Shown here: positions 1 through 64,000 of the stretch, one piece after another
How the letters are laid out: each line of letters starts with the position of its first letter
How positions within the stretch are numbered: the stretch's first letter is position 1
Virus record (IMG/VR): IMGVR_UViG_2923350032_000001
Location: 1 to 64,000 of that record
Source of the DNA: a virus
Lineage: Duplodnaviria; Heunggongvirae; Uroviricota; Caudoviricetes
Reading direction: 5' to 3' (one strand)
DNA: 64,000 bases
Made by a program: the position numbers and the translations under genes
The notes under the pieces: generated by a model
Seen by the model: only the letters and a program-made list of their open reading frames with translations
Told to the model about the DNA's origin: nothing
The model's database searches: none

Positions 1-2302
1 TACTGGTAGGGTCAGGGAACCGTTGTTCCAGTTCTGAAAACTACTGTCATAAAGCCGCGTTTAGCTTCACCAGTAGCAGCATCAGTAAAGCCTCCATATA
101 CTCTGTATAACTCTTTTCTAACACCACATTTTTGGTGTTTTTGTCACCAAACAGCGTTATGGCATCAATAGTTGAGCGTTCCAGATCCCGGAAAGTGACG
201 ATATTACCGAAGGTTTTAGTAGCGTCATAAATGCGGTTGGTGCGGGAAAATGCCTGCATCAGGCCGTGAAAACGCAAGTTTTTATCGACGAATAGCGTGT
301 TCAATGTTGGTGCATCGAAGCCGGTTAAAAACATCCCCACGACAATTAGCAGATCGATATCCTGATTTTAACCCGCTGGGCTAAATCACGATAGTAGTTC
401 TGAAAACCGTTACTGTCGGTGCTAAAGTTAGTTTTAAAATGGCTGTTATATTCACGAATTGCAGCGTCCAGAAACTCTTTAGCACTGCTGTCCATTGCGC
501 TGGTATCAAAAGTTTCATCGGAAATTTCACCAATGGCATTTTGTTCTTCATTGGCGGCAAAGGAGAAGATTGTCGCAATACGCAGCGGTTTATAGGTAGC
601 CGATTTATTAGCGGCTTCTTCTTGTAACCGTTTAAACGTCGCATAATAGGTTTTCGCGGCATCCACGCTGCTCACTGCCAACATAGCATTAAAACCTTTT
701 GAGCCAGGGAAGGTACGGTGAGTTTTCTGGCGGAAATTATTCAGAATATATTGCGTGATTTCCTGAATACGCATGGGATGAAGAAACGCCTGCTGATTTT
801 CAGCCGCACTTAGTTTTTTCTCGTCAGTTTCTGTCTCTAAAGACTTAAATTGTGGCCGCACATCGTTGTAGTCTACCTTGAATTTGAGCACTTTTTCGTC
901 ACGAATCGCATCGGTAATTACATACGAATGCAATTCACGACCAAATACGCTGGCGGTTGTTTCTGAGCCTAAGGCGTTTTCCGGGAAAATAGGGGTACCG
1001 GTAAAACCAAACTGATAATAGCGTTTGAATTTCTTCTTCAGGTTTTTCTGCGCTTCTCCAAACTGGCTGCGGTGGCATTCATCAAATATAAACACCACTT
1101 GCTGATTGTATACAGGCAGGTCGCTTTCTGCTTTCATCAGGTTATTAAGTTTCTGAATAGTGGTGACGATAATTTGTTATCGTCCTTATCCAGATTTCGT
1201 TTAAGACCTGCGGTATTTTCCGAGCCGTTGACGCTGTCTGGCGAAAAACGCTGATATTCCTTCATGGTCTGGTAATCGAGGTCTTTCCTGTCGACCACGA
1301 AGAAGACTTTATCAATAAAGTCCAGTTCAGTTGCCAGACGCGCGGCTTTAAAGCTGGTCAGTGTTTTACCGGAACCGGTGGTGTGCCAGATAAAGCCACC
1401 GCTTTCCGGTTTTGACCAGTTCTTCGCTGTAAAGGAACTCTTAATTTTCCACAGAATGCGCTCGGTGGCGGCAATCTGGTACGGTCGCATCACCAGTAGC
1501 GTCTGACTACTGTCAAAAACGCTGTAGTTCACCAGAACATTCAGCAGAGTATGTTTCTGGAAAAAGTAGCGGTAAAGTCTTTGAGGTCTTTAATCAGCGT
1601 GTTGTCTGATTTCGCCCAGTTCATGGTGAAGTCAAAACTGTTTTTATCGCGCTTTGTCGTGTTGGCAAAATAACGGGTATCGGTGCCGTTAGAAATGACA
1701 AACAGTTGCAGATACTTAAACAGGGAATTTTCGCTGTTAAAACTCTCTTTACTGTAACGATGTATCTGGTTGAAAGCCTCACGAATCGCCACGCCGCGCT
1801 TTTTCAGTTCGATTTGCACCAGCGGCAAGCCATTAACCAGGATCGTGACGTCATAACGGTTAGCGTGAGAGCCTGCCTGTTCAAATTGCTGGATAATCTG
1901 CACCTTATTGCGCATGAGATTCTTTTTATCTATCAAATAGATGTTCTCAAGTCGCTCGTCATCAAAAATAAAGTCGCAAATATAGTCGATATGGATTTTA
2001 CGGGTCTTATCCAGAATGCCATCGCTCGGGTTGTCCAGATACTGCTCCGTGAAACGCCGCCATTCGCTGTCATTAAACACCACACCATTGAGGCTCTGAA
2101 GCTGTTCCCGAACATTGGCCAGCATCTCTGACTGAGATTTTACGGCTATAAATTCATAGCCCTGATTTTGCAGGTCCTGAATCAGTTCACGTTCCAGGTC
2201 CGATTCGCTCTGGTAGCTGTCGCCTGTTGGTTCAGCTTTGATGTACTTATCAAGAATGATAAAGTTATTGGATTCAGCAATGGTGTGTGTCTGATGAGTC
2301 AT
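1..2302 (-). pseudogene. hsdR: Type I restriction enzyme R subunit (HsdR), split into at least four frame-shifted pieces; C-terminal part runs off the window start
   Basis: Colinear minus-strand ORFs 1541-2302 (HsdR N-domain), 1137-1532 (helicase motif I TGSGKT), 346-1137 (motif II FDECH), 47-340 (motif [10 protein letters not shown]) lie in different frames. Confidence 0.6.
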
Positions 2303-2423
2303 AGCGCATCCTTTGTGCCGTTTGGCAAGGGCCGGAAGGGGGTTAATGGTGACTTCCAGCGTGTAAAAAATGGTCTATATACTGACCGGATGTTAAGGTG
2401 ATCCGGTCGGTAGCAATGGTCAA

Positions 2424-3554
2424 TTAATTACTGACAGTTTCAGGTTTCGGGAAACTGAACAGTAAATCACGGTAGTATTCGTATTGTTTCTGGCGCAACT
2501 CGATTTCACGCGGGAGACCTTCAGTGATGGAGTTGGTCAGGGTGTCGAATTTATCGAGTATTTCGACAATGCGAGCTTGTTCTTCTGAAGGTGGTACAGG
2601 TATTGGGAATTTTAAAAACATTGGTCGACGAAGTGAGGTAACCGATGAACTTACTGATGCTTTTTGAATATAGGTAAAAAAATATGCTGTTATATAGTGA
2701 TATACAAATCGCGGATTCATAAATGCATTTGGGACAATACGATATGCTCTCTGATGCAAAGCATATTTACCTTTAGCATAATGAAATACCTTCCCCACCC
2801 CGGCGCCATCTCCAGCCGTAATGATTGCTGTTTCATCAAAATCAAATACATTTAACTTTAATGGTTCACGTCCACGTGCATAAAAAATATATTTGCCATG
2901 TTCTATAGCATCTTGCGTATCATGGTTACCTGTTCCTATAACAGCCACTTCCCCCAAAGTCTTCCACTCAACCTCACCCTCTTTAAAACTCAACAACTGG
3001 TCGCGATAGTAATTGTACTGTTTTTTACGCATGTTAAGCTCAGCGGTAAGCTCAGCGGTAAGTGCAGTAAATTTATCCAGAATCCGAACGATTTCAGACT
3101 GGATGGCAAGGGATTTTTCTGGGGTATCCGGGCAGGGGATTGGTATCAAAATAGGTGATACATCACGTGGATAAACATGCGGAACACCACCACCACTCTT
3201 AAACTCATGGAGTTGTTGTTGCATATTCATCAAAAAATGATAGCAATATCGTGGTAACAAAATATTATGAGGTTTTACAGTAAATGCATCCGATACGAAA
3301 ATTGGTTCCTCCCACCAACTAACGAATCCCGCATACGCACCAGAACCTGCGATAACAATTGTTTGTCCGTCGCGATTACTAGTATTATGATAATAAGCTG
3401 GTGTACGTCCGCCAGCGACTACGGGGATGGTTCCATCAATAACATCTTTTTTTGTAATTGATGTGCCTCGCTTTAGTTCAGCTATACTGCCTAGTGTTTT
3501 CCACTCAACCTCAACCCCATCCAGCAATTTTTCCAGATAACTCATCTCGCTCAT
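2424..3554 (-). CDS. hsdS: Type I R-M specificity subunit HsdS, type IC (EcoR124-like)
   Basis: 376-aa ORF with two target-recognition halves; central TAELTAEL encoded by a 12-bp tandem duplication near 3040-3063; 4-bp overlap with hsdM. Confidence 0.85.
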
Positions 3555-5113
3555 TTCTGCACCTCGCAGCCTTCAATTTCAGCCACAATCGCATCAATAT
3601 CTTTGCGCAACTGGTCGATTTTGCTGACCGTGATTTTCAGCTCTGCATTCAACTCAGCGATATCGATAATTTCGCGAGTATCTTTCGCTTCAACATAGCT
3701 GCTCACCGACAGGTTATAGTCATTAGCGACAACGGCTTCAAACGCGACAGATTTCGCCAGATGGGCAACATCTTCCTTGCTGGCAAATACCTGCATAATC
3801 TGTTCGATATGAGCATCGGTCAGAATGTTGTTGTTAGTCTCTTTTTTGAACAGTTCGCTGGCATCAATAAACTGAACTTTGGTATCCGTTTTATGTTTAG
3901 ACAGCACCAGAATATTGACGGCAATAGTGGTGCCAAAGAACAGATTCGGTGCCAGTGAAATCACGGTTTCGACATAGTTATTATCAACCAGATACTGACG
4001 GATTTTCTGCTCCGCGCCGCCACGGTAAAAAATACCCGGGAAGCAAACAATCGCAGCACGACCTTTGGCAGAAAGATAGTTCAGCGCATGTAGTACAAAG
4101 GCGAAGTCAGCTTTTGATTTGGGGGCCAGAACGCCAGCCGGGGCAAAACGCTCATCGTTAATCAGAGTCGGGTCATCGCTGCCAATCCATTTCACCGAAT
4201 ACGGCGGGTTAGAAACGATGGCATCAAACGGTTTTTCATCTCTGAAGTGCGGTTCAGTCAGCGTATTGCCCAGCTTGATATCAAACTTGTCGTAGTTGAT
4301 GTTGTGCAAAAACATGTTCATACGCGCCAGGTTATAGGTCGTATGGTTGATTTCCTGACCAAAAAAACCTTCTTCGATGATATGGTCATCAAACTGTTTT
4401 TTAGCCTGCAACAACAGCGAACCGGAGCCTGCTGCCGGGTCGTAGATTTTGTTAACGTGGGTCTGCCCGTGCATAGCCAGTTGTGCAATCAGCTTAGAGA
4501 CGTGCTGCGGTGTAAAGAACTCGCCGCCTGACTTACCGGCATTCGCCGCATAGTTAGAAATCAGGAACTCATAGGCGTCACCGAACAGGTCAATCTGATG
4601 TTCGTGGAAGTCACCAAGTTTTAGCCCTTCAACCCCTTTCAGAACTGCAGCCAGGCGGGCATTTTTATCTTTAACGGTGTTACCCAGGCGGTTACTGGTA
4701 GTATCGAAATCAGCAAACAAACCTTTGATGTCAGCTTCTGAAGGGTAACCGTAAGCAGAACTTTCGATAGCAACGAAGATGCTGTTTAAATCCGCATTCA
4801 GTCTGTCATTGGTATTTGCTTTCGCAGCTACGTTGCAGAAAAGCTGACTGGGGTAGATGAAGTAACCTTTGGTTTTGATGGCATCGTCTTTAATGTCATC
4901 AGTAATTACGCTGTCATCCAGTTTCGCATAACAGATACTGTCATCACCGGCTTCAATATAGCTGGAAAAATTTTCGCTGATAAAACGGTAAAAAAGCGCG
5001 CCCAAAACGTACTGCTTAAAATCCCATCCATCGACTGAACCCCTGACATCGTTAGCAATTTGCCAGATTTGACGATGAAGCTCTGCACGTTGTTGAATAC
5101 TTGTCATTTTCAT
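3551..5113 (-). CDS. hsdM: Type I R-M N6-adenine DNA methyltransferase HsdM
   Basis: 520-aa ORF with NPPY catalytic motif (VSNPPYS) and SAM-binding region; translationally coupled to hsdS. Confidence 0.9.
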
Positions 5114-5249
5114 CCACTTATTTCAGGTTTATGTAATTGGCGGTGATTCTACAGCAACTTGGATGCTTTAGCAGTTCGGACATTAGGCTACGAATGACCT
5201 GCCTAGAGGTTTGTTAAGCCGCAAAGTGCTGGTGCTTTATGTCTGTGAA

Positions 5250-5282
5250 GTTTATAATTGTGTACACATAACGAGTACACGA
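5250..5282 (+). promoter_or_regulatory. phd-doc promoter/operator with Phd-binding palindromes
   Basis: TTTATAAT -10-like box followed by TGTGTACACA and GAGTACAC palindromes directly upstream of phd. Confidence 0.5.
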
Positions 5283-5289
5283 GGTGTTT

Positions 5290-5511
5290 ATGCAATCCAT
5301 TAACTTCCGTACCGCGCGCGGCAACCTTTCTGAAGTGCTCAACAATGTTGAGGCCGGGGAAGAGGTTGAAATCACCCGCAGAGGCCGTGAGCCAGCAGTA
5401 ATTGTCAGCAAGGCTACTTTCGAAGCCTACAAAAAAGCGGCGCTGGATGCTGAATTTGCATCCCTGTTTGACACCCTGGACTCCACCAACAAGGAACTGG
5501 TTAACCGATAA
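5290..5511 (+). CDS. phd: Phd antitoxin (prevent host death)
   Basis: 73-aa product [49 protein letters not shown]... matches remembered P1 Phd; start taken at the second in-frame ATG. Confidence 0.93.
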
Positions 5512-5891
5512 TGAGGCATATATCACCGGAAGAACTTATTGCGCTTCATGATGCGAATATAAACCGCTACGGCGGCCTGCCGGGAATGTCTGATCCGGGT
5601 AGGGCAGAGGCCATTATCGGGAGAGTTCAGGCCAGAGTTGCCTACGAAGAGATCACCGACCTTTTCGAAGTCTCCGCCACCTACCTGGTGGCTACAGCGA
5701 GAGGGCATATATTCAATGATGCCAATAAGCGTACCGCGCTAAACAGTGCGCTGTTATTTCTACGCCGTAACGGGGTGCAGGTATTTGATTCACCTGAACT
5801 GGCAGACCTTACCGTAGGGGCTGCGACCGGAGAGATATCTGTATCTTCTGTCGCCGCCACGTTACGTAGATTGTATGGTTCTGCGGAGTAG
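5511..5891 (+). CDS. doc: Doc toxin (death on curing), Fic-fold kinase
   Basis: 126-aa ORF overlapping the phd stop; sequence matches remembered P1 Doc. Confidence 0.93.
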
Positions 5892-6075
5892 ATTAATGGC
5901 ACGCAAATACAACAAATTGTCCCGTGAAGCGTTAAAGATGCTTCTTGATGGCGTGAGTCGCCGCAAGGTAAAGCAATACCTGGTTGGTAAGCAAATTGGT
6001 GCTAGGACCGCTATTGCTGTGTTATGCCGTCAGGAAATGGTTGTGCTTAAACAGAGAATGCCGGGCAGCAGATAA
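5875..6075 (+). CDS. pdcA: Small basic protein downstream of doc (P1 PdcA-like)
   Basis: 66-aa ORF in the P1 position immediately after doc. Confidence 0.5.
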
Positions 6076-6102
6076 AGCCCAATCAGTGATGAAAGGTGTG
6101 AT

Positions 6103-7146
6103 GTGAAAGCCATTATTACTCCCTTTGTACAAAAAGAGCTTGGCGTCGCCACATTCAAAGTGGATCAGGAAGTCAGAAAGCTGGTGGAGGCTGGCCGTAA
6201 ATTTATTATGGAGCCGGTGCCGCGTGAGTTAATCGAGCACATGGACGACGGCCTCGTTGTTTCCGAGCAAACTATGGCAACAAATGAGGCGTTGCAGCCG
6301 TTTTTTAACAGCGATGAACTGTTTCGCCGTATTGGTGGAATTGACTCGCTGGTGGCGTGGTTGCGCAGGAAAGAGGGGCAATGCCAGGCCGCAGATCGTA
6401 GTTGGTGTGACAACCATATTGTCCACGCTAAACGAGACAATAGCGCGGTGTTGCTGTGCTGGCATCACGATAACCATTACCGGATGCGTGGTTTTAATGA
6501 GCTGAAAGAAACGCTGCATAATAATCGCGTTAACTGGATACTGGATGTCGCCCGTCAGGAAATGGGCCTTTCAAATAGCCATGATTTAAGTATTCAGGAG
6601 CTGTGCTGGTGGGCTTTCATGCGCAACATGATGCACCTGATGCCGGAAGAAGTCTGCCGCATATCAATAAATAAGATGAAGGCTGCTCCGCAGGATAGCG
6701 GACCTTTGAAAGAGGCGGATATTCGCCCGTATGACGATCGTGCTACAGCATATGTTCAGATGATGGAAGAACGCGCCGCGCCGATGCGTGCAAAAGTATG
6801 CCCTGTGGATGTTGACTCCGACCCTGGCACGGCGCATTTCAAAATACCAAAACTGCAATCGCTAAAATTACCCGAGTACATGGACTTTGTTGCTTCCCGT
6901 CCGTGCTGTGGATGTGGAGCTGCGGGAGCTGGCGCTCGCATTACGCCTTATATCGTTCGTCATAGTCGATTATGCGCGCATGACATTTACGCAATTCCTC
7001 TGTGCCAGTCATGCCAGCGTGATATTGAGCGTGACCGCGATAATTGGGAGAAGACGCACGGCAGGCTGGCGATGCATCAACGATTGTTCTTTGATTACGC
7101 GCTTGGAGTCGGCGCTATCACAAGTCACTCGTCGAGCGTTAGATAA
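6103..7146 (+). CDS. pdcB: P1 PdcB-like protein, Cys-rich
   Basis: 347-aa ORF between doc and lpa, as in P1 gene order. Confidence 0.5.
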
Positions 7147-7234
7147 AATTGCTCTAATGTATTGCTATTTCTTTAATCGAGGGTATTATATTCGTCGTTG
7201 ATTAGTTGACATGGGCTAATCAGTAGGTGACAGG

Positions 7235-7687
7235 ATGTTACTTAACTGGCAGGGACGCCACTTCATGGAAATAAATCACTCACGAATTACATCGTATGAG
7301 ATTGCGGATTACATGATTCGCACTAAATCTCTTCTATCAGCGAAAGAACTCGCAGCAATCCTTGAAAAGGAATACCCGCATCTGGATGTCGATAAGCGCG
7401 ATGTTTATCTGCGCTTAAAGGCTATCGCTGTGTCTAAGTATTCGTCTGTTTTGATTGATGACAGTACACGCCCACGTAGATTTCAGATCCACTCTCTGAA
7501 TCCTGAATTCTTTCGCCGTAGCCGCGCTCCGCGCCGGTTTGATGAAAAACTCCAGAACGAACTCTATATGACGCAGGACGAAAAGGAACGCCGGGAGCAC
7601 CAGCCTTGGGTAATGGCGCGTCAACTTTTCAATAAGGTGGCCCGTCAGCACCGTCATTACGGTAATGCCACATCCGCACGTATCTGA
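7235..7687 (+). CDS. lpa: Late promoter activator Lpa
   Basis: About 150-aa ORF directly upstream of pacA; true start may be the internal Met at about 7265. Confidence 0.6.
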   Translation: MLLNWQGRHFMEINHSRITSYEIADYMIRTKSLLSAKELAAILEKEYPHLDVDKRDVYLRLKAIAVSKYSSVLIDDSTRPRRFQIHSLNPEFFRRSRAPRRFDEKLQNELYMTQDEKERREHQPWVMARQLFNKVARQHRHYGNATSARI

Positions 7688-7772
7688 TTGATTGCTTGCC
7701 CGTTCCGGGCCTTTTGACATGTGACTTTCGTTACCCTCGCGTCAAAAAGAGTTTTTACGAAAGGAAGCATAA

Positions 7773-8966
7773 GTGACCTGGGACGATCACAAGAAGAATT
7801 TTGCTCGCCTGGCGCGAGATGGTGGTTACACCATCGCACAGTATGCCGCCGAGTTTAATCTTAACCCTAATACCGCACGTCGTTATCTCCGTGCCTTCAA
7901 AGAAGACTCCAGGACTGCGGACAGCCGCAAGCCAAATAAGCCAGTCAGGAAGCCACTAAAAAGCATGATCATTGATCACTCTAATGATCAACATGCAGGT
8001 GATCATATTGCGGCTGAAATAGCGGAAAAACAGAGAGTTAATGCCGTTATCAGTGCCGCAGTCGAGAATGCGAAGCGCCAAAATAAGCGCATAAATGATC
8101 GTTCAGATGATCATGACGTGATCACCCGCGCCCACCGGACCTTACGTGATCGCCTGGAACGCGACACCCTGGATGATGATGGTGAACGCTTTGAATTCGA
8201 AGCTGGCGATTACCTGATAGATAACGTTGAAGCGCGGAAGGCCGCGCGCGCTATGTTGCGTCGGTCCGGGGCCGATGTTCTGGAAACCACTCTTCTTGAA
8301 AAGTCTCTTTCTCATCTCCTTATGCTGGAGAACGCCAGGGATACGTGTATTCGCCTGGTGCAGGAAATGCGCGATCAGCAAAAAGACGATGATGAAGGTA
8401 CTCCGCCTGAATACCGTATCGCGAGCATGCTAAACAGCTGTTCCGCGCAGATAAGCAGCCTGATCAACACCATTTACAGCATCCGGAATAACTATCGAAA
8501 AGAAAGCCGGGAGGCGGAAAAGCACGCTTTGTCTATGGGGCAAGCTGGCATTGTTAAGCTGGCATACGAACGAAAGCGTGAAAATAACTGGTCAGTGCTG
8601 GAAGCAGCTGAATTCATCGAGGCGCATGGCGGGAAAGTGCCGCCCCTGATGCTGGAGCAAATCAAAGCCGATCTGCGTGCTCCTAAGACCAATACCGATG
8701 ATGAGGAAAGGCAAACAGCCGTCGGTGGCCCTTCTCTTGAAGATCTGGACAAAGTTGCGCGAGAACGGGCCGCCAACCGCCGCGCCGATGCCGCATTGTG
8801 GATTGAGCAGCGTAGGGAAGAAATCGCCGATATCGTTGATACAGGCGGTTATGGAGATGTTGATACTGAAGGTGTATCAAACGACCCATGGCTGGAACAA
8901 GACCTGGACGAAGACGAGGAGGAAGACGAAGAAGTTACCCGCAAGCTATACGGGGATGATGATTAA
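7773..8966 (+). CDS. pacA: Terminase small subunit PacA
   Basis: 397-aa ORF containing the pac site, acidic C-terminus, followed by pacB. Confidence 0.85.
7964..8127. other. pac: pac packaging site: 4 + 3 TGATCA/G hexamers (Dam sites) flanking the cleavage region
   Basis: GATC hexamers at about 7966, 7974, 7985, 8001 and about 8097, 8109, 8121 inside pacA. Confidence 0.85.
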
Positions 8967-10450
8967 TGGCCAGAAGTTGCGTAACGGATCCACGTTGGCG
9001 CGAGCTGGTGGCGCTATATCGTTATGACTGGATTGCTGCCGCTGATGTTTTGTTCGGCAAAACACCTACCTGGCAGCAGGATCTGATTATTGAGTCTGTG
9101 CAGGAACAGGGTAGCAAGACATCTGTTTCGTCTGGTCACGGTACCGGGAAATCAGACATGACTTCTATCATGATCATGTTGTTCATAATCATGTATCCCG
9201 GTGCCCGCGCCATTATCGTTGCGAACAAAATTCAGCAGGTAATGACCGGTATATTCAAGTACATCAAGATAAACTGGGCTACTGCCACCAGCCGTTTCCC
9301 ATGGCTTGCTGATTATTTTGTTCTGACAGAAACCGCTTTCTATGAGGTTACAGGTAAAGGTGTATGGACTGTAGTACCGAAGGGCTTTCGTCTGGGAAGT
9401 GAAGAAGCTCTCGCCGGTGAACACGCAGATCATCTTCTGTATATTATCGATGAAGCCTCCGGTGTCAGTGATAGAGCTTTCGGTATCATCACCGGTGCTC
9501 TTACCGGACAGGATAACCGCATCTTATTACTGTCACAGCCTACACGCCCAAGCGGCTATTTCTACGATACACACCATAAACTGGCCAAGCGTCCTGGTAA
9601 CCCTGATGGCGTTTATACGGCGATCACGCTTAACAGTGAGGAATCACCGTTGGTAACGCCAGCATTTATCAAAATGAAGCTGGCGGAGTACGGCGGGCGT
9701 GATAACCCTATGTACATGATTAAGGTACGCGGCCTATTCCCTAAATCACAGGATGGCTTCCTTCTTGGACGTGATGAGGTTGAACGTGCAACGCGGCGGA
9801 AAGTCAAGATTGCCAAAGGATGGGGCTGGCTTGCATGTGTGGACGTTGCTGGTGGTACGGGACGGGATAAGTCCGTTATCAATATCATGATGGTGTCCGG
9901 CCAGCGAAATAAACGCCGTGTAATCAACTATCGAATGCTGGAATACACAGACGTTACAGAAACGCAGCTTGCCGCCAAAATTTTCGCAGAATGTAATCCT
10001 GAGCGATTCCCAAATATCACCATAGCGATAGACGGCGATGGGCTGGGTAAAGCAACGGCGGATCTGATGTACGAGTATTATGGTATTACCGTACAGCGTA
10101 TACGCTGGGGTAAAAAGATGCATAGCCGTGAAGATAAGAGCCTGTACTTTGATAAACGTGCTTATGCCAACGTTCAAGCCGCAGAGGCCGTAAAATCTGG
10201 TCGTATGAGACTGGATAAGGGTAATGAAACTATTGAGGAAGCGTCGAAAATCCCTGTAGGGATTAACTCCGCAGGTCAATGGAAGGTGATGAGTAAGGAG
10301 GATATGAAGAAAAAACTCAACCTGCACTCACCAGACCATTGGGATACATATTGTTTCGCTATGCTGGCGGATTATGTTCCCCAGGATGAAGTGCTTAGCG
10401 TCGAAGACGAAGCGCAGGTTGATGAAGCTCTGGCATGGCTTAATGAATGA
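8966..10450 (+). CDS. pacB: Terminase large subunit PacB
   Basis: 494-aa ORF, start overlaps the pacA stop. Confidence 0.85.
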
Positions 10451-10453
10451 ATA

Positions 10454-10470
10454 TTTGCTCTAATAAATTG
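10454..10470 (+). promoter_or_regulatory. C1 operator (TTTGCTCTAATAAATTG)
   Basis: 16/17 match to the P1 C1 operator consensus, 4 bp after the pacB stop and upstream of the icd-like/ant-like genes. Confidence 0.7.
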
Positions 10471-10597
10471 TGTTTTTTAACTGCCGATGTTACATTGAAC
10501 CTGACCTCTTGCGCCTTGAGGCATTTTCGGTTTATGCTTATCAGGCACCTCATTAAAACGGGTGCCGGGATTGAGACCCCGGATAATGCAAAAGGCG

Positions 10598-10622
10598 ACA
10601 CAGACGCCAAAAGCGTCTTTTT
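10598..10622 (+). terminator. Rho-independent terminator-like hairpin (AGACGC-CAAAA-GCGTCT + T8)
   Basis: Perfect 6-bp stem followed by TTTTTTTT. Confidence 0.45.
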
Positions 10623-10810
10623 TTTGTGTCATGCCATCGCACAGCCATACGTAGCGTTTAGCTCAGAGATCAATGGTAGTGCTGGCTGGGCTGCCGAAAG
10701 GCAGGCCGGTTCCCTTTTGCGCCGGTAGTCTCAACCCAGTCAGTGCTACCGCCATTGAGATTGAGACCTCACGCGGTAGCTCCTTAAATTAGCAAAAGGA
10801 GGCTGCCATT

Positions 10811-11032
10811 GTGGCTACTATCCCTACCCCTGCTCATCCTGAATTTATCTGGCGCTTTTACTCCTGCCAAAAACGTCACTATCACTTCGTTATTGCACCG
10901 ACAGAAGATGAGGCACGTTCTCAGCTTCCTGACGCCCCATGTATTTTCTCTGCCCGTTTTTCCACTGATTCACGCAATTCTCTCAGTTACTGGTGCCTCC
11001 CTGTTAACGCTTCTGCTCAGGAGGGACTATGA
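10811..11032 (+). CDS. Icd-like small protein (cell-division inhibitor / Ash family), extra copy
   Basis: 73-aa ORF, paralog of ORF 24261-24482 (EFIWRFYSC..HYHFVIA.TEDEARSQLPD..CIF.ARFST.SRNSLSYW shared). Confidence 0.6.
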   Translation: MATIPTPAHPEFIWRFYSCQKRHYHFVIAPTEDEARSQLPDAPCIFSARFSTDSRNSLSYWCLPVNASAQEGL

Positions 11033-12141
11033 GAACATCGTTAGTTACCCGTGAAGAGATGATCGAGGCAATTGAACAGCACACTGCCTGTATCAGTACC
11101 AGGGATATACCTGGCGTTATTGCCAACTACTTCATGATCACCAAACAACTTTACCGGAGAAAGGACAAGAACGCGGTTCACCGTATCCTGCTGTCTGATA
11201 TCCGCGAATACCTGCTCGAACAGGGGCATCTGAATTACGCAACCGTCGCAGCCGAAGCACGCAAGGAGGCACACAGAATGAAAGCAACTAACGTTAAATC
11301 AGAAAAAATTTATGCACCTTCAGTTCAGGAATCGGAACTGGTGGTTGTTCAGAATCAGCCGGATGAAATTCCCGTTCTGGAATGGCAGGGAGTACGTGTC
11401 GTGACAACCGAAACTCTTGCTAGAGGGTATGGGGTCGATGAAGCCAATATTCGCAACAATTTGTCTCGCAACCTTGACCGCTTTGAAGAAGGTAAGCATT
11501 ACTTTCTTCTAACAGGTTTAAAATTAAGAGAATTTAAGAACAGAGTAACCGGAAGTTACTCTGTTGGTAAGAACGCCAGAAGCCTTACACTCTGGACAGA
11601 GCGCGGCGCTGCACGCATGTCTAAGATCGTGGACACAAATGAAGCATGGGCATTCTTTGAAAAACTGGAAGACAGCTACTTCCGACAAAAAGAACAGCAA
11701 CCGATCGCAATCCCCCAGACGCTTCCTGAAGCCCTACGCCTGGCTGCCGAACTGGCTGAACAAAAGCAGCTTCTGGAACAGAAAGCCCACCAGCTAAATC
11801 AGCAGCTGGTGGCCGCCGCTCCTAAGGTCGATTTTGCCGACCGGGTATCAGTAGCTAAAGGGATCCTGATTGGGAATTTTGCAAAGGTTGTTGGACTTAA
11901 GCAAAACGCGCTGTTTGCCTGGTTACGGGAGAACGGCATTCTGATAGCGTCCGGCGGGCGTAAAAATGTGCCGTTCCAGCAGTACATAAACGCCGGATAT
12001 TTCACAGTGAAAGAAGTGGTGCTGGATGATGAAGATGGCTACCAGATACGGCTGACGCCCCAATTAACGGGGAAAGGACAACAGTGGTTGACGCGTAAAC
12101 TGCTCGATGCTGGCTTGTTAAAACCGGTGGCGGCTGAATAA
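11029..12141 (+). CDS. Antirepressor-like protein (Ant/KilA-N domain plus Ant C-terminal domain)
   Basis: 370-aa ORF coupled to the icd-like gene; C-terminal 150 aa nearly identical to ORF 25081-25524 and similar to the C-terminus of KilA. Confidence 0.7.
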   Translation: MRTSLVTREEMIEAIEQHTACISTRDIPGVIANYFMITKQLYRRKDKNAVHRILLSDIREYLLEQGHLNYATVAAEARKEAHRMKATNVKSEKIYAPSVQESELVVVQNQPDEIPVLEWQGVRVVTTETLARGYGVDEANIRNNLSRNLDRFEEGKHYFLLTGLKLREFKNRVTGSYSVGKNARSLTLWTERGAARMSKIVDTNEAWAFFEKLEDSYFRQKEQQPIAIPQTLPEALRLAAELAEQKQLLEQKAHQLNQQLVAAAPKVDFADRVSVAKGILIGNFAKVVGLKQNALFAWLRENGILIASGGRKNVPFQQYINAGYFTVKEVVLDDEDGYQIRLTPQLTGKGQQWLTRKLLDAGLLKPVAAE

Positions 12142-12147
12142 TGGAAG

Positions 12148-12170
12148 AATGCCCGGTTGATGCCGGGCAT
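12148..12170. terminator. Hairpin between convergent ant-like and c1 genes (GCCCGG-TTGAT-GCCGGGC)
   Basis: Stem-loop in the 32-bp gap between two convergent stop codons. Confidence 0.35.
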
Positions 12171-12173
12171 AAT

Positions 12174-13025
12174 TTATTGCGCGCTTTCGGGGTTGTCGTT
12201 TACTGGCTGCCCCTTCTTAGTTTTACGACTGCGCGTAACTGATGCGGCTGATTTGACCTTTTTCTCTTCGCGAGTGATGGCAATTTGTTTTTTTACATTT
12301 TCAATATCTGCCAGGCGATATATTTTTGCCTGCGGCCAGCGGTCGCAGATGATCGGTTCTATGGAGTCATAAAGGCTAAATTTTGCTTTTTCGAATTCAC
12401 CGTTGATGATAATTCCATCACGGAGAGTTTCATCGCAGATAAACACGCCACACAGTGGCACATGGTAACTAACTGATTTACCATCATTGTAGTTAGGGCT
12501 ACTGGAAATGTAGTGGACGCGCAGCATTGTTTCGCTAAAGCCGTGTACGCGCATACGGAATTTTTCATCCTCCGGGTACTGCTTCATTAGCTCTTTTGTT
12601 GCTTCCAGGTTCTCTATGTATTTCGCACTGTGCTCATTGATCCCCGCGCTTTTTTGGATGCGAATGTCCTTATCAATCAGATGAATAATGCGGCCAGCGG
12701 TCATGTTGACGCTGTTCACAGCCTCTGTCTGATAAGTTGTAACCTTACGCACACCGCGAAGGATGTTAGGCACTGGATATAAAATAGTCTTTGGGATATT
12801 GAGGTCTGGGTACTGTTCCAGTTCCCGCGCCATTAAAGTCCATTTATCAATTTCAGCCTGAATGCTGTCAGTTTCTTTGAACGGTAGAACGACAACCGGG
12901 CGTACAGGACGACCGTCGCTGGCTGTATCAACGTGTTGGGCGCGTGCAACAGCTTTTTTTAGAAAGAGATCCCTGAAGCTGACGAACTCCTGGTACAGTT
13001 GTTCGCCGTAGACATAATTTATCAT
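12174..13025 (-). CDS. c1: C1 repressor of lysis
   Basis: 283-aa ORF MINYVYGEQLYQEFVSFRDLFLKK... matches remembered P1 C1. Confidence 0.95.
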   Translation of the reverse strand: MINYVYGEQLYQEFVSFRDLFLKKAVARAQHVDTASDGRPVRPVVVLPFKETDSIQAEIDKWTLMARELEQYPDLNIPKTILYPVPNILRGVRKVTTYQTEAVNSVNMTAGRIIHLIDKDIRIQKSAGINEHSAKYIENLEATKELMKQYPEDEKFRMRVHGFSETMLRVHYISSSPNYNDGKSVSYHVPLCGVFICDETLRDGIIINGEFEKAKFSLYDSIEPIICDRWPQAKIYRLADIENVKKQIAITREEKKVKSAASVTRSRKTKKGQPVNDNPESAQ

Positions 13026-13119
13026 TGATCCTCCTCCAGAATTGACATGGCCAATAACGCCCGGCTGAGAAAACCGGTCATTACTGACCTATATTATAGA
13101 GGGATCAAACAAAAATAAT

Positions 13120-13136
13120 AGATTTATTAGTGCATT
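13120..13136 (-). promoter_or_regulatory. Weak C1 operator-like site between coi and c1
   Basis: 14/17 match to reverse-complement consensus. Confidence 0.3.
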
Positions 13137-13345
13137 TATTGTGAGTCTAACTGGTTAGTTGCCATGAGATATTCGATTGTGTCAGTGAGGTCATCCAGGT
13201 CGTCTTGGGTGATGCGGTACTCCTGATTGGATATCTTTGAGTAGTGTTCAGCAATGGCGCGGGCAGCGTCGGTTTCGGCAGGGTCTACAGATAAAGCGTT
13301 AGAGCAATGTCTAACGTCGTCGATGGTTGGTTGAATGAAAGCCAT
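13136..13345 (-). CDS. coi: Coi, C1 inactivator
   Basis: 69-aa ORF immediately upstream of c1 on the same strand. Confidence 0.85.
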   Translation of the reverse strand: MAFIQPTIDDVRHCSNALSVDPAETDAARAIAEHYSKISNQEYRITQDDLDDLTDTIEYLMATNQLDSQ

Positions 13346-13583
13346 AATTATGCCTCACTGTATTGACAACACAGAGCCTGAAGCTCTGACCTACTGTTTC
13401 ACCCATGATCCATGCTGGGGTAATCTAACAACATTGCGCTGTGTGTAAGATGAGCAATGCATAGCTGTAATGCCGTTGTATAAGGTTTCCCTGTTTGCTC
13501 ATTTCCTTCTGAGCCGCTCTACAACGCTGAAGACACATTAAATAGTGAATCCAAAGTCGTATTACGTAACGGCGGCAAAACTA

Positions 13584-13600
13584 TAATTTATTAGAGCAAT
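13584..13600 (-). promoter_or_regulatory. C1 operator (reverse orientation)
   Basis: TAATTTATTAGAGCAAT, 16/17 to reverse-complement consensus. Confidence 0.7.
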
Positions 13601-13666
13601 TGTCAAACAACTATGAAAAACAATCCAGTTTTTGGTTGGTGGAGTGGGATTTTTCTCTCAAAATTT

Positions 13667-13683
13667 ATTGCTCTAATAATTCT
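13667..13683 (+). promoter_or_regulatory. C1 operator
   Basis: ATTGCTCTAATAATTCT; first 13 positions match consensus. Confidence 0.6.
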
Positions 13684-13726
13684 TGATTTTTATGCGCAGC
13701 TGGACGTAAACTCCTCTTCAGACCTA

Positions 13727-13760
13727 ATAACTTCGTATAGCATACATTATACGAAGTTAT
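13727..13760 (+). other. loxP: loxP recombination site
   Basis: Exact ATAACTTCGTATA-GCATACAT-TATACGAAGTTAT, 435 bp upstream of cre. Confidence 0.98.
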
Positions 13761-14178
13761 CTTAAGGGTTATTGAACATGATCAATTTACCTGTAAATCC
13801 ATACAGTTCAATACCTTATCAGGTCAAATAGTGATCACTTGATCATTTGATCAAGGTTGCGCTACGTAAAATCTGCGAAATGTTGGCAGTGTTAGTGCTC
13901 CAGATTTTGCGTAGCGCACTTAGCACCACCAATCAATCAGAGGTGAAAAATGGGATATTCAGCTGCTAAAGTGTCCACTCATATTGAGCTTGAGAAAAAC
14001 CGTGGTTACTGGCGGGCAAAAGGGTTTGATCGTGATAGTTGTCAACTGTCATTATCGCGCGGTGAAGAGAAAATAGAGCGCACGCGCGGTCGCTGGCGTT
14101 TCTATGACGAGAACCATAAACAGGTAAAGGCAGAGCCGATCCTGTACACTTTACTTAAAACCATTATCTGAGTGTTAA

Positions 14179-15210
14179 ATGTCCAATTTACTGACCGTAC
14201 ACCAAAATTTGCCTGCATTACCGGTCGATGCAACGAGTGATGAGGTTCGCAAGAACCTGATGGACATGTTCAGGGATCGCCAGGCGTTTTCTGAGCATAC
14301 CTGGAAAATGCTTCTGTCCGTTTGCCGGTCGTGGGCGGCATGGTGCAAGTTGAATAACCGGAAATGGTTTCCCGCAGAACCTGAAGATGTTCGCGATTAT
14401 CTTCTATATCTTCAGGCGCGCGGTCTGGCAGTAAAAACTATCCAGCAACATTTGGGCCAGCTAAACATGCTTCATCGTCGGTCCGGGCTGCCACGACCAA
14501 GTGACAGTAATGCTGTTTCACTGGTCATGCGACGGATCCGAAAAGAAAACGTTGATGCCGGTGAACGTGCAAAACAGGCTCTAGCGTTCGAACGCACTGA
14601 TTTCGACCAGGTTCGTTCACTCATGGAAAATAGCGATCGCTGCCAGGATATACGTAATCTGGCATTTCTGGGGATTGCTTATAACACCCTGTTACGTATA
14701 GCCGAAATTACCAGGATCAGGGTTAAAGATATCTCACGTACTGACGGTGGGAGAATGTTAATTCATATTGGCAGAACGAAAACGCTGGTTAGCACCGCAG
14801 GTGTAGAGAAGGCACTTAGCCTGGGGGTAACTAAACTGGTCGAGCGATGGATTTCCGTCTCTGGTGTAGCTGATGATCCGAATAACTACCTGTTTTGCCG
14901 GGTCAGAAAAAATGGTGTTGCCGCGCCATCTGCCACCAGCCAGCTATCAACTCGCGCCCTGGAAGGGATTTTTGAAGCAACTCATCGATTGATTTACGGC
15001 GCTAAGGATGACTCTGGTCAGAGATACCTGGCCTGGTCTGGACACAGTGCCCGTGTCGGAGCCGCGCGAGATATGGCCCGCGCCGGAGTTTCAATACCGG
15101 AGATCATGCAAGCTGGTGGCTGGACCAACGTAAATATTGTCATGAACTATATCCGTAACCTGGATAGTGAAACAGGGGCAATGGTGCGCCTGCTGGAAGA
15201 TGGCGATTAG
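14179..15210 (+). CDS. cre: Cre site-specific tyrosine recombinase
   Basis: 343-aa ORF MSNLLTVHQNLPALPVDATSDEVRKNLMDMFRDRQAFSEHTWK... matches remembered P1 Cre. Confidence 0.98.
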   Translation: MSNLLTVHQNLPALPVDATSDEVRKNLMDMFRDRQAFSEHTWKMLLSVCRSWAAWCKLNNRKWFPAEPEDVRDYLLYLQARGLAVKTIQQHLGQLNMLHRRSGLPRPSDSNAVSLVMRRIRKENVDAGERAKQALAFERTDFDQVRSLMENSDRCQDIRNLAFLGIAYNTLLRIAEITRIRVKDISRTDGGRMLIHIGRTKTLVSTAGVEKALSLGVTKLVERWISVSGVADDPNNYLFCRVRKNGVAAPSATSQLSTRALEGIFEATHRLIYGAKDDSGQRYLAWSGHSARVGAARDMARAGVSIPEIMQAGGWTNVNIVMNYIRNLDSETGAMVRLLEDGD

Positions 15211-15227
15211 CCATTAACGCGTAAATG

Positions 15228-15244
15228 ATTGCTCTAATTCTTTG
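15228..15244 (+). promoter_or_regulatory. C1 operator-like site upstream of cra
   Basis: ATTGCTCTAATTCTTTG, 11-bp core match. Confidence 0.5.
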
Positions 15245-15260
15245 ATATTTATGGTGACAT

Positions 15261-15572
15261 ATGAGAAAGGATTTCAACATCGACGGAAAATATGTAGTGC
15301 TGTCTGTAAGCACTAATATTCAGTCGCCAGCCGTCATTGTCACTGTAAAGCTGAGCGATAGAATGCCTGATATTGATTCAATATCCATTGCGTTCCCTGT
15401 CAAAAGTATGCGTGGTGCTGAACATTTCGTGATGAATGCCACCGAGGAAGAAGCACGGCGCGGTTTTGCTAAAGTGATGTCTGAGTTTGGCGAATTTTTG
15501 GGGCACGTTGACAAAGCCCTTTCAATCAGTTCAGCAAGATCCAAAGCGTTAACAGCTTCCATGATGAAATAA
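15261..15572 (+). CDS. cra: Hypothetical protein in the P1 cra position
   Basis: 103-aa ORF between cre and ref, preceded by an operator-like site; a mirror ORF on the other strand was rejected. Confidence 0.45.
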   Translation: MRKDFNIDGKYVVLSVSTNIQSPAVIVTVKLSDRMPDIDSISIAFPVKSMRGAEHFVMNATEEEARRGFAKVMSEFGEFLGHVDKALSISSARSKALTASMMK

Positions 15573-15704
15573 AAAAAAGCCTGGCAAGGAGCCAGGCTGC
15601 ACAAAAGAGCGGGTTTGTATTCCGCATCCAATCAATCAAGAAGGAGTATAGCACACAGGTACTGAAGTGAAAAAATGTGATTCGCGATAAACAAAATATC
15701 TACC

Positions 15705-15721
15705 ATTGCTCTAATTGATTG
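15705..15721 (+). promoter_or_regulatory. C1 operator upstream of ref
   Basis: ATTGCTCTAATTGATTG about 100 bp upstream of the ref start. Confidence 0.6.
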
Positions 15722-15820
15722 TTATAATTGAGCCGCAGTTTTTGTCAACTACGAAGACGTTGCCATTACTTCACTCCTTGACATCATTGGCGGCCATTAG
15801 GCCGCCTTTTTTTTGACCAT

Positions 15821-16396
15821 ATGAAAACAATCGAACAAAAAATTGAACAGTGCCGCAAGTGGCAGAAGGCAGCCAGAGAACGAGCGATCGCTCGGCAACG
15901 GGAGAAGTTGGCTGATCCGGTCTGGCGAGAATCTCAATATCAGAAAATGCGGGATACTATCGACCGCCGTATCGCTAAACAGAAAGAGCGCCCACCAGCC
16001 AGCAAAACGCGGAAAAGTGCGGTAAAAATAAAATCTCGTGGCTTGAAGGGACGAACACCGACGGCAGAGGAACGGCACATAGCCAATGCTCTTGGCGCTC
16101 TCCCCTGCATTGCGTGCTATATGCATGGAGTAATATCTGAAGAGGTGTCTCTGCACCATATTTCCGGTCGTACCGCGCCTGGTTGTCACAAAAAGCAATT
16201 GCCACTTTGTAGATGGCACCACCAGCATGCAGCACCGGCTGAAGTAAGAGCAAAATACCCCTGGCTGGTCCCTGTTCATGCCGATGGTGTGGTTGGAGGC
16301 AAGAAAGAATTCACCCTGCTGAACAAGTCAGAGATGGAGTTACTGGCTGACGCCTATGAGGGGTCGTCTCAGAAAACGGAAAATAAAGCACGCTAA
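15821..16396 (+). CDS. ref: Ref, recombination enhancement function (HNH endonuclease), 3' end replaced by transposon sequence
   Basis: 191-aa [29 protein letters not shown]... with Cys/His HNH motifs; the last 11 codons and stop lie inside the Tn21-family inverted repeat. Confidence 0.85.
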
Positions 16397-16397
16397 G
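16360..16397. repeat. Tn21-family 38-bp terminal inverted repeat
   Basis: GGGGTCGTCTCAGAAAACGGAAAATAAAGCACGCTAAG. Confidence 0.85.
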
Positions 16398-19359
16398 CCG
16401 GTTGCAGAGGCCGTAGCGGCCTGAACTTCCCCGCGCCGATCTTGGCGCTGCTGCGCCATAGGTAATCACCGGTCAGGTTGATGTGCTCCCAGCCGAGTGG
16501 CGACAGGTACTGCAATAGCGAGTCATCGACGGCATGACCATTGCCGCGCAACGCATGCGCCGCACGCTCCAGGTAGACCGTGTTCCACAGCACGATGGCC
16601 GCCGTCACCAGGTTGAGGCCGCTGGCCCGGTAGCGCTGCTGCTCGAAACTGCGGTCACGGATTTCACCAAGGCGGTTGAAGAACACGGCACGGGCCAGCG
16701 CATTGCGCGCCTCGCCCTTGTTCAGCCCGGCATGCACGCGGCGGCGTAGCTCGACGCTTTGCAGCCAGTCGAGGATGAACAGCGTGCGCTCGATGCGGCC
16801 CAACTCGCGCAGCGCGACGGCCAAGCCGTTCTGGCGCGGGTAGCTGCCGAGTTTCCTGAGCATCAGCGAGGCCGTCACCGTGCCCTGCTTGATCGAGGTG
16901 GCCAGCCGCAGGATTTCGTCCCAATGGGCGCGGACGTGCTTGATGTTGAGCGTGCCGCCGATCATCGGCTTGAGCGCGTCATAGGCGGCATCGCCCTTCG
17001 GGATGTAGAGCTTGGTGTCGCCCAGGTCGCGGATGCGCGGCGCGAAGCGGAAGCCCAAGAGGTGCATCAGGGCGAAGACGTGATCGGTGAAGCCCGCCGT
17101 GTCGGTGTAGTGCTCCTCGATCCGCAGGTCGGATTCGTGGTACAGCAGGCCGTCGAGCACGTAGGTTGAGTCGCGCAGGCCGACATTGACCACCTTGGTG
17201 TGGAATGGCGCGTATTGGTCGGAGATGTGGGTGTAGAAAGTCCGTCCTGGGCTGCTGCCATATTTTGGGTTGATGTGCCCCGTGCTCTTTGCCTTGCTAG
17301 CGGTTCGGAAATTCTGTCCGTCCGATGATGATGTGGTGCCATCGCCCCAGTGCCCGGCAAAGGGATGCCGAAACTGAGCGTTGACCAGTTCAGCCAACGC
17401 TGTCGAGTACGTTTCGTCGCGGGTATGCCAGGCTTGCAGCCAAGCGAGCTTCGCGTAGGTCGTGCCGGGGCAGGACTCGGCCATCTTGGTCAGGCCCAGG
17501 TTGATCGCGTCGGCCAGGATCGTGGTCAACAACAGGTTCTTGTCCTTGGCCAGATCGCCCGATTTCAAGTGCGTGAAGTGCCGGGTGAAGCCCGTCCACT
17601 CATCGACTTCGAGCAGCAGTTCGGTGATCTTGACGTGCGGCAGGACCATGGCTGTCTGGTCTATCAGCGCCTGCGCGGTGTCGGGCACCGCCGCATCCAG
17701 CGGCGTGATCTTCAAGCCCGACTCGGTGATGATGGCATCCGGCAGGTCGTTGGCTGCCGCCATGCGGTTGACGGTGGCAAGTTGTGCTTCCAGCAGCGTC
17801 AGCCGCTCATGCAGATATTGTTCGCAGTCGGTGGCCACGGCCAGCGGCAATTCGCTGGACTGCTTGAGGCTGGTGAACTTCTCGGGCGGTACCAGGTAGT
17901 CCTCGAAGTCCTTGAACTGGCGTGAACCCTGCACCCAGATGTCGCCCGAGCGCAGGGAGTTCTTCAACTCGGACAGCGCGCACAGTTCGTAGTAGCGCCG
18001 GTCGATGCCGGCGTCGGTCATCACCAGTTTCTGCCAGCGCGGCTTGATGAAGCCGGTCGGTGCATCGGCTGGCAGCTTGCGGGCGTTGTCGGTGTTCATG
18101 CCGCGCAGCACCTCAATGGCATCAAGCACGTTTTTGGCGGCGGGCGCGGCCCGCAGCTTGAGCACGGCAAGGAATTCCGGTGCATAGCGGCGCAGGGTGG
18201 CGTAGCTCTCGCCGATGCGATGCAGGAAATCGAAGTCATCGGGTTGCGCGAGCTTCTGCGCCTCGGTGACGCTCTCGGCAAAGGAATCCCAGGACATGAC
18301 GGCCTCGATGGCGGCAAACGCATCGCGGCCTGATTGCTTGGCGTCGATCAGCGCCTGACCGATGCGCCCGTACAGACGTACCTTGGCGTTGATGGCCTTG
18401 CCTGACGCCTGGAACTGCTGCTGATGCTTATTCTTGGCAGCGTTAAACAGCTTACCCAGGATGCGGTCGTGCAGGTCGATGATTTCGTCGGTGACGGTGG
18501 CCATGCCCTCGGTGGCCAGCGCCACGAGAGTGGCGTAGCGCCGTTGCGGCTCGAATTTGGCCAGGTCGGCGGGTGTCATCTGGCCGCCCTCGCGGGCAAT
18601 CTTGAGCAGGCGGTTCTGGTGAACCAGCCGCTCGATGCCGGTAGGCAGATCGAGTGCCTGCCATGCCTTGAGGCGTTCGATGTGTTCCAGCATATGCCGC
18701 GAATTTGGCTTGGCCGGAGACTGGCGCAACCAAGCCAACCAGGTCGTCTTGCCGTTGTCCCGGCGCTTGAGCAGATCGTCGAGGCGGCGGCGATGCGCGT
18801 CCGCCAGTGGTTCGGCCAAGGCGTCGTAGATGCGCCGGTTAGCACGGGTGATCGCCTCTGCACTCGCCCGCTCGACGGCGTTGAGGGCGGGCAGAATGAC
18901 CGACTGCCGCCGCAGGTGCCCGATCAAGGCGCTGGCCAGCACGATGCCTTTGTCGGTTTGCATCGCCAGCTCGGTCAGCATCTGGACGGCCTGCCGGTAA
19001 TGGCTCATGGTGAAGGGCCGGAAACCGAACACGGTTTGCAGCTCGCTCAGGTGCTCGCGCCGGGTCTGCTCCCGCTGGCCGTACTCGTTCCAGCTTTCGA
19101 CGCCGACCTTGAGCTGGTCGGCGACCAGCTTCAACAAGGGCGGGAACGGTAGTTCATCGACGCCCAGGATGACGCCGGGAAAGCGCAGGTAACAGAGCTG
19201 CACCGCGAAGCCCAGCCGATTGGCTGGCCCGCGCCGCTGTCGGATGATCGAGAGGTCGGTATCGTTGAATGTGTAATGTCGGATCAGGTCGTCCTTGGAG
19301 TCCGGCAACGCCAGCAGGCTTTCCCGCTCGGCGGCGGACAGGATGGAACGACGTGGCAT
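16393..19359 (-). CDS. tnpA: Tn3-family transposase TnpA (Tn21-like)
   Basis: 988-aa [34 protein letters not shown]... Confidence 0.95.
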
Positions 19360-19361
19360 AT

Positions 19362-19922
19362 TTACTGATCCGTTCTCAAGTATTGATACAGGGTTTCGCG
19401 ACTGATTCCGAATTCACGAGCAAGCTTGGTCTTTTGCTCGCCAGCCTCGATACGTTGGCGCAGTTCGGCAATACGCTCAGACGACAGGGATTTCTTCCTG
19501 CCACGGTAAGCCCCGCGTTGCTTGGCGAGCGCAATACCCTCGCGCTGACGCTCGCGGATCAGGGCGCGCTCGAACTCGGCGAACGCGCCCATCACCGAGA
19601 GCATCAGGTTCGCCATCGGAGAGTCTTCGCCAGTAAAACTGAGGTGTTCCTTGACGAATTCGATATGCACGCCGCGTTGTGTCAGCGTTTGCACGATCCG
19701 GCGCAAATCATCGAGATTGCGCGCCAGGCGATCCATGCTATGCACCACCACGGTGTCGCCGGTGCGGGCGAAGCTTATCAGCGCTTCCAGTTGCGGACGC
19801 TTGACATCCTTGCCGGATGCCTTGTCGCTAAAAGCGCGATCAACCTTGACGCCTTCCAGTTGCCGTTCCGGGTTCTGGTCGAAGGTGCTGACCCTGATAT
19901 ACCCAATGCGCTGTCCAGTCAT
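19362..19922 (-). CDS. tnpR: Serine resolvase TnpR (Tn21-like)
   Basis: 186-aa [24 protein letters not shown]... with C-terminal HTH. Confidence 0.95.
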
Positions 19923-20060
19923 GGAATTCCCTGCAAAATGTCAGGGAAGACTCTATGACCTTCAACGAGATATGTCAATAAATTCAAAATTCAATCCTAT
20001 CCTGACGCAATTTACACATGGCATCTGACATCAGGTTAGGGTATGCCTCAACCTGACGGC
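19923..20060. other. res: Probable res (resolution) site of the Tn21-family element
   Basis: Located immediately upstream of tnpR with TGTCA-type subsites. Confidence 0.45.
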
Positions 20061-20154
20061 GGCGAATCACAAGCGTCCGGTTTGACGCTGGTTTCGGTCG
20101 CAGTGCTGGCCCGCGCCTGGAAGCGCTGATAGCACTCCAGCCCGCAGAAATGCT

Positions 20155-20432
20155 GGCACTGTTGCAAATAGTCGGTGGTGATAAACTTATCATCCCCTTT
20201 TGCTGATGGAGCTGCACATGAACCCATTCAAAGGCCGGCATTTTCAGCGTGACATCATTCTGTGGGCCGTACGCTGGTACTGCAAATACGGCATCAGTTA
20301 CCGTGAGCTGCAGGAGATGCTGGCTGAACGCGGAGTGAATGTCGATCACTCCACGATTTACCGCTGGGTTCAGCGTTATGCGCCTGAAATGGAAAAACGG
20401 CTGCGCTGGTACTGGCGTAACCCTTCCGATCT
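20155..20432 (+). mobile_element. Truncated IS26 (first 278 bp: IR plus 5' part of tnpA)
   Basis: 14-bp IR GGCACTGTTGCAAA at 20155-20168; tnpA N-terminal 72 codons identical to the complete copy, then abrupt junction. Confidence 0.9.
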
Positions 20433-21252
20433 GGCACTGTTGCAAAGTTAGCGATGAGGCAGCCTTTTGTCTTATTCAAAGGCCTTACATTTCAAAAACT
20501 CTGCTTACCAGGCGCATTTCGCCCAGGGGATCACCATAATAAAATGCTGAGGCCTGGCCTTTGCGTAGTGCACGCATCACCTCAATACCTTTGATGGTGG
20601 CGTAAGCCGTCTTCATGGATTTAAATCCCAGCGTGGCGTTGATTATCCGTTTCAGTTTGCCATGATCGCATTCAATCACGTTGTTCCGGTACTTAATCTG
20701 TCGGTGTTCAACGTCAGACGGGCACCGGCCTTCGCGTTTGAGCAGAGCAAGCGCGCGACCATAGGCGGGCGCTTTATCCGTGTTGATGAATCGTGGGATC
20801 TGCCACTTCTTCACGTTGTTGAGGATTTTACCCAGAAACCGGTATGCAGCTTTGCTGTTACGACGGGAGGAGAGATAAAAATCGACAGTGCGGCCCCGGC
20901 TGTCGACGGCCCGGTACAGATACGCCCAGCGGCCATTGACCTTCACGTAGGTTTCATCCATGTGCCACGGGCAAAGATCGGAAGGGTTACGCCAGTACCA
21001 GCGCAGCCGTTTTTCCATTTCAGGCGCATAACGCTGAACCCAGCGGTAAATCGTGGAGTGATCGACATTCACTCCGCGTTCAGCCAGCATCTCCTGCAGC
21101 TCACGGTAACTGATGCCGTATTTGCAGTACCAGCGTACGGCCCACAGAATGATGTCACGCTGAAAATGCCGGCCTTTGAATGGGTTCATGTGCAGCTCCA
21201 TCAGCAAAAGGGGATGATAAGTTTATCACCACCGACTATTTGCAACAGTGCC
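20433..21252 (-). mobile_element. Complete IS26 (820 bp, IS6 family)
   Basis: 14-bp IRs at 20433-20446 and 21239-21252; internal 234-codon transposase. Confidence 0.95.
20485..21189 (-). CDS. tnpA: IS26 transposase
   Basis: [34 protein letters not shown]... 234 aa; the ORF-track N-terminal extension MLMELH is rejected. Confidence 0.95.
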   Translation of the reverse strand: MNPFKGRHFQRDIILWAVRWYCKYGISYRELQEMLAERGVNVDHSTIYRWVQRYAPEMEKRLRWYWRNPSDLCPWHMDETYVKVNGRWAYLYRAVDSRGRTVDFYLSSRRNSKAAYRFLGKILNNVKKWQIPRFINTDKAPAYGRALALLKREGRCPSDVEHRQIKYRNNVIECDHGKLKRIINATLGFKSMKTAYATIKGIEVMRALRKGQASAFYYGDPLGEMRLVSRVFEM

Positions 21253-21266
21253 CCATATCAGCCCCC

Positions 21267-21857
<591 letters not shown>

Positions 21858-21963
21858 TTAACTGATTCTACGAGATGTCATTTGTCCATTGTGCCAACTG
21901 TTATTATGGATATCGTAATTCGTACGAATCGCGCTGTTACAGGATGTATAGCAACCTTAATAA

Positions 21964-23196
21964 TTATTTGAATATATCGGTTATAGTTGGGTAATTATAC
22001 ATCTTAAGCTTATCTCTAAATTTCATAGAAAATATAGGGTCTACCTTACATCTCTGTGAGAGCTTTGCAAGCCTTAGCTCCCTCTCTTTCATAATATCTT
22101 TGTATTCTCTATCAATACTCTCCTGAATTTGCTGATTCTCAACAGGAGACGGTTTTGTAATTTTATCCCATTGATAAGTTGGATTCTCAGTGTAATTTAA
22201 ATCATCATTTTGAAGTAATTTCTCAAGATGAGACATAGCATTTTCATATAGCATTCTATCTTGGGGCAACATACTTGCAACACGCACTTCGCTTTCAATT
22301 TCCGATACTATCATTTCAAGTTGACGTTTTTCCATCGCTATAGCTACACGGAATGGAAACAGGGCTTCTTGCTTAATCATTTGACAATTCACATTATTGT
22401 TTATGTCACTAAGTAATTTTACAAATGAGAACTTCGCTAAAGGCTGCTGATTTATGACACTCTGTCTAACTGGCATTGTGTAGCTCGGTGTTTTTTCAAG
22501 TGTTTTCTTCACTTGCTCTATAGCAACATTAGGAGTTTTGAGAACAGTCTTTGCTGGAATACGTAGCACCATAAACCCCTCCTTTATTGAATATTCATCA
22601 CGAATACGATCTCGCTCTATTTGTTCAGGGGATGAATGCCATGCTGCACCATCAATTTCTATAATTTGGCGTCCATTTACGACAAAATCAAAACGATAAC
22701 GCTTATAGGGCACTTGCATTTCAAGCACTAAGTCAGGAGAAACTAACATTCCAGATTTAGGTTTAAGATTAAACTCTGCAACCATTTTACGAAGAAATGC
22801 CTCCTCAGCCGGAGATTCGCAACCTTTGCAAAATATATCAAGCCAGTTTTCTGCGTCAGCGTCAACAGTTTGCCACCATGCTAACAGTCCGCGTCGGTGT
22901 CCATATAATCGTTCATCTGACGGTTTTGTTAATGGCTTTGTTAACGGTTTAATTAAGGGTTCATTTAACGGCTTATTTAACGGATTTAATAACGATTCAT
23001 TTAATGGTTTGATTGACGGTCTATTTGACGACTCAATCGGTGGTTTAGATGATGATTTGTTTTTTTTATCAAAACCTACGATAGTTATATATGCTACATA
23101 TAGCATCATGCCTGCAACAGGCCATACACATGGATAAATCACGTAACACAACAGTAATAGAACAATAGTCCCAAAAAATGTTAACTTCTTCCGCAT
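21964..23196 (-). CDS. Membrane-anchored protein with Pro-rich tetrapeptide repeats and a DUF559/Vsr-like endonuclease-fold domain
   Basis: 410 aa; N-terminal TM helices; PLNKPLNEPLIKPLTKPLTKP repeats; motif IEIDGAAWHSS...RDRIRDEY...GFMVLRI; low-GC gene. Confidence 0.55.
   Translation of the reverse strand: MRKKLTFFGTIVLLLLCYVIYPCVWPVAGMMLYVAYITIVGFDKKNKSSSKPPIESSNRPSIKPLNESLLNPLNKPLNEPLIKPLTKPLTKPSDERLYGHRRGLLAWWQTVDADAENWLDIFCKGCESPAEEAFLRKMVAEFNLKPKSGMLVSPDLVLEMQVPYKRYRFDFVVNGRQIIEIDGAAWHSSPEQIERDRIRDEYSIKEGFMVLRIPAKTVLKTPNVAIEQVKKTLEKTPSYTMPVRQSVINQQPLAKFSFVKLLSDINNNVNCQMIKQEALFPFRVAIAMEKRQLEMIVSEIESEVRVASMLPQDRMLYENAMSHLEKLLQNDDLNYTENPTYQWDKITKPSPVENQQIQESIDREYKDIMKERELRLAKLSQRCKVDPIFSMKFRDKLKMYNYPTITDIFK
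22922..23030. repeat. Imperfect 12-bp tandem repeat array (about 9 units) inside ORF 21964-23196
   Basis: Units GGNTTNNTTAAY repeated head to tail; encodes the Pro-rich tetrapeptide repeats. Confidence 0.7.
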
Positions 23197-23269
23197 ACCA
23201 AACTCTTTGCATCAATAAAGGGGGCTGGCTTATATAATCAAATCACATGCCCGAAATAAAAGATGACCA

Positions 23270-23706
23270 ACACCAACGGAAATAACACTCTAAAGCTCCA
23301 CCGCCAGCACCACCAGCACCACCAGCACCACCAGCACCACCAGCACCACCAGCAACTGCACCCAAGGTAGAAGTTCCTTTAATATTATATCCAGTAACAC
23401 TACCAGCTACTGCACCGAGAACAGCACCGAAAGTCTGAGCTGCTTATTTATTAGCTGTATTATCAACTTTTACTTTGGCTGGGAGAACAGAGATTATATT
23501 TACTACTCTTGTTTTGAATTAAGTTGGGCTGTGTCGTACACATCTGCCGCATATTCAGCACCATTAGACTGACACCCTGAGAGAAAAATTGCAGAAACAA
23601 CCATGACGCATAAAGAAGAAATTTTAGCCATTAGAATCATCCCAGAAAAAAATATAATCCAAGAAAATCTATCACATAAGCCAAATACAAACAAGATTAC
23701 AAACAA
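23270..23706 (-). pseudogene. Decayed SlyB/Pcp-like glycine-zipper outer-membrane lipoprotein
   Basis: ORF 23503-23706 has a lipobox (AIFLSGC) and DVYDTAQLNSKQ resembling SlyB; downstream in another frame a Gly-zipper GAVLGAVAGSVTG...(GAG)5 follows, separated by stop codons. Confidence 0.4.
23305..23349. repeat. Perfect 9-bp tandem repeat CAGCACCAC x5
   Basis: Direct reading; encodes (Gly-Ala-Gly)5 on the minus strand. Confidence 0.9.
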
Positions 23707-23931
23707 GATTAATCCTATTGATGTATATCAATTATTATAAAAAATACGATCTTCATTGCTGAAGCTGCGTTATATTAAGTCTAAAAAAATCAACCATCGA
23801 TATTATATGCTCTGCTAATAATTTATACTTGATTTAGTTGAATTGGATTAATATTGACACTTACTCACTCTCTAATTATATATAATTTCCAATTTTATAT
23901 GCGCATATATAGAAACCTATACCAATAGCAC

Positions 23932-23948
23932 TTCGCTCTAATAAATTT
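23932..23948 (+). promoter_or_regulatory. C1 operator-like site upstream of the immI-like module
   Basis: TTCGCTCTAATAAATTT, 15/17 to consensus, about 310 bp upstream of icd. Confidence 0.55.
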
Positions 23949-24099
23949 GTATTTTTAAGTCGCGAATGCTATCTTTTCGCATCATATTGACCTTTTAATC
24001 GTTCAGGCTTGTAGTTCCGCCGTCGTAGCAAATTCTGCGACCGGGTTTAGCAGCCTGAATACTTACGCGGACAACCGCAGATTTCCGATATTGCGGTAT

Positions 24100-24255
24100 T
24101 TTTGTGTCCGTAAACCACGTTACGCCCGAATTATGGTGGGGCGTGATGGGGAGGCTTCGGCCTGCTGGTTTCGTAAGTGCCAGTCTGCTAACCCCGTCAC
24201 GTCCTGCCACCTGTTTAGCAGCGGGTCGCAGGTTGTTTATCAACTTACGAGGCCG
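24100..24255 (+). ncRNA. c4: Candidate c4-type antisense regulatory RNA region
   Basis: Position between operator and icd; GC-rich hairpins; TTTTTGTGTC element shared with the paralogous region at about 10617; not verified against the P1 c4 sequence. Confidence 0.3.
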
Positions 24256-24260
24256 TAACT

Positions 24261-24482
24261 ATGGTTAATGCCAATCCTTGCGCACGCCAAGAATTCATCT
24301 GGCGTTTCTATTCCTGTAAAAAACACCACTATCACTTCGTTATCGCAGCAACAGAAGACGAAGCACGCTCTCAATTGCCTGATGGCCCCTGCATTTTTAC
24401 TGCCCGTTTTTCAACTAACTCGCGCAATTCACTTAGTTACTGGAGCCTCCCCTTCTCTGCCGACGTTCAGGGGGGTTTATGA
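24261..24482 (+). CDS. icd: Icd-like protein
   Basis: 73-aa ORF, 4-bp overlap with the ant start. Confidence 0.65.
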   Translation: MVNANPCARQEFIWRFYSCKKHHYHFVIAATEDEARSQLPDGPCIFTARFSTNSRNSLSYWSLPFSADVQGGL

Positions 24483-25524
24483 AAACACCTCTCGTCACCC
24501 GTAATGAAATAGCCGAAGCGATCGCCTTGCATACTGCCTGTATGCCGACACGGGAGACCCCCGGCGCAATTGCCAACTATTTCATGATAACCAGACGTTT
24601 TTATACCCGAACAGATAAGGCTGTGATCAACAGGCTACTGATAGCCGAGATCAGGGATTATTTGATTGAACAAGGACGTCTACGTTACGCAACAGTGGCA
24701 GCAGAAATGAGAAAGGAGGCGCGCAGAATGACCGGTAATAATTTGAATGTTGAAAAACCAGCACCTGTTGCTTCAGCTACGCCATCACCAGCTGTGAATG
24801 TTATCTCCAACACTGGAGACACAATCGACAGCCAGACACTGTTAAAGATGGTCAATGAAGCGCGTAAGTTATGTGTGGAACCAGAGGTTCGGAACAACAA
24901 ATTCATCGAAAAAATACTCGACGAATTAGAAGGTGAGGACGGTTACACAAAAAGTGCAACCGTGCCGCCAGGTGGCGGTACGCCTATGGTTGTCATAACC
25001 ATGACCTACAAACAAGCCCTGCGAGTCGCGCGCGCGAGTCAAAAGCGGTCCGCCGTTCGCTGATCGACAAACTGGAAGAATTGCAGCAGGCATACTCCCC
25101 TGCCCCATCGATCCCCCAAACATTACCAGAAGCTCTACGCATGGCTGCCGAGTTGGCAGAGCAGAAAATGCAGTTGGAACAGCAGCTGGTGGCCGCAGCC
25201 CCTAAAGTCGATTTTGCCGACCGGGTATCAGTGGCCAATGGAATCCTGATCGGGAACTTTGCAAAGGTCGTTGGACTTAAGCAAAACGCCCTTTTCTCAT
25301 GGTTGCGCCAGAACGGCATTCTCATGGCTTTTGGAGCGCGCAAAAACGTACCGCGCCAACAGTACATCAATGCGGGGTATTTCACGGTGAAAGAAGTGGT
25401 GCTGGATGATGAAAATGGCTACCAGATACGGCTGACGCCCCAATTAACGGGTAAAGGCCAGCAGTGGTTAACTCGCAAGCTACTTGATGCTGGTTTGTTA
25501 AAACCAGTGGCGTCCTTGTCTTAA
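24479..25524 (+). pseudogene. ant: Antirepressor Ant, apparently frameshifted into two ORFs
   Basis: ORFs 24479-25063 and 25081-25524 together parallel the 370-aa protein at 11029-12141; frame change near a GCGCGCGCG run around 25030-25065. Confidence 0.55.
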
Positions 25525-26077
25525 CGTATTCAGACCAGGATTTGCCATAAATTACAGGCATGTGTACGATATGCCCAACCCTGTTTTTCAGGGGAGGCGC
25601 AACGTTATGCGGGGGTTATGAACTCCTGGATGCGTAGCCTCCAGACAGAAAAAACCCTCGCCACAACGTTGCATGGAGGCAACCAGCGAGGGCATTCCTT
25701 ATGTCTGATCAACAAGAGGATAGCCGCAAGCAGTTGCTGTTGCAAGTGTGCGGAGCTTCGTAATGACTCTTCAAAAAGCTTGCAAGTGGATTGTGACCAA
25801 CATCATTGTTCCTGTCATCATCGGAGCTTCAAGTTCTGTGTTGGCATCAGTGATTGCCTCACTTCTCCACATTGCATAACAACATTGAAGGGCGTTAGTT
25901 CGCAGTGTAACAGCAGCGCGTTGCGCCCGAACAGGCCACAGGGTAAAACCTGTGGCCTTTTTCGTTTTAGCCAGCCACAAATCCACATTGAAAAACGCCT
26001 TATACAAAAAAACCTGCCAGCAAACTGGCAGGTTTCTGAGCAGTTCGACCAACCCGATCTGGATCGAGTCAGAAAAA

Positions 26078-26094
26078 TTTGCTCTAATAAATTT
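26078..26094 (+). promoter_or_regulatory. C1 operator upstream of kilA-repL
   Basis: TTTGCTCTAATAAATTT, 16/17. Confidence 0.75.
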
Positions 26095-26163
26095 TGTTTT
26101 CTGAGTGCAAAGAATCACCATTTCGAGCTGGTGATTGAAGGTTGATGCAAATTTGGAGAAAAA

Positions 26164-26964
26164 ATGCAACAAACATTCAATGCGGATATGAATATATCAA
26201 ACCTTCATCAAAATGTCGATCCTTCAACCACTCTGCCTGTTATTTGTGGTGTTGAAATTACGACCGACCGCGCTGGCCGTTACAACCTTAATGCTCTACA
26301 CAGAGCGAGCGGACTCGGTGCCCATAAAGCGCCAGCTCAATGGCTAAGAACGCTGTCAGCCAAACAGCTCATCGAAGAGCTTGAAAAAGAAACTATGCAG
26401 AATTGCATAATTTCGTTCGAAGGCCGTGGCGGCGGCACTTTTGCCCATGAATTGCTCGCAGTGGAGTACGCTGGTTGGATTTCTCCCGCGTTTCGGCTGA
26501 AGGTAAACCAGACATTTATCGACTATCGAGCTGGAAGATTACAACCTGCTATTCCGAAGAGCCTCCCAGAAGCTCTCCGTTTGGCTGCCGACCTGGCAGA
26601 GCAAAAGCAACGGCTGGAGCAAAAAATGCTTATGGATGCACCTAAAGTCGAATTCGCCGAACGCGTTGCTACCGCCAGCGGGGTTCTAATCGGCAACTAT
26701 GCCAAAGTGCTCGGCCTGGGCCAAAACTATCTCTTCACCTGGTTGCGTGATAACGGAATTCTGATCGCAACCGGTGAACGCAGGAACGTCCCCAAACAAG
26801 AATACATATCCCGTGGGTATTTCACCCTTAAAGAAACCGTGATCGATACAAGCAATGGAAGCAGGATTTCTTTCACGACTCGTATAACCGGCAAAGGTCA
26901 GCAGTGGCTGATGAAGCGATTGCTTGATGCTGGTGTGCTGGTACCTGTCGCGGCAACGCGCTAA
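26164..26964 (+). CDS. kilA: KilA (KilA-N domain protein)
   Basis: 266-aa ORF with KilA-N/APSES-like N-terminus and Ant-like C-terminus, followed by repL. Confidence 0.8.
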   Translation: MQQTFNADMNISNLHQNVDPSTTLPVICGVEITTDRAGRYNLNALHRASGLGAHKAPAQWLRTLSAKQLIEELEKETMQNCIISFEGRGGGTFAHELLAVEYAGWISPAFRLKVNQTFIDYRAGRLQPAIPKSLPEALRLAADLAEQKQRLEQKMLMDAPKVEFAERVATASGVLIGNYAKVLGLGQNYLFTWLRDNGILIATGERRNVPKQEYISRGYFTLKETVIDTSNGSRISFTTRITGKGQQWLMKRLLDAGVLVPVAATR

Positions 26965-26993
26965 CAGACGTAGTAAGAACCACCAGCATTGTA

Positions 26994-27839
26994 ATGCTGG
27001 CTAAAGTCACTTTCCTGAGCTGTATAACGATGAGCGATTTTACTTTTTCTGGCTATGAATTGGCCTGCTTTGTAACACACTCCGGTCTATCCCGTAGCGC
27101 CGGGCATATCCTGTCGCAATGTGCAAATCTCGCGGCAACAACCAGTGAATACTTCATTCACAAGCCTCACCGCCTGATCGCGGCAGAAACTGGTTATAGT
27201 CAATCAACCGTCGTTCGTGCATTCCGTGAAGCTGTAAACAAAGGAATCCTGTCTGTAGAGATTGTTATCGGCGATCACCGTGAACGTCGCGCTAACCTGT
27301 ACCGGTTTACACCATCCTTTTTGGCCTTCGCACAACAAGCCAAAAATGCGCTGATTGAAAGCAAATTAAAGATCTCTTCAGCGGCAACTAAGGTTAAAGC
27401 TGTTCTCGCTAAGACATTAGCTTTATTTAATTTTTTATCCACACCCCCATGTCAAAATGATACCCCCTCCCCCTGTCAGGATGACGTGGCAATAAAGAAT
27501 AAGAAGTCACAAGTTAAAAAAACAAAAAGATCAGTTTCCGGCGGTGCCGGAACGATCAGACTCAAAAAATTGACTTCATGGATCGCTGAGACAAAAGCAA
27601 AGGCTGACAATCTGCGGTTATCCAAAAAACGCGCTCAAAAACATGAGTTCAAGCAGAAAGTAGAGGCGGCAGCGCGGAAATATGCTTACCTGAAGAACAA
27701 GCGTTCTCCTGATATTGGCGGGGTATCAAACTTCGATAATCTGCCGCATTGCATGACGGTAAACGAAGCTCTTAATGCGGTTTTAGCCAAAAATAAAGAT
27801 AACGAACAATGGGGTATACCGGCAGGATTCAGAGGGTGA
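26994..27839 (+). CDS. repL: RepL, lytic replicon initiator (oriL expected inside)
   Basis: 281-aa ORF in the P1 kilA-repL arrangement. Confidence 0.85.
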   Translation: MLAKVTFLSCITMSDFTFSGYELACFVTHSGLSRSAGHILSQCANLAATTSEYFIHKPHRLIAAETGYSQSTVVRAFREAVNKGILSVEIVIGDHRERRANLYRFTPSFLAFAQQAKNALIESKLKISSAATKVKAVLAKTLALFNFLSTPPCQNDTPSPCQDDVAIKNKKSQVKKTKRSVSGGAGTIRLKKLTSWIAETKAKADNLRLSKKRAQKHEFKQKVEAAARKYAYLKNKRSPDIGGVSNFDNLPHCMTVNEALNAVLAKNKDNEQWGIPAGFRG

Positions 27840-28135
27840 TAGATTGCTCTAATCTGGAGTCACCTGGCGTTTTCAGTTTGAGGTCGGAGATGCAATCTGA
27901 TTTTTTACAGTTAGCGATCGCTTTTGCAGGATATGTTTGTATTGGCTTCTGTGTATACATGATCAGCCGAAAAATGCTTGTCGATATCGACCGCAAAGAA
28001 CAAGCAGAGGAGATCTTAGTATGGATTTTCTTTGGCGCGGTCTGGCCATTAGGGATCATGTTTGCTGCAACATTTCTTCTGATGTGGATATTCACCCTTC
28101 CAGGTGATTTCTATAGAAAAAAAGCCAGACATTGA
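27809..28135 (+). CDS. Small membrane protein (two TM helices)
   Basis: 108-aa ORF with hydrophobic segments. Confidence 0.4.
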   Translation: MGYTGRIQRVIDCSNLESPGVFSLRSEMQSDFLQLAIAFAGYVCIGFCVYMISRKMLVDIDRKEQAEEILVWIFFGAVWPLGIMFAATFLLMWIFTLPGDFYRKKARH

Positions 28136-28199
28136 TACAATCGTTGCGGGTGCTTGAGGCTATCTGCTTCAGGCATTACCCGAAAAGCAGATAGAAGAA

Positions 28200-28300
28200 A
28201 GCCCCAGATAACATTACGCGTCCTGCAAGACGCTTAACATTAATCTGAGGCCATATCTATGCTTAGCATACGTAGATTAGCCTCTTACCGACCAAAAGGT
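28200..28300 (-). ncRNA. sok: Expected Sok-type antisense RNA region
   Basis: Inferred from standard hok/mok/sok architecture only. Confidence 0.3.
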
Positions 28301-28468
28301 CAAGGAGAAGCAGGCTATGAAGCAGCAAAAAGCGATGTTAATCGCTCTGATCGTCATCTGTTTAACCGTCATTGTGACGGCACTGGTAACGAGGAAAGAC
28401 CTCTGCGAGGTACGAATCCGAACCGGCCAGACGGAGGTCACTGTCTTCACAGCCTACGAATCTGAAAG
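28259..28468 (+). CDS. mok: Mok-like overlapping reading frame of the hok locus
   Basis: 68-aa ORF overlapping hok in another frame. Confidence 0.5.
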
Positions 28469-28472
28469 GTAA
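28317..28472 (+). CDS. hok: Hok/Gef-family type I membrane toxin
   Basis: 51 codons MKQQKAMLIALIVICLTVIVTALVTRKDLCEVRIRTGQTEVTVFTAYESER; below the ORF-track size cutoff; closest to HokD/RelF-type sequences from memory. Confidence 0.85.
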   Translation: MKQQKAMLIALIVICLTVIVTALVTRKDLCEVRIRTGQTEVTVFTAYESER

Positions 28473-28492
28473 GAGACCTGGCGGGGAGAGAT

Positions 28493-29835
28493 CCCATAAG
28501 CGCTAACTTAAGGGTTGAACCATCTGAAGAATGCGACGCCTCGGTGCCTCGTTAAGACGATGCCTCGCGTTCTTCAATTGCGTTTTGTAGGCTGTCAGGG
28601 ATACTGTCCCACGAATGGCCACCTGTAAGCTCCAGATGACCATTTTTGTTATTCTCCACAACGAGTTAGTTCTTCTTTTCGGATCCGGCACTTCTGGGGG
28701 GGAAATCCAGCGATGGCTGGATTATGTCGTCAATTAAAAATGCGGCGAGTAGATTAGCAAATATCCACGCTTTCGCGAGTTCAGGTTCCTTTGCACGCAA
28801 AGCATCCAGGTGCAGCAAACTTTTGAGCCGCTTAAAAGCCAGTTCAATTTGCCATCGCAGACGGTAACAATCAGCCACTTGCTCTGCTGAATATTCATCT
28901 TCCGGTAATGATGTTAGCAATAGCACATGGCCCGCTGCTTCCAGCGTTTCCGCCTGAACTACTCGTCCTTTTCGACGATTCTCGCTGAGCAGTCGGGTTT
29001 TACTGATTAATGCTTTTTCGGGAGGAAGTGATACGGCAATGAGACGTGCCGGAAAGGGAGCTCCGGCTTTTTTATTACCTGAATTGCCTATCATTACAGT
29101 GGTTTCACCGTTCTTACCGCAATCCAGCCCGCGCAGAAAACCCATCATGTCAAAGCGCATTCCTTCTGCAGTTAACCAGCGCAATCCTCGCCAGTGAACC
29201 CGGACGATATAATCAGCTTCTCCAAAAGCAAGTGAGCGGATACATTCGGGACGCGAACCGAATCCCCGGTCAGCAATGCGTATCTCGTCTGCCGTTTGCG
29301 CAAATCGGTCCAGCCGTTCAGCGTCTCTGCTGTCGGTTAGCTCAAAATCAGTGAACTGACAGGTATGAGGATCATATCCCATATGTAGTCGCCATTCAGC
29401 GCTGCCGCCCCCGGGCGCACTGATTGCTGTTCCATCGACAAGACGCAATCTCTTTCCGCTTGTACAACCCGTAACTGCGGCGCGTACAGCAAGTGTTTGT
29501 GCGGCAAGTATGCCAAACCAGTCGGCGGCATTCCGCAGCCGCTTCAGGAGAGCCACGTCAGATAATGTTGCAACGTCATGGAGCTGAGCCCATGCAGTGA
29601 CTTCACGTAATGACATCCCCCCGGGGCCGTAAGCCAGCCCCAGACGTAGCAGAGTTGCAGCATCACGAATTTCGCGGCGGCGGGTTAGAGCCCCGGCATT
29701 ACGTGCCGAAGTATCCAGTTCTTCGGGCTTACCAATATGGGCCAGAATTGCTGACCAGTTATCGTGAGAGTAATTCATCGGCACGTTAAATCATATCAGG
29801 CGTAATACCACAACCCTTAAGTTAGCGCTTATGGG
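28493..29835 (-). mobile_element. IS186 (IS4 family)
   Basis: Terminal inverted repeats CCCATAAGCGCTAACTTAAGGGTTG at both ends; GC-rich GGGG...CCCC target context. Confidence 0.85.
28666..29784 (-). CDS. IS186 transposase
   Basis: 372-aa ORF MPMNYSHDNWSAILAHIGKPEELDTSARNAG... Confidence 0.85.
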   Translation of the reverse strand: MPMNYSHDNWSAILAHIGKPEELDTSARNAGALTRRREIRDAATLLRLGLAYGPGGMSLREVTAWAQLHDVATLSDVALLKRLRNAADWFGILAAQTLAVRAAVTGCTSGKRLRLVDGTAISAPGGGSAEWRLHMGYDPHTCQFTDFELTDSRDAERLDRFAQTADEIRIADRGFGSRPECIRSLAFGEADYIVRVHWRGLRWLTAEGMRFDMMGFLRGLDCGKNGETTVMIGNSGNKKAGAPFPARLIAVSLPPEKALISKTRLLSENRRKGRVVQAETLEAAGHVLLLTSLPEDEYSAEQVADCYRLRWQIELAFKRLKSLLHLDALRAKEPELAKAWIFANLLAAFLIDDIIQPSLDFPPRSAGSEKKN

Positions 29836-30140
29836 AGTGATCCCCGCCACTCTTCGTGTGTCTGGTAACCTCAATGCACCCTTTTCTCCCCAATAGTGTA
29901 AAACACAATGAAGTAGAAGGAGTTATTTCACATCATGCAAAGATTCAGACCATATCTCCCAATAGCCTTCGCGACATGATGACTTTCAGAAATATCTAGC
30001 TGTTAACAAAATTCCATACTTGCTTTGCTAATACCACCTAGATTATATATGGAAAAATACACCTAAAACTTAAACAAATTATATCCACAACAAACATCCA
30101 TCTATTAGGATTAAAATTAATTTAATAATAAATAATACAA

Positions 30141-30168
30141 CACCGGTTCATTTTCTAACAAACCGGTG
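30141..30168 (-). terminator. Rho-independent terminator after the MazG-like gene
   Basis: Stem CACCGGTT/AACCGGTG with T-rich tail on the minus strand. Confidence 0.5.
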
Positions 30169-30175
30169 GGCACCA

Positions 30176-31168
30176 TTATTGGAATAACTTACTGATTACA
30201 TTAAAAACATTAAGGGCGTTACTTGCCACACTAGACATCTTGGCTGAATTTTTTTCGATTGAGTCAAGAACACTTTCGACTTCCGATAAAGTTCTTCTGC
30301 TATCTGCATCTTTTCCTGAGTCTATCGCATCTTTAATTGCAGATATAGCAGACTCTAAATTCTCCTTAAACTCACCTGTCGTCTCATCCTTCAAGAGAAG
30401 TTCTAACTCTTGTTTAAGTTTTTCCAATGATGCTCTTTTCTCATCAGTTTTACTAATCTTCCCTGAATAACTGACACAAACACATTCTCTTTTATTGCAG
30501 ACAGGACAACCATTTAGATAATAACTTTCAAACGCCTCGCCAAGATCATCATCTTTAAAAATAATCCCCCATAAAGAAAACAACCAAGCATATATATCAG
30601 CACACTCTTCATGAAGATTTTCTTTGTTGTAATTTTTATCTTCAATTGATTTAGCATAAGCCTCTTGCAACTCACCCAACTCTTCGAATAACCTGGATGA
30701 ATGATAAAACCCACCAAAAGTAGACCAAATGGTTCTATTCGACGGATAGATGTCATTAATCATTCGTGGCGCATAAGGCGGAAATTGCATAGGTTTAATA
30801 GCGTTATATTTATTGAAAAGCTCATCTTTAATTCCTTTTGCGCTTCTTATTTTCTCTGGCTTTCTGTGTGTTTGAGAACAGGAACAAGGCGCCCCTAAGC
30901 AATAAGGACAGCAACTAGGAAATTTTTTATAAAATGCTTCCTGTGGTTGTATTTCAAGTTTATCACAGATTGCAAAAAGCCAAGACAATGCTTCTATATA
31001 GGTATTTTTTAATAATTCTTTATCCTGATTACCATCACGAATAAACTCACGTGTTAAATAAGCTGTTTTCCTTGTCAGATAAGAGTACATATACTCAAAT
31101 GATTTTTCTTCATTTTTTTTGCTGTAAATACCTACAATAATATTGCTCATATCATTGATACGTAACAT
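30176..31168 (-). CDS. Tandem MazG-like NTP-pyrophosphohydrolase-fold protein with two Cys4 zinc ribbons and a C-terminal coiled coil
   Basis: 331 aa from the ATG with AAGAGGA RBS (MLRINDMSN...); motifs FEELGELQEA...EECADIYAWLFSLWGII, CCPYCLGAPCSC, CPVCNKRECVC; low-GC gene. Confidence 0.55.
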   Translation of the reverse strand: MLRINDMSNIIVGIYSKKNEEKSFEYMYSYLTRKTAYLTREFIRDGNQDKELLKNTYIEALSWLFAICDKLEIQPQEAFYKKFPSCCPYCLGAPCSCSQTHRKPEKIRSAKGIKDELFNKYNAIKPMQFPPYAPRMINDIYPSNRTIWSTFGGFYHSSRLFEELGELQEAYAKSIEDKNYNKENLHEECADIYAWLFSLWGIIFKDDDLGEAFESYYLNGCPVCNKRECVCVSYSGKISKTDEKRASLEKLKQELELLLKDETTGEFKENLESAISAIKDAIDSGKDADSRRTLSEVESVLDSIEKNSAKMSSVASNALNVFNVISKLFQ

Positions 31169-31465
31169 GACATTCCTCTTAAATAAGCCAATACTTCCTA
31201 GAACCATATATGCTTCGACAAAGATTAACGGACATCTTGCCTTCACAAACTTTGACGCTACATAAATTTAACCATGTGCATACTAAATATTTAAGGTAGA
31301 AAAGTATAGGAGTATTTATTAATAGGTAACTGTTAGTTTACACTCACTTCATACCAGAGTATTTACAAGATGTTATTTTACTCTATTCGCTAGGCGGTGG
31401 AATGCGGTTGTATCAAGGGGAGGTAAACCTCCCCCGAAGAAGATTAAAAGTACAAGGGATAACAC

Positions 31466-31975
31466 TTAATCCCACTCAATCCAGTTGTAGACGATACGAA
31501 GTGACGGGCGCACAGCGGCAGTCACATCTTCGGTACTAAAGTCGATTGCATCACTGTAGATTTTGCAGTCCAACATTTCAATTGTTGTAGCAGCTTTTGT
31601 CACAGCGTTAACCCCGGAAGATTTGGATTCAGGGGTAGCAGCCATCGTGATATCAACATAGTCCTTCGCCGCAATGCGATCTTTAATGAACTGAAGAATA
31701 TCGCCTTCGATAGTCTCCACGCACTGGACCTGGATTTCCCCAGAGTTTCGAATTGGACCGTGCTGGTTGAACTTCACACCATTCGGACCATAGTCCTCCA
31801 CATCCTCGCGGGTCATTTCAGGAATTTGCGACGTGCGAACCAGTACGCTGATATCTTCATGGCCTGCAAAAGTGAGCTGGAATTCAGAAGATACCAGTCG
31901 TTCGCCTTTGGCCGCGTTGGCAGTATAGCGGCCCTTAATAAATTTACGGTTTCCCTTAGTGTTATTGTGCCCCAT
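31466..31975 (-). CDS. Putative virion/morphogenesis protein
   Basis: 169-aa ORF in the structural block upstream of parS. Confidence 0.35.
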   Translation of the reverse strand: MGHNNTKGNRKFIKGRYTANAAKGERLVSSEFQLTFAGHEDISVLVRTSQIPEMTREDVEDYGPNGVKFNQHGPIRNSGEIQVQCVETIEGDILQFIKDRIAAKDYVDITMAATPESKSSGVNAVTKAATTIEMLDCKIYSDAIDFSTEDVTAAVRPSLRIVYNWIEWD

Positions 31976-31986
31976 ATAAAATCCTT

Positions 31987-32568
31987 TTACTGGAACGCCC
32001 GAACAATATCGGAGCTGTTATATATCGAAGAACCGGTCAACTGGAGGTTGACGGTGTTTTTCAGGAAATGCCCATTGCTGTCCCTGGGCGCATCGAGATC
32101 GAAACTTATGTCCTGGATAGCGACATCAATGATGTTGATCCGGCGACCAATGTTTAGCGTCACGCGCTCCGGGATTCGACCACCAATACTGGCATCTTTA
32201 AGTTCCGGGCTAATCATCGCTGACAATGCGGCGATAGCTCCTGAAACCTCCGTGAATGGGTCAAACAAAGCGATGAAAGTTACTGGCAGCGTGAAAGTCG
32301 GCGGTGTTCCCCCTTCCCAAACCATTAAGCTGTTCCAACGGGCAACCGACGTTGTTTCAGTACCAACCTGCGCAAAACCACTGAAGGCACCAGCAACAGA
32401 TCCCATGGACATACCGGTAAACGGCGCTTCCCAATTCTGGGCCATGTTCATTGCCGCCCCCTGGCTGATATATCCGGTAACCTGGTACTGAGAGTTCGTT
32501 AAAGTAACTTTCAGAAATGGCGATACACCGTCAGCCTGGCTGTAAACCCCATAAGGTATAGGTGCCAT
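31987..32568 (-). CDS. Putative virion/morphogenesis protein
   Basis: 193-aa ORF in the same co-oriented block. Confidence 0.35.
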   Translation of the reverse strand: MAPIPYGVYSQADGVSPFLKVTLTNSQYQVTGYISQGAAMNMAQNWEAPFTGMSMGSVAGAFSGFAQVGTETTSVARWNSLMVWEGGTPPTFTLPVTFIALFDPFTEVSGAIAALSAMISPELKDASIGGRIPERVTLNIGRRINIIDVAIQDISFDLDAPRDSNGHFLKNTVNLQLTGSSIYNSSDIVRAFQ

Positions 32569-32603
32569 TCAAGTTAAAGGCCGGAGTTCTCCGGCCTCCT
32601 CCT

Positions 32604-33419
32604 TTAGCCAAGGCGCTTACGGCGCAGTTTCATTGACTTTTTGCGGGCAAGTTTTGCCGCGCCGGTCTGGGCTTTTCGACGCGCTTTTTTCAGCGCCGAT
32701 TTTTGAGCCGCAGTCAGACGTTTTTTACGCAGGCGTTTACGGATGAGTTTGATCTCACCGTTACGAACAACCTTCTTAAATGCTTCAGTCAGCATTTCAT
32801 CAGAAGTGCCAGCAACAACAAACGCCGCTTCCAGTTCGTCACGGTCGTCGCTATCTAAACCAGCGATAGAGGCACCAACATCAGCAGCTGCGTCGTCGTC
32901 TTCATCATCAGCCAGTGCTTCGATCAGGTCATCATCTACACCGCATGCTGCGAGGAAGTCAGCAACATTTGCCCATGCTTCGTTATAGGCATCGTCCTGT
33001 TCTTCTGTAACTTCGGAGTCGTCGTCATCAGAGATACCAGCGATAGCCTGAACGAAACCATCAAGGGAGTCGAAAGTCAGATCACCGCTATCAGCCCAGG
33101 CGAAAACGGCGTCGGCCGCATCACTCAACGCATTCTGCATAGCACTTCGATTTGCAGCTTCCAGAATCATCTGGTGCGCCTGTTCGACGGTCCATTCTTT
33201 ACCGTCTTTCCCTTCCAGGATTTGCTCAGGAGCCGGGGCAGATGGAACGTTATCGTTAGTCTGTGCCGCCGGTTCCGGATTATTATTAATAACCGGGTCT
33301 GTTGGCGGTTCGGCGCTTGCTCGGGCAGACTCCATCAGCTGCACAGGATCAGAGTTCAAAGCGAAACGAGACAGTCCATTCCCCAAAAATGCCCCGGATT
33401 GAAAAAAGTTTTTGCTCAT
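32604..33419 (-). CDS. Acidic protein with basic C-terminal tail (scaffold or internal virion protein-like)
   Basis: 271 aa, D/E-rich centre, K/R-rich C-terminus. Confidence 0.35.
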   Translation of the reverse strand: MSKNFFQSGAFLGNGLSRFALNSDPVQLMESARASAEPPTDPVINNNPEPAAQTNDNVPSAPAPEQILEGKDGKEWTVEQAHQMILEAANRSAMQNALSDAADAVFAWADSGDLTFDSLDGFVQAIAGISDDDDSEVTEEQDDAYNEAWANVADFLAACGVDDDLIEALADDEDDDAAADVGASIAGLDSDDRDELEAAFVVAGTSDEMLTEAFKKVVRNGEIKLIRKRLRKKRLTAAQKSALKKARRKAQTGAAKLARKKSMKLRRKRLG

Positions 33420-33428
33420 TGTATTCCC

Positions 33429-35018
33429 TTACTTAATAAGCAGCGGTACGCCCTGGATACGACGGGCTACGCCAGTCGGGCAGCAGGCCCAGACTACTTC
33501 CCATTTATCGAATTCCGCCTGCGTAACTTTCAGCACATACGGTTCTGTACCGTCAGCATCAGGATCACGAGGAGCCACCAGAGCGCCGGAGGCGACAAAG
33601 CGATCCAAAAGTTTGGTCATCCCTTTAGTCAGACCAGCGGCAGTAATACCGTCAGGGCTATGCTTCATCTGGCGGGCTAACTGGACAAAGAAACGGCTGA
33701 TTGCATTCATCAGGGATGGGACGTGCTGGAAGTGCAGATAGTTATCCTGCGTGCAGCAAGTTAAAGCATCGTCGATGATCATCTGGCCAGAGGTGCCAAC
33801 AGATACTTTATTGAGGCGGCCCTTAACCATTGCTTCTTCGTCCGGGGTATCTTCCGGATACAGCGGTTGAATTGACGCACGAGCAATGACGGCACGTTCT
33901 TCACCAGCCGGTGAGTAATGCCAACCGCCGACATCAGAGTTTTTCTTGACGCCACGAGCTTTCGCCGCATACGCCGCGCCAGACAGACCGAAGACCACAC
34001 GGGATTGGGTCCATTTGTCTTTGCAGGAGAACGGGAAGTGATAGACAGCACAGCTTACATAATCGGTACCAAATAAACCGGTATCTTCAACAGCAGAGAG
34101 CGCTTCCGTATACGTCAATGTCGGTTTGACATCAAAGAAGCCATCAATCAGGCGATCAGAACAAATATTACCTAACGCGGTGATCGCCGCATTGTCATAG
34201 CAACCCAGGCCGAGAACAGCGGTGTACATGTACGGCGCATTGTTCAGCACTTTCACCGCACGCAGGTACGCAGCGGTTGAGATTTTCGACTGATCACCGT
34301 TGGTACCACCAGTGAACGCCAACGATTTTTTATTTGTTACTTTCGCCGTCGAAATCAGCTCTTCATTAACAACCGCGCGCAGATATTTAGAACGGGCTTC
34401 CAGAGCCGTAGGCAGATAACACAAGCGGCCCATGTCATCTTTCGCTTCTTCCGCCAAAGACACAGTGTGTGTCTCCAGGGTCGTTACCACGCCGAGCGAA
34501 GTCGTCTGGGTAAGTTTTAAGAGGAAGCGTTCATTACCCGCGCTGTCCGCTGTTGCCGTTTCGATGGTTAACTCACGGGTAGGTGAAATACACGGATCAC
34601 CATCATCAACGTAGATAGCAAAGGCTTCGCCACTATCAAGTTCAATTTCAGAACCGTATGGCAACGCACTGTAAGCCGGTTCGCCTGATTCATCGAACAT
34701 AATAATCGGGAACTTCGCATCATCCGGAACAGCACGAACAACATAACCTGACGTTTGCTGAATAGCTTCGTATACATGGCGAATTGGTTCGAACTGTGAG
34801 CCGGAAGACGGCTTCAGCGGTTCGCCGAGAACATCTTCGTAATTGGACTCAGTAACCGCAAGAACAGTAAACGGCTTGCCACGCGCAAATACGCCAATAC
34901 CAGCCCACAAGCTGCTATTTAATGCAACACCGGTAGATAACGTCGCATCGGCATTGATCGGGCTAACCGCGACGCCGGATGCATTACCTAATGACTGTTG
35001 AATTGAATATTGAGACAT
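33429..35018 (-). CDS. Large virion structural protein (P1 gp22-like, possibly tail sheath)
   Basis: 529-aa ORF adjacent to the putative major head gene; position matches P1 21-22-23 order. Confidence 0.4.
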   Translation of the reverse strand: MSQYSIQQSLGNASGVAVSPINADATLSTGVALNSSLWAGIGVFARGKPFTVLAVTESNYEDVLGEPLKPSSGSQFEPIRHVYEAIQQTSGYVVRAVPDDAKFPIIMFDESGEPAYSALPYGSEIELDSGEAFAIYVDDGDPCISPTRELTIETATADSAGNERFLLKLTQTTSLGVVTTLETHTVSLAEEAKDDMGRLCYLPTALEARSKYLRAVVNEELISTAKVTNKKSLAFTGGTNGDQSKISTAAYLRAVKVLNNAPYMYTAVLGLGCYDNAAITALGNICSDRLIDGFFDVKPTLTYTEALSAVEDTGLFGTDYVSCAVYHFPFSCKDKWTQSRVVFGLSGAAYAAKARGVKKNSDVGGWHYSPAGEERAVIARASIQPLYPEDTPDEEAMVKGRLNKVSVGTSGQMIIDDALTCCTQDNYLHFQHVPSLMNAISRFFVQLARQMKHSPDGITAAGLTKGMTKLLDRFVASGALVAPRDPDADGTEPYVLKVTQAEFDKWEVVWACCPTGVARRIQGVPLLIK

Positions 35019-35078
35019 AACTTTCCCTGTTATGCGCCCCGCACGGGGGCGCTATGTTAAACGGAGAACTTCCCCTGA

Positions 35079-36806
35079 TTACTCAGAGTCACCGGCATCA
35101 ATCGTGTCGCCGCTAATGAAGTTAAGCCCGCCTTTTTTGGCCATTGTCAGCGTTACACGAGTGAAGTAATCAGCGCCGTTGCGTGGGTGCATATCGTTGA
35201 TAGCCGAACCCCACAGTGTGGTACGGTTGACCAGCGCCGGAGTGGTCGGATGCTGGAACGGGATAGCCGGGACAGCATCACCAGTCACGAAGCCTGCTTT
35301 ACCCGGATTTTCATCACGGACGTAGCACAGCACATCCATCGAGCTGAACTGAATGTTCTCTGTCGTTAAGTTCTTACAAATACCAGCAGGTACTTCGTAC
35401 ACTTTCACGTTACCGAACAGGGTACCGATGTAGTGAACATACGGAGTCTGGATATAGTCTTCGGCTGGCTGGAAGAAATCCTTCGGCAACTGTTTGAAGA
35501 AAGATGCTGCATCAGCACCAGCAAACATCCCCATCGCACCAGAAGATTTAACGCGCTCAATAATGTCGCGATATACAGTCTGGAATTTGCCACGAATGAT
35601 GGTTGCCCATACATCAAAGGACTGGTTAACCGGCAGAGCGATGTCAAAGGTGTCGGTCGCAAGAGTACGCCAGATCATGATGCGAAGACGCAGCATATCC
35701 TGTTCATGAGACAGGTATTCCTTCAGGGTGCGGAACTGTAGGGAACCCAGGTCCAGACCAAATTCACGCTGTGCTTCATACGCCGCCTGTACCGTGTGCT
35801 CAGCCGCGATAACGAACTGGCTTGGGAACAGGGTGTATTTCTTCATTTCGTGGTTGATCAGCGGGATCAGCTCAGGAGCGGCTTCAATATTGATTTCCGT
35901 CTCAATTGCGATCTCAGTGCCTTTATCCGGCGCTTTGGAGAACGACAGGGCAATCTGACCAATGTTGTAGTTCAGAGAGCAGGTAACAGTGATTTGCTCA
36001 CCAGCAGCATTAGTAAACGAGTGAAGTAGGCTGCCGGAACCGTTATCAACAACAGACTTAATACGGTTAACGTAGATATTAGTGCGACCTTTTCGGATTG
36101 GTACATTCTGGCCTTCGAAGTCTTCCATCTTGAAGGTTGCGGTTTTGCTGGTGCCATCGGAGCTTGCCACCAGCACATAGCGGCGGCGTAACTGGCTGTA
36201 CACACCGACGGATTGCATGTCCAGAACATCACCAGCAGCATAAGAACCAAAAGAGGAACCTGCCACGTTAAAGACTTCATAGATGTCGGACTGGTCACGC
36301 GTAACCGGAATGAAGGTACACGCATCAGCGGTAGCTGCCCCCAACTGAACAGGCAGGATCATCGCGAGGAATAAAGGCAGACGCATAACACCGTCAGAAA
36401 CGCTCATCATCTCTGCTGCAACGGATTCCAGCATCGCTTTATTAGTGGCATCCATGCTATTGCGGGTGGACTCAATCAGGCAGTTTTCCAGCGTCTGGTG
36501 GCAGGAGGCCAGAATTTCCGGACGCGGCATAGATTTATGTGCTGCGGCGTAGTCAGCCAGTGCACTTGCCCACGCTGTAGCGATTTGAGCGGTGGCATTA
36601 TCAGAGATACCCGCAAAAACCGGGTCTTTACGTGCAGCTTCAAGGATAGATGCGGCACGCGCGGCATCATCTTTAATGAATTGGTTATCAGTACCGAACT
36701 GCGCAGTGCTTGCCCAGCCAAGCACAGCTTTAGAGCGTTTTGCGATATCTGCAATACGATTCTGGTATTCGCGTAAGTTACTCAATTTACTCTTCCTTAA
36801 ACACAA
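35079..36806 (-). CDS. Putative major head protein (P1 gp23-like)
   Basis: 575-aa ORF immediately upstream of parS, as gene 23 in P1. Confidence 0.45.
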   Translation of the reverse strand: MCLRKSKLSNLREYQNRIADIAKRSKAVLGWASTAQFGTDNQFIKDDAARAASILEAARKDPVFAGISDNATAQIATAWASALADYAAAHKSMPRPEILASCHQTLENCLIESTRNSMDATNKAMLESVAAEMMSVSDGVMRLPLFLAMILPVQLGAATADACTFIPVTRDQSDIYEVFNVAGSSFGSYAAGDVLDMQSVGVYSQLRRRYVLVASSDGTSKTATFKMEDFEGQNVPIRKGRTNIYVNRIKSVVDNGSGSLLHSFTNAAGEQITVTCSLNYNIGQIALSFSKAPDKGTEIAIETEINIEAAPELIPLINHEMKKYTLFPSQFVIAAEHTVQAAYEAQREFGLDLGSLQFRTLKEYLSHEQDMLRLRIMIWRTLATDTFDIALPVNQSFDVWATIIRGKFQTVYRDIIERVKSSGAMGMFAGADAASFFKQLPKDFFQPAEDYIQTPYVHYIGTLFGNVKVYEVPAGICKNLTTENIQFSSMDVLCYVRDENPGKAGFVTGDAVPAIPFQHPTTPALVNRTTLWGSAINDMHPRNGADYFTRVTLTMAKKGGLNFISGDTIDAGDSE

Positions 36807-36839
36807 GGCACTTGTGTGAATCCCTTTTCGGAAGAGATT

Positions 36840-37045
36840 TTATTGAAAGTCACTTGTTGACTTTCTCGCTAAAAGTAATTTTTTAAATTTTTTGTGCGGG
36901 GGAGGGGGCAAGTAAAATAGGCGTGAAACCGTGGGAATTTCAGTCTGAAATTTTTCTAAAAAACATATATAAATCATAATGTTAATAATGAAATCGGTGC
37001 GGGACATTTTAGGCAGGGGAGGGGCTAACGCCACCTCCCACCAGC
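36840..37045. other. parS: parS-like centromere
   Basis: Region downstream of parB with repeated TGAAAT/ATTTCA heptad-like boxes, GGGG-rich boxes and an AT-rich IHF-like centre. Confidence 0.55.
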
Positions 37046-37049
37046 AGGT

Positions 37050-38015
37050 TTATTTTCCTGCGGACATTTTCTCAATGATTTTTTTTATTGCTTCGTCAAT
37101 TTCAGTTTGCACTTCAGATGGGAGTCTGGAGAACTCGTAGGCGACTACCCGTTTTTTCGGATCGGTCTTCTTTCGTGCGTACTGGCGTCGGTCAGAGAAA
37201 TCTCGCAGCTTCTCTACCACTACAGATTTAACCGGCGCAGGTTTCAGGCTTTTGCTTTCCGCTTTGAAGATAGCCAGTATCTTCGCTTTATCCTCTTTCG
37301 CGCCCTCAGTCTCTGCAATTCGCTCGCGCACCGTATCAACCAGTTCTCCAATCGGTACGTTTTTAGCGTTAGCATCTTCGGAGATCTGGAGCAGCAACTG
37401 GTAATCAGGCAGGGCGAGATCGCTGGCAACAGGGAAGACAGCAATCATCTCATCCGGCACCGCCGCAGCCTGGAAAGCTCGCGTCACTTTAGCCTTTGAG
37501 ATGTTCTCAGCTCGGGCGATCTCTTCTTTGGTCATATTCTTGCCGTACATAACCTCGAAGCGTTTACCCAGCTCGCGCAGGGTGTGTTCGCGGGCTGTCT
37601 GGATATCAATGGCCAGCTGGCGGGCATCTGCCAAGCTGATCTCATCTTTCGTCACCAGAATCTCAAATTTCGTTTCATTGAAGATACACGCAGCGCGGCG
37701 ACGTGATCCGTCCAATACCTCAATGCGCTCCCCAACCATACGGCCGATAGCCGGGAAGAACTGTTGCAATTTAATGGTGCGGGAAATATCGCTTACCGAC
37801 TCAGGGGTGAGCAGAGACTGATCGCGGCCGTTAACTGCCGGGTCAACGAACGTGCGCGACTCAATCTCACCACTCAGCACAACGGTAAGCAAAAATTTAG
37901 CCTGGCGGCCAGATTTTAGGGTAAAGGTTTTGGTGCCTTCACTGCCTTCAAGCATGCGAGCAAACTCGGAGCTATTCTTGCCCAGCACTCGTCCACGGGA
38001 AACTATTTTTTTCAT
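37050..38015 (-). CDS. parB: Partition protein ParB
   Basis: 321-aa ORF with ParB box (ILDGSRRRAA) and HTH; divergent from remembered P1 ParB. Confidence 0.85.
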   Translation of the reverse strand: MKKIVSRGRVLGKNSSEFARMLEGSEGTKTFTLKSGRQAKFLLTVVLSGEIESRTFVDPAVNGRDQSLLTPESVSDISRTIKLQQFFPAIGRMVGERIEVLDGSRRRAACIFNETKFEILVTKDEISLADARQLAIDIQTAREHTLRELGKRFEVMYGKNMTKEEIARAENISKAKVTRAFQAAAVPDEMIAVFPVASDLALPDYQLLLQISEDANAKNVPIGELVDTVRERIAETEGAKEDKAKILAIFKAESKSLKPAPVKSVVVEKLRDFSDRRQYARKKTDPKKRVVAYEFSRLPSEVQTEIDEAIKKIIEKMSAGK

Positions 38016-39223
38016 GCCGCCTCACCCCTAACAAACTCAATTCGATCAAACACAGCCTTAGTGAAACGCTCGGCCTCGGTTCGTGCCTTCTTCAGCGCCT
38101 CTGCACTGCCTGGATACGATTGCGGGTTGGCACTGATTACGGTGTCGAAAGACTCGCCGCATCGCTCAAATCCATCCAGACGAGGCAGAGAAGAGTCCAG
38201 AATGTTGCTGGCGTAAACCTCACGCGCAAGGCTGTGTGATGTCTCGTGATCGCGCTTGCCGGTCATCTTCGACATAAAACCAATGCTGGCGCTTAAACGC
38301 GGTTCTACGCCTTCCTCCTCCAGTTGCTCCAGCATTTCTGGCAGACGGGTGAGATATTTCAGTGTTGAGTGGAAGTCAACCTGGGCTGGTGGGGTAGGGG
38401 TAAGCAGCAAATCGCTGGCCGCCAGACCGTTGAGCAGGAACGGATCCAGGTGTGGACCGGTATCAATAAAGATAAAGTCATAATCATCCGCAACACGATC
38501 AATGATATTGCGGCGAAGGATTTCGTACTGATTTTGTCCGGGAAGATGCTCTTCAACCAGCTCTTTCCATTGGCTGGCAACAAAGCCATCGTCGATAGAG
38601 GCTGGAATCACGTCTACGCCAGGAACGATGGTCGGACGAATCACCTCTTTGCGTAGCGTCTCCGCGTCCAGGTCGTTCAGCATCGCCTGCGCGGCGGTTT
38701 CCAGGATGGAACCAATACTGTGAGTATGGTCGAGGAACATTGTGCTGGATGCCTGAGGGTCAAGGTCAATTACCAGAATGCGCAGATCGTGACGCAGTAA
38801 ATCCTGATGCACACGCAGAGCGTGCGCCAACGTGACTGTGGAAACCGTTTTGGATACGCCACCCTTCAGGTTTACGACAAAAATAACGTAAGGCGATTTG
38901 TGAATGTCGCGATATTTGGGGATCTTACGGTGGGCATAGATATCAATGACGTTCTGGATGGTCAGCGCGTACTGTTCAACGTTACCGACCTGTTTCTTGT
39001 TGAACTGGTACCCATCATCTTCCATCTCTTTGATGGCCTGCTCCACAATGCGGCGGCTCAGCTTCGGCAACTTTGCCACAGCGTTACGAGTGAACGTCTG
39101 ATAATACTCGGTCTGATTGAACTCTTTGCGCTGATCTTCAATATCCTGACTCATGGCCTTAAGTAATGCGCTTGCACGAAGAGCTATGGTGCCGACACCG
39201 CCGTAATCGCGTTTCATCATCAT
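38012..39223 (-). CDS. parA: Partition ATPase ParA (type Ia)
   Basis: 403-aa ORF with deviant Walker A (KGGVSKT) and C-terminus matching P1 ParA (LPRLDGFERCGESFDTVISANP). Confidence 0.9.
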   Translation of the reverse strand: MMMKRDYGGVGTIALRASALLKAMSQDIEDQRKEFNQTEYYQTFTRNAVAKLPKLSRRIVEQAIKEMEDDGYQFNKKQVGNVEQYALTIQNVIDIYAHRKIPKYRDIHKSPYVIFVVNLKGGVSKTVSTVTLAHALRVHQDLLRHDLRILVIDLDPQASSTMFLDHTHSIGSILETAAQAMLNDLDAETLRKEVIRPTIVPGVDVIPASIDDGFVASQWKELVEEHLPGQNQYEILRRNIIDRVADDYDFIFIDTGPHLDPFLLNGLAASDLLLTPTPPAQVDFHSTLKYLTRLPEMLEQLEEEGVEPRLSASIGFMSKMTGKRDHETSHSLAREVYASNILDSSLPRLDGFERCGESFDTVISANPQSYPGSAEALKKARTEAERFTKAVFDRIEFVRGEAA

Positions 39224-39332
39224 CTCCTTATCATTTCGTATGAGTGAATTGTACGTTTGATTCTGCTACGTGCAACTTTTTTTGATTCGTGCGTCAATTA
39301 TTGCACGTAAAGAAATGGCGATGAGGCTATTA

Positions 39333-39618
39333 GATGTGTGCTGGAGGGATGATGCAGGACCAGAATGTGCGATAGAGGGAAGTCGCATTGAATTATGTGT
39401 TGTGGAGGGATCGCTTGTATCAAATATGTGTGCTGGAGGGAAAGACAGAGAATTACATGTGCACTGGAGGGAAAAACGGATGGACAGATGTGTGCTGGAG
39501 GGAAAGTCTGAGCAAACTGCGGGGCGTCCCCCTCCAGCGCACATCAAAAACGGGAAATTGGACAAGCCTTCCCGGCAGCACACATTTTTTGAATGCAGCT
39601 GCCCTCCAGCACACACTT
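39333..39618. repeat. incA: incA: about nine 19-bp RepA-binding iterons (copy-number control)
   Basis: Repeats of GATGTGTGCTGGAGGGAAA and its complement in both orientations. Confidence 0.85.
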
Positions 39619-40477
39619 ATTCGGGGAGTTTCAGCTTTGGATTGCGAGAATGGACGATTACAAAACTTTCCCGGCCTTTCTTCTCAATTGAACAGTCGAG
39701 ATAGCCGATTGTTTTAAGCTGTTCTATCGCTTTCTTAATGATACGGTTTTGCTCGCCAACAGCTGACTGCAAAGCCAGGCGCTCACGGATTCGGGCGAAA
39801 GATAGCGGCAACGGATTCTGCGGAAGGCTTTCGATGAAAGTGTAAATGGCTTGTGCAGCTTCTTTCTTCGGAAGGGCACGCAAGGCGTGGTGTTGCAACA
39901 GAACGCGATAATCAAGCTGGAACAGCTCCCACAGCTTCGAATCAGCCTCCAGCTCTATCAGATCAAGGTCAGCATCAAAACGACCGACCTTTAGCAGACC
40001 AGTCTGATAGCCGCCTTTAGCATCTTTTCCGCGCTTAAAAGCGATACCCTTGTTACGTAAGCGTCCAAGTGATTCATGAATGGTTAAACGCAGTTTCGCA
40101 TCCAGACGTTTTGAGGGGAAACCACAGGCTTTAGCGAATTCCTGAAACGATAACTGGATGGTGTTTGAGGACAAGCCGTATTTGCTGAACGCGTAGATGA
40201 CACCGATCCACGTTTTGAAATCAGTATCCATATCGAGTCGAGGACCGGTGATTTTAATATCATCGTAACCCTCGGCTTTAGCTATCTCCAGCTGGGAAAA
40301 CGCTTTGGTGGCATCAATCTCTTTACTTTCTCCTTTGCTCTTTGATGGCTTCGGCACGAATACCCCCAAGCGCATCAACGCTACAGGCTGCACAGTGTTG
40401 TTTGAATTAACTGTTAGTTCTTTTGCCTTACTTTCAATGTCTGCGTAAAGAATATCGGAGATAAATGATTGATTCAT
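39617..40477 (-). CDS. repA: Plasmid replication initiator RepA
   Basis: 286-aa ORF MNQSFISDILYADIESKAKELTVNSNNT... matches remembered P1 RepA; flanked by incA and incC iterons. Confidence 0.95.
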   Translation of the reverse strand: MNQSFISDILYADIESKAKELTVNSNNTVQPVALMRLGVFVPKPSKSKGESKEIDATKAFSQLEIAKAEGYDDIKITGPRLDMDTDFKTWIGVIYAFSKYGLSSNTIQLSFQEFAKACGFPSKRLDAKLRLTIHESLGRLRNKGIAFKRGKDAKGGYQTGLLKVGRFDADLDLIELEADSKLWELFQLDYRVLLQHHALRALPKKEAAQAIYTFIESLPQNPLPLSFARIRERLALQSAVGEQNRIIKKAIEQLKTIGYLDCSIEKKGRESFVIVHSRNPKLKLPE

Positions 40478-40534
40478 ATTACTTTTTCCGAATTGTGTGG
40501 ATAGTTTTTATAAGTGGTGATAACTACCCAGGCT

Positions 40535-40640
40535 TTCCCGTCAGCACACATCCTATATCCCGCCAGCACACATTAGCAACCCGTCAGCACACATTTTTAT
40601 CCCTCCAGCACACATCGTTTTCCCTCCAGCACACATCGCG
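40535..40640. repeat. incC: incC: five 19-bp iterons of the plasmid origin
   Basis: Five direct repeats of TCCCTCCAGCACACATC-type sequence. Confidence 0.85.
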
Positions 40641-40760
40641 ATACACTTCTAAGCCAGACGTGGCGCGGCCTGCAACGATCAGGGATCTATATGGATCTAA
40701 TTGGGATCTATATGGACCTGATTATTGGATCTATCCAGTGGATAATGTGGATAAGTGAAA
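40641..40760. other. oriR: oriR replication origin (GATC cluster plus DnaA boxes)
   Basis: Five GATC sites within about 70 bp and a TGTGGATAA DnaA box. Confidence 0.75.
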
Positions 40761-40795
40761 AACCGGCCAACGTAGCCGGTTGGAAGGGAGTCGTA

Positions 40796-41188
40796 TTATT
40801 CTACGCTTTCGATGAGAAGACCATGTTCATAGCATTTAAGCTCATCGCCCTCGTACAGGAATTGGTATCCAATACCACCATATTCAGGCACATTAGGGAA
40901 TAACTCATCACTTACCGAAGAACAAATCACACCAATGCAGCGATCAACGCCTTCTCGTTCTTCAGTGCTGAAAAAATCCTCTTCGGTAAGAACATGAGTA
41001 CATTGCTCATCAGCATAGGTCAGAAATACATGCTCGATGCAATCCGGGTGTTTTAAACCAAGCTGATCGGCAAGCTCGAAAGCATGACGGTATTGTTCAG
41101 ATCCTGGCTTGCCAACAGTGATTTGCTCAATTTTGTAGATTGAAGTCGTTTTGTTGATAGTTTGCTTTACTGTTACTTTATCAGACAT
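40796..41188 (-). CDS. Hypothetical protein (P1 upfA position)
   Basis: 130-aa ORF downstream of the replicon. Confidence 0.4.
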   Translation of the reverse strand: MSDKVTVKQTINKTTSIYKIEQITVGKPGSEQYRHAFELADQLGLKHPDCIEHVFLTYADEQCTHVLTEEDFFSTEEREGVDRCIGVICSSVSDELFPNVPEYGGIGYQFLYEGDELKCYEHGLLIESVE

Positions 41189-41199
41189 AAAAATCCCTT

Positions 41200-41532
41200 T
41201 TAGTTACCGCTGATAGCGCGGTTGTAATCATTAACGTTGCGATTCTTCCTGTTAATCCCCATCAGCATCGTTTCTGTATCAAGGATATAGGCTGGCAGAT
41301 CATCAAAATATTCACTGCTAAACTCTGGCATCCTGCACATAAATGCACTTTTGGGGGCAGGGTGATTAACCTTTGTCGGCGTCGGCGTTAAATTCGCTGA
41401 TCGACTCCCGGAGCAACCGCTGAGTGTCAACAGGAATGCGCTGGCGAACACTACCCGACGCAACCAGTTGTTTCTGAACTTCAGCTTTTCGTTCCATTTG
41501 TCTGTCTGCATACTTCGCTTGTTCTGATTCAT
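41200..41532 (-). CDS. Lipoprotein (P1 mlp-like; candidate o-spanin)
   Basis: Lipobox LLTLSGC, Pro-rich mature part; overlaps the 3' end of the upstream TM/coiled-coil gene in another frame. Confidence 0.5.
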   Translation of the reverse strand: MNQNKRSMQTDKWNEKLKFRNNWLRRVVFASAFLLTLSGCSGSRSANLTPTPTKVNHPAPKSAFMCRMPEFSSEYFDDLPAYILDTETMLMGINRKNRNVNDYNRAISGN

Positions 41533-41788
41533 TTTTCACTTCCTGGCTGTGAAAATGTTGATCCGCTTTATTCATCGTCTCAATGGTCTGGTTAAGATCA
41601 ATGATTGACTTATCGCGCTCCTTAACAGCCTGATCAAGGCTGCCAATTTTTTCCAAGGCGTGCTTTAACTGATAACGTTCCCATGCAAACCCAGCACCAA
41701 CAAGTGCGCAAATCAGGACAAGAACACCAGTAACAGCAAGTTTCTCCTTCAAAGACAAAGCTGTTTTTAACGTTGAAAAAAACGACAT
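41366..41788 (-). CDS. N-terminal TM plus coiled-coil protein (candidate i-spanin)
   Basis: 140 aa; single TM helix then periplasmic coiled coil; 3' overlap with the lipoprotein gene. Confidence 0.45.
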   Translation of the reverse strand: MSFFSTLKTALSLKEKLAVTGVLVLICALVGAGFAWERYQLKHALEKIGSLDQAVKERDKSIIDLNQTIETMNKADQHFHSQEVKNESEQAKYADRQMERKAEVQKQLVASGSVRQRIPVDTQRLLRESISEFNADADKG

Positions 41789-41827
41789 TTCTTCCTCCTG
41801 AAGAAAAATTATCTGTGAAGTCCTTTG

Positions 41828-42616
41828 TTAAAGTGTCGCCTTGTTTAATTCATCAAGAACAGAATCAGGAACCAAAGCGGCAACTGCGCTGGCTGTGCTG
41901 GCCTTATTTGCTGATGCTTCCGCAAGCGCGGTACCGATAGCATGGTTATAAGCAGTTATGGCTACGCTGGCGCTTTCCTTCGCTCGTTCATACTGCTGTT
42001 GCAATGCTGCTACCGGTACTGTTGTCTGGTCGAAAAAAGCACCAAATTGTTCAGTTGCTTCCTTCAGTGCTTCAACTTGTTGTTCTGTCAGTGCTGGTGG
42101 GGGAGTGACTGCGCCGCCACCTGAATCAGAGCCTGACGAGCTTCCTGAGCCTGTGTTAAGGGTCTGGTTAATGTCCCCCATAACAGCGACTAAACTCGAC
42201 GTATTAAGCGCATTTACAGCGTCCTCAAGCGATTTCGTTGTAGTCGCGTCACCAATGGCAATAGAGATCGGCAGTTTTGAAACTTCTCGCTCATTAGCAC
42301 GACAGTAAACATCCCAACCAATATCGAGTTGAAGGAGCATTGACAGATCAGCATAACCAGCCAACAGCTCCGCGTGCTGAGTTGCCAGCCCTCCAATATT
42401 CGTTAAACCGGTTGTAGTTGTTCTGATCGTTGAAACATAACTGGTAATAGTGTCGGGATAGACAATTGTATCCAGAATTAATCCGGTCAATTCTTCTGCA
42501 AGCAGTTTTGCTGTGTTAGCACTGTTTCGTGCCGATGTTATGGCACCAGGTGTTTTCATCCCACCGGCGGCGGCCAATTTTTTATATGCGGATAACTGGT
42601 AGTCTTTTTCCAGCAT
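41828..42616 (-). CDS. Hypothetical protein
   Basis: About 262 aa from the internal Met (MLEKDY); Gly/Ser-rich linker. Confidence 0.35.
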   Translation of the reverse strand: MLEKDYQLSAYKKLAAAGGMKTPGAITSARNSANTAKLLAEELTGLILDTIVYPDTITSYVSTIRTTTTGLTNIGGLATQHAELLAGYADLSMLLQLDIGWDVYCRANEREVSKLPISIAIGDATTTKSLEDAVNALNTSSLVAVMGDINQTLNTGSGSSSGSDSGGGAVTPPPALTEQQVEALKEATEQFGAFFDQTTVPVAALQQQYERAKESASVAITAYNHAIGTALAEASANKASTASAVAALVPDSVLDELNKATL

Positions 42617-42624
42617 GATATCTC

Positions 42625-42909
42625 CTAACTTACCTGAACCAGGCCGTCTCCGGACGCTACGGTAGATCCGCATGAAACAGGGTCACCAACGCATACGATC
42701 CCTTTACCATTGACGGTAAACCATGCCCTGGTTGATATAGCTTGCCCACCGTGCGTACTGTTTCCATCGGTATGCTGTGCATATTGCTTACCATCAACTA
42801 ACACTTCGACTCCGTTGACTTTAAGTAGTGGTTCACTCTCTACAGGAGGCCTGGATGGGAATCCTCCGTGCCCCGAACAAATGCTGTCTTTTGTTGCAAT
42901 ACTCGCCAC
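42625..42909 (-). CDS. PAAR-domain protein (tail spike tip)
   Basis: 94 aa with paired Cys/His motifs (CSGHGG, HTDGNSTHGG, CVGDPVSCGS). Confidence 0.6.
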   Translation of the reverse strand: MASIATKDSICSGHGGFPSRPPVESEPLLKVNGVEVLVDGKQYAQHTDGNSTHGGQAISTRAWFTVNGKGIVCVGDPVSCGSTVASGDGLVQVS

Positions 42910-42990
42910 ATCACCACCAATTGTTTGCTCTAAGTTTTGTTATTTTAACTTAGGTTTATTGTGGCTTTAGTGTCATTGTCTTTGAGATTA

Positions 42991-43007
42991 ATTGCTCTAA
43001 TAAATAT
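42991..43007 (+). promoter_or_regulatory. C1 operator upstream of uhr-hrdC-dmt
   Basis: ATTGCTCTAATAAATAT, 16/17. Confidence 0.75.
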
Positions 43008-43079
43008 TGTTTTTTTATATCGTGTTTTCGGTACCATTCAGGCATCGCCCTTCAATGGGCATTAGTTAGGAGTCGTCAG

Positions 43080-43364
43080 ATGCAGATGGAGCTAATAAGC
43101 CGCAAGGAGTTCGATAGTCGGGTAACTAGCGGTGAACTCGACAACTTGCAGGCTATCAAGGTGAAAGAAGGCTTTTGCCTCATTGGGAATCAGAGCGGAA
43201 CAAATCGCGTTTTTATGCTTCGCCGTACGGATCTGAAGCCATTTGTCTGGAAGAACGAAATTGGTCCCAGCTCATACGCTCAAACGAGGGGGTGCCATAA
43301 CCTAGCCCTTTTCTACAAAGACGAGCTTTCTGTGGTTGATATTCAAGGGTTACAACATGTTTAA
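43080..43364 (+). CDS. uhr: Small protein upstream of hrdC
   Basis: 94-aa ORF in the P1 uhr position. Confidence 0.5.
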
Positions 43365-57314: not shown

Positions 57315-57944
57315 ATGAACATACCACCCAGGGCGACTAGGACTGTTTTTTGTGTCGGTAGCGGACCGTCACTCACTCGTGAGGACTGTGCTGCTATAGA
57401 AAAAACTGGCTGTTCAATCATCGCGGTTAACAATTCCTGGCAGATGTTCGATGACATTTATGCCTTATACGCCGGTGATTTGTCATGGTGGAAGCAATAC
57501 GGATCCACCATACCGGGAGGGAGATTCCGCAAAGTGACAGCCAACCTGGCGGCGGCGAAATCATTTTCGTTGGAGTACAGGCGATATTGTGGACCGGCGG
57601 AAGGGGTAAATAGCGGCGCGCAGGCTATCAGTCTGGCTGCTGAATCAGGGGCTGAAGTAGTGGTATTAGTCGGCTATGACTGTTCTCTGCAAAACGGCCT
57701 TCATTGGCATGGCGCGCACCCTCAAGCACTACGGAATCCAACGCAGGTGTCTATTTCAAAATGGCAACAGCAGTTCCTGGATACCCGCAAAAAACACGCA
57801 GATTTACATATTTTGAATGCAAGTAGGAGCAGTGCAATTCAATGTTTCCCAAGAATAAATTTAGAGGCAGTGATCGCGTTATTATCGTCGGCAGTGGCCC
57901 AAGCGCCGCAAACTTTGTTGCGCCGCGCGGAGTGCCGATTATAG
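57315..57944 (+). CDS. DUF115/MptE-like protein, copy 1
   Basis: Motif VFCVGSGPSL...IIAVN; start at the internal Met by alignment with copy 2; C-terminal extent uncertain because it reads into copy 2. Confidence 0.4.
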   Translation: MNIPPRATRTVFCVGSGPSLTREDCAAIEKTGCSIIAVNNSWQMFDDIYALYAGDLSWWKQYGSTIPGGRFRKVTANLAAAKSFSLEYRRYCGPAEGVNSGAQAISLAAESGAEVVVLVGYDCSLQNGLHWHGAHPQALRNPTQVSISKWQQQFLDTRKKHADLHILNASRSSAIQCFPRINLEAVIALLSSAVAQAPQTLLRRAECRL

Positions 57945-58006
57945 CGGTAAATGGGGCCATCGACTGGCTTAACCGCGCTTCTTATTTTTTCACCCTTGAC
58001 GTATAG
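57842..58006 (+). pseudogene. DUF115/MptE-like protein, copy 2, N-terminal fragment interrupted by an IS91-family element
   Basis: 54 codons MFPKNKFRGSDRVIIVGSGPS...IIAVNGA; homologous C-terminal part resumes at about 59850-60156. Confidence 0.45.
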
Positions 58007-59850
58007 GAAATTGAAAAACCAGTCGATACCATTGTCCACGCCTTATGCCACGTGAGCCTTTCTGCTTTTCCCACCACTCCGGTGGTTTCCCTCTCTGTAT
58101 GGTCGATTTTTATACCGTAACAGGCTGTTTTTTATACTTTCACCGATTCCCGGGCACACTTAGCCTGTGTCAGGCCGGCATATACCTCAGTAGACTGATA
58201 TCCCGCGCGTTTTTCTTCAGCCCTGATACATTCAGCCCCGCAATGGCCCGGCGGTATACCATCCGGCAGCCACACAGCACGCATTCGAACGGGTCACGAC
58301 TCAGGAACTGTTTCACCATTTGTGCATAGCACACTTTCGCCACTGGTTCCGGTTTATCCATCCCCAGTGCACGGTACACCTGCGGCAGCTTCTCTCCACA
58401 CACACGGTTGGCAAGGAACCCGAAGTACCTCACCATCTTAAAAAACTTCTCCGGGATGTGCTGTTTCAGCCTCGCGACCAGCTCACGCTGTGTCAGCGTT
58501 TCCGTCGCCGTTTCTCCCGTTTTGTGGTCCAGGTAACGGAAGCTCAGGCTTGCCCCTCCGTTGTAATGAGCCAGTCGGGAAGCCGCTATTGGTGGCTTCT
58601 TCAGATAACGACCCAGGTAGCGTGCCGTATTCCGCCCTCCGGCTGTCTTCTTCGACATGTACACATGCCAGTATTTTCCGCCGGATTTCAGCACCAGGCT
58701 TCTCCACTGTGATTCCGTCGTGATATGTGACAACGACTCCGGCATTGCTATCCCCTCTGACCACGCTTTCAGAAGCAGCTGCCGCATATTCCACATCCAC
58801 CGTGAACGCATCGCGTCTTTCAGGAAGCTCAGCTTTTTCCACTGACCATGCTTATTCAGACCTCCACAGGTTACAGACACATGTACATGCGGATGCCAGT
58901 TGAGACGACGGCCATACGTGTGGATGGCGCAGAAGATACCGGGTTCCAGCCCCCGTTTTCGGGCGGCATACAGCAGATTCTCCACCGCCAGACGGCACAC
59001 GTCATTCAGCAGCCAGCGGTTGCTTTCGAACACCGGCCACAGCGTGTCCGGCAGGGTGAAGACCAGATGTACCCAGTCGCAGTCAGGAAGACGATTCAGC
59101 TGTGTTGCTGTCCACAGGTCTGTGGCCTTCTTTCCGCAGGACGGGCAGGCACGGCTGCCGCATGAGTTGGTCAGGTACTTTACGTGCTGACAGTCCGGGT
59201 TATCACACCCGAACTCTTTTACACCCAGTATCCGTGTGCCGCAGGCCAGCATTTTGGTGACGGCTTCAACCTCGATATCGCGCAGACCGCCCGCATCCAG
59301 GAAGGACGTCCAGCACTGGTTGGCTGTGAACAGACGTTTCAGAGGGCGGGGAGTAAAACCGGACAACATGAGGATGGATTAAACCCCGGTATCCTGTAGC
59401 AGGGTAAGGGCTGCTGTATCGCCACGGCGCTTCAGGATGGAGGTCGTCACCATCGCAGGTGGTGGGTCCATGGGTTTGAGCATTTTCATCCAGTCCCATT
59501 CTCGTTGTGAGAGCTTCTCAGCACCAACAGAGAGCAGAACTGTATCGATACTTTTGCGGGTCAACATAAGGGGATGAGTCCTTAATAAAACAGGTCCTCA
59601 GAGCATACATATTCTGCGGGGCGTGCGGCAACAACAGGACGAACCGGGGCGGTTTTCAATTTGCAGCCGCCAGGCTGCCGTGGTTCATCCATCCCCAGAC
59701 AATATGCGGCGCGTTGGTCGTGGCCGCCGTCGCCGTGGTGTTTGTTATTGCATGGCACTACCCGATGTTAAAGAACGTGAAGTCAGAGATGGCGTTCTGT
59801 GCTTCCGTCGTGTGGCTGAACGCGGCATGGAGCCAAAAAATACGAATTCT
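58007..59850 (-). mobile_element. IS91-family element (rolling-circle HUH transposase); ends approximate
   Basis: 399-aa transposase plus typical small upstream ORF, located between the two halves of the copy-2 gene. Confidence 0.5.
58170..59369 (-). CDS. IS91-family HUH transposase
   Basis: 399 aa; N-terminal Zn-binding Cys cluster; HUH motif (HPHVH). Confidence 0.8.
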   Translation of the reverse strand: MLSGFTPRPLKRLFTANQCWTSFLDAGGLRDIEVEAVTKMLACGTRILGVKEFGCDNPDCQHVKYLTNSCGSRACPSCGKKATDLWTATQLNRLPDCDWVHLVFTLPDTLWPVFESNRWLLNDVCRLAVENLLYAARKRGLEPGIFCAIHTYGRRLNWHPHVHVSVTCGGLNKHGQWKKLSFLKDAMRSRWMWNMRQLLLKAWSEGIAMPESLSHITTESQWRSLVLKSGGKYWHVYMSKKTAGGRNTARYLGRYLKKPPIAASRLAHYNGGASLSFRYLDHKTGETATETLTQRELVARLKQHIPEKFFKMVRYFGFLANRVCGEKLPQVYRALGMDKPEPVAKVCYAQMVKQFLSRDPFECVLCGCRMVYRRAIAGLNVSGLKKNARDISLLRYMPA

Positions 59851-60137
59851 CCCGAGTGGTGGGCGTGGCGCTGGTCCGCACATTTCGGCCTTTGCGAAGA
59901 TGAGAATGAAATTGCCAGCGGCAATAGTGCATATGGTGCTCTGAACCTGGCTTTCCATATCGGATTCAAACATGTAGCTCTGGTGGGCGTTGACGCTACG
60001 CAAGAACTACGCGTTCACTCCGGCGGCACGCCAAAAAATCTAAGTCACCTGCCTTTGTTATTCCAGTCTGCGCGTGAACAGATTGACGTTGTTTCATGCG
60101 GGAAAATGGGAGGTATTCCGCAGATGACTCTTAAAGA

Positions 60138-60830
60138 ATGGCTGAAAAATACATGATGGCACCCACAATTTATCACCGTATCGACGGTACCAAATACAGG
60201 AATGTCTGGGTTGTTGGTGATCTGCATGGTTGCTACACCAGACTGATGTCCGAACTCCATCGTGTGGATTTTGACCCGGCGCAGGATTTACTGATATCGG
60301 TCGGCGACCTTATCGATCGCGGTACTGAAAATGTCGAATGTCTGGAACTATTGCAGATGCCCTGGTTCAGGGCAGTGATGGGGAACCATGAGCGGCTGAT
60401 GATTGATGCGTTAAGTCCAGATGGCAACGTGAATAACTGGCTAATGAATGGCGGACAATGGTTCTTCATGCTGGACACTGATCAGGAAATATTAGCCTGG
60501 GCGCTGGTGGAGCTGGTAAAGCGTCTGCCCTATATCATTGAGTTGAACACCGGGCAAGAAACTATCGTTATAGCCCATGCCGACTATCCGGATAATGAAT
60601 ACCAATTCGGTAAGGAGGTACCGCTTTTCAACGTTGTCTGGGCGCGCGAGCGTATCAGTGATTCGATGGATGATATTGGTGGCGAAATTTCGGGCGCAGA
60701 TCGTTTTATCTTTGGTCACACTCCGGTGAAAAGCCCGAAGACATTCTGGAATCAGCAGTATATCGACACTGGTGCCGTATTTTGCGGAAACCTGACATTG
60801 ATGAAAGTGAAAGGTGATGGTGCAGCATGA
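60138..60830 (+). CDS. ppp: Ser/Thr protein phosphatase (lambda PPase-like)
   Basis: 230 aa with GDLHG, GDLIDRG, GNHE metallophosphatase motifs. Confidence 0.85.
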
Positions 60831-61528
60831 AGATTGCTTTAGTTTTTCGCTCTGGTGGTGACTATAACGCTTCCGATGTGCAGTGGCTGGTTAATCAACT
60901 GCCAAAAGGCTATGAAATTATTTGCCTGACAGACCTGAAGCGTTTACATGTACCTGGCGTCAAAGTTGTCCCATTGATCAACCAGTGGCAAAAGTGCCGT
61001 GGCTGGTGGGCGAAAATCGAGTTGTTCCGACCGGATATAACCGATGATCTGTTCTATCTGGATTTGGACACGGTTATTGCCGGTGATATACGCCCAATCC
61101 TAGAGCATCCACCAACCAGCTTCACCATGCTTAGGGATTTTTACCATCCACAATATCGTGGCAGCGGTGCCCTGTGGATACCAAATAGTGTTAAAGCGCA
61201 TATCTGGAGTTCATTCTGGCAAGATCCGGAAGGTTGGATTTCTCGTTGTGTCACTACTGAGTGTTGGGGTGACCAGGGGTTCTTACGAAAGGTTATGGGC
61301 GATGATACACCAGCATTTCAGGATCTGTATCCAGGATGGTTTGTAAGTTACAAGGCCGATGTTGTGGAACCTGGTTCAAAATATGCGAGCGCGCGTTACT
61401 CCAGGGGGAATGGGGCATTACCAAAAGACTGCCGAATAATCTTTTTCCACGGCAAACCGCGACCTCGCGAAGTGTCAGAGGATTGGCTTCCCCTTATCAG
61501 CTCATTTTTTGAGCGAGAATCAGAATAA
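60827..61528 (+). CDS. Putative GT-A-type glycosyltransferase-like protein (DxD motif)
   Basis: 233 aa; YLDLDTV motif; coupled to ppp. Confidence 0.35.
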
Positions 61529-61529
61529 T

Positions 61530-61546
61530 ATTGCTCTAATAATTCC
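61530..61546 (+). promoter_or_regulatory. C1 operator
   Basis: ATTGCTCTAATAATTCC. Confidence 0.6.
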
Positions 61547-61578
61547 GTATTTTTAAAACGTGATGTACACTCATTACG

Positions 61579-61595
61579 TTTTTTATTAGAGCAAT
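61579..61595 (-). promoter_or_regulatory. C1 operator, inverted partner
   Basis: TTTTTTATTAGAGCAAT; 32 bp from the preceding operator. Confidence 0.55.
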
Positions 61596-61609
61596 CTACA
61601 AGGTGCACT

Positions 61610-61828
61610 ATGTGGCCATTCCGACGGAAATATCACTACTGGCTGATCGCCTTTGTTACGCCGACCGGCGGTATCAGGCATGTCATCACCAGGTATCGCA
61701 ACAAGAGACTCACCTTAGCCAGAATTTTACAGGCTGCCATAGGTGAGGGACTGGATACAAATTGCGTAGTCCTTCCTCCTTCATACTTAGGAAAAATGAC
61801 CGAAGCACAAGCTAATACGGAACTTTGA
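61610..61828 (+). CDS. Small hypothetical protein
   Basis: 72-aa ORF after the operator pair. Confidence 0.35.
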   Translation: MWPFRRKYHYWLIAFVTPTGGIRHVITRYRNKRLTLARILQAAIGEGLDTNCVVLPPSYLGKMTEAQANTEL

Positions 61829-61829
61829 A

Positions 61830-63092
61830 ATGAGCACTTCAACACAAAACCAATCAATCGAAAATGTATGTATCCCTGATGTCCTGAATGCCGGTATCCC
61901 GGCCATTATCCAGAACATCCGGGCCGCGCAACGCCGCGTTAGTTGTGATGACCTCACAGCACGTTTTTTTGATAATGCGGTTCAGTCAGCGGAGATGCTT
62001 CACGCACAGCTTATTGATGTTTATAACGCAGAAGCTGATAGCCATAACTCCCTGGTAGATGCAGCTGAAAATATGCAGTTGGATCTCGGTCTGAAGGGTA
62101 AAGAAATTGAAGAGCTTCAGCTGCAAATTGAACATTTGAAACGCCAGCAACAGGACGCGATCGACGATGCGACGCATGACGCCAACCAGCGTGCTGATAA
62201 TGCCGAACGTATAAGCATTGAGCTGGAAACAAAACTCAATGAAATGACCGCGATGGTTGAACTGCGGAACTCACAGATTTCAACGCTAAAATCTCAATAT
62301 AAAGAGATCATGAAACTTGATCCTTTTAACCTTGAGAAACGCTATAACAAAGCTAAAAGCGAGCGACAGGAACTGCGTAAGCAGGTCGCCGATCTTAACC
62401 AACAGCTCAAAAAAACTATTAAAGATGCAAGCGAAGCGCGCGTGGCATTTGCTAATAAAAAAGCAGAGGTTACCGCGCTGGTTAATGAGAATGCCAAATT
62501 TGCGACGCTCAAGAAGGAAATGTATGGCATTACTGAGCGCCGTTTCCCTGCAAGCAAACTTCATCCGACGTTAGGGCAAATATCCTTCTTCCCGCGCCTC
62601 CTGGCTTATGGGATCTCATCGCCTAAAGAGTTCAATAACGAGCGTCCTTATATCGTGTCTAAGCTGGACTTTGCTTATCAGTTCTGCTGCGACATGGGCT
62701 ATGCCATTGATATCCGAATCAACGAATGGTTGATGCCAAACTTCCAGCCGTTGGCAATTTTCCGCGAGTTCCAGCCGGAAGGTTGGGTAGAGTTCTTCCA
62801 TGAATTGATCTGTAAAGAGATGGAAAGCCGCCGCCCGGAACTGGTCCGTCGAGTTGAGTGGGCGCAAGAGGTTATGTTGGCAGATGCAGAGCTGCCGTTC
62901 GAACCGGAATTCATTGATGATCTGGCAACTAAAGGGCTGCATACCCTGTTTGATGTGGTTACCCGCCGTCATGAGCAGTTGGTTGTCGAATTGGGTTTAG
63001 AGGAAACTGCGGCAAGAAGACTTCTCGATGTTTGCTATGCACGTAGCGATGCATGGGAAAAAGAGAACGGCGGCACTATTTACGTTCGCTGA
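61830..63092 (+). CDS. Coiled-coil protein with conserved C-terminal domain
   Basis: 420-aa ORF. Confidence 0.4.
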   Translation: MSTSTQNQSIENVCIPDVLNAGIPAIIQNIRAAQRRVSCDDLTARFFDNAVQSAEMLHAQLIDVYNAEADSHNSLVDAAENMQLDLGLKGKEIEELQLQIEHLKRQQQDAIDDATHDANQRADNAERISIELETKLNEMTAMVELRNSQISTLKSQYKEIMKLDPFNLEKRYNKAKSERQELRKQVADLNQQLKKTIKDASEARVAFANKKAEVTALVNENAKFATLKKEMYGITERRFPASKLHPTLGQISFFPRLLAYGISSPKEFNNERPYIVSKLDFAYQFCCDMGYAIDIRINEWLMPNFQPLAIFREFQPEGWVEFFHELICKEMESRRPELVRRVEWAQEVMLADAELPFEPEFIDDLATKGLHTLFDVVTRRHEQLVVELGLEETAARRLLDVCYARSDAWEKENGGTIYVR

Positions 63093-63164
63093 TAGTTACA
63101 GTGTCACTTTTAATGCTGGTGGAGTGCGCCCACCAGCATTTTTTTCGTCCAATGAGGAGGGCAT

Positions 63165-63671
63165 TTGAGTATTTTCAATAAACACGCACACCAGGAACGT
63201 CCGTACATCGTCATAGTAGATATTGATGGAACGATATCAGAGGCAACGGAAGACAGGCTGCATTTACTTCCACCACCTGGCAAAGGTGCATTAACAGAGC
63301 ACTGGAACGAGTTTAACCTTGCCTGTGACACTGATGCTCCCATCACTCCAGTTATTGATATGGTGCGCCAGTTGTCCAGCATTTACACGCTCTGGTTTGT
63401 AACCGGGCGCTGTGAGATAGCCAGGGATAAAACACGAGCCTGGCTGCGGAAGTACGTAACAAATGGGGCTGAGCCTTTGCTATCTATGCGTCCTGCCACC
63501 GATGACAGAAATGACGGCCATGCAAAGATTGATCTCCTGAAGAAAATTGGTCTAAGTAAAATTGCGTTCGCGCTGGAAGATAAGATTGAAGTGGCGCGTG
63601 TTTTCAGGAGTCACGGCGTACTTACGTTAATGGTCAGGGAATATGAAAATGCGCTTCTTCATCAACAATAA
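63165..63671 (+). CDS. HAD-superfamily phosphatase-like protein
   Basis: 168 aa with N-terminal DIDGT motif. Confidence 0.5.
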   Translation: MSIFNKHAHQERPYIVIVDIDGTISEATEDRLHLLPPPGKGALTEHWNEFNLACDTDAPITPVIDMVRQLSSIYTLWFVTGRCEIARDKTRAWLRKYVTNGAEPLLSMRPATDDRNDGHAKIDLLKKIGLSKIAFALEDKIEVARVFRSHGVLTLMVREYENALLHQQ

Positions 63672-63687
63672 TTGCTCTAATAAATCT
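63671..63687 (+). promoter_or_regulatory. C1 operator
   Basis: ATTGCTCTAATAAATCT followed by TGATTTTTA, same extended motif as at 13667. Confidence 0.7.
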
Positions 63688-63769
63688 TGATTTTTAAAAC
63701 AGAGAAAGTGAAAATAAAAATATGCCGCAAGGGGCGCGGCATGTATCCAATCAATCACAGGAGCTGAAG

Positions 63770-63856
63770 ATATGAACACGGCATTCAAAATCATTATGAC
63801 CGCGATCTATTTCTGGCTGTTCTCTATCACTTTTGGCGGCATCGTCGCGCATGGGT
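63770..63856 (+). CDS. Small hydrophobic peptide
   Basis: 28 codons MNTAFKIIMTAIYFWLFSITFGGIVAHG, about 85 bp after a C1 operator. Confidence 0.3.
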
Positions 63857-64000
63857 AAGGGGAGTATATTAGCCATTTGGAACCCCACGAGCTCTTGCGG
63901 GTTTAATTAAGAACCCGCAAGAAAAACACGAATTGGGCTATATTTTTCCGCCTACGCCTTTAAACTTCTCAATAAACGAGACGATTTTCTGGAAAACTGC

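What the first reader, a model, noticed from the sequence alone, without database searches (positions are those of the whole stretch)
30176..31168. Orphan tandem MazG-like protein with two Cys4 zinc ribbons on a low-GC island
The 331-aa protein has two consecutive MazG/HisE-like all-alpha NTP-pyrophosphohydrolase signatures, each followed by a Cys4 cluster, then a coiled-coil tail. The gene is markedly AT-rich, has its own strong RBS and terminator, and sits between IS186 and the structural genes. Nucleotide-hydrolysing MazG-like proteins can act in phage-host conflict, so this is a candidate defence or counter-defence effector.
Basis: partly seen in the sequence, partly recalled or inferred. 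Interest (0 to 1): 0.6.

Follow-up and report, generated by a model that had tools for sequence, protein, structure and literature searches.

The report
Tandem MazG-like prophage cargo enzyme
A rare, AT-rich single-gene insert in a P1-like phage-plasmid encodes a duplicated MazG-type nucleotide pyrophosphatase, with one dead and one intact catalytic half, whose relatives ride in spare slots of other prophages or are fused to immune effector domains, so it is a credible but untested phage-conflict gene.

Summary
A 330-aa ORF (30176-31168, minus strand) sits alone on a 1.5-kb, 34% GC island (about 29894-31432). The island lies in the repL-bplB variable slot of a P1-like phage-plasmid, next to hok/sok and an IS186/IS421 copy.

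The gene is not P1 backbone: about 2.5% of P1-like elements carry it, and P1 itself does not. It is not an orphan family either, with 992 representative clusters across many phyla.

Close relatives are solitary cargo in P2-like, lambdoid and filamentous prophages. Distant relatives are fused to TIR, CHAT, deaminase, kinase or GGDEF domains.

My best reading is a prophage-borne enzyme that acts on the nucleotide pool and protects the lysogen (confidence 0.45). Rivals are counter-defence, a sensor role and plain house-cleaning. Nothing has been tested experimentally.

The parts
29894..31432 (.). Low-GC (0.34) accessory island carrying one gene. It replaces about 25 bp of the P1-like backbone between the hok/sok module and the end of bplB.
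   Evidence: Related plasmids L008 and L009 join window 29893 (28494 in the IS-free L009) directly to 31433.
30176..31168 (-). CDS of the 330-aa tandem MazG-like protein (stop codon included).
31173..31180 (-). Shine-Dalgarno sequence AAGAGGAA, 4 nt upstream of the ATG.
   Evidence: Read directly from the sequence.
30872..31150 (-). Repeat 1 (residues 7-99): a MazG-like helical module that has lost the catalytic acids. R33, K34, Y37 and R40 align with E162, E163, E166 and E169 of repeat 2.
   Evidence: hhalign of the two halves. Profile match to MazG 1vmg at E 4.5e-10. Column counts.
30878..30910 (-). First Cys4 cluster, CPYC-x4-CSC (C87, C90, C95, C97).
   Evidence: Invariant in 74 of 74 homologues.
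30470..30772 (-). Repeat 2 (residues 133-233): a MazG-like module with an intact active-site signature.
30596..30685 (-). Metal-binding motif E162-E163-x2-E166 ... E188-x2-D191 (EXXE-X21-EXXD).
   Evidence: Conserved in 66-71 of 74 homologues. Aligns with the same motif of AF_0060 and SSO3215.
30476..30508 (-). Second Cys4 cluster, CPVC-x4-CVC (C221, C224, C229, C231).
   Evidence: Invariant in 74 of 74 homologues.
30179..30460 (-). C-terminal helical tail (residues 237-330), predicted as four helices. No specific homologue was found.
   Evidence: AF2 block pLDDT 58-79. The only hits are designed helical bundles and keratin, at E 0.002 or worse. Weak DUF4404 and LmuB hits.
30141..30168 (-). 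Intrinsic-terminator-like hairpin with a T-rich tail directly after the stop codon.
31417..31435 (-). Hairpin GGGGGAGGTTTACCTCCCC at the island edge, just downstream of bplB. It has a weak T tail, so read-through from the late operon cannot be excluded.
   Evidence: Read. The terminator scan did not flag it.

Best explanation
This is a self-contained accessory ('moron') cassette in the repL-bplB variable slot of a P1-like phage-plasmid. It encodes a pseudo-dimeric enzyme of the all-alpha NTP pyrophosphohydrolase superfamily (MazG, dimeric dUTPase).

Shown by sequence and structure prediction:
- The protein is an internal duplication of one MazG-like helical module.
- Each copy is capped by an invariant CPxC-x4-CxC cluster.
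- The second copy keeps the full EXXE-X21-EXXD Mg-binding motif.
- In the first copy those positions are basic or aromatic.

Inferred:
- The two copies pack like a MazG homodimer, or like a dimeric-dUTPase monomer, and form a single active site.
- The dead copy supplies substrate-binding or regulatory contacts.
- The Cys4 clusters bind structural zinc.
- The enzyme cleaves an NTP or dNTP to NMP plus pyrophosphate.

Inferred from context: the gene serves the lysogen in conflict with other phages. It would remove a nucleotide that an incoming phage needs, either by depleting a canonical dNTP or by selectively destroying a phage-modified dNTP. The helical tail would mediate oligomerisation or control.
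For: Fold and motifs. Several homologues exceed the Pfam MazG gathering score.

Cassette status:
- The island is absent from otherwise 99%-identical backbones.
- It is found in only about 2.5% of P1-like elements.
- It has its own RBS and terminator.
- There is no conserved partner gene.

Conflict role:
- Close homologues are solitary cargo in the non-essential Orf30 slot of P2-like prophages.
- Others sit at P2-like prophage ends, in lambdoid prophages, and in the cargo slot of an 8-kb Vibrio filamentous phage.
- One homologue lies beside a 1234-aa reverse-transcriptase-like gene.
- Distant homologues are fused to TIR, CAP12/Pycsar-TIR, CHAT, a PNP-like domain, dCMP/cytidine deaminase, Ser/Thr kinase and GGDEF.
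- Versions of about 230 aa with only the tandem core exist, so the core can act on its own.
- Only 1 of 50,697 phage records encodes a detectable homologue, and none is a virulent phage.
- Small variable slots of prophages are known reservoirs of defence genes (PMC9122126).
- MazG-like domains have been predicted, but not validated, as defence effectors that target NTPs (PMC13092281; bioRxiv 10.64898/2026.01.15.699771).
Against: - No PADLOC model matches, and no homologue has a demonstrated phenotype.
- Defence genes among neighbours are few: 3 of 58 neighbour proteins hit a defence model, and there was no control set.
- Neither substrate nor trigger is known. An unregulated NTPase would be costly to the host.
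- The gene has the orientation and position of pmgF, downstream of the late operon. The hairpin after bplB has a weak T tail, so expression late in the lytic cycle, for the phage's own benefit, is possible.
- No convincing sigma-70 promoter was found upstream.
- A phage MazG-like enzyme with the opposite role (Atd1, anti-defence) is on record (PMC10419184).
- One input module joined to GGDEF or kinase outputs is also the typical pattern of a sensor domain.
- About 5-8 of 74 homologues have lost catalytic acids in the second repeat as well.
Confidence: 0.45

Rival explanations
1. Counter-defence or auxiliary gene that works for the phage-plasmid itself. Like the phage MazG-like enzyme Atd1, it would hydrolyse an alarmone such as (p)ppGpp, or an immune signalling nucleotide. 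That would keep the host permissive during lytic growth or plasmid establishment.
For: A MazG-like phage enzyme that neutralises TIR-STING-driven death by degrading (p)ppGpp is described (review PMC10419184). The gene has the same orientation as, and lies just downstream of, the late structural operon 23-22-21-pmgG-bplB, in the place of pmgF, behind a hairpin with a poor T tail. The structural neighbours among viral proteins are phage NTP pyrophosphatases.
Against: Homologues are nearly absent from sequenced phages and absent from virulent ones. They are common in cellular chromosomes of many phyla. Fusions to TIR, CHAT and CAP12-TIR are typical of host immune proteins, not of inhibitors. Carriage by a filamentous phage, which does not kill its host, fits a host-benefit gene better. 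No P1 late promoter or C1 operator is near the gene.
Confidence: 0.2
2. Nucleotide sensor rather than pool-depleting enzyme. The tandem MazG-Cys4 core would bind, and perhaps slowly hydrolyse, an infection-specific nucleotide and switch on an output. In relatives the output is a fused TIR, CHAT, kinase, GGDEF or deaminase domain. Here it would be the C-terminal helical tail, acting by oligomerisation, membrane action or partner binding.
For: One conserved module joined to many different output domains, at either end, is the usual signature of an input domain. Some members have lost the catalytic acids. The dead first repeat keeps conserved basic residues at the former metal site: K/R at position 40 in 64 of 74, and R/K at position 59 in 57 of 74. 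One clade has a conserved downstream protein with two predicted transmembrane helices that could be an effector.
Against: The catalytic motif is kept in about 90% of members, including this one. Core-only proteins of about 230 aa, with no output domain and no conserved partner, are common. The tail has no recognisable effector features and only modest model confidence.
Confidence: 0.17
3. Ordinary house-cleaning pyrophosphatase carried as neutral or mildly useful cargo, with no role in phage-host conflict. It would remove damaged or non-canonical nucleotides.
For: House-cleaning is the classical role proposed for the superfamily (Moroz et al. 2005, cited in PMC9503650). One homologue lies directly downstream of ribonucleotide reductase genes. 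Many neighbours of chromosomal homologues are housekeeping genes.
Against: This does not explain the repeated capture by four unrelated temperate-phage types in their non-essential slots, the patchy distribution, or the fusions to TIR, CHAT and CAP12-TIR.
Confidence: 0.12

Closest known systems
E. coli MazG (PDB 3cra), a tandem-domain NTP pyrophosphohydrolase
   Same: Two MazG-like modules on one chain. In E. coli MazG activity resides mainly in one of them (my recollection of Lee et al. 2008). Same superfamily and the same EXXE...EXXD metal motif.
   Different: There is no detectable sequence match, and the Foldseek match is insignificant (E 4.2). E. coli MazG has no Cys4 clusters and no helical tail. 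It is chromosomal, in the mazEFG operon, not prophage cargo.
Dimeric dUTPases (staphylococcal phage Dut 5myd; Campylobacter jejuni 1w2y)
   Different: Sequence identity is 6-8%. The dUTPase-specific motifs were not examined. The dUTPases have no Cys4 clusters and no tail. The substrate here is unknown.
Single-domain MazG proteins SSO3215 (1vmg), AF_0060 (2p06) and 2q73/2q5z (integron-cassette iMazG, to my recollection)
   Different: Those proteins are homodimers or tetramers of one active module. Here the two modules are fused, one of them is inactivated, and both are capped by Cys4 clusters.
Atd1, a phage MazG-like anti-defence pyrophosphatase
   Same: A MazG-type enzyme carried by a phage and used in phage-host conflict (PMC10419184).
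   Different: Atd1 helps the phage by degrading (p)ppGpp. The distribution and fusions of the present family point the other way.
Nucleotide-depleting defence enzymes: dGTPase, dCTP deaminase (AvcD), and PUA-Calcineurin-HAD with rare MazG-for-calcineurin swaps
   Same: The proposed working principle is the same: starving the phage of dNTPs. Some relatives are fused to a dCMP/cytidine deaminase domain. MazG-like domains have been proposed as NTP-targeting effectors.
   Different: The folds are unrelated. No PADLOC model hits. Depletion by this protein has not been shown.

Membership tests
MazG / all-alpha NTP pyrophosphohydrolase superfamily | All-alpha helical-bundle fold shared with MazG, HisE and dimeric dUTPase. 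| tested here: met
MazG / all-alpha NTP pyrophosphohydrolase superfamily | EXXE-X(12-28)-EXXD metal-binding motif. | tested here: met
   Present in repeat 2 only: E163-x2-E166, then 21 residues, then E188-x2-D191. Conserved in 66-71 of 74 homologues. Repeat 1 has R, K, Y and R at the aligned positions.
MazG / all-alpha NTP pyrophosphohydrolase superfamily | Score above the Pfam PF03819 gathering threshold. | tested here: not met
   The window protein scores 14.7 bits against a cut-off of 22. Homologues P0142, P0158 and P0138 score 27-29 bits, and P0011 and P0016 carry PF03819. No NCBIfam model matches.
MazG / all-alpha NTP pyrophosphohydrolase superfamily | Mg-dependent hydrolysis of NTP or dNTP to NMP plus PPi. 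| not testable with these tools
   Needs an enzyme assay.
Zinc ribbon | Two CxxC knuckles on separate beta-hairpins that together bind one Zn. | tested here: not met
   All four Cys lie within 11 residues (CPxC-x4-CxC), and DSSP on the model shows no strands at 83-109 or 217-236. A short Cys4 knuckle fits better. Metal binding itself cannot be tested here.
Known anti-phage defence systems (PADLOC-DB 2.0) | Match to a defence-protein model. | tested here: not met
   The only hit is a coiled-coil-type match to LmuB at E 0.015 in the tail.
Known anti-phage defence systems (PADLOC-DB 2.0) | Enrichment next to known defence genes. | tested here: inconclusive
   Three of 58 neighbour proteins from 7 loci hit defence models (PDC-S66, ThsB, a GajA/AriA-like ATPase), with no control set. 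One further homologue lies beside a large RT-like gene.
Known anti-phage defence systems (PADLOC-DB 2.0) | Protection against phage when expressed. | not testable with these tools
   Needs phage-challenge assays.
P1 backbone genes | Conserved across P1-like elements at a fixed position. | tested here: not met
   Absent from P1 (rlfA, rlfB and pmgF occupy the slot) and from all phage records. Present in 16 of 675-713 P1-like plasmids and 18 of 678-711 E. coli genomes with the backbone.
Atd1-type phage anti-defence MazG | Sequence relatedness to Atd1 and (p)ppGpp hydrolysis. | not tested
Known only from review PMC10419184.

The most novel reading that the evidence does not exclude
The tandem MazG-Cys4 module would define a widespread, so far undescribed immune module. 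Alone, as in this P1-like island, it would be a single-protein defence that recognises and destroys a nucleotide specific to infection, for example a phage-modified dNTP. Fused to TIR, CHAT, deaminase, kinase or GGDEF domains, the same module would act as the nucleotide-sensing input that fires those effectors.
Probability: 0.25. Interest if true: 0.8.

Novelty: new variant of a known kind. Interest (0 to 1): 0.55.

Why it matters
MazG-like domains have been predicted as immune effectors, but I found no experimental validation in the literature library I searched. This family gives a compact, single-gene, E. coli-native test case with clear catalytic residues to mutate.

If it defends, it adds pyrophosphohydrolysis to the known ways of attacking the nucleotide pool, alongside dGTPase, dCTP deaminase and ATP nucleosidase.

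If the module is a sensor, its fusions to TIR, CHAT, kinase and GGDEF domains would reveal a new input domain for bacterial immunity and signalling.

It also marks the repL-bplB interval of P1-like phage-plasmids as a variable cargo slot. At least five alternative contents were seen here.

Tried and rejected
- Known domains: Pfam, NCBIfam and PADLOC gave no hit above threshold for the window protein. PHROGs gave only a partial NTP-pyrophosphatase hit at 3.5e-6.
- Foldseek against PDB and BFVD gave no significant match, though the top ranks were dimeric dUTPases and phage NTP pyrophosphatases. The afdb50 library was unavailable.
- A conserved partner gene was sought by all-against-all BLAST of the neighbours of 36 loci. 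None was shared family-wide. A membrane-protein partner exists in one clade only and has no trace in the window.
- P1 regulatory signals: no late-promoter box and no C1 operator lie near the gene. No sigma-70 consensus match lies upstream of the start.
- Rfam found no RNA family inside the island.
- Literature: the protein accession returned nothing. The DefensePredictor supplements do not list it. The MazG mentions in an EHEC sRNA paper concern chromosomal mazEFG.
- 'Not a real gene' is rejected. The reasons are strong purifying selection on the motifs across 74 diverse homologues and identical annotation in 18 RefSeq genomes.
- 'Zinc ribbon' is rejected in favour of a short Cys4 knuckle.
- The first attempt to fetch genome loci with the broad alignment A2 failed for lack of a conserved stretch. 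A1 worked.

Full report
**Setting.** The window is a P1-like phage-plasmid. repL (26994-27839, plus strand) is followed by a small membrane ORF, a hok/sok module and an IS186/IS421 copy. The finding comes next, then the late structural genes bplB, pmgG, 21 and 22 on the minus strand. In P1 itself the interval between repL and bplB holds rlfA, rlfB and pmgF.

**The observation.** The ORF at 30176-31168 (minus strand) encodes 330 aa, and RefSeq annotates the identical CDS as 'MazG-like family protein'.
- An AAGAGGAA Shine-Dalgarno sequence lies 4 nt before the ATG.
- A 12-pair hairpin with a T-rich tail follows the stop codon.
- GC is 0.34 for the gene and the surrounding 1.5 kb, against 0.45-0.51 on either side.

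Two related plasmids lack the gene. Comparison with them shows that the island spans about 29894-31432 and replaces only about 25 bp of backbone, between the hok/sok region and the end of bplB. The IS186 copy (28495-29833) is an independent insertion.

**Anatomy of the protein.** An alignment of 28 close homologues, and then of 74 diverse homologues, shows two units. Profile-profile comparison of residues 1-100 with residues 128-235 gives 98% probability, E 1.9e-13, over 92 columns. The protein is therefore an internal duplication.
- A family profile matches solved MazG proteins with both halves. The N half matches 1vmg at E 4.5e-10. The C half matches 2q73 and 2q5z at about 2e-4.
- Each unit ends in CPxC-x4-CxC, and all eight cysteines are invariant in 74 of 74 sequences.
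- The second unit has E163-x2-E166, then 21 residues, then E188-x2-D191. This is the canonical MazG metal-binding motif, and 66-71 of the 74 homologues keep it.
- In the first unit the aligned positions are R33, K34, Y37 and R40. Across the family, position 40 is K/R in 64 of 74 and position 59 is R/K in 57 of 74. The first unit is thus a conserved but non-catalytic copy.
- Residues 237-330 are predicted as four helices at modest confidence and resemble nothing specific.

**Distribution.**
- No phage record carries the gene at DNA level.
- It occurs at 99.7% identity or higher in 16 PLSDB plasmids and in 18 complete E. coli genomes, always on plasmids of 93-144 kb.
- The adjacent structural genes occur in about 700 records of each collection. 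The island is therefore present in roughly 2.5% of P1-like elements.
- The same slot is variable. Alternatives seen are hok/sok only, hok/sok plus IS, a ParA-like gene with a DUF3892 gene, and the P1 arrangement with a DUF3800 gene.

**The wider family.** The word-indexed search found only 28 clusters, all Enterobacterales-like. The exhaustive profile search found 992 representatives at E 1e-3 or better, of which 449 are at 1e-10 or better. Loci were recovered from Proteobacteria, Acidobacteria, Chloroflexi, Bacteroidota, Planctomycetes, Patescibacteria and an archaeon. The double Cys4 hallmark, and a catalytic motif in the second half only, hold throughout. Three architectures recur:
- a core of about 230 aa alone;
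- core plus helical tail, as here;
- core fused to another domain.

Pfam scans of the long members gave these fusion partners:
- TIR, at either end;
- CAP12/Pycsar-type TIR;
- CHAT;
- a weak PNP_UDP_1 match;
- dCMP/cytidine deaminase;
- Ser/Thr kinase;
- GGDEF.

**Context of close relatives.** No neighbour gene is shared family-wide. Close homologues are solitary cargo in temperate elements of unrelated types:
- the non-essential Orf30 slot between S and V of P2-like prophages;
- the ends of P2-like prophages;
- the replication-to-Q region of lambdoid prophages;
- the accessory slot of an 8-kb Vibrio filamentous phage, which is the only hit among 50,697 phage records at protein level.

Others are chromosomal islets. 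One lies next to a 1234-aa reverse-transcriptase-like gene, and one lies downstream of nrdAB. Among 58 neighbour proteins from seven loci, three match defence models. That count is suggestive, but there was no control set.

**Interpretation.** The enzyme assignment is solid. The biological role is inferred. Three observations favour a host-protective role in conflict with other phages:
- repeated capture as a stand-alone gene in the spare slots of four kinds of temperate phage;
- near absence from sequenced phages, and absence from virulent ones;
- fusion to classic immune effector domains.

Such prophage slots are established reservoirs of defence genes (PMC9122126). Others have proposed MazG-like domains as NTP-targeting effectors, without validation. 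The simplest mechanism is hydrolysis of a nucleotide that the invader needs.

The deaminase fusions would fit conversion of dCTP to dUTP followed by its pyrophosphohydrolysis. That step is speculation.

**Weaknesses and rivals.**
- No defence model matches, and neither substrate nor trigger is known.
- Expression timing is unknown. The gene points the same way as the late operon, behind a hairpin with a weak T tail. No late promoter, C1 operator or good sigma-70 site was found.
- A phage MazG-like anti-defence enzyme, Atd1, is on record.
- One module joined to many output domains is also what a sensor domain looks like, and a few members have lost catalysis.

I therefore put defence by action on the nucleotide pool at 0.45, counter-defence at 0.20, a sensor role at 0.17 and plain house-cleaning at 0.12.

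**Novelty.** The superfamily is known, and the gene already carries a generic MazG-like name. New here are the defined architecture (dead copy plus live copy, both capped by Cys4, plus a tail), the size of the family, its fusion repertoire and its prophage-cargo habit. No Pfam, NCBIfam or PADLOC model covers it. I rate it a new variant of a known kind, of moderate interest, and directly testable in E. coli.

Noticed in passing
window 27840-31465 (repL to bplB): This interval is a variable cargo slot of P1-like phage-plasmids. Contents seen in related records: rlfA (DUF3800), rlfB and pmgF in P1; hok/sok only; hok/sok plus IS186; a ParA-like gene with a DUF3892 gene and a 198-aa ORF; and the present MazG-like island.
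   Followed up: partly
window 28148-28472: A hok/sok-type post-segregational killing module. Rfam sok scores 114.9 bits at 28148-28322, and a 51-aa Hok/Gef toxin ORF lies at 28317-28472 (Pfam E 2.4e-22).
   Followed up: yes
window 28495-29833: An IS186/IS421 copy with a 372-aa transposase (28666-29784, minus strand). It is inserted in a GC-rich site with an imperfect 10-bp duplication (GGAGAGATCC / GGAGTGATCC). The insertion is independent of the island, because plasmid L008 has the IS but not the island.
   Followed up: partly
L005 11038-11805; L006 11080-11826; L050 9077-9823; L051 8069-8806: In the Pantoea/Pectobacterium clade of homologues, a conserved 245-255-aa protein lies directly downstream of the MazG-like gene. 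It has two predicted transmembrane helices, a helical middle and no Pfam match. It could be a clade-specific partner or effector. Nothing equivalent is present in the window.
   Followed up: partly
L011 (PQ189347.1) 6649-7641: An 8-kb Vibrio cyclitrophicus filamentous phage (Tubulavirales) carries a full-length homologue (29% identity). It sits between the Zot-like gene and the repressor, which is the slot where filamentous phages carry accessory genes.
   Followed up: partly
L052 2155-8029: One homologue (P0028) lies immediately downstream of class I ribonucleotide reductase genes (nrdA-like and nrdB-like). This may hint at a link with dNTP supply, but it was seen only once.
   Followed up: no
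L053 2552-6256: Homologue P0020 is next to a 1234-aa protein with a weak reverse-transcriptase match, plus a 144-aa ORF. The pair may be a defence-associated RT system.
   Followed up: no
window 27809-28135: A small ORF just after repL encodes a hydrophobic protein (108 aa by the longest reading; annotated as about 81 aa in related plasmids). It has no family match and occupies the place where P1 has the Orlf operator and the rlfA promoter.
   Followed up: no
L001 1750-1971 (related plasmid pUTAK-22-3): The icd-like cell-division inhibitor gene upstream of ant is annotated as a pseudogene with an internal stop in the plasmid that is 100% identical over the island. I did not check whether the window shares this.
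   Followed up: no

Follow-up and report, generated by a model that had tools for sequence, protein, structure and literature searches.

A predicted overlapped spanin gene pair, orthologous to ppfA/mlp of phage P1, in a P1-like element

Gene arrangement at the locus

The locus lies in a stretch of 64,000 nucleotides from a Caudoviricetes record of IMG/VR (the window) and consists of two overlapping genes on the minus strand, an orthologue of P1 ppfA (41366-41788, 140 aa, phrog_89), which encodes a predicted i-spanin, and an orthologue of P1 mlp (41200-41532, 110 aa, with a match to P2 LysC), which encodes a predicted o-spanin. The mlp start falls at offset 256 of ppfA, which places it in the +1 frame, and the gene runs 166 nt past the end of ppfA. 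The resulting dual-coding overlap of 167 nt (41366-41532, minus strand) comprises ppfA codons 86-140 and mlp codons 1-55, where the mlp codons specify the signal peptide and the first 16 residues of the mature protein. Two overlapping ORFs in different frames had been described in the original prediction, and both are present on the minus strand exactly at these positions. A Shine-Dalgarno sequence, AGGAGG, precedes ppfA (41794-41799, minus strand), and a Shine-Dalgarno-like AGGAAG located within ppfA precedes mlp (41539-41544, minus strand); the same two sites are marked in Table S1 of Kongari et al. (2018; PMC6139136).

Upstream on the same strand are orthologues of upfC (42625-42909), the first gene of the cluster, which encodes a PAAR / T4 gp5.4-like spike-tip protein, and of upfB (41828-42673), and the last gene of the cluster is an upfA orthologue (40796-41188, minus strand; phrog_1453). 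A terminator-like hairpin with a T-run (40761-40781, minus strand) lies 3' of upfA and just before oriR, with repA (39617-40477) beyond oriR. The P1 order upfC(PAAR)-upfB-ppfA-mlp-upfA-oriR-repA is retained, and the upfC-upfB-ppfA-mlp core is also present in distant clades. The pair had been described as lying beside the plasmid replicon, which holds for its proximity to oriR and repA and not for direct adjacency, with upfA and the terminator-like hairpin intervening. In every P1-like clade the pair is tied to upfC and upfB, next to the plasmid origin, and never to holin or endolysin genes.

A place in a lysis cassette, which is usual and not obligatory for spanins, was not seen for this pair within the 64-kb window. 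Searches of the window by tblastn with P1 Lyz, LydA-E, Prt, Sit, S and Tub gave no match, and the earlier claim that the window holds no holin or endolysin gene is borne out by the Lyz and LydA-E queries; Lpa, PacA, gp22 and gp23 were found in the window by tblastn. In P1, lyz-lydD-lydE are located at 20.0-20.9 kb and lydC-lydA-lydB at 30.4-31.5 kb, with ppfA/mlp at 63.4-63.9 kb. On P1 coordinates the window runs through 87970-94800, 1-2616, a transposon/IS block, and then 45983 onward, where the block (approximately 16360-21242 of the window) carries Tn3-family tnpA/tnpR, a partial IS26 copy and IS26. The segment P1 2616-45983 (approximately 43 kb) is absent from the window, and with it res/mod, darB, portal, pro, lyz, lydA-E, ssb, cin, tail fibres, baseplate, sit and tub. 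No lysis genes are found in the window because P1 keeps them unlinked to ppfA/mlp and because this element has lost the 43-kb segment, which looks like the result of a Tn3-family/IS26-associated deletion in a defective P1-derived plasmid. P1 84482-87970 is replaced, at the left edge of the window, by a type I R-M locus, and this suggests that the window covers nearly the whole replicon. Neither PLSDB nor the complete E. coli genomes of RefSeq contained the IS26-pmgC junction, and the IS26 junction is possibly an assembly join.

Predicted properties of the two proteins

PpfA has a sole hydrophobic segment, LAVTGVLVLICALVGAGFA, at residues 17-35 (nt 41684-41740), with a Kyte-Doolittle 19-residue mean of 2.48. 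The 17 residues leading to the start of this segment include three Lys and one Glu and carry a net positive charge, and the segment is followed by 104 residues, of which 36% are charged. An AlphaFold2 model built from a 12-sequence alignment (mean pLDDT 72.6) places helices at residues 13-110 and 120-138, separated by a non-helical linker, SGSVRQRIP, at residues 111-119. The single cysteine of the protein, C27, is inside the transmembrane (TM) segment, leaving the periplasmic part with none. PpfA is therefore predicted to be a type II inner-membrane protein with an N-terminal transmembrane domain (TMD) and a mostly alpha-helical periplasmic domain, and the modelled succession of TMD, helix, linker and helix is the layout described for i-spanins. 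An N-terminal TM helix followed by a coiled coil had been proposed for this gene; the TM segment is found at residues 17-35, and in the model the remainder takes the form of two helices, the first of them long, joined by a linker.

Mlp begins with a 39-aa lipoprotein signal, in which a long N-region of positive charge precedes a short hydrophobic core, and the signal is followed by the lipobox LSGC with Cys40 (nt 41413-41424), in accord with the lipobox-bearing lipoprotein originally proposed. Ser and Gly occupy positions +2 and +3, such that the Asp inner-membrane retention signal is not present at +2, as is expected of a lipoprotein sorted to the outer membrane. The mature protein has 71 aa. 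It contains six Pro, five of them within its first 30 residues, which agrees with the description of the protein as Pro-rich only for its N-proximal part, as Mlp has far fewer Pro than lambda Rz1. Beyond the lipidated cysteine there is one further Cys in mature Mlp, Cys66 (nt 41335-41337), which is invariant from the P1-like clades through P2 LysC and provides the periplasmic cysteine looked for in a spanin. For P1 Mlp, Table S1 of Kongari et al. (2018; PMC6139136) gives a LipoP cleavage at 39 and the flag "too long signal sequence". At 39 aa the signal peptide is unusually long, a feature that was counted against the spanin reading.

A second Mlp-like locus at 10523-10645 of the window (tblastn, aa 32-72, 39% identity, E = 4e-4) is in no ORF and was taken as a chance match.

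Identity with the P1 gene pair

The region is 97.1% identical in nucleotide sequence to phage P1 62854-64854 and approximately 94-96% identical to P7, RCS47, SJ46 and other P1-like phage-plasmids. Over their full lengths, PpfA and Mlp share 93.6% and 95.5% amino acid identity with their P1 counterparts (tblastn). In length (140 and 110 aa), overlap, lipobox and flanking genes the pair is the same as P1 ppfA (gp064) and mlp (gp063). Nine substitutions distinguish PpfA of the window from that of P1 and five distinguish Mlp, mostly TM-proximal in PpfA and in the signal peptide in Mlp; the window element also differs from P1 in having neither the P1 lysis genes nor most of the morphogenesis genes.

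In the P1 record NC_005856, ppfA is P1_gp064, annotated with "possible periplasmic function", and mlp is P1_gp063, for which the RefSeq label is "Rz-like spanin"; several GenBank records of P1-like phages already carry Rz/Rz1 names on the pair. In the catalogue of Kongari et al. (2018; Table S1, PMC6139136), P1 (NC_005856.1) is listed as "ovl", with gp064 as the i-spanin (140 aa, a periplasmic domain of 104 aa, 0 periplasmic Cys and 1 TMD Cys); the o-spanin listed with it, gp063, has 110 aa, of which 71 remain in the mature protein, with lipobox TLSG|C and 1 periplasmic Cys. The pair is assigned there to a "P1" family of overlapped two-component spanins. Comparison with P1 mlp and with curated spanin sets had been proposed as a check on the original prediction, and both point the same way, since the window gene is the mlp orthologue and P1 gp064/gp063 stand in that table as an overlapped spanin. 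A later account describes ppfA and mlp as the spanin genes of P1, partially overlapping and located in an operon that is not linked to the remaining lysis genes, and credits their identification from predicted features to Summer et al. (2007) (Bednarek et al., 2022; PMC9025707). In the same article the o- and i-spanin labels are swapped (Bednarek et al., 2022; PMC9025707). The pair is P1 ppfA/mlp, a catalogued predicted spanin, and as such is already known. A paper on the P1 transcriptome does not mention ppfA/mlp (PMC8201110).

A genome-wide CRISPRi screen of P1 plaquing gave efficiencies (EOP) of 0.24 and 0.19 for mlp and of 1.3 and 1.2 for ppfA, and both genes were scored as non-essential. 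Spanins are generally dispensable in many standard laboratory conditions, and for this reason non-essentiality in the screen is weak evidence against a spanin.

Conservation and selection

In a set of 84 loci, made up of 83 P1-like IMG/VR or genome contigs and Cronobacter phage JK004, both ORFs are open and the lipobox is present in every one (84/84); a single locus has an in-frame 6-nt deletion that shortens both proteins. Both ORFs are also intact in five more distant loci, which brings the number of relatives to 89. A second clade (JK004 and contigs L090-L092) has PpfA proteins 56-61% identical to that of the window together with a +1-frame lipoprotein ORF of 109-110 aa, in which the lipobox reads LNGC, LNAC or LSAC. 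An exhaustive HMMER search with a PpfA profile against 1.84 billion representatives returned only 35 hits, among them two remote full-length relatives, P0101 and P0107, with PpfA identities of approximately 31% and 29%, respectively, and a scan of genome contigs added only three close relatives. P0101 and P0107 also carry a +1-frame lipoprotein ORF (109 or 111 aa, lipobox LSAC or LSSC), in which the mature-domain motifs FMC(R/T)(M/L)P, DL(P/A)(A/G)YI and N(R/N)KN..VN.YN recur. On this search the PpfA family appears narrow, with no chain of intermediates leading to LysB. The original prediction would have been refuted by relatives that keep the lipoprotein and lose the TM ORF; these were looked for, and both genes are kept in all relatives, down to approximately 30% PpfA identity. 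Gene callers often miss or shorten mlp, as in JK004, where gene_24 has 44 aa, in L090, where the call has 52 aa, and in L091, where there is none.

Selection was measured between clades as dN/dS by the Nei-Gojobori method. The segment covered by ppfA alone gave 0.14-0.25 in the ppfA frame and the segment covered by mlp alone gave 0.05-0.13 in the mlp frame, as opposed to approximately 0.7-5, with stop codons present, in the other two frames of either segment. Within the overlap, values in the ppfA frame were 0.11-0.25 in eight of nine pairs and 0.81 in the ninth, and values in the mlp frame were above 1, from which it follows that the PpfA C-terminus is constrained and the Mlp signal peptide is free to vary. 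Both ORFs are under purifying selection in their own frames, and the pair is more than a chance arrangement.

Relation to known spanins

PpfA matches phrog_89, "Rz-like spanin", over nearly its full length (1.3e-22), the same family to which P2 LysB (NC_001895) belongs (5.8e-61). Mlp matches phrog_30284 at 2e-74 and phrog_456 at 6e-5, and P2 LysC matches the same two in the reverse order, phrog_456 at 1.7e-31 and phrog_30284 at 5e-4. By BLASTP, Mlp and P2 LysC are 37% identical over 68 aa (E = 2e-8), in an alignment that spans the signal peptide, the lipobox, the Pro-rich stretch and the second Cys (MCRMP vs LCPMP). The lipidated Cys40, Cys66, Pro69, Asp78-Leu79, Ile83 and Leu90 are invariant in all clades and in LysC. 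The best NCBIfam matches are LysB for PpfA (TIGR03495, 18.4 bits) and LysC for Mlp (NF038368, 14.3 bits), both under the equivalog cut-offs of 92.75 and 27 bits, and Pfam gave nothing above noise for either protein. PpfA gave no significant BLASTP match to P2 LysB, and hhalign comparison of the PpfA alignment with LysB or lambda Rz was likewise not significant; the i-spanin link to P2 therefore runs through shared PHROG membership and the partner gene.

In spanins of the overlapped class, the o-spanin gene starts in the +1 frame within the i-spanin gene and runs beyond it (PMC3556154). This is the arrangement of P2 lysB/lysC as well as of the window pair, where the overlap measures 146 nt in P2 and 167 nt in the window, and the proteins are close in size (141/96 aa in P2, 140/110 aa in the window). 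LysB shares phrog_89 with PpfA, and LysC shares the lipobox region, the Pro-rich stretch and a Cys with Mlp. The two systems differ in that P2 lysBC directly follows holin Y, endolysin K and lysA, whereas the P1-type pair lies between upfB and upfA by the plasmid origin. They also differ in their cysteines, with two periplasmic Cys in LysB and none in PpfA, and four Cys beyond the lipidated one in LysC as opposed to one in Mlp, and pairwise similarity between PpfA and LysB is undetectable.

Lambda Rz/Rz1 likewise combines a type II helix-linker-helix protein with a small outer-membrane lipoprotein encoded in the +1 frame, and Rz1, like Mlp, has a periplasmic Cys in the o-spanin. However, Rz1 is fully embedded in Rz, whereas mlp of the window overlaps ppfA and runs past it; Rz1, with 40 aa in its mature form, is also much shorter than Mlp and far richer in Pro, and Rz/Rz1 fall in PHROGs 13 and 3198, not in those of the window pair, with no significant sequence similarity. 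Membership of the lambda Rz/Rz1 family was considered and rejected on these grounds, that is, the lack of a Pfam match, the different PHROGs, the non-significant hhalign result and an overlapped rather than embedded arrangement. In T4, PseT.3/PseT.2 has an i-spanin without periplasmic Cys and all Cys in the o-spanin, and it is functional (PMC6139136). PseT.3 thus resembles PpfA in having no periplasmic Cys, but the T4 genes are separated and do not overlap, and they show no sequence similarity to the window pair. By sequence comparison, the pair is placed as a remote relative of P2 LysB/LysC, outside those equivalog families and outside the lambda Rz/Rz1 family. The Rz/Rz1-like arrangement of the original prediction is accordingly kept as a predicted i-spanin/o-spanin pair and amended as to type, from the embedded arrangement of lambda to the overlapped one of P2 lysB/lysC.

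Candidate promoters

The P1 record predicts only sigma-70 promoters for the pair, inside upfB (P1ppfA and P2ppfA), and has no late promoter annotated there. A consensus scan for sigma-70 promoters gave no convincing candidate upstream of upfC or ppfA in the window. A weight matrix was built from 10 annotated P1 late promoters, with a -22 box AAGTGACTT, 4 nt and TAnAAT, and it recovers LP23, LP26, LPpac, LPsit and LPpmgL of the window at 11-23 bits. The matrix finds no late promoter upstream of upfC. In the 39-nt spacer between upfB and ppfA it finds a candidate Lpa-type late-promoter-like motif, AAAGGACTT-CACA-GATAAT (41808-41826, minus strand), with a score of 8.7 bits, which in both P1 and the window is weak compared with the 11-22 bits of annotated late promoters. 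There are approximately eight unexplained matches of similar strength in 128 kb of two-strand sequence, so the probability that such a match would land in this spacer, and on the correct strand, is estimated at approximately 0.003. At the orthologous sites of two other contigs the motif is near consensus, with AAGTGACTTACCGGAGAAT at 17.9 bits in L091 and AAGTGACTTCCCGGAGAAT at 18.8 bits in L092, and in seven of seven clade representatives the columns of the motif stay conserved while the rest of the spacer has diverged. We infer from this conservation that ppfA-mlp(-upfA) has a candidate late promoter of the Lpa type, which is strong in certain clades but weak in the P1/E. coli clade. It has also been predicted that UpfC forms the virion spike tip (PMC9024508), which points to expression of the region in the lytic cycle.

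Discussion

It is very probable, judging from the sequence relationships above, that the pair is the orthologue of P1 ppfA/mlp and encodes a two-component spanin of the overlapped, P2 LysB/LysC-like type. Complex formation, disulfide dimerization, membrane fusion and the timing of expression are proposed by analogy with characterized spanins. As in lambda Rz/Rz1, PpfA would be anchored in the inner membrane, its N-terminus on the cytoplasmic side, and would project a mostly helical domain of 104 residues into the periplasm. Mlp would be cut by signal peptidase II and lipidated at Cys40, and would be routed by the Lol pathway to the outer membrane, as its +2 residue is Ser and not Asp; it probably forms a homodimer through Cys66. 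The C-terminal regions of PpfA and Mlp would bind each other, and the resulting complex would cross the periplasm through the meshwork of the peptidoglycan. In P1, destruction of the peptidoglycan by the holin LydA and the SAR-endolysin Lyz would then free these complexes, and fusion or disruption of the outer membrane would complete lysis.

An alternative is that the pair is an envelope module of the plasmid-prophage, with a role in exclusion, serum resistance or another form of lysogenic conversion, and that its spanin-like features are generic. Such a role would fit a pair that adjoins the plasmid replication/partition region, far from P1 lyz and lydAB, for which the P1 record predicts sigma-70 promoters only and which proved non-essential in CRISPRi. 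However, this reading is improbable given the specific homology of Mlp to LysC, the o-spanin of P2, the PHROG that PpfA has in common with LysB, an overlapped +1-frame arrangement that persists at identities as low as approximately 30%, the conserved late-promoter-like motif upstream and an orientation that suits co-transcription with a predicted virion spike-tip gene. It is also quite unlikely that the P1-type pair is regulated or used differently from spanins located in lysis cassettes, perhaps partly independently of Lpa or with an envelope function expressed in the lysogen besides a role in lysis.

Approximately 43 kb of P1 is missing from this element, among it every lysis gene and the genes for portal, tail fibres and tape measure, and several IS/transposase insertions and a fragmented hsdR are present. 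This raises the question of whether the pair is here a decaying and non-functional leftover of a degraded P1 prophage-plasmid. Nevertheless, neither ORF is broken, the two Shine-Dalgarno sites, the lipobox and Cys66 are all preserved, the same Mlp allele occurs in two related loci and a PpfA cluster 98% identical to the window protein has 61 member sequences, and given an endolysin and a holin the pair would probably still work, so decay is considered very unlikely. Gene callers often omit or shorten mlp, as might be expected if either the lipoprotein ORF or the TM ORF were a chance open frame over a single real gene, but purifying selection acts strongly on each non-overlapping part, and solely in the frame of its own gene, conservation of the lipobox and of the mature-domain motifs reaches as far as P2 LysC, and both frames are open in 89 of 89 relatives, which in effect already refutes this last reading and leaves it next to no probability. 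The reading as an orthologue of the P1 spanin genes is therefore preferred, where the ppfA/mlp pair of this element is probably intact but idle cargo, with no endolysin or holin partner.

Beyond correct annotation the significance of the pair is small, as it is a catalogued predicted spanin of P1. It serves as a reminder that o-spanin genes are routinely missed or shortened by gene callers, including in the calls for JK004 and for metagenomes. The conserved late-promoter-like motif upstream of ppfA offers a concrete hypothesis on the timing of expression, and the location of the pair illustrates that spanin genes can sit far from the remaining lysis system.

Linkage and candidate promoter of the predicted spanin pair

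The predicted o-spanin open reading frame (ORF), the counterpart of mlp in phage P1, has been overlooked or shortened by annotation in distant P1-like relatives. It can be read at 4260-4592 in the related locus L004, at 6260-6589 in both L090 and L091 and at 6278-6607 in L093, of which L090 carries a call of 52 aa and L091 and L093 carry none; in Cronobacter phage JK004 it is annotated as gene_24, with a length of 44 aa. After the upfC-upfB-ppfA-mlp block, L093 (GCA_002920175.1) continues with other genes, among which there is no Rep3-type repA, and the spanin pair is therefore tied to upfB/upfC, its upstream neighbours, and not to the replicon itself.

Within the spacer between upfB and ppfA, the predicted i-spanin gene, a motif resembling the P1 late promoter (-22 box and -10) is kept across all P1-like clades, lying at 41808-41826 (minus strand) in the window and at 5964-5982 in L091 and L092. 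This motif, which is absent from the annotation of the P1 record, comes close to the consensus in L091 and L092, both distant relatives; in P1 and the window it is weak.

Restriction-modification, nuclease and methyltransferase genes

In place of P1 pmgT..humD, window positions 1-5214 hold a type I restriction-modification locus with hsdM (3551..5113) and hsdS (2424..3554), both on the minus strand. Here hsdR is broken into at least four successive ORFs (47..340, 346..1137, 1137..1532 and 1541..2302), and is thus either a frameshifted pseudogene or affected by indel errors in the sequence. At the P1 simABC position stands an ORF of 410 aa (21964-23196, minus strand), with an N-terminal TM segment, short Pro/Leu/Lys-rich repeats and a DUF559/MTES_1575 endonuclease-like domain.

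Window 47551-50830 lacks plp, upl, tciABC, ban and the tRNA genes of P1; ARAGORN found no tRNA. The replacing segment carries, on the plus strand, an IS605-family TnpB-like ORF (47665..48840) and an ORF with the pPIWI-associating nuclease domains pP_pnuc_1/2 (49685..50620), which is possibly a defence gene. The DNA methyltransferase Dmt (44259-47300, plus strand) has 1013 aa, compared with 754 aa in P1, and its gene contains an in-frame insertion of ~1 kb (about 44492-45513) encoding a Hint domain (aa 77-126) and a LAGLIDADG_3 domain (aa 298-361), which resembles an intein harbouring a homing endonuclease.

Partition and icd/ant-like modules

The partition module parA/parB (37050-39223, minus strand) shows only ~64% nucleotide identity to P1, against 97-100% for repA and gene 23 on its flanks; it differs in type from the P1 module, which it seems to have displaced. 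Besides the regular c4-icd-ant region (23935-25511), an additional icd/ant-like module, 70-80% identical in nucleotides to P1 48497-49721 and including an ORF of 370 aa (11029..12141), lies at 10448-12175 between pacB and c1, where P1 is nearly empty.

Mobile-element insertions and the missing P1 stretch

A DDE_Tnp_1 transposase (28666-29784, minus strand) occupies the place of P1 rlfA/rlfB, and an IS91-family Y2 transposase (58170-59369, minus strand) is inserted at P1 position 80306. At window 16360-21242, P1 2616-45983 is replaced by a Tn3-family transposon remnant with tnpA (16393..19359) and tnpR (19362..19922), both on the minus strand, together with a partial IS26 (20200..20451) and an IS26 tnp (20485..21207, minus strand). 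The IS26-pmgC junction has no match in PLSDB or in RefSeq complete E. coli genomes, and may reflect either a unique deletion or a joining across IS26 during assembly. Since the replaced stretch holds res/mod, darB, the portal gene, lyz/lydA-E, the tail-fibre and baseplate genes, sit and tub, the element looks to be a P1-like plasmid that is defective.

Follow-up and report, generated by a model that had tools for sequence, protein, structure and literature searches.

Two adjacent genes in this stretch of DNA begin with the same motif, and the second of them is broken by an insertion sequence (IS). This raises the question of whether the pair are true paralogs, which element interrupted the second gene, and whether the interruption was a single event or one sign of a locus in decay. 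The window (the whole stretch that was analysed, 64,000 nucleotides) belongs to a P1-like phage-plasmid. We hold it about 93% probable that one IS1294-type IS transposed into pmgP of a P1-like operon, in which pmgO and pmgP are ancient tandem paralogs and the module to which they belong is dispensable. With gene names taken from the P1 annotation, the locus comprises the following features:

57185..57340, + strand: pmgN, corresponding to 79495-79650 in the P1 annotation, with a phrog_2350 match
57282..57944, + strand: pmgO ("copy 1"), intact, 220 aa, 100% amino acid identity to P1 PmgO, phrog_4603
57842..57998, + strand: pmgP 5′ fragment, codons 1-52 plus 1 nt, placed by alignment to P1
57999..59686, - strand (that of tnpA): IS1294-type IS91-family IS, 1,688 bp, a precise insertion relative to P1
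59687..60156, + strand: pmgP 3′ fragment, remainder of codon 53 to codon 208 and stop, with the NSAYGA...VGVDAT core
60138..60830, + strand: ppp, lambda-type Ser/Thr phosphatase, intact (Pfam Metallophos, 9e-16; P1 annotation)
60827..61528, + strand: pmgQ, predicted glycosyltransferase, intact (phrog_1962 glycosyltransferase, 2.5e-128)

The first small gene of this C1-controlled pmgN-pmgO-pmgP-ppp-pmgQ operon, pmgN, overlaps the start of pmgO, and the start of ppp overlaps the end of pmgP by 19 bp. Gene order and the upstream region are unchanged from P1, and both flanks align to it free of gaps (56001-57999 at 99.6%, 59684-62000 at 99.0%), whereas pmgP, uninterrupted in P1, is interrupted in the window. 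When the insert is removed in silico, the spliced PmgP has 208 aa and zero differences from P1 PmgP. The replicon as a whole departs further from complete P1, in that P1 2617-45982 has been replaced by Tn3-family and IS26-type elements, leaving the host plasmid without approximately 43 kb of P1 structural genes. The original prediction of two adjacent genes was correct, and both are plus-strand open reading frames (ORFs), but the first does not begin at 57315: this position is Met12, an alternative start, and the ORF begins at 57282. Residues 1-15 of PmgO, like its C-terminal tail, are unconserved and modelled with low confidence.

Aligning the window with phage P1 and with three independent copies of the element, itself single-copy in the window, fixed the bounds of the insert. 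Where P1 reads CACCCTTGATCCATCC, the window reads CACCCTTG followed directly by ACGTATAGG at the left junction, and GCCGTGGTTC followed directly by ATCCATCC at the right. No P1 bases were lost or duplicated at the insertion site. A target-site duplication is thus absent, as the flanks rejoin to P1, with a one-base ambiguity (A) resolved by the other copies; these start with ACGTATAGG, end with CCGTGGTTC, and have CTTG, GTTC and GTTC as their ori-side tetranucleotides. A break in the second gene had been anticipated after about 54 codons. The break is real and lies after codon 52 plus 1 nt (57998), the ORF running two codons into the insert to give 54 aa. The insert, previously put at about 1.8 kb, measures exactly 1,688 bp (57999-59686), and pmgP resumes at 59687 rather than near 59850. 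Upstream of 59687, the frame of the 3′ fragment stays open into the IS as far as a GTG at position 59623. A search with the exact pmgP::IS junction found no match in phages, plasmids, complete E. coli genomes, viral contigs or metagenome contigs, and the allele appears to be represented by this single sequence.

Within and beside the insert, we located the following:

57995..57998, + strand: CTTG target tetranucleotide, occurring once in uninterrupted P1 and abutting the ori end of the IS
57999..58100, + strand: oriIS end, starting with ACGTATAGG, downstream of the tnpA stop
58170..59369, - strand: tnpA, 399-aa HUH/Y2 rolling-circle transposase, intact
59379..59567, - strand: 62-aa ORF upstream of tnpA, RefSeq hypothetical protein WP_000957857.1
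59663..59686, + strand: terIS end, palindrome GCAGCC-GCCA-GGCTGC and then CGTGGTTC, the element ending in GTTC

The HUH transposase and small upstream ORF that had been foreseen are therefore both located. TnpA matches Y2_Tnp (PF04986, 3e-57), the N-terminal Zn-binding domain Zn_Tnp_IS91 (PF14319, 1.9e-21) and the NCBIfam IS91 transposase model NF033538 (309.7 bits, cutoff 125), and has HPHVH (residue 159) as its HUH motif and YLGRY (residue 251) as its Y-x3-Y motif. Together with the precise insertion relative to P1, these models bear out that the second gene was split by an IS91-family element. The 62-aa ORF is a different matter. It has no Pfam, NCBIfam or PHROG match, and a sister element with 94% identity does not conserve this region and carries an unrelated upstream ORF of its own; the status of the 62-aa ORF as a real gene is unsupported. 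We considered whether it might be the counterpart of IS91 orf121 and rejected this, since it matches no family and does not resemble the corresponding ORF in the sister element; according to the literature, orf121 is unique to IS91.

One copy in a Salmonella genomic island and another in an E. coli plasmid are each 99.94% identical to the IS over its full length, and over 2,400 E. coli replicons contain matches to it. By sequence it is an IS91-family element of IS1294 type, a level at which IS1294 and IS1294b are not separable here. The name IS1294 derives from the 99.9% identity to copies on plasmids of a type for which IS1294 has been reported, and from published features of its ends and target. 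This element has been reported on enterobacterial resistance plasmids, including P1-like IncY ones, of which p1108-IncY (MG825379) is a published P1-like plasmid with IS1294. The structural features described for IS1294/IS1294b are matched here (a Zn-binding/HUH/Y2 tnpA, CTTG or GTTC beside oriIS, a palindrome and GTTC at terIS); nothing structural differs, and the insertion site at pmgP codon 53 alone is absent from the collections searched. Its tnpA and both ends are intact, and the IS is complete and apparently functional. Plasmid CP122754, which covers 88% of the query, contains a different, 94%-identical IS91-family element located after ppp and not in pmgP.

The ends of the element are also those of the published type. 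IS1294 has been described as lacking inverted repeats and making no direct repeats, as targeting GTTC or CTTG, and as having a GTTC cleavage tetranucleotide at terIS and a single palindrome at each end. Following the literature, we took as oriIS the end that lies 3′ of tnpA and adjoins the target tetranucleotide; this end contains a small palindrome, CCACC-N5-GGTGG, at 58066-58080. The two ends, ACGTATAGGAAATTG... and ...GCTGCCGTGGTTC, are different and form no terminal inverted repeats, as neither matches the other when reverse-complemented. A repeat search detected no inverted repeats at either end at its thresholds. The palindromes, with stems of 6 bp and 5 bp, were identified by eye, folding and literature rather than statistically, the DNA folds of both ends being no more stable than those of shuffled sequences (z between -0.93 and +0.24, transferred strand). 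The tetranucleotide with the ori end and the hairpin with the GTTC ter end are on the same strand, the plus strand of the window. Comparison of the ends with IS91/IS1294, suggested as a check beforehand, thus gave agreement in the target, the terIS GTTC, the palindromes and the lack of inverted repeats. While the preferred published target is GTTC, CTTG has also been reported, and the insertion in the window lies immediately 3′ of a CTTG on the coding strand of pmgP, within the conserved FFTLDPS codons. At this position, the Salmonella island copy likewise has CTTG, whereas the E. coli plasmid copy and the sister element have GTTC.

These features are compatible with the published model for the IS91 family. 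By analogy, the HUH/Y2 transposase would have nicked 3′ of CTTG or GTTC at oriIS in a donor replicon, rolling-circle replication would have displaced a strand through tnpA as far as the GTTC at terIS, and the displaced strand would then have been ligated to pmgP on the 3′ side of its CTTG.

The relationship between the two genes is distant but demonstrable. PmgO (VFCVGSGPS...CSIIAVNN) and PmgP (VIIVGSGPS...VPIIAVNG) share their N-terminal motif, which is all that pairwise BLASTP aligns (36 residues, E 0.003). When family profiles were compared, the alignment extended over 164 columns (E 7.4e-14, probability 98.1%, approximately 26% identity) and took in a second shared motif, NSG..A..LA...GA..v.LvGyDcs in PmgO and NSAyGAl.LA...Gfk.VaLVGvDat in PmgP. 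Both proteins match the same profile region of PF01973, at 23.4 bits (5.7e-5) for PmgO and 20.9 bits for PmgP, each below the gathering threshold of 34.6. As a precomputed PF01973 match is present for many homologs of each, the two families would seem to border on or belong to PF01973, with these two sequences falling short of the threshold. The best structural neighbor in the PDB of both predicted models (AlphaFold pLDDT 86 for PmgO) is Maf (5mu5), and each model has further matches among sialyltransferases and thiamin pyrophosphokinases. The tandem MptE-like (DUF115) paralogs of the original prediction are in this way upheld by full-length profile homology, sub-threshold PF01973 matches and a common neighbor.

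From these models, PmgO and PmgP are predicted to have a Maf/MptE-like fold. Like Maf and MptE/PF01973 (formerly DUF115), they have an N-terminal GxGPS loop and then a beta-strand ending in N, but each consists of a single domain and has about 200 aa, against the 632 aa and extra domains of Maf. To call them glycosyltransferases would go beyond what such models establish, since the fold family includes the pyrophosphokinases MptE and thiamin pyrophosphokinase. More specific still is the RefSeq/PHROG label "alpha-2,3-sialyltransferase" for PmgO, which comes from Campylobacter Cst-I/Cst-II (GT42). This label says more than the evidence allows and is unsupported: against Cst-II in the PDB, the PmgO profile reached only E 0.2-0.6 and the PmgP profile gave no match, and neither protein matched the Pfam sialyltransferase families.

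As for consequences, the insertion leaves a 52-codon N-terminal stub and a 156-codon remainder of pmgP, so that no full-length enzyme can be made, while pmgO, ppp and pmgQ are intact. The 5′ fragment retains the GSGPS/IIAVN nucleotide-binding motif, and the stub would keep only this loop. A polar effect on ppp and pmgQ is possible, as 1.7 kb of antisense IS now lies between them and the operon promoter. That the insertion is tolerated can be explained by the dispensability of the module for P1 plaque formation. In a P1 CRISPRi study (PMC10695390), pmgO, pmgP, ppp and pmgQ were non-essential for plaque formation, and an earlier study, as cited there, also found the same four genes to be non-essential; on pmgN, the two studies are in conflict, according to the same source. 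An annotation should mark pmgP as a pseudogene broken at codon 53, place the IS at 57999-59686, and treat the overlap between pmgO and pmgP as native.

This last point bears on an alternative put forward in the original prediction, in which the run of copy 1 some 100 bp into copy 2 is a trace of the paralogs recombining or decaying. The locus would then have been deteriorating before the IS arrived, or independently of it. The overlap exists, as predicted, and measures 103 bp (57842-57944), the first 103 bp of pmgP, and the last 25 or so residues of PmgO are indeed unconserved among homologs and modelled with low confidence. P1 is annotated with the identical overlap (80152-80254), however, and its PmgO is 100% identical to that of the window. 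O and P frames overlap or abut in distant prophages too, and the paralogs, at approximately 26% amino acid identity at the profile level, share too little nucleotide similarity to provide a substrate for recent recombination. We consider this explanation extremely improbable; the overlap is the native P1 arrangement and is a product of neither recombination nor decay. Only slightly more credible, and still very unlikely, is that the shared motif is a convergent nucleotide-binding loop in genes that are not homologous. While the short BLASTP alignment, with the remainder undetectable pairwise, would fit convergence, it is hard to reconcile with the second motif in the 164-column profile alignment, with a match to one Pfam family over one profile region, or with predicted structures that share Maf as top neighbor and both resemble sialyltransferases and thiamin pyrophosphokinases. 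Failure of the motifs to align as homologs over the full length had been named in advance as grounds for dropping the idea of paralogy, and the profiles show that they do align. PmgO and PmgP are genuine paralogs of ancient origin, and the overlapping tandem that they form is ancestral. Prophages of other families and phyla also have O followed by P in frames that overlap or abut, which indicates that the duplication is ancient.

The insertion itself could be read in other ways than as a simple transposition. One-ended transposition of IS1294 occurs at 1-14%, so that the element might have arrived in that way, or by homologous recombination, and carry passenger DNA, and IS copies commonly cause misassembly, so that a multi-copy IS might have produced an artefact. 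But independent copies share precisely these 1,688 bp, ACGTATAGG through GTGGTTC, joining the flanks restores continuous P1 sequence and a complete PmgP, and the left junction is at a canonical CTTG; a chimera reproducing all of these features is very unlikely, and we give these explanations hardly any weight. Somewhat less remote, though in our view still unlikely, is that the insertion was not neutral and was selected, either for the inactivation of pmgP or because the IS alters expression of ppp and pmgQ through polar silencing or an outward promoter. This operon has been disrupted repeatedly in P1-like elements: in phage phi456, an IS1 lies in pmgM and pmgO is unannotated, and CP122754 has its related IS91-family element immediately past ppp. 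Several frameshifted PmgO and PmgP variants are also present in the protein collection, and an open frame leads from GTG 59623 into the 3′ part of pmgP. Yet repeated disruption is equally expected of non-essential genes, CTTG and GTTC sites are frequent, and the frameshift variants may be sequencing errors. A promoter scan of 57000-60300 gave counts no higher than in shuffled sequence, with none directed out of the ter end, and the terminator scan of the same region gave weak terminator-like sites only. With approximately 43 kb of structural genes already lost, selection on phage late functions is also unlikely. A single, tolerated transposition of the IS into pmgP remains the reading that we favor. 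It adds another case of a common resistance-plasmid IS entering a P1-like phage-plasmid, here one that mobile elements had already remodelled heavily. The event is ordinary, its parts are known, and everything in the observation was already known. An intact IS1294 beside ppp and pmgQ could mobilise both by one-ended transposition.

The sole lead of wider interest is the pmgO-pmgP-pmgQ module of predicted sugar-transferring enzymes. These three genes form a module conserved in unrelated prophages of distant phyla, having been found in prophages of Gammaproteobacteria, Alphaproteobacteria and Bacteroidota. O-then-P adjacency was present in 9 of 19 loci, including those in Pseudomonas, Zhongshania, Microbulbifer and Brevundimonas, usually with Q, and a pmgQ-like gene co-occurred with a P-like gene in 15 of the 19. 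In a Pseudomonas prophage, the gene following the O- and P-like genes is 42% identical to pmgQ. Judging by predicted fold, these are most likely sugar-transferring enzymes that act late in infection. A more tentative suggestion, which we regard as possible but doubtful, is that two Maf/MptE-fold paralogs and a predicted glycosyltransferase make up an uncharacterised, widely conserved module that might glycosylate a virion protein or the host envelope late in infection. By analogy with the Maf and Cst enzymes, the sugar could possibly be a nonulosonic or ulosonic acid. If the glycosylation reading is true, pmgP::IS1294 would be a natural knock-out of one step. As a separate observation on its surroundings, the module lay directly after the major capsid gene in two cases, and methyltransferase or sulfotransferase genes were sometimes among its neighbors.

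The stretch around the two adjacent genes matches phage P1 (NC_005856) without gaps, at 99.6% identity over window positions 56001-57999 and 99.0% over 59684-62000, and P1 annotation of the matching stretch gives it as the C1-controlled operon pmgN-pmgO-pmgP-ppp-pmgQ. The original prediction of two neighbouring genes, the second of them split, was confirmed; the genes are P1 pmgO and pmgP, and with corrected coordinates the features are:

57282-57944, pmgO, 220 aa
57842-57998 and 59687-60156, pmgP, in two pieces around the insert
59369-58170, minus strand, tnpA, the transposase gene of the insert, 399 aa, far above threshold with IS91 transposase models
upstream of tnpA, a 62-aa ORF, labelled hypothetical in RefSeq

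Neither translated pmgO nor translated pmgP, the latter after removal of the insert, differs at any position from its P1 counterpart, and pmgO, ppp and pmgQ are intact. The small gene pmgN (57185-57340) overlaps the start of pmgO by 59 nt.

In P1 coordinates, the two matching blocks share 4 nt. Where the uninterrupted P1 sequence reads CACCCTTGATCCATCC, the window reads CACCCTTG followed by ACGTATAGG at one junction and GCCGTGGTTC followed by ATCCATCC at the other. Copies in other contexts fix the boundaries: the full 1,688 bp occur at 99.94% identity in a Salmonella genomic island and in an E. coli plasmid (one copy each), and a sister element, 94% identical, occurs in a P1-like plasmid. In all three the element begins ACGTATAGG and finishes CCGTGGTTC, and the preceding base completes CTTG, GTTC or GTTC, respectively. 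The element is therefore 57999-59686, inserted 3' of CTTG with no bases lost and none duplicated. It is present once in the window, and matches to it occur in over 2,400 E. coli replicons, nearly all of them plasmids. By sequence comparison, genes and element are both already known at at least 99% identity; only the insertion site in pmgP is unrecorded, with no record of it in the collections searched.

That the second gene carries an IS91-family element was also correctly predicted, as judged by transposase models and end features. The tnpA product matches Pfam Zn_Tnp_IS91 and Y2_Tnp, reaches 309.7 bits with NCBIfam NF033538 (cutoff 125), and contains the HPHVH and YLGRY motifs; the ter end has the palindrome GCAGCC-GCCA-GGCTGC, followed by CGTGGTTC. 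IS1294 has been described as lacking inverted and direct repeats, targeting GTTC or CTTG, and having GTTC at terIS and a single palindrome at each end, with one-ended transposition at 1-14% (PMC13181058; PMC6052338). Our element agrees with this description and is assigned by its features to IS1294 or IS1294b; a P1-like IncY plasmid with IS1294 has been reported previously (PMC10101111). The 62-aa ORF has no family match and falls in the sole segment where the element is not conserved in its sister, and the sister has an unrelated upstream ORF of its own; going by these comparisons, its status as a gene is not established.

On the plus strand of the window, the target CTTG is followed by the ori end, the body, the hairpin and GTTC, which is the order predicted by the rolling-circle model of the IS91 family. 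Following the literature on this family, the transposase would nick oriIS, the end 3' of tnpA, on the 3' side of its tetranucleotide; a strand would then be displaced through tnpA, cut after the GTTC of terIS at the far end, and joined 3' of CTTG or GTTC in the target.

The insertion breaks pmgP after codon 52 plus 1 nt, within the conserved FFTLDPS motif, and the stub keeps the GSGPS...IIAVN loop and loses the NSAYGA...VGVDAT core. A 1.7 kb antisense IS now lies ahead of ppp and pmgQ; consensus scans were uninformative on transcription of these two genes across the element. Two predicted frames were created by the insertion. A putative chimeric frame at 59623-60156 (plus strand), beginning at a GTG within the IS ter end, would join 21 IS-derived residues to PmgP residues 53-208, and a putative 58-aa ORF at 59582-59758 (minus strand) spans the ter junction.

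Since pmgO, pmgP, ppp and pmgQ scored as non-essential for P1 plaque formation, by CRISPRi and in earlier work cited there (PMC10695390), such an insertion can be tolerated. In the same screen pmgN scored as essential and all downstream operon genes as non-essential; an earlier study had classed pmgN as non-essential. The operon is disrupted elsewhere as well: phage phi456 (locus L031, 496-999) has IS1 in pmgM, with insB beside a shortened pmgM and pmgO unannotated, and in plasmid CP122754 (L003, 5086-6798) the sister element sits at GTTC directly after ppp. Several frameshifted PmgO and PmgP variants also occur in our protein collection, some possibly through sequencing error. Proteins listed with disruptions of this operon are P0002, P0014, P0016, P0117, P0119 and P0135.

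The two genes had further been proposed to be paralogs of a DUF115/MptE-like gene, and this holds. Aligned as families (30 PmgO-family and 31 PmgP-family proteins), they match over 164 columns (probability 98.1%, E 7.4e-14), and the matched columns include the loop at the N terminus as well as the NSG/NSA...LvGyD/LVGvD motif. The family HMMs find each other's members (3e-6 and 1.6e-9), the PHROG families cross-hit, and both proteins match the same profile region of Pfam MptE-like PF01973, under the gathering score. From these similarities pmgO and pmgP are paralogs of ancient relationship, and because of the profile alignment, HMM cross-matches and sub-threshold PF01973 matches, the DUF115/MptE-like label is right at fold level. 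The closest structural neighbours are Maf and MptE. An "alpha-2,3-sialyltransferase" label for PmgO (RefSeq, PHROG) is unsupported by sequence, with Cst-I/II at E 0.2 or worse. Separately, the misspelling 'norphogenetic protein' has spread over hundreds of RefSeq entries for PmgO and PmgP.

The reading of pmgO into pmgP had been taken as a sign of recombination or decay between the paralogs. This did not stand, as the 103-bp overlap is identical in P1 annotation and pmgO-pmgP tandems occur in distant taxa. Of PmgO, only the last ~25 residues fall deep in the overlap, and these are unconserved among homologs and of low model confidence. Among 19 loci encoding PmgP relatives, in taxa including Pseudomonas, Zhongshania, Microbulbifer, Brevundimonas and Sinomicrobium, the tandem is found in 9, and 15 have a PmgQ relative within a few kb; ppp lies between the pmgP- and pmgQ-like genes in P1-like elements only. 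With the overlap native and the tandem widespread, the pair belongs to an old conserved module and is not a recent duplication recombining or decaying. This pmgO-pmgP-pmgQ module of predicted sugar-transferring enzymes is the lead to keep.

Module loci in prophages of distant taxa include L008 (5379-7253), L019, L022, L024, L025 and L029 (6001-6594). In a Pseudomonas prophage the module is immediately downstream of the major capsid gene, and on a Gilvimarinus-like contig a PmgP-like gene lies two small genes past the capsid gene; elsewhere the genes adjoin lysis or terminase genes, and a methyltransferase or sulfotransferase is sometimes a neighbour. These neighbourhoods suggest a late-expressed modification pathway, perhaps glycosylation.

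The replicon itself is an incomplete phage. Its P1 backbone leaps from P1 coordinate 2616 (lox-cre-c8-ref, window 13744-16360) to 45983 (pmgC, window 21242-21891), and P1 2617-45982 (~43 kb) is absent from the window. The absent stretch includes res/mod (restriction-modification), darB, portal and lysis genes, the dar operon, cin, tail fibres, baseplate, sit (tape measure) and tub (tail tube). In its place are:

16393-19359, minus strand, Tn3-family (TnAs3-type) transposase
19362-19922, minus strand, resolvase-sized ORF (putative resolvase of the Tn3-family element)
20485-21207, minus strand, IS26-type transposase

The replicon is probably a defective P1-derived plasmid that forms no virions. 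The window ends (1-2107 and 61351-64000) map only 744 bp apart in phage vB_EcoM-673R5 (ON470615.2), at 22391 and 21646 inside the hsdR region, which suggests that this plasmid is circular; the window may hold nearly all of a replicon of about 65 kb (~64.7 kb). Just past the pmgC remnant, a 410-aa ORF (21964-23196, minus strand) has weak, endonuclease-like matches to DUF559 and REase_MTES_1575.
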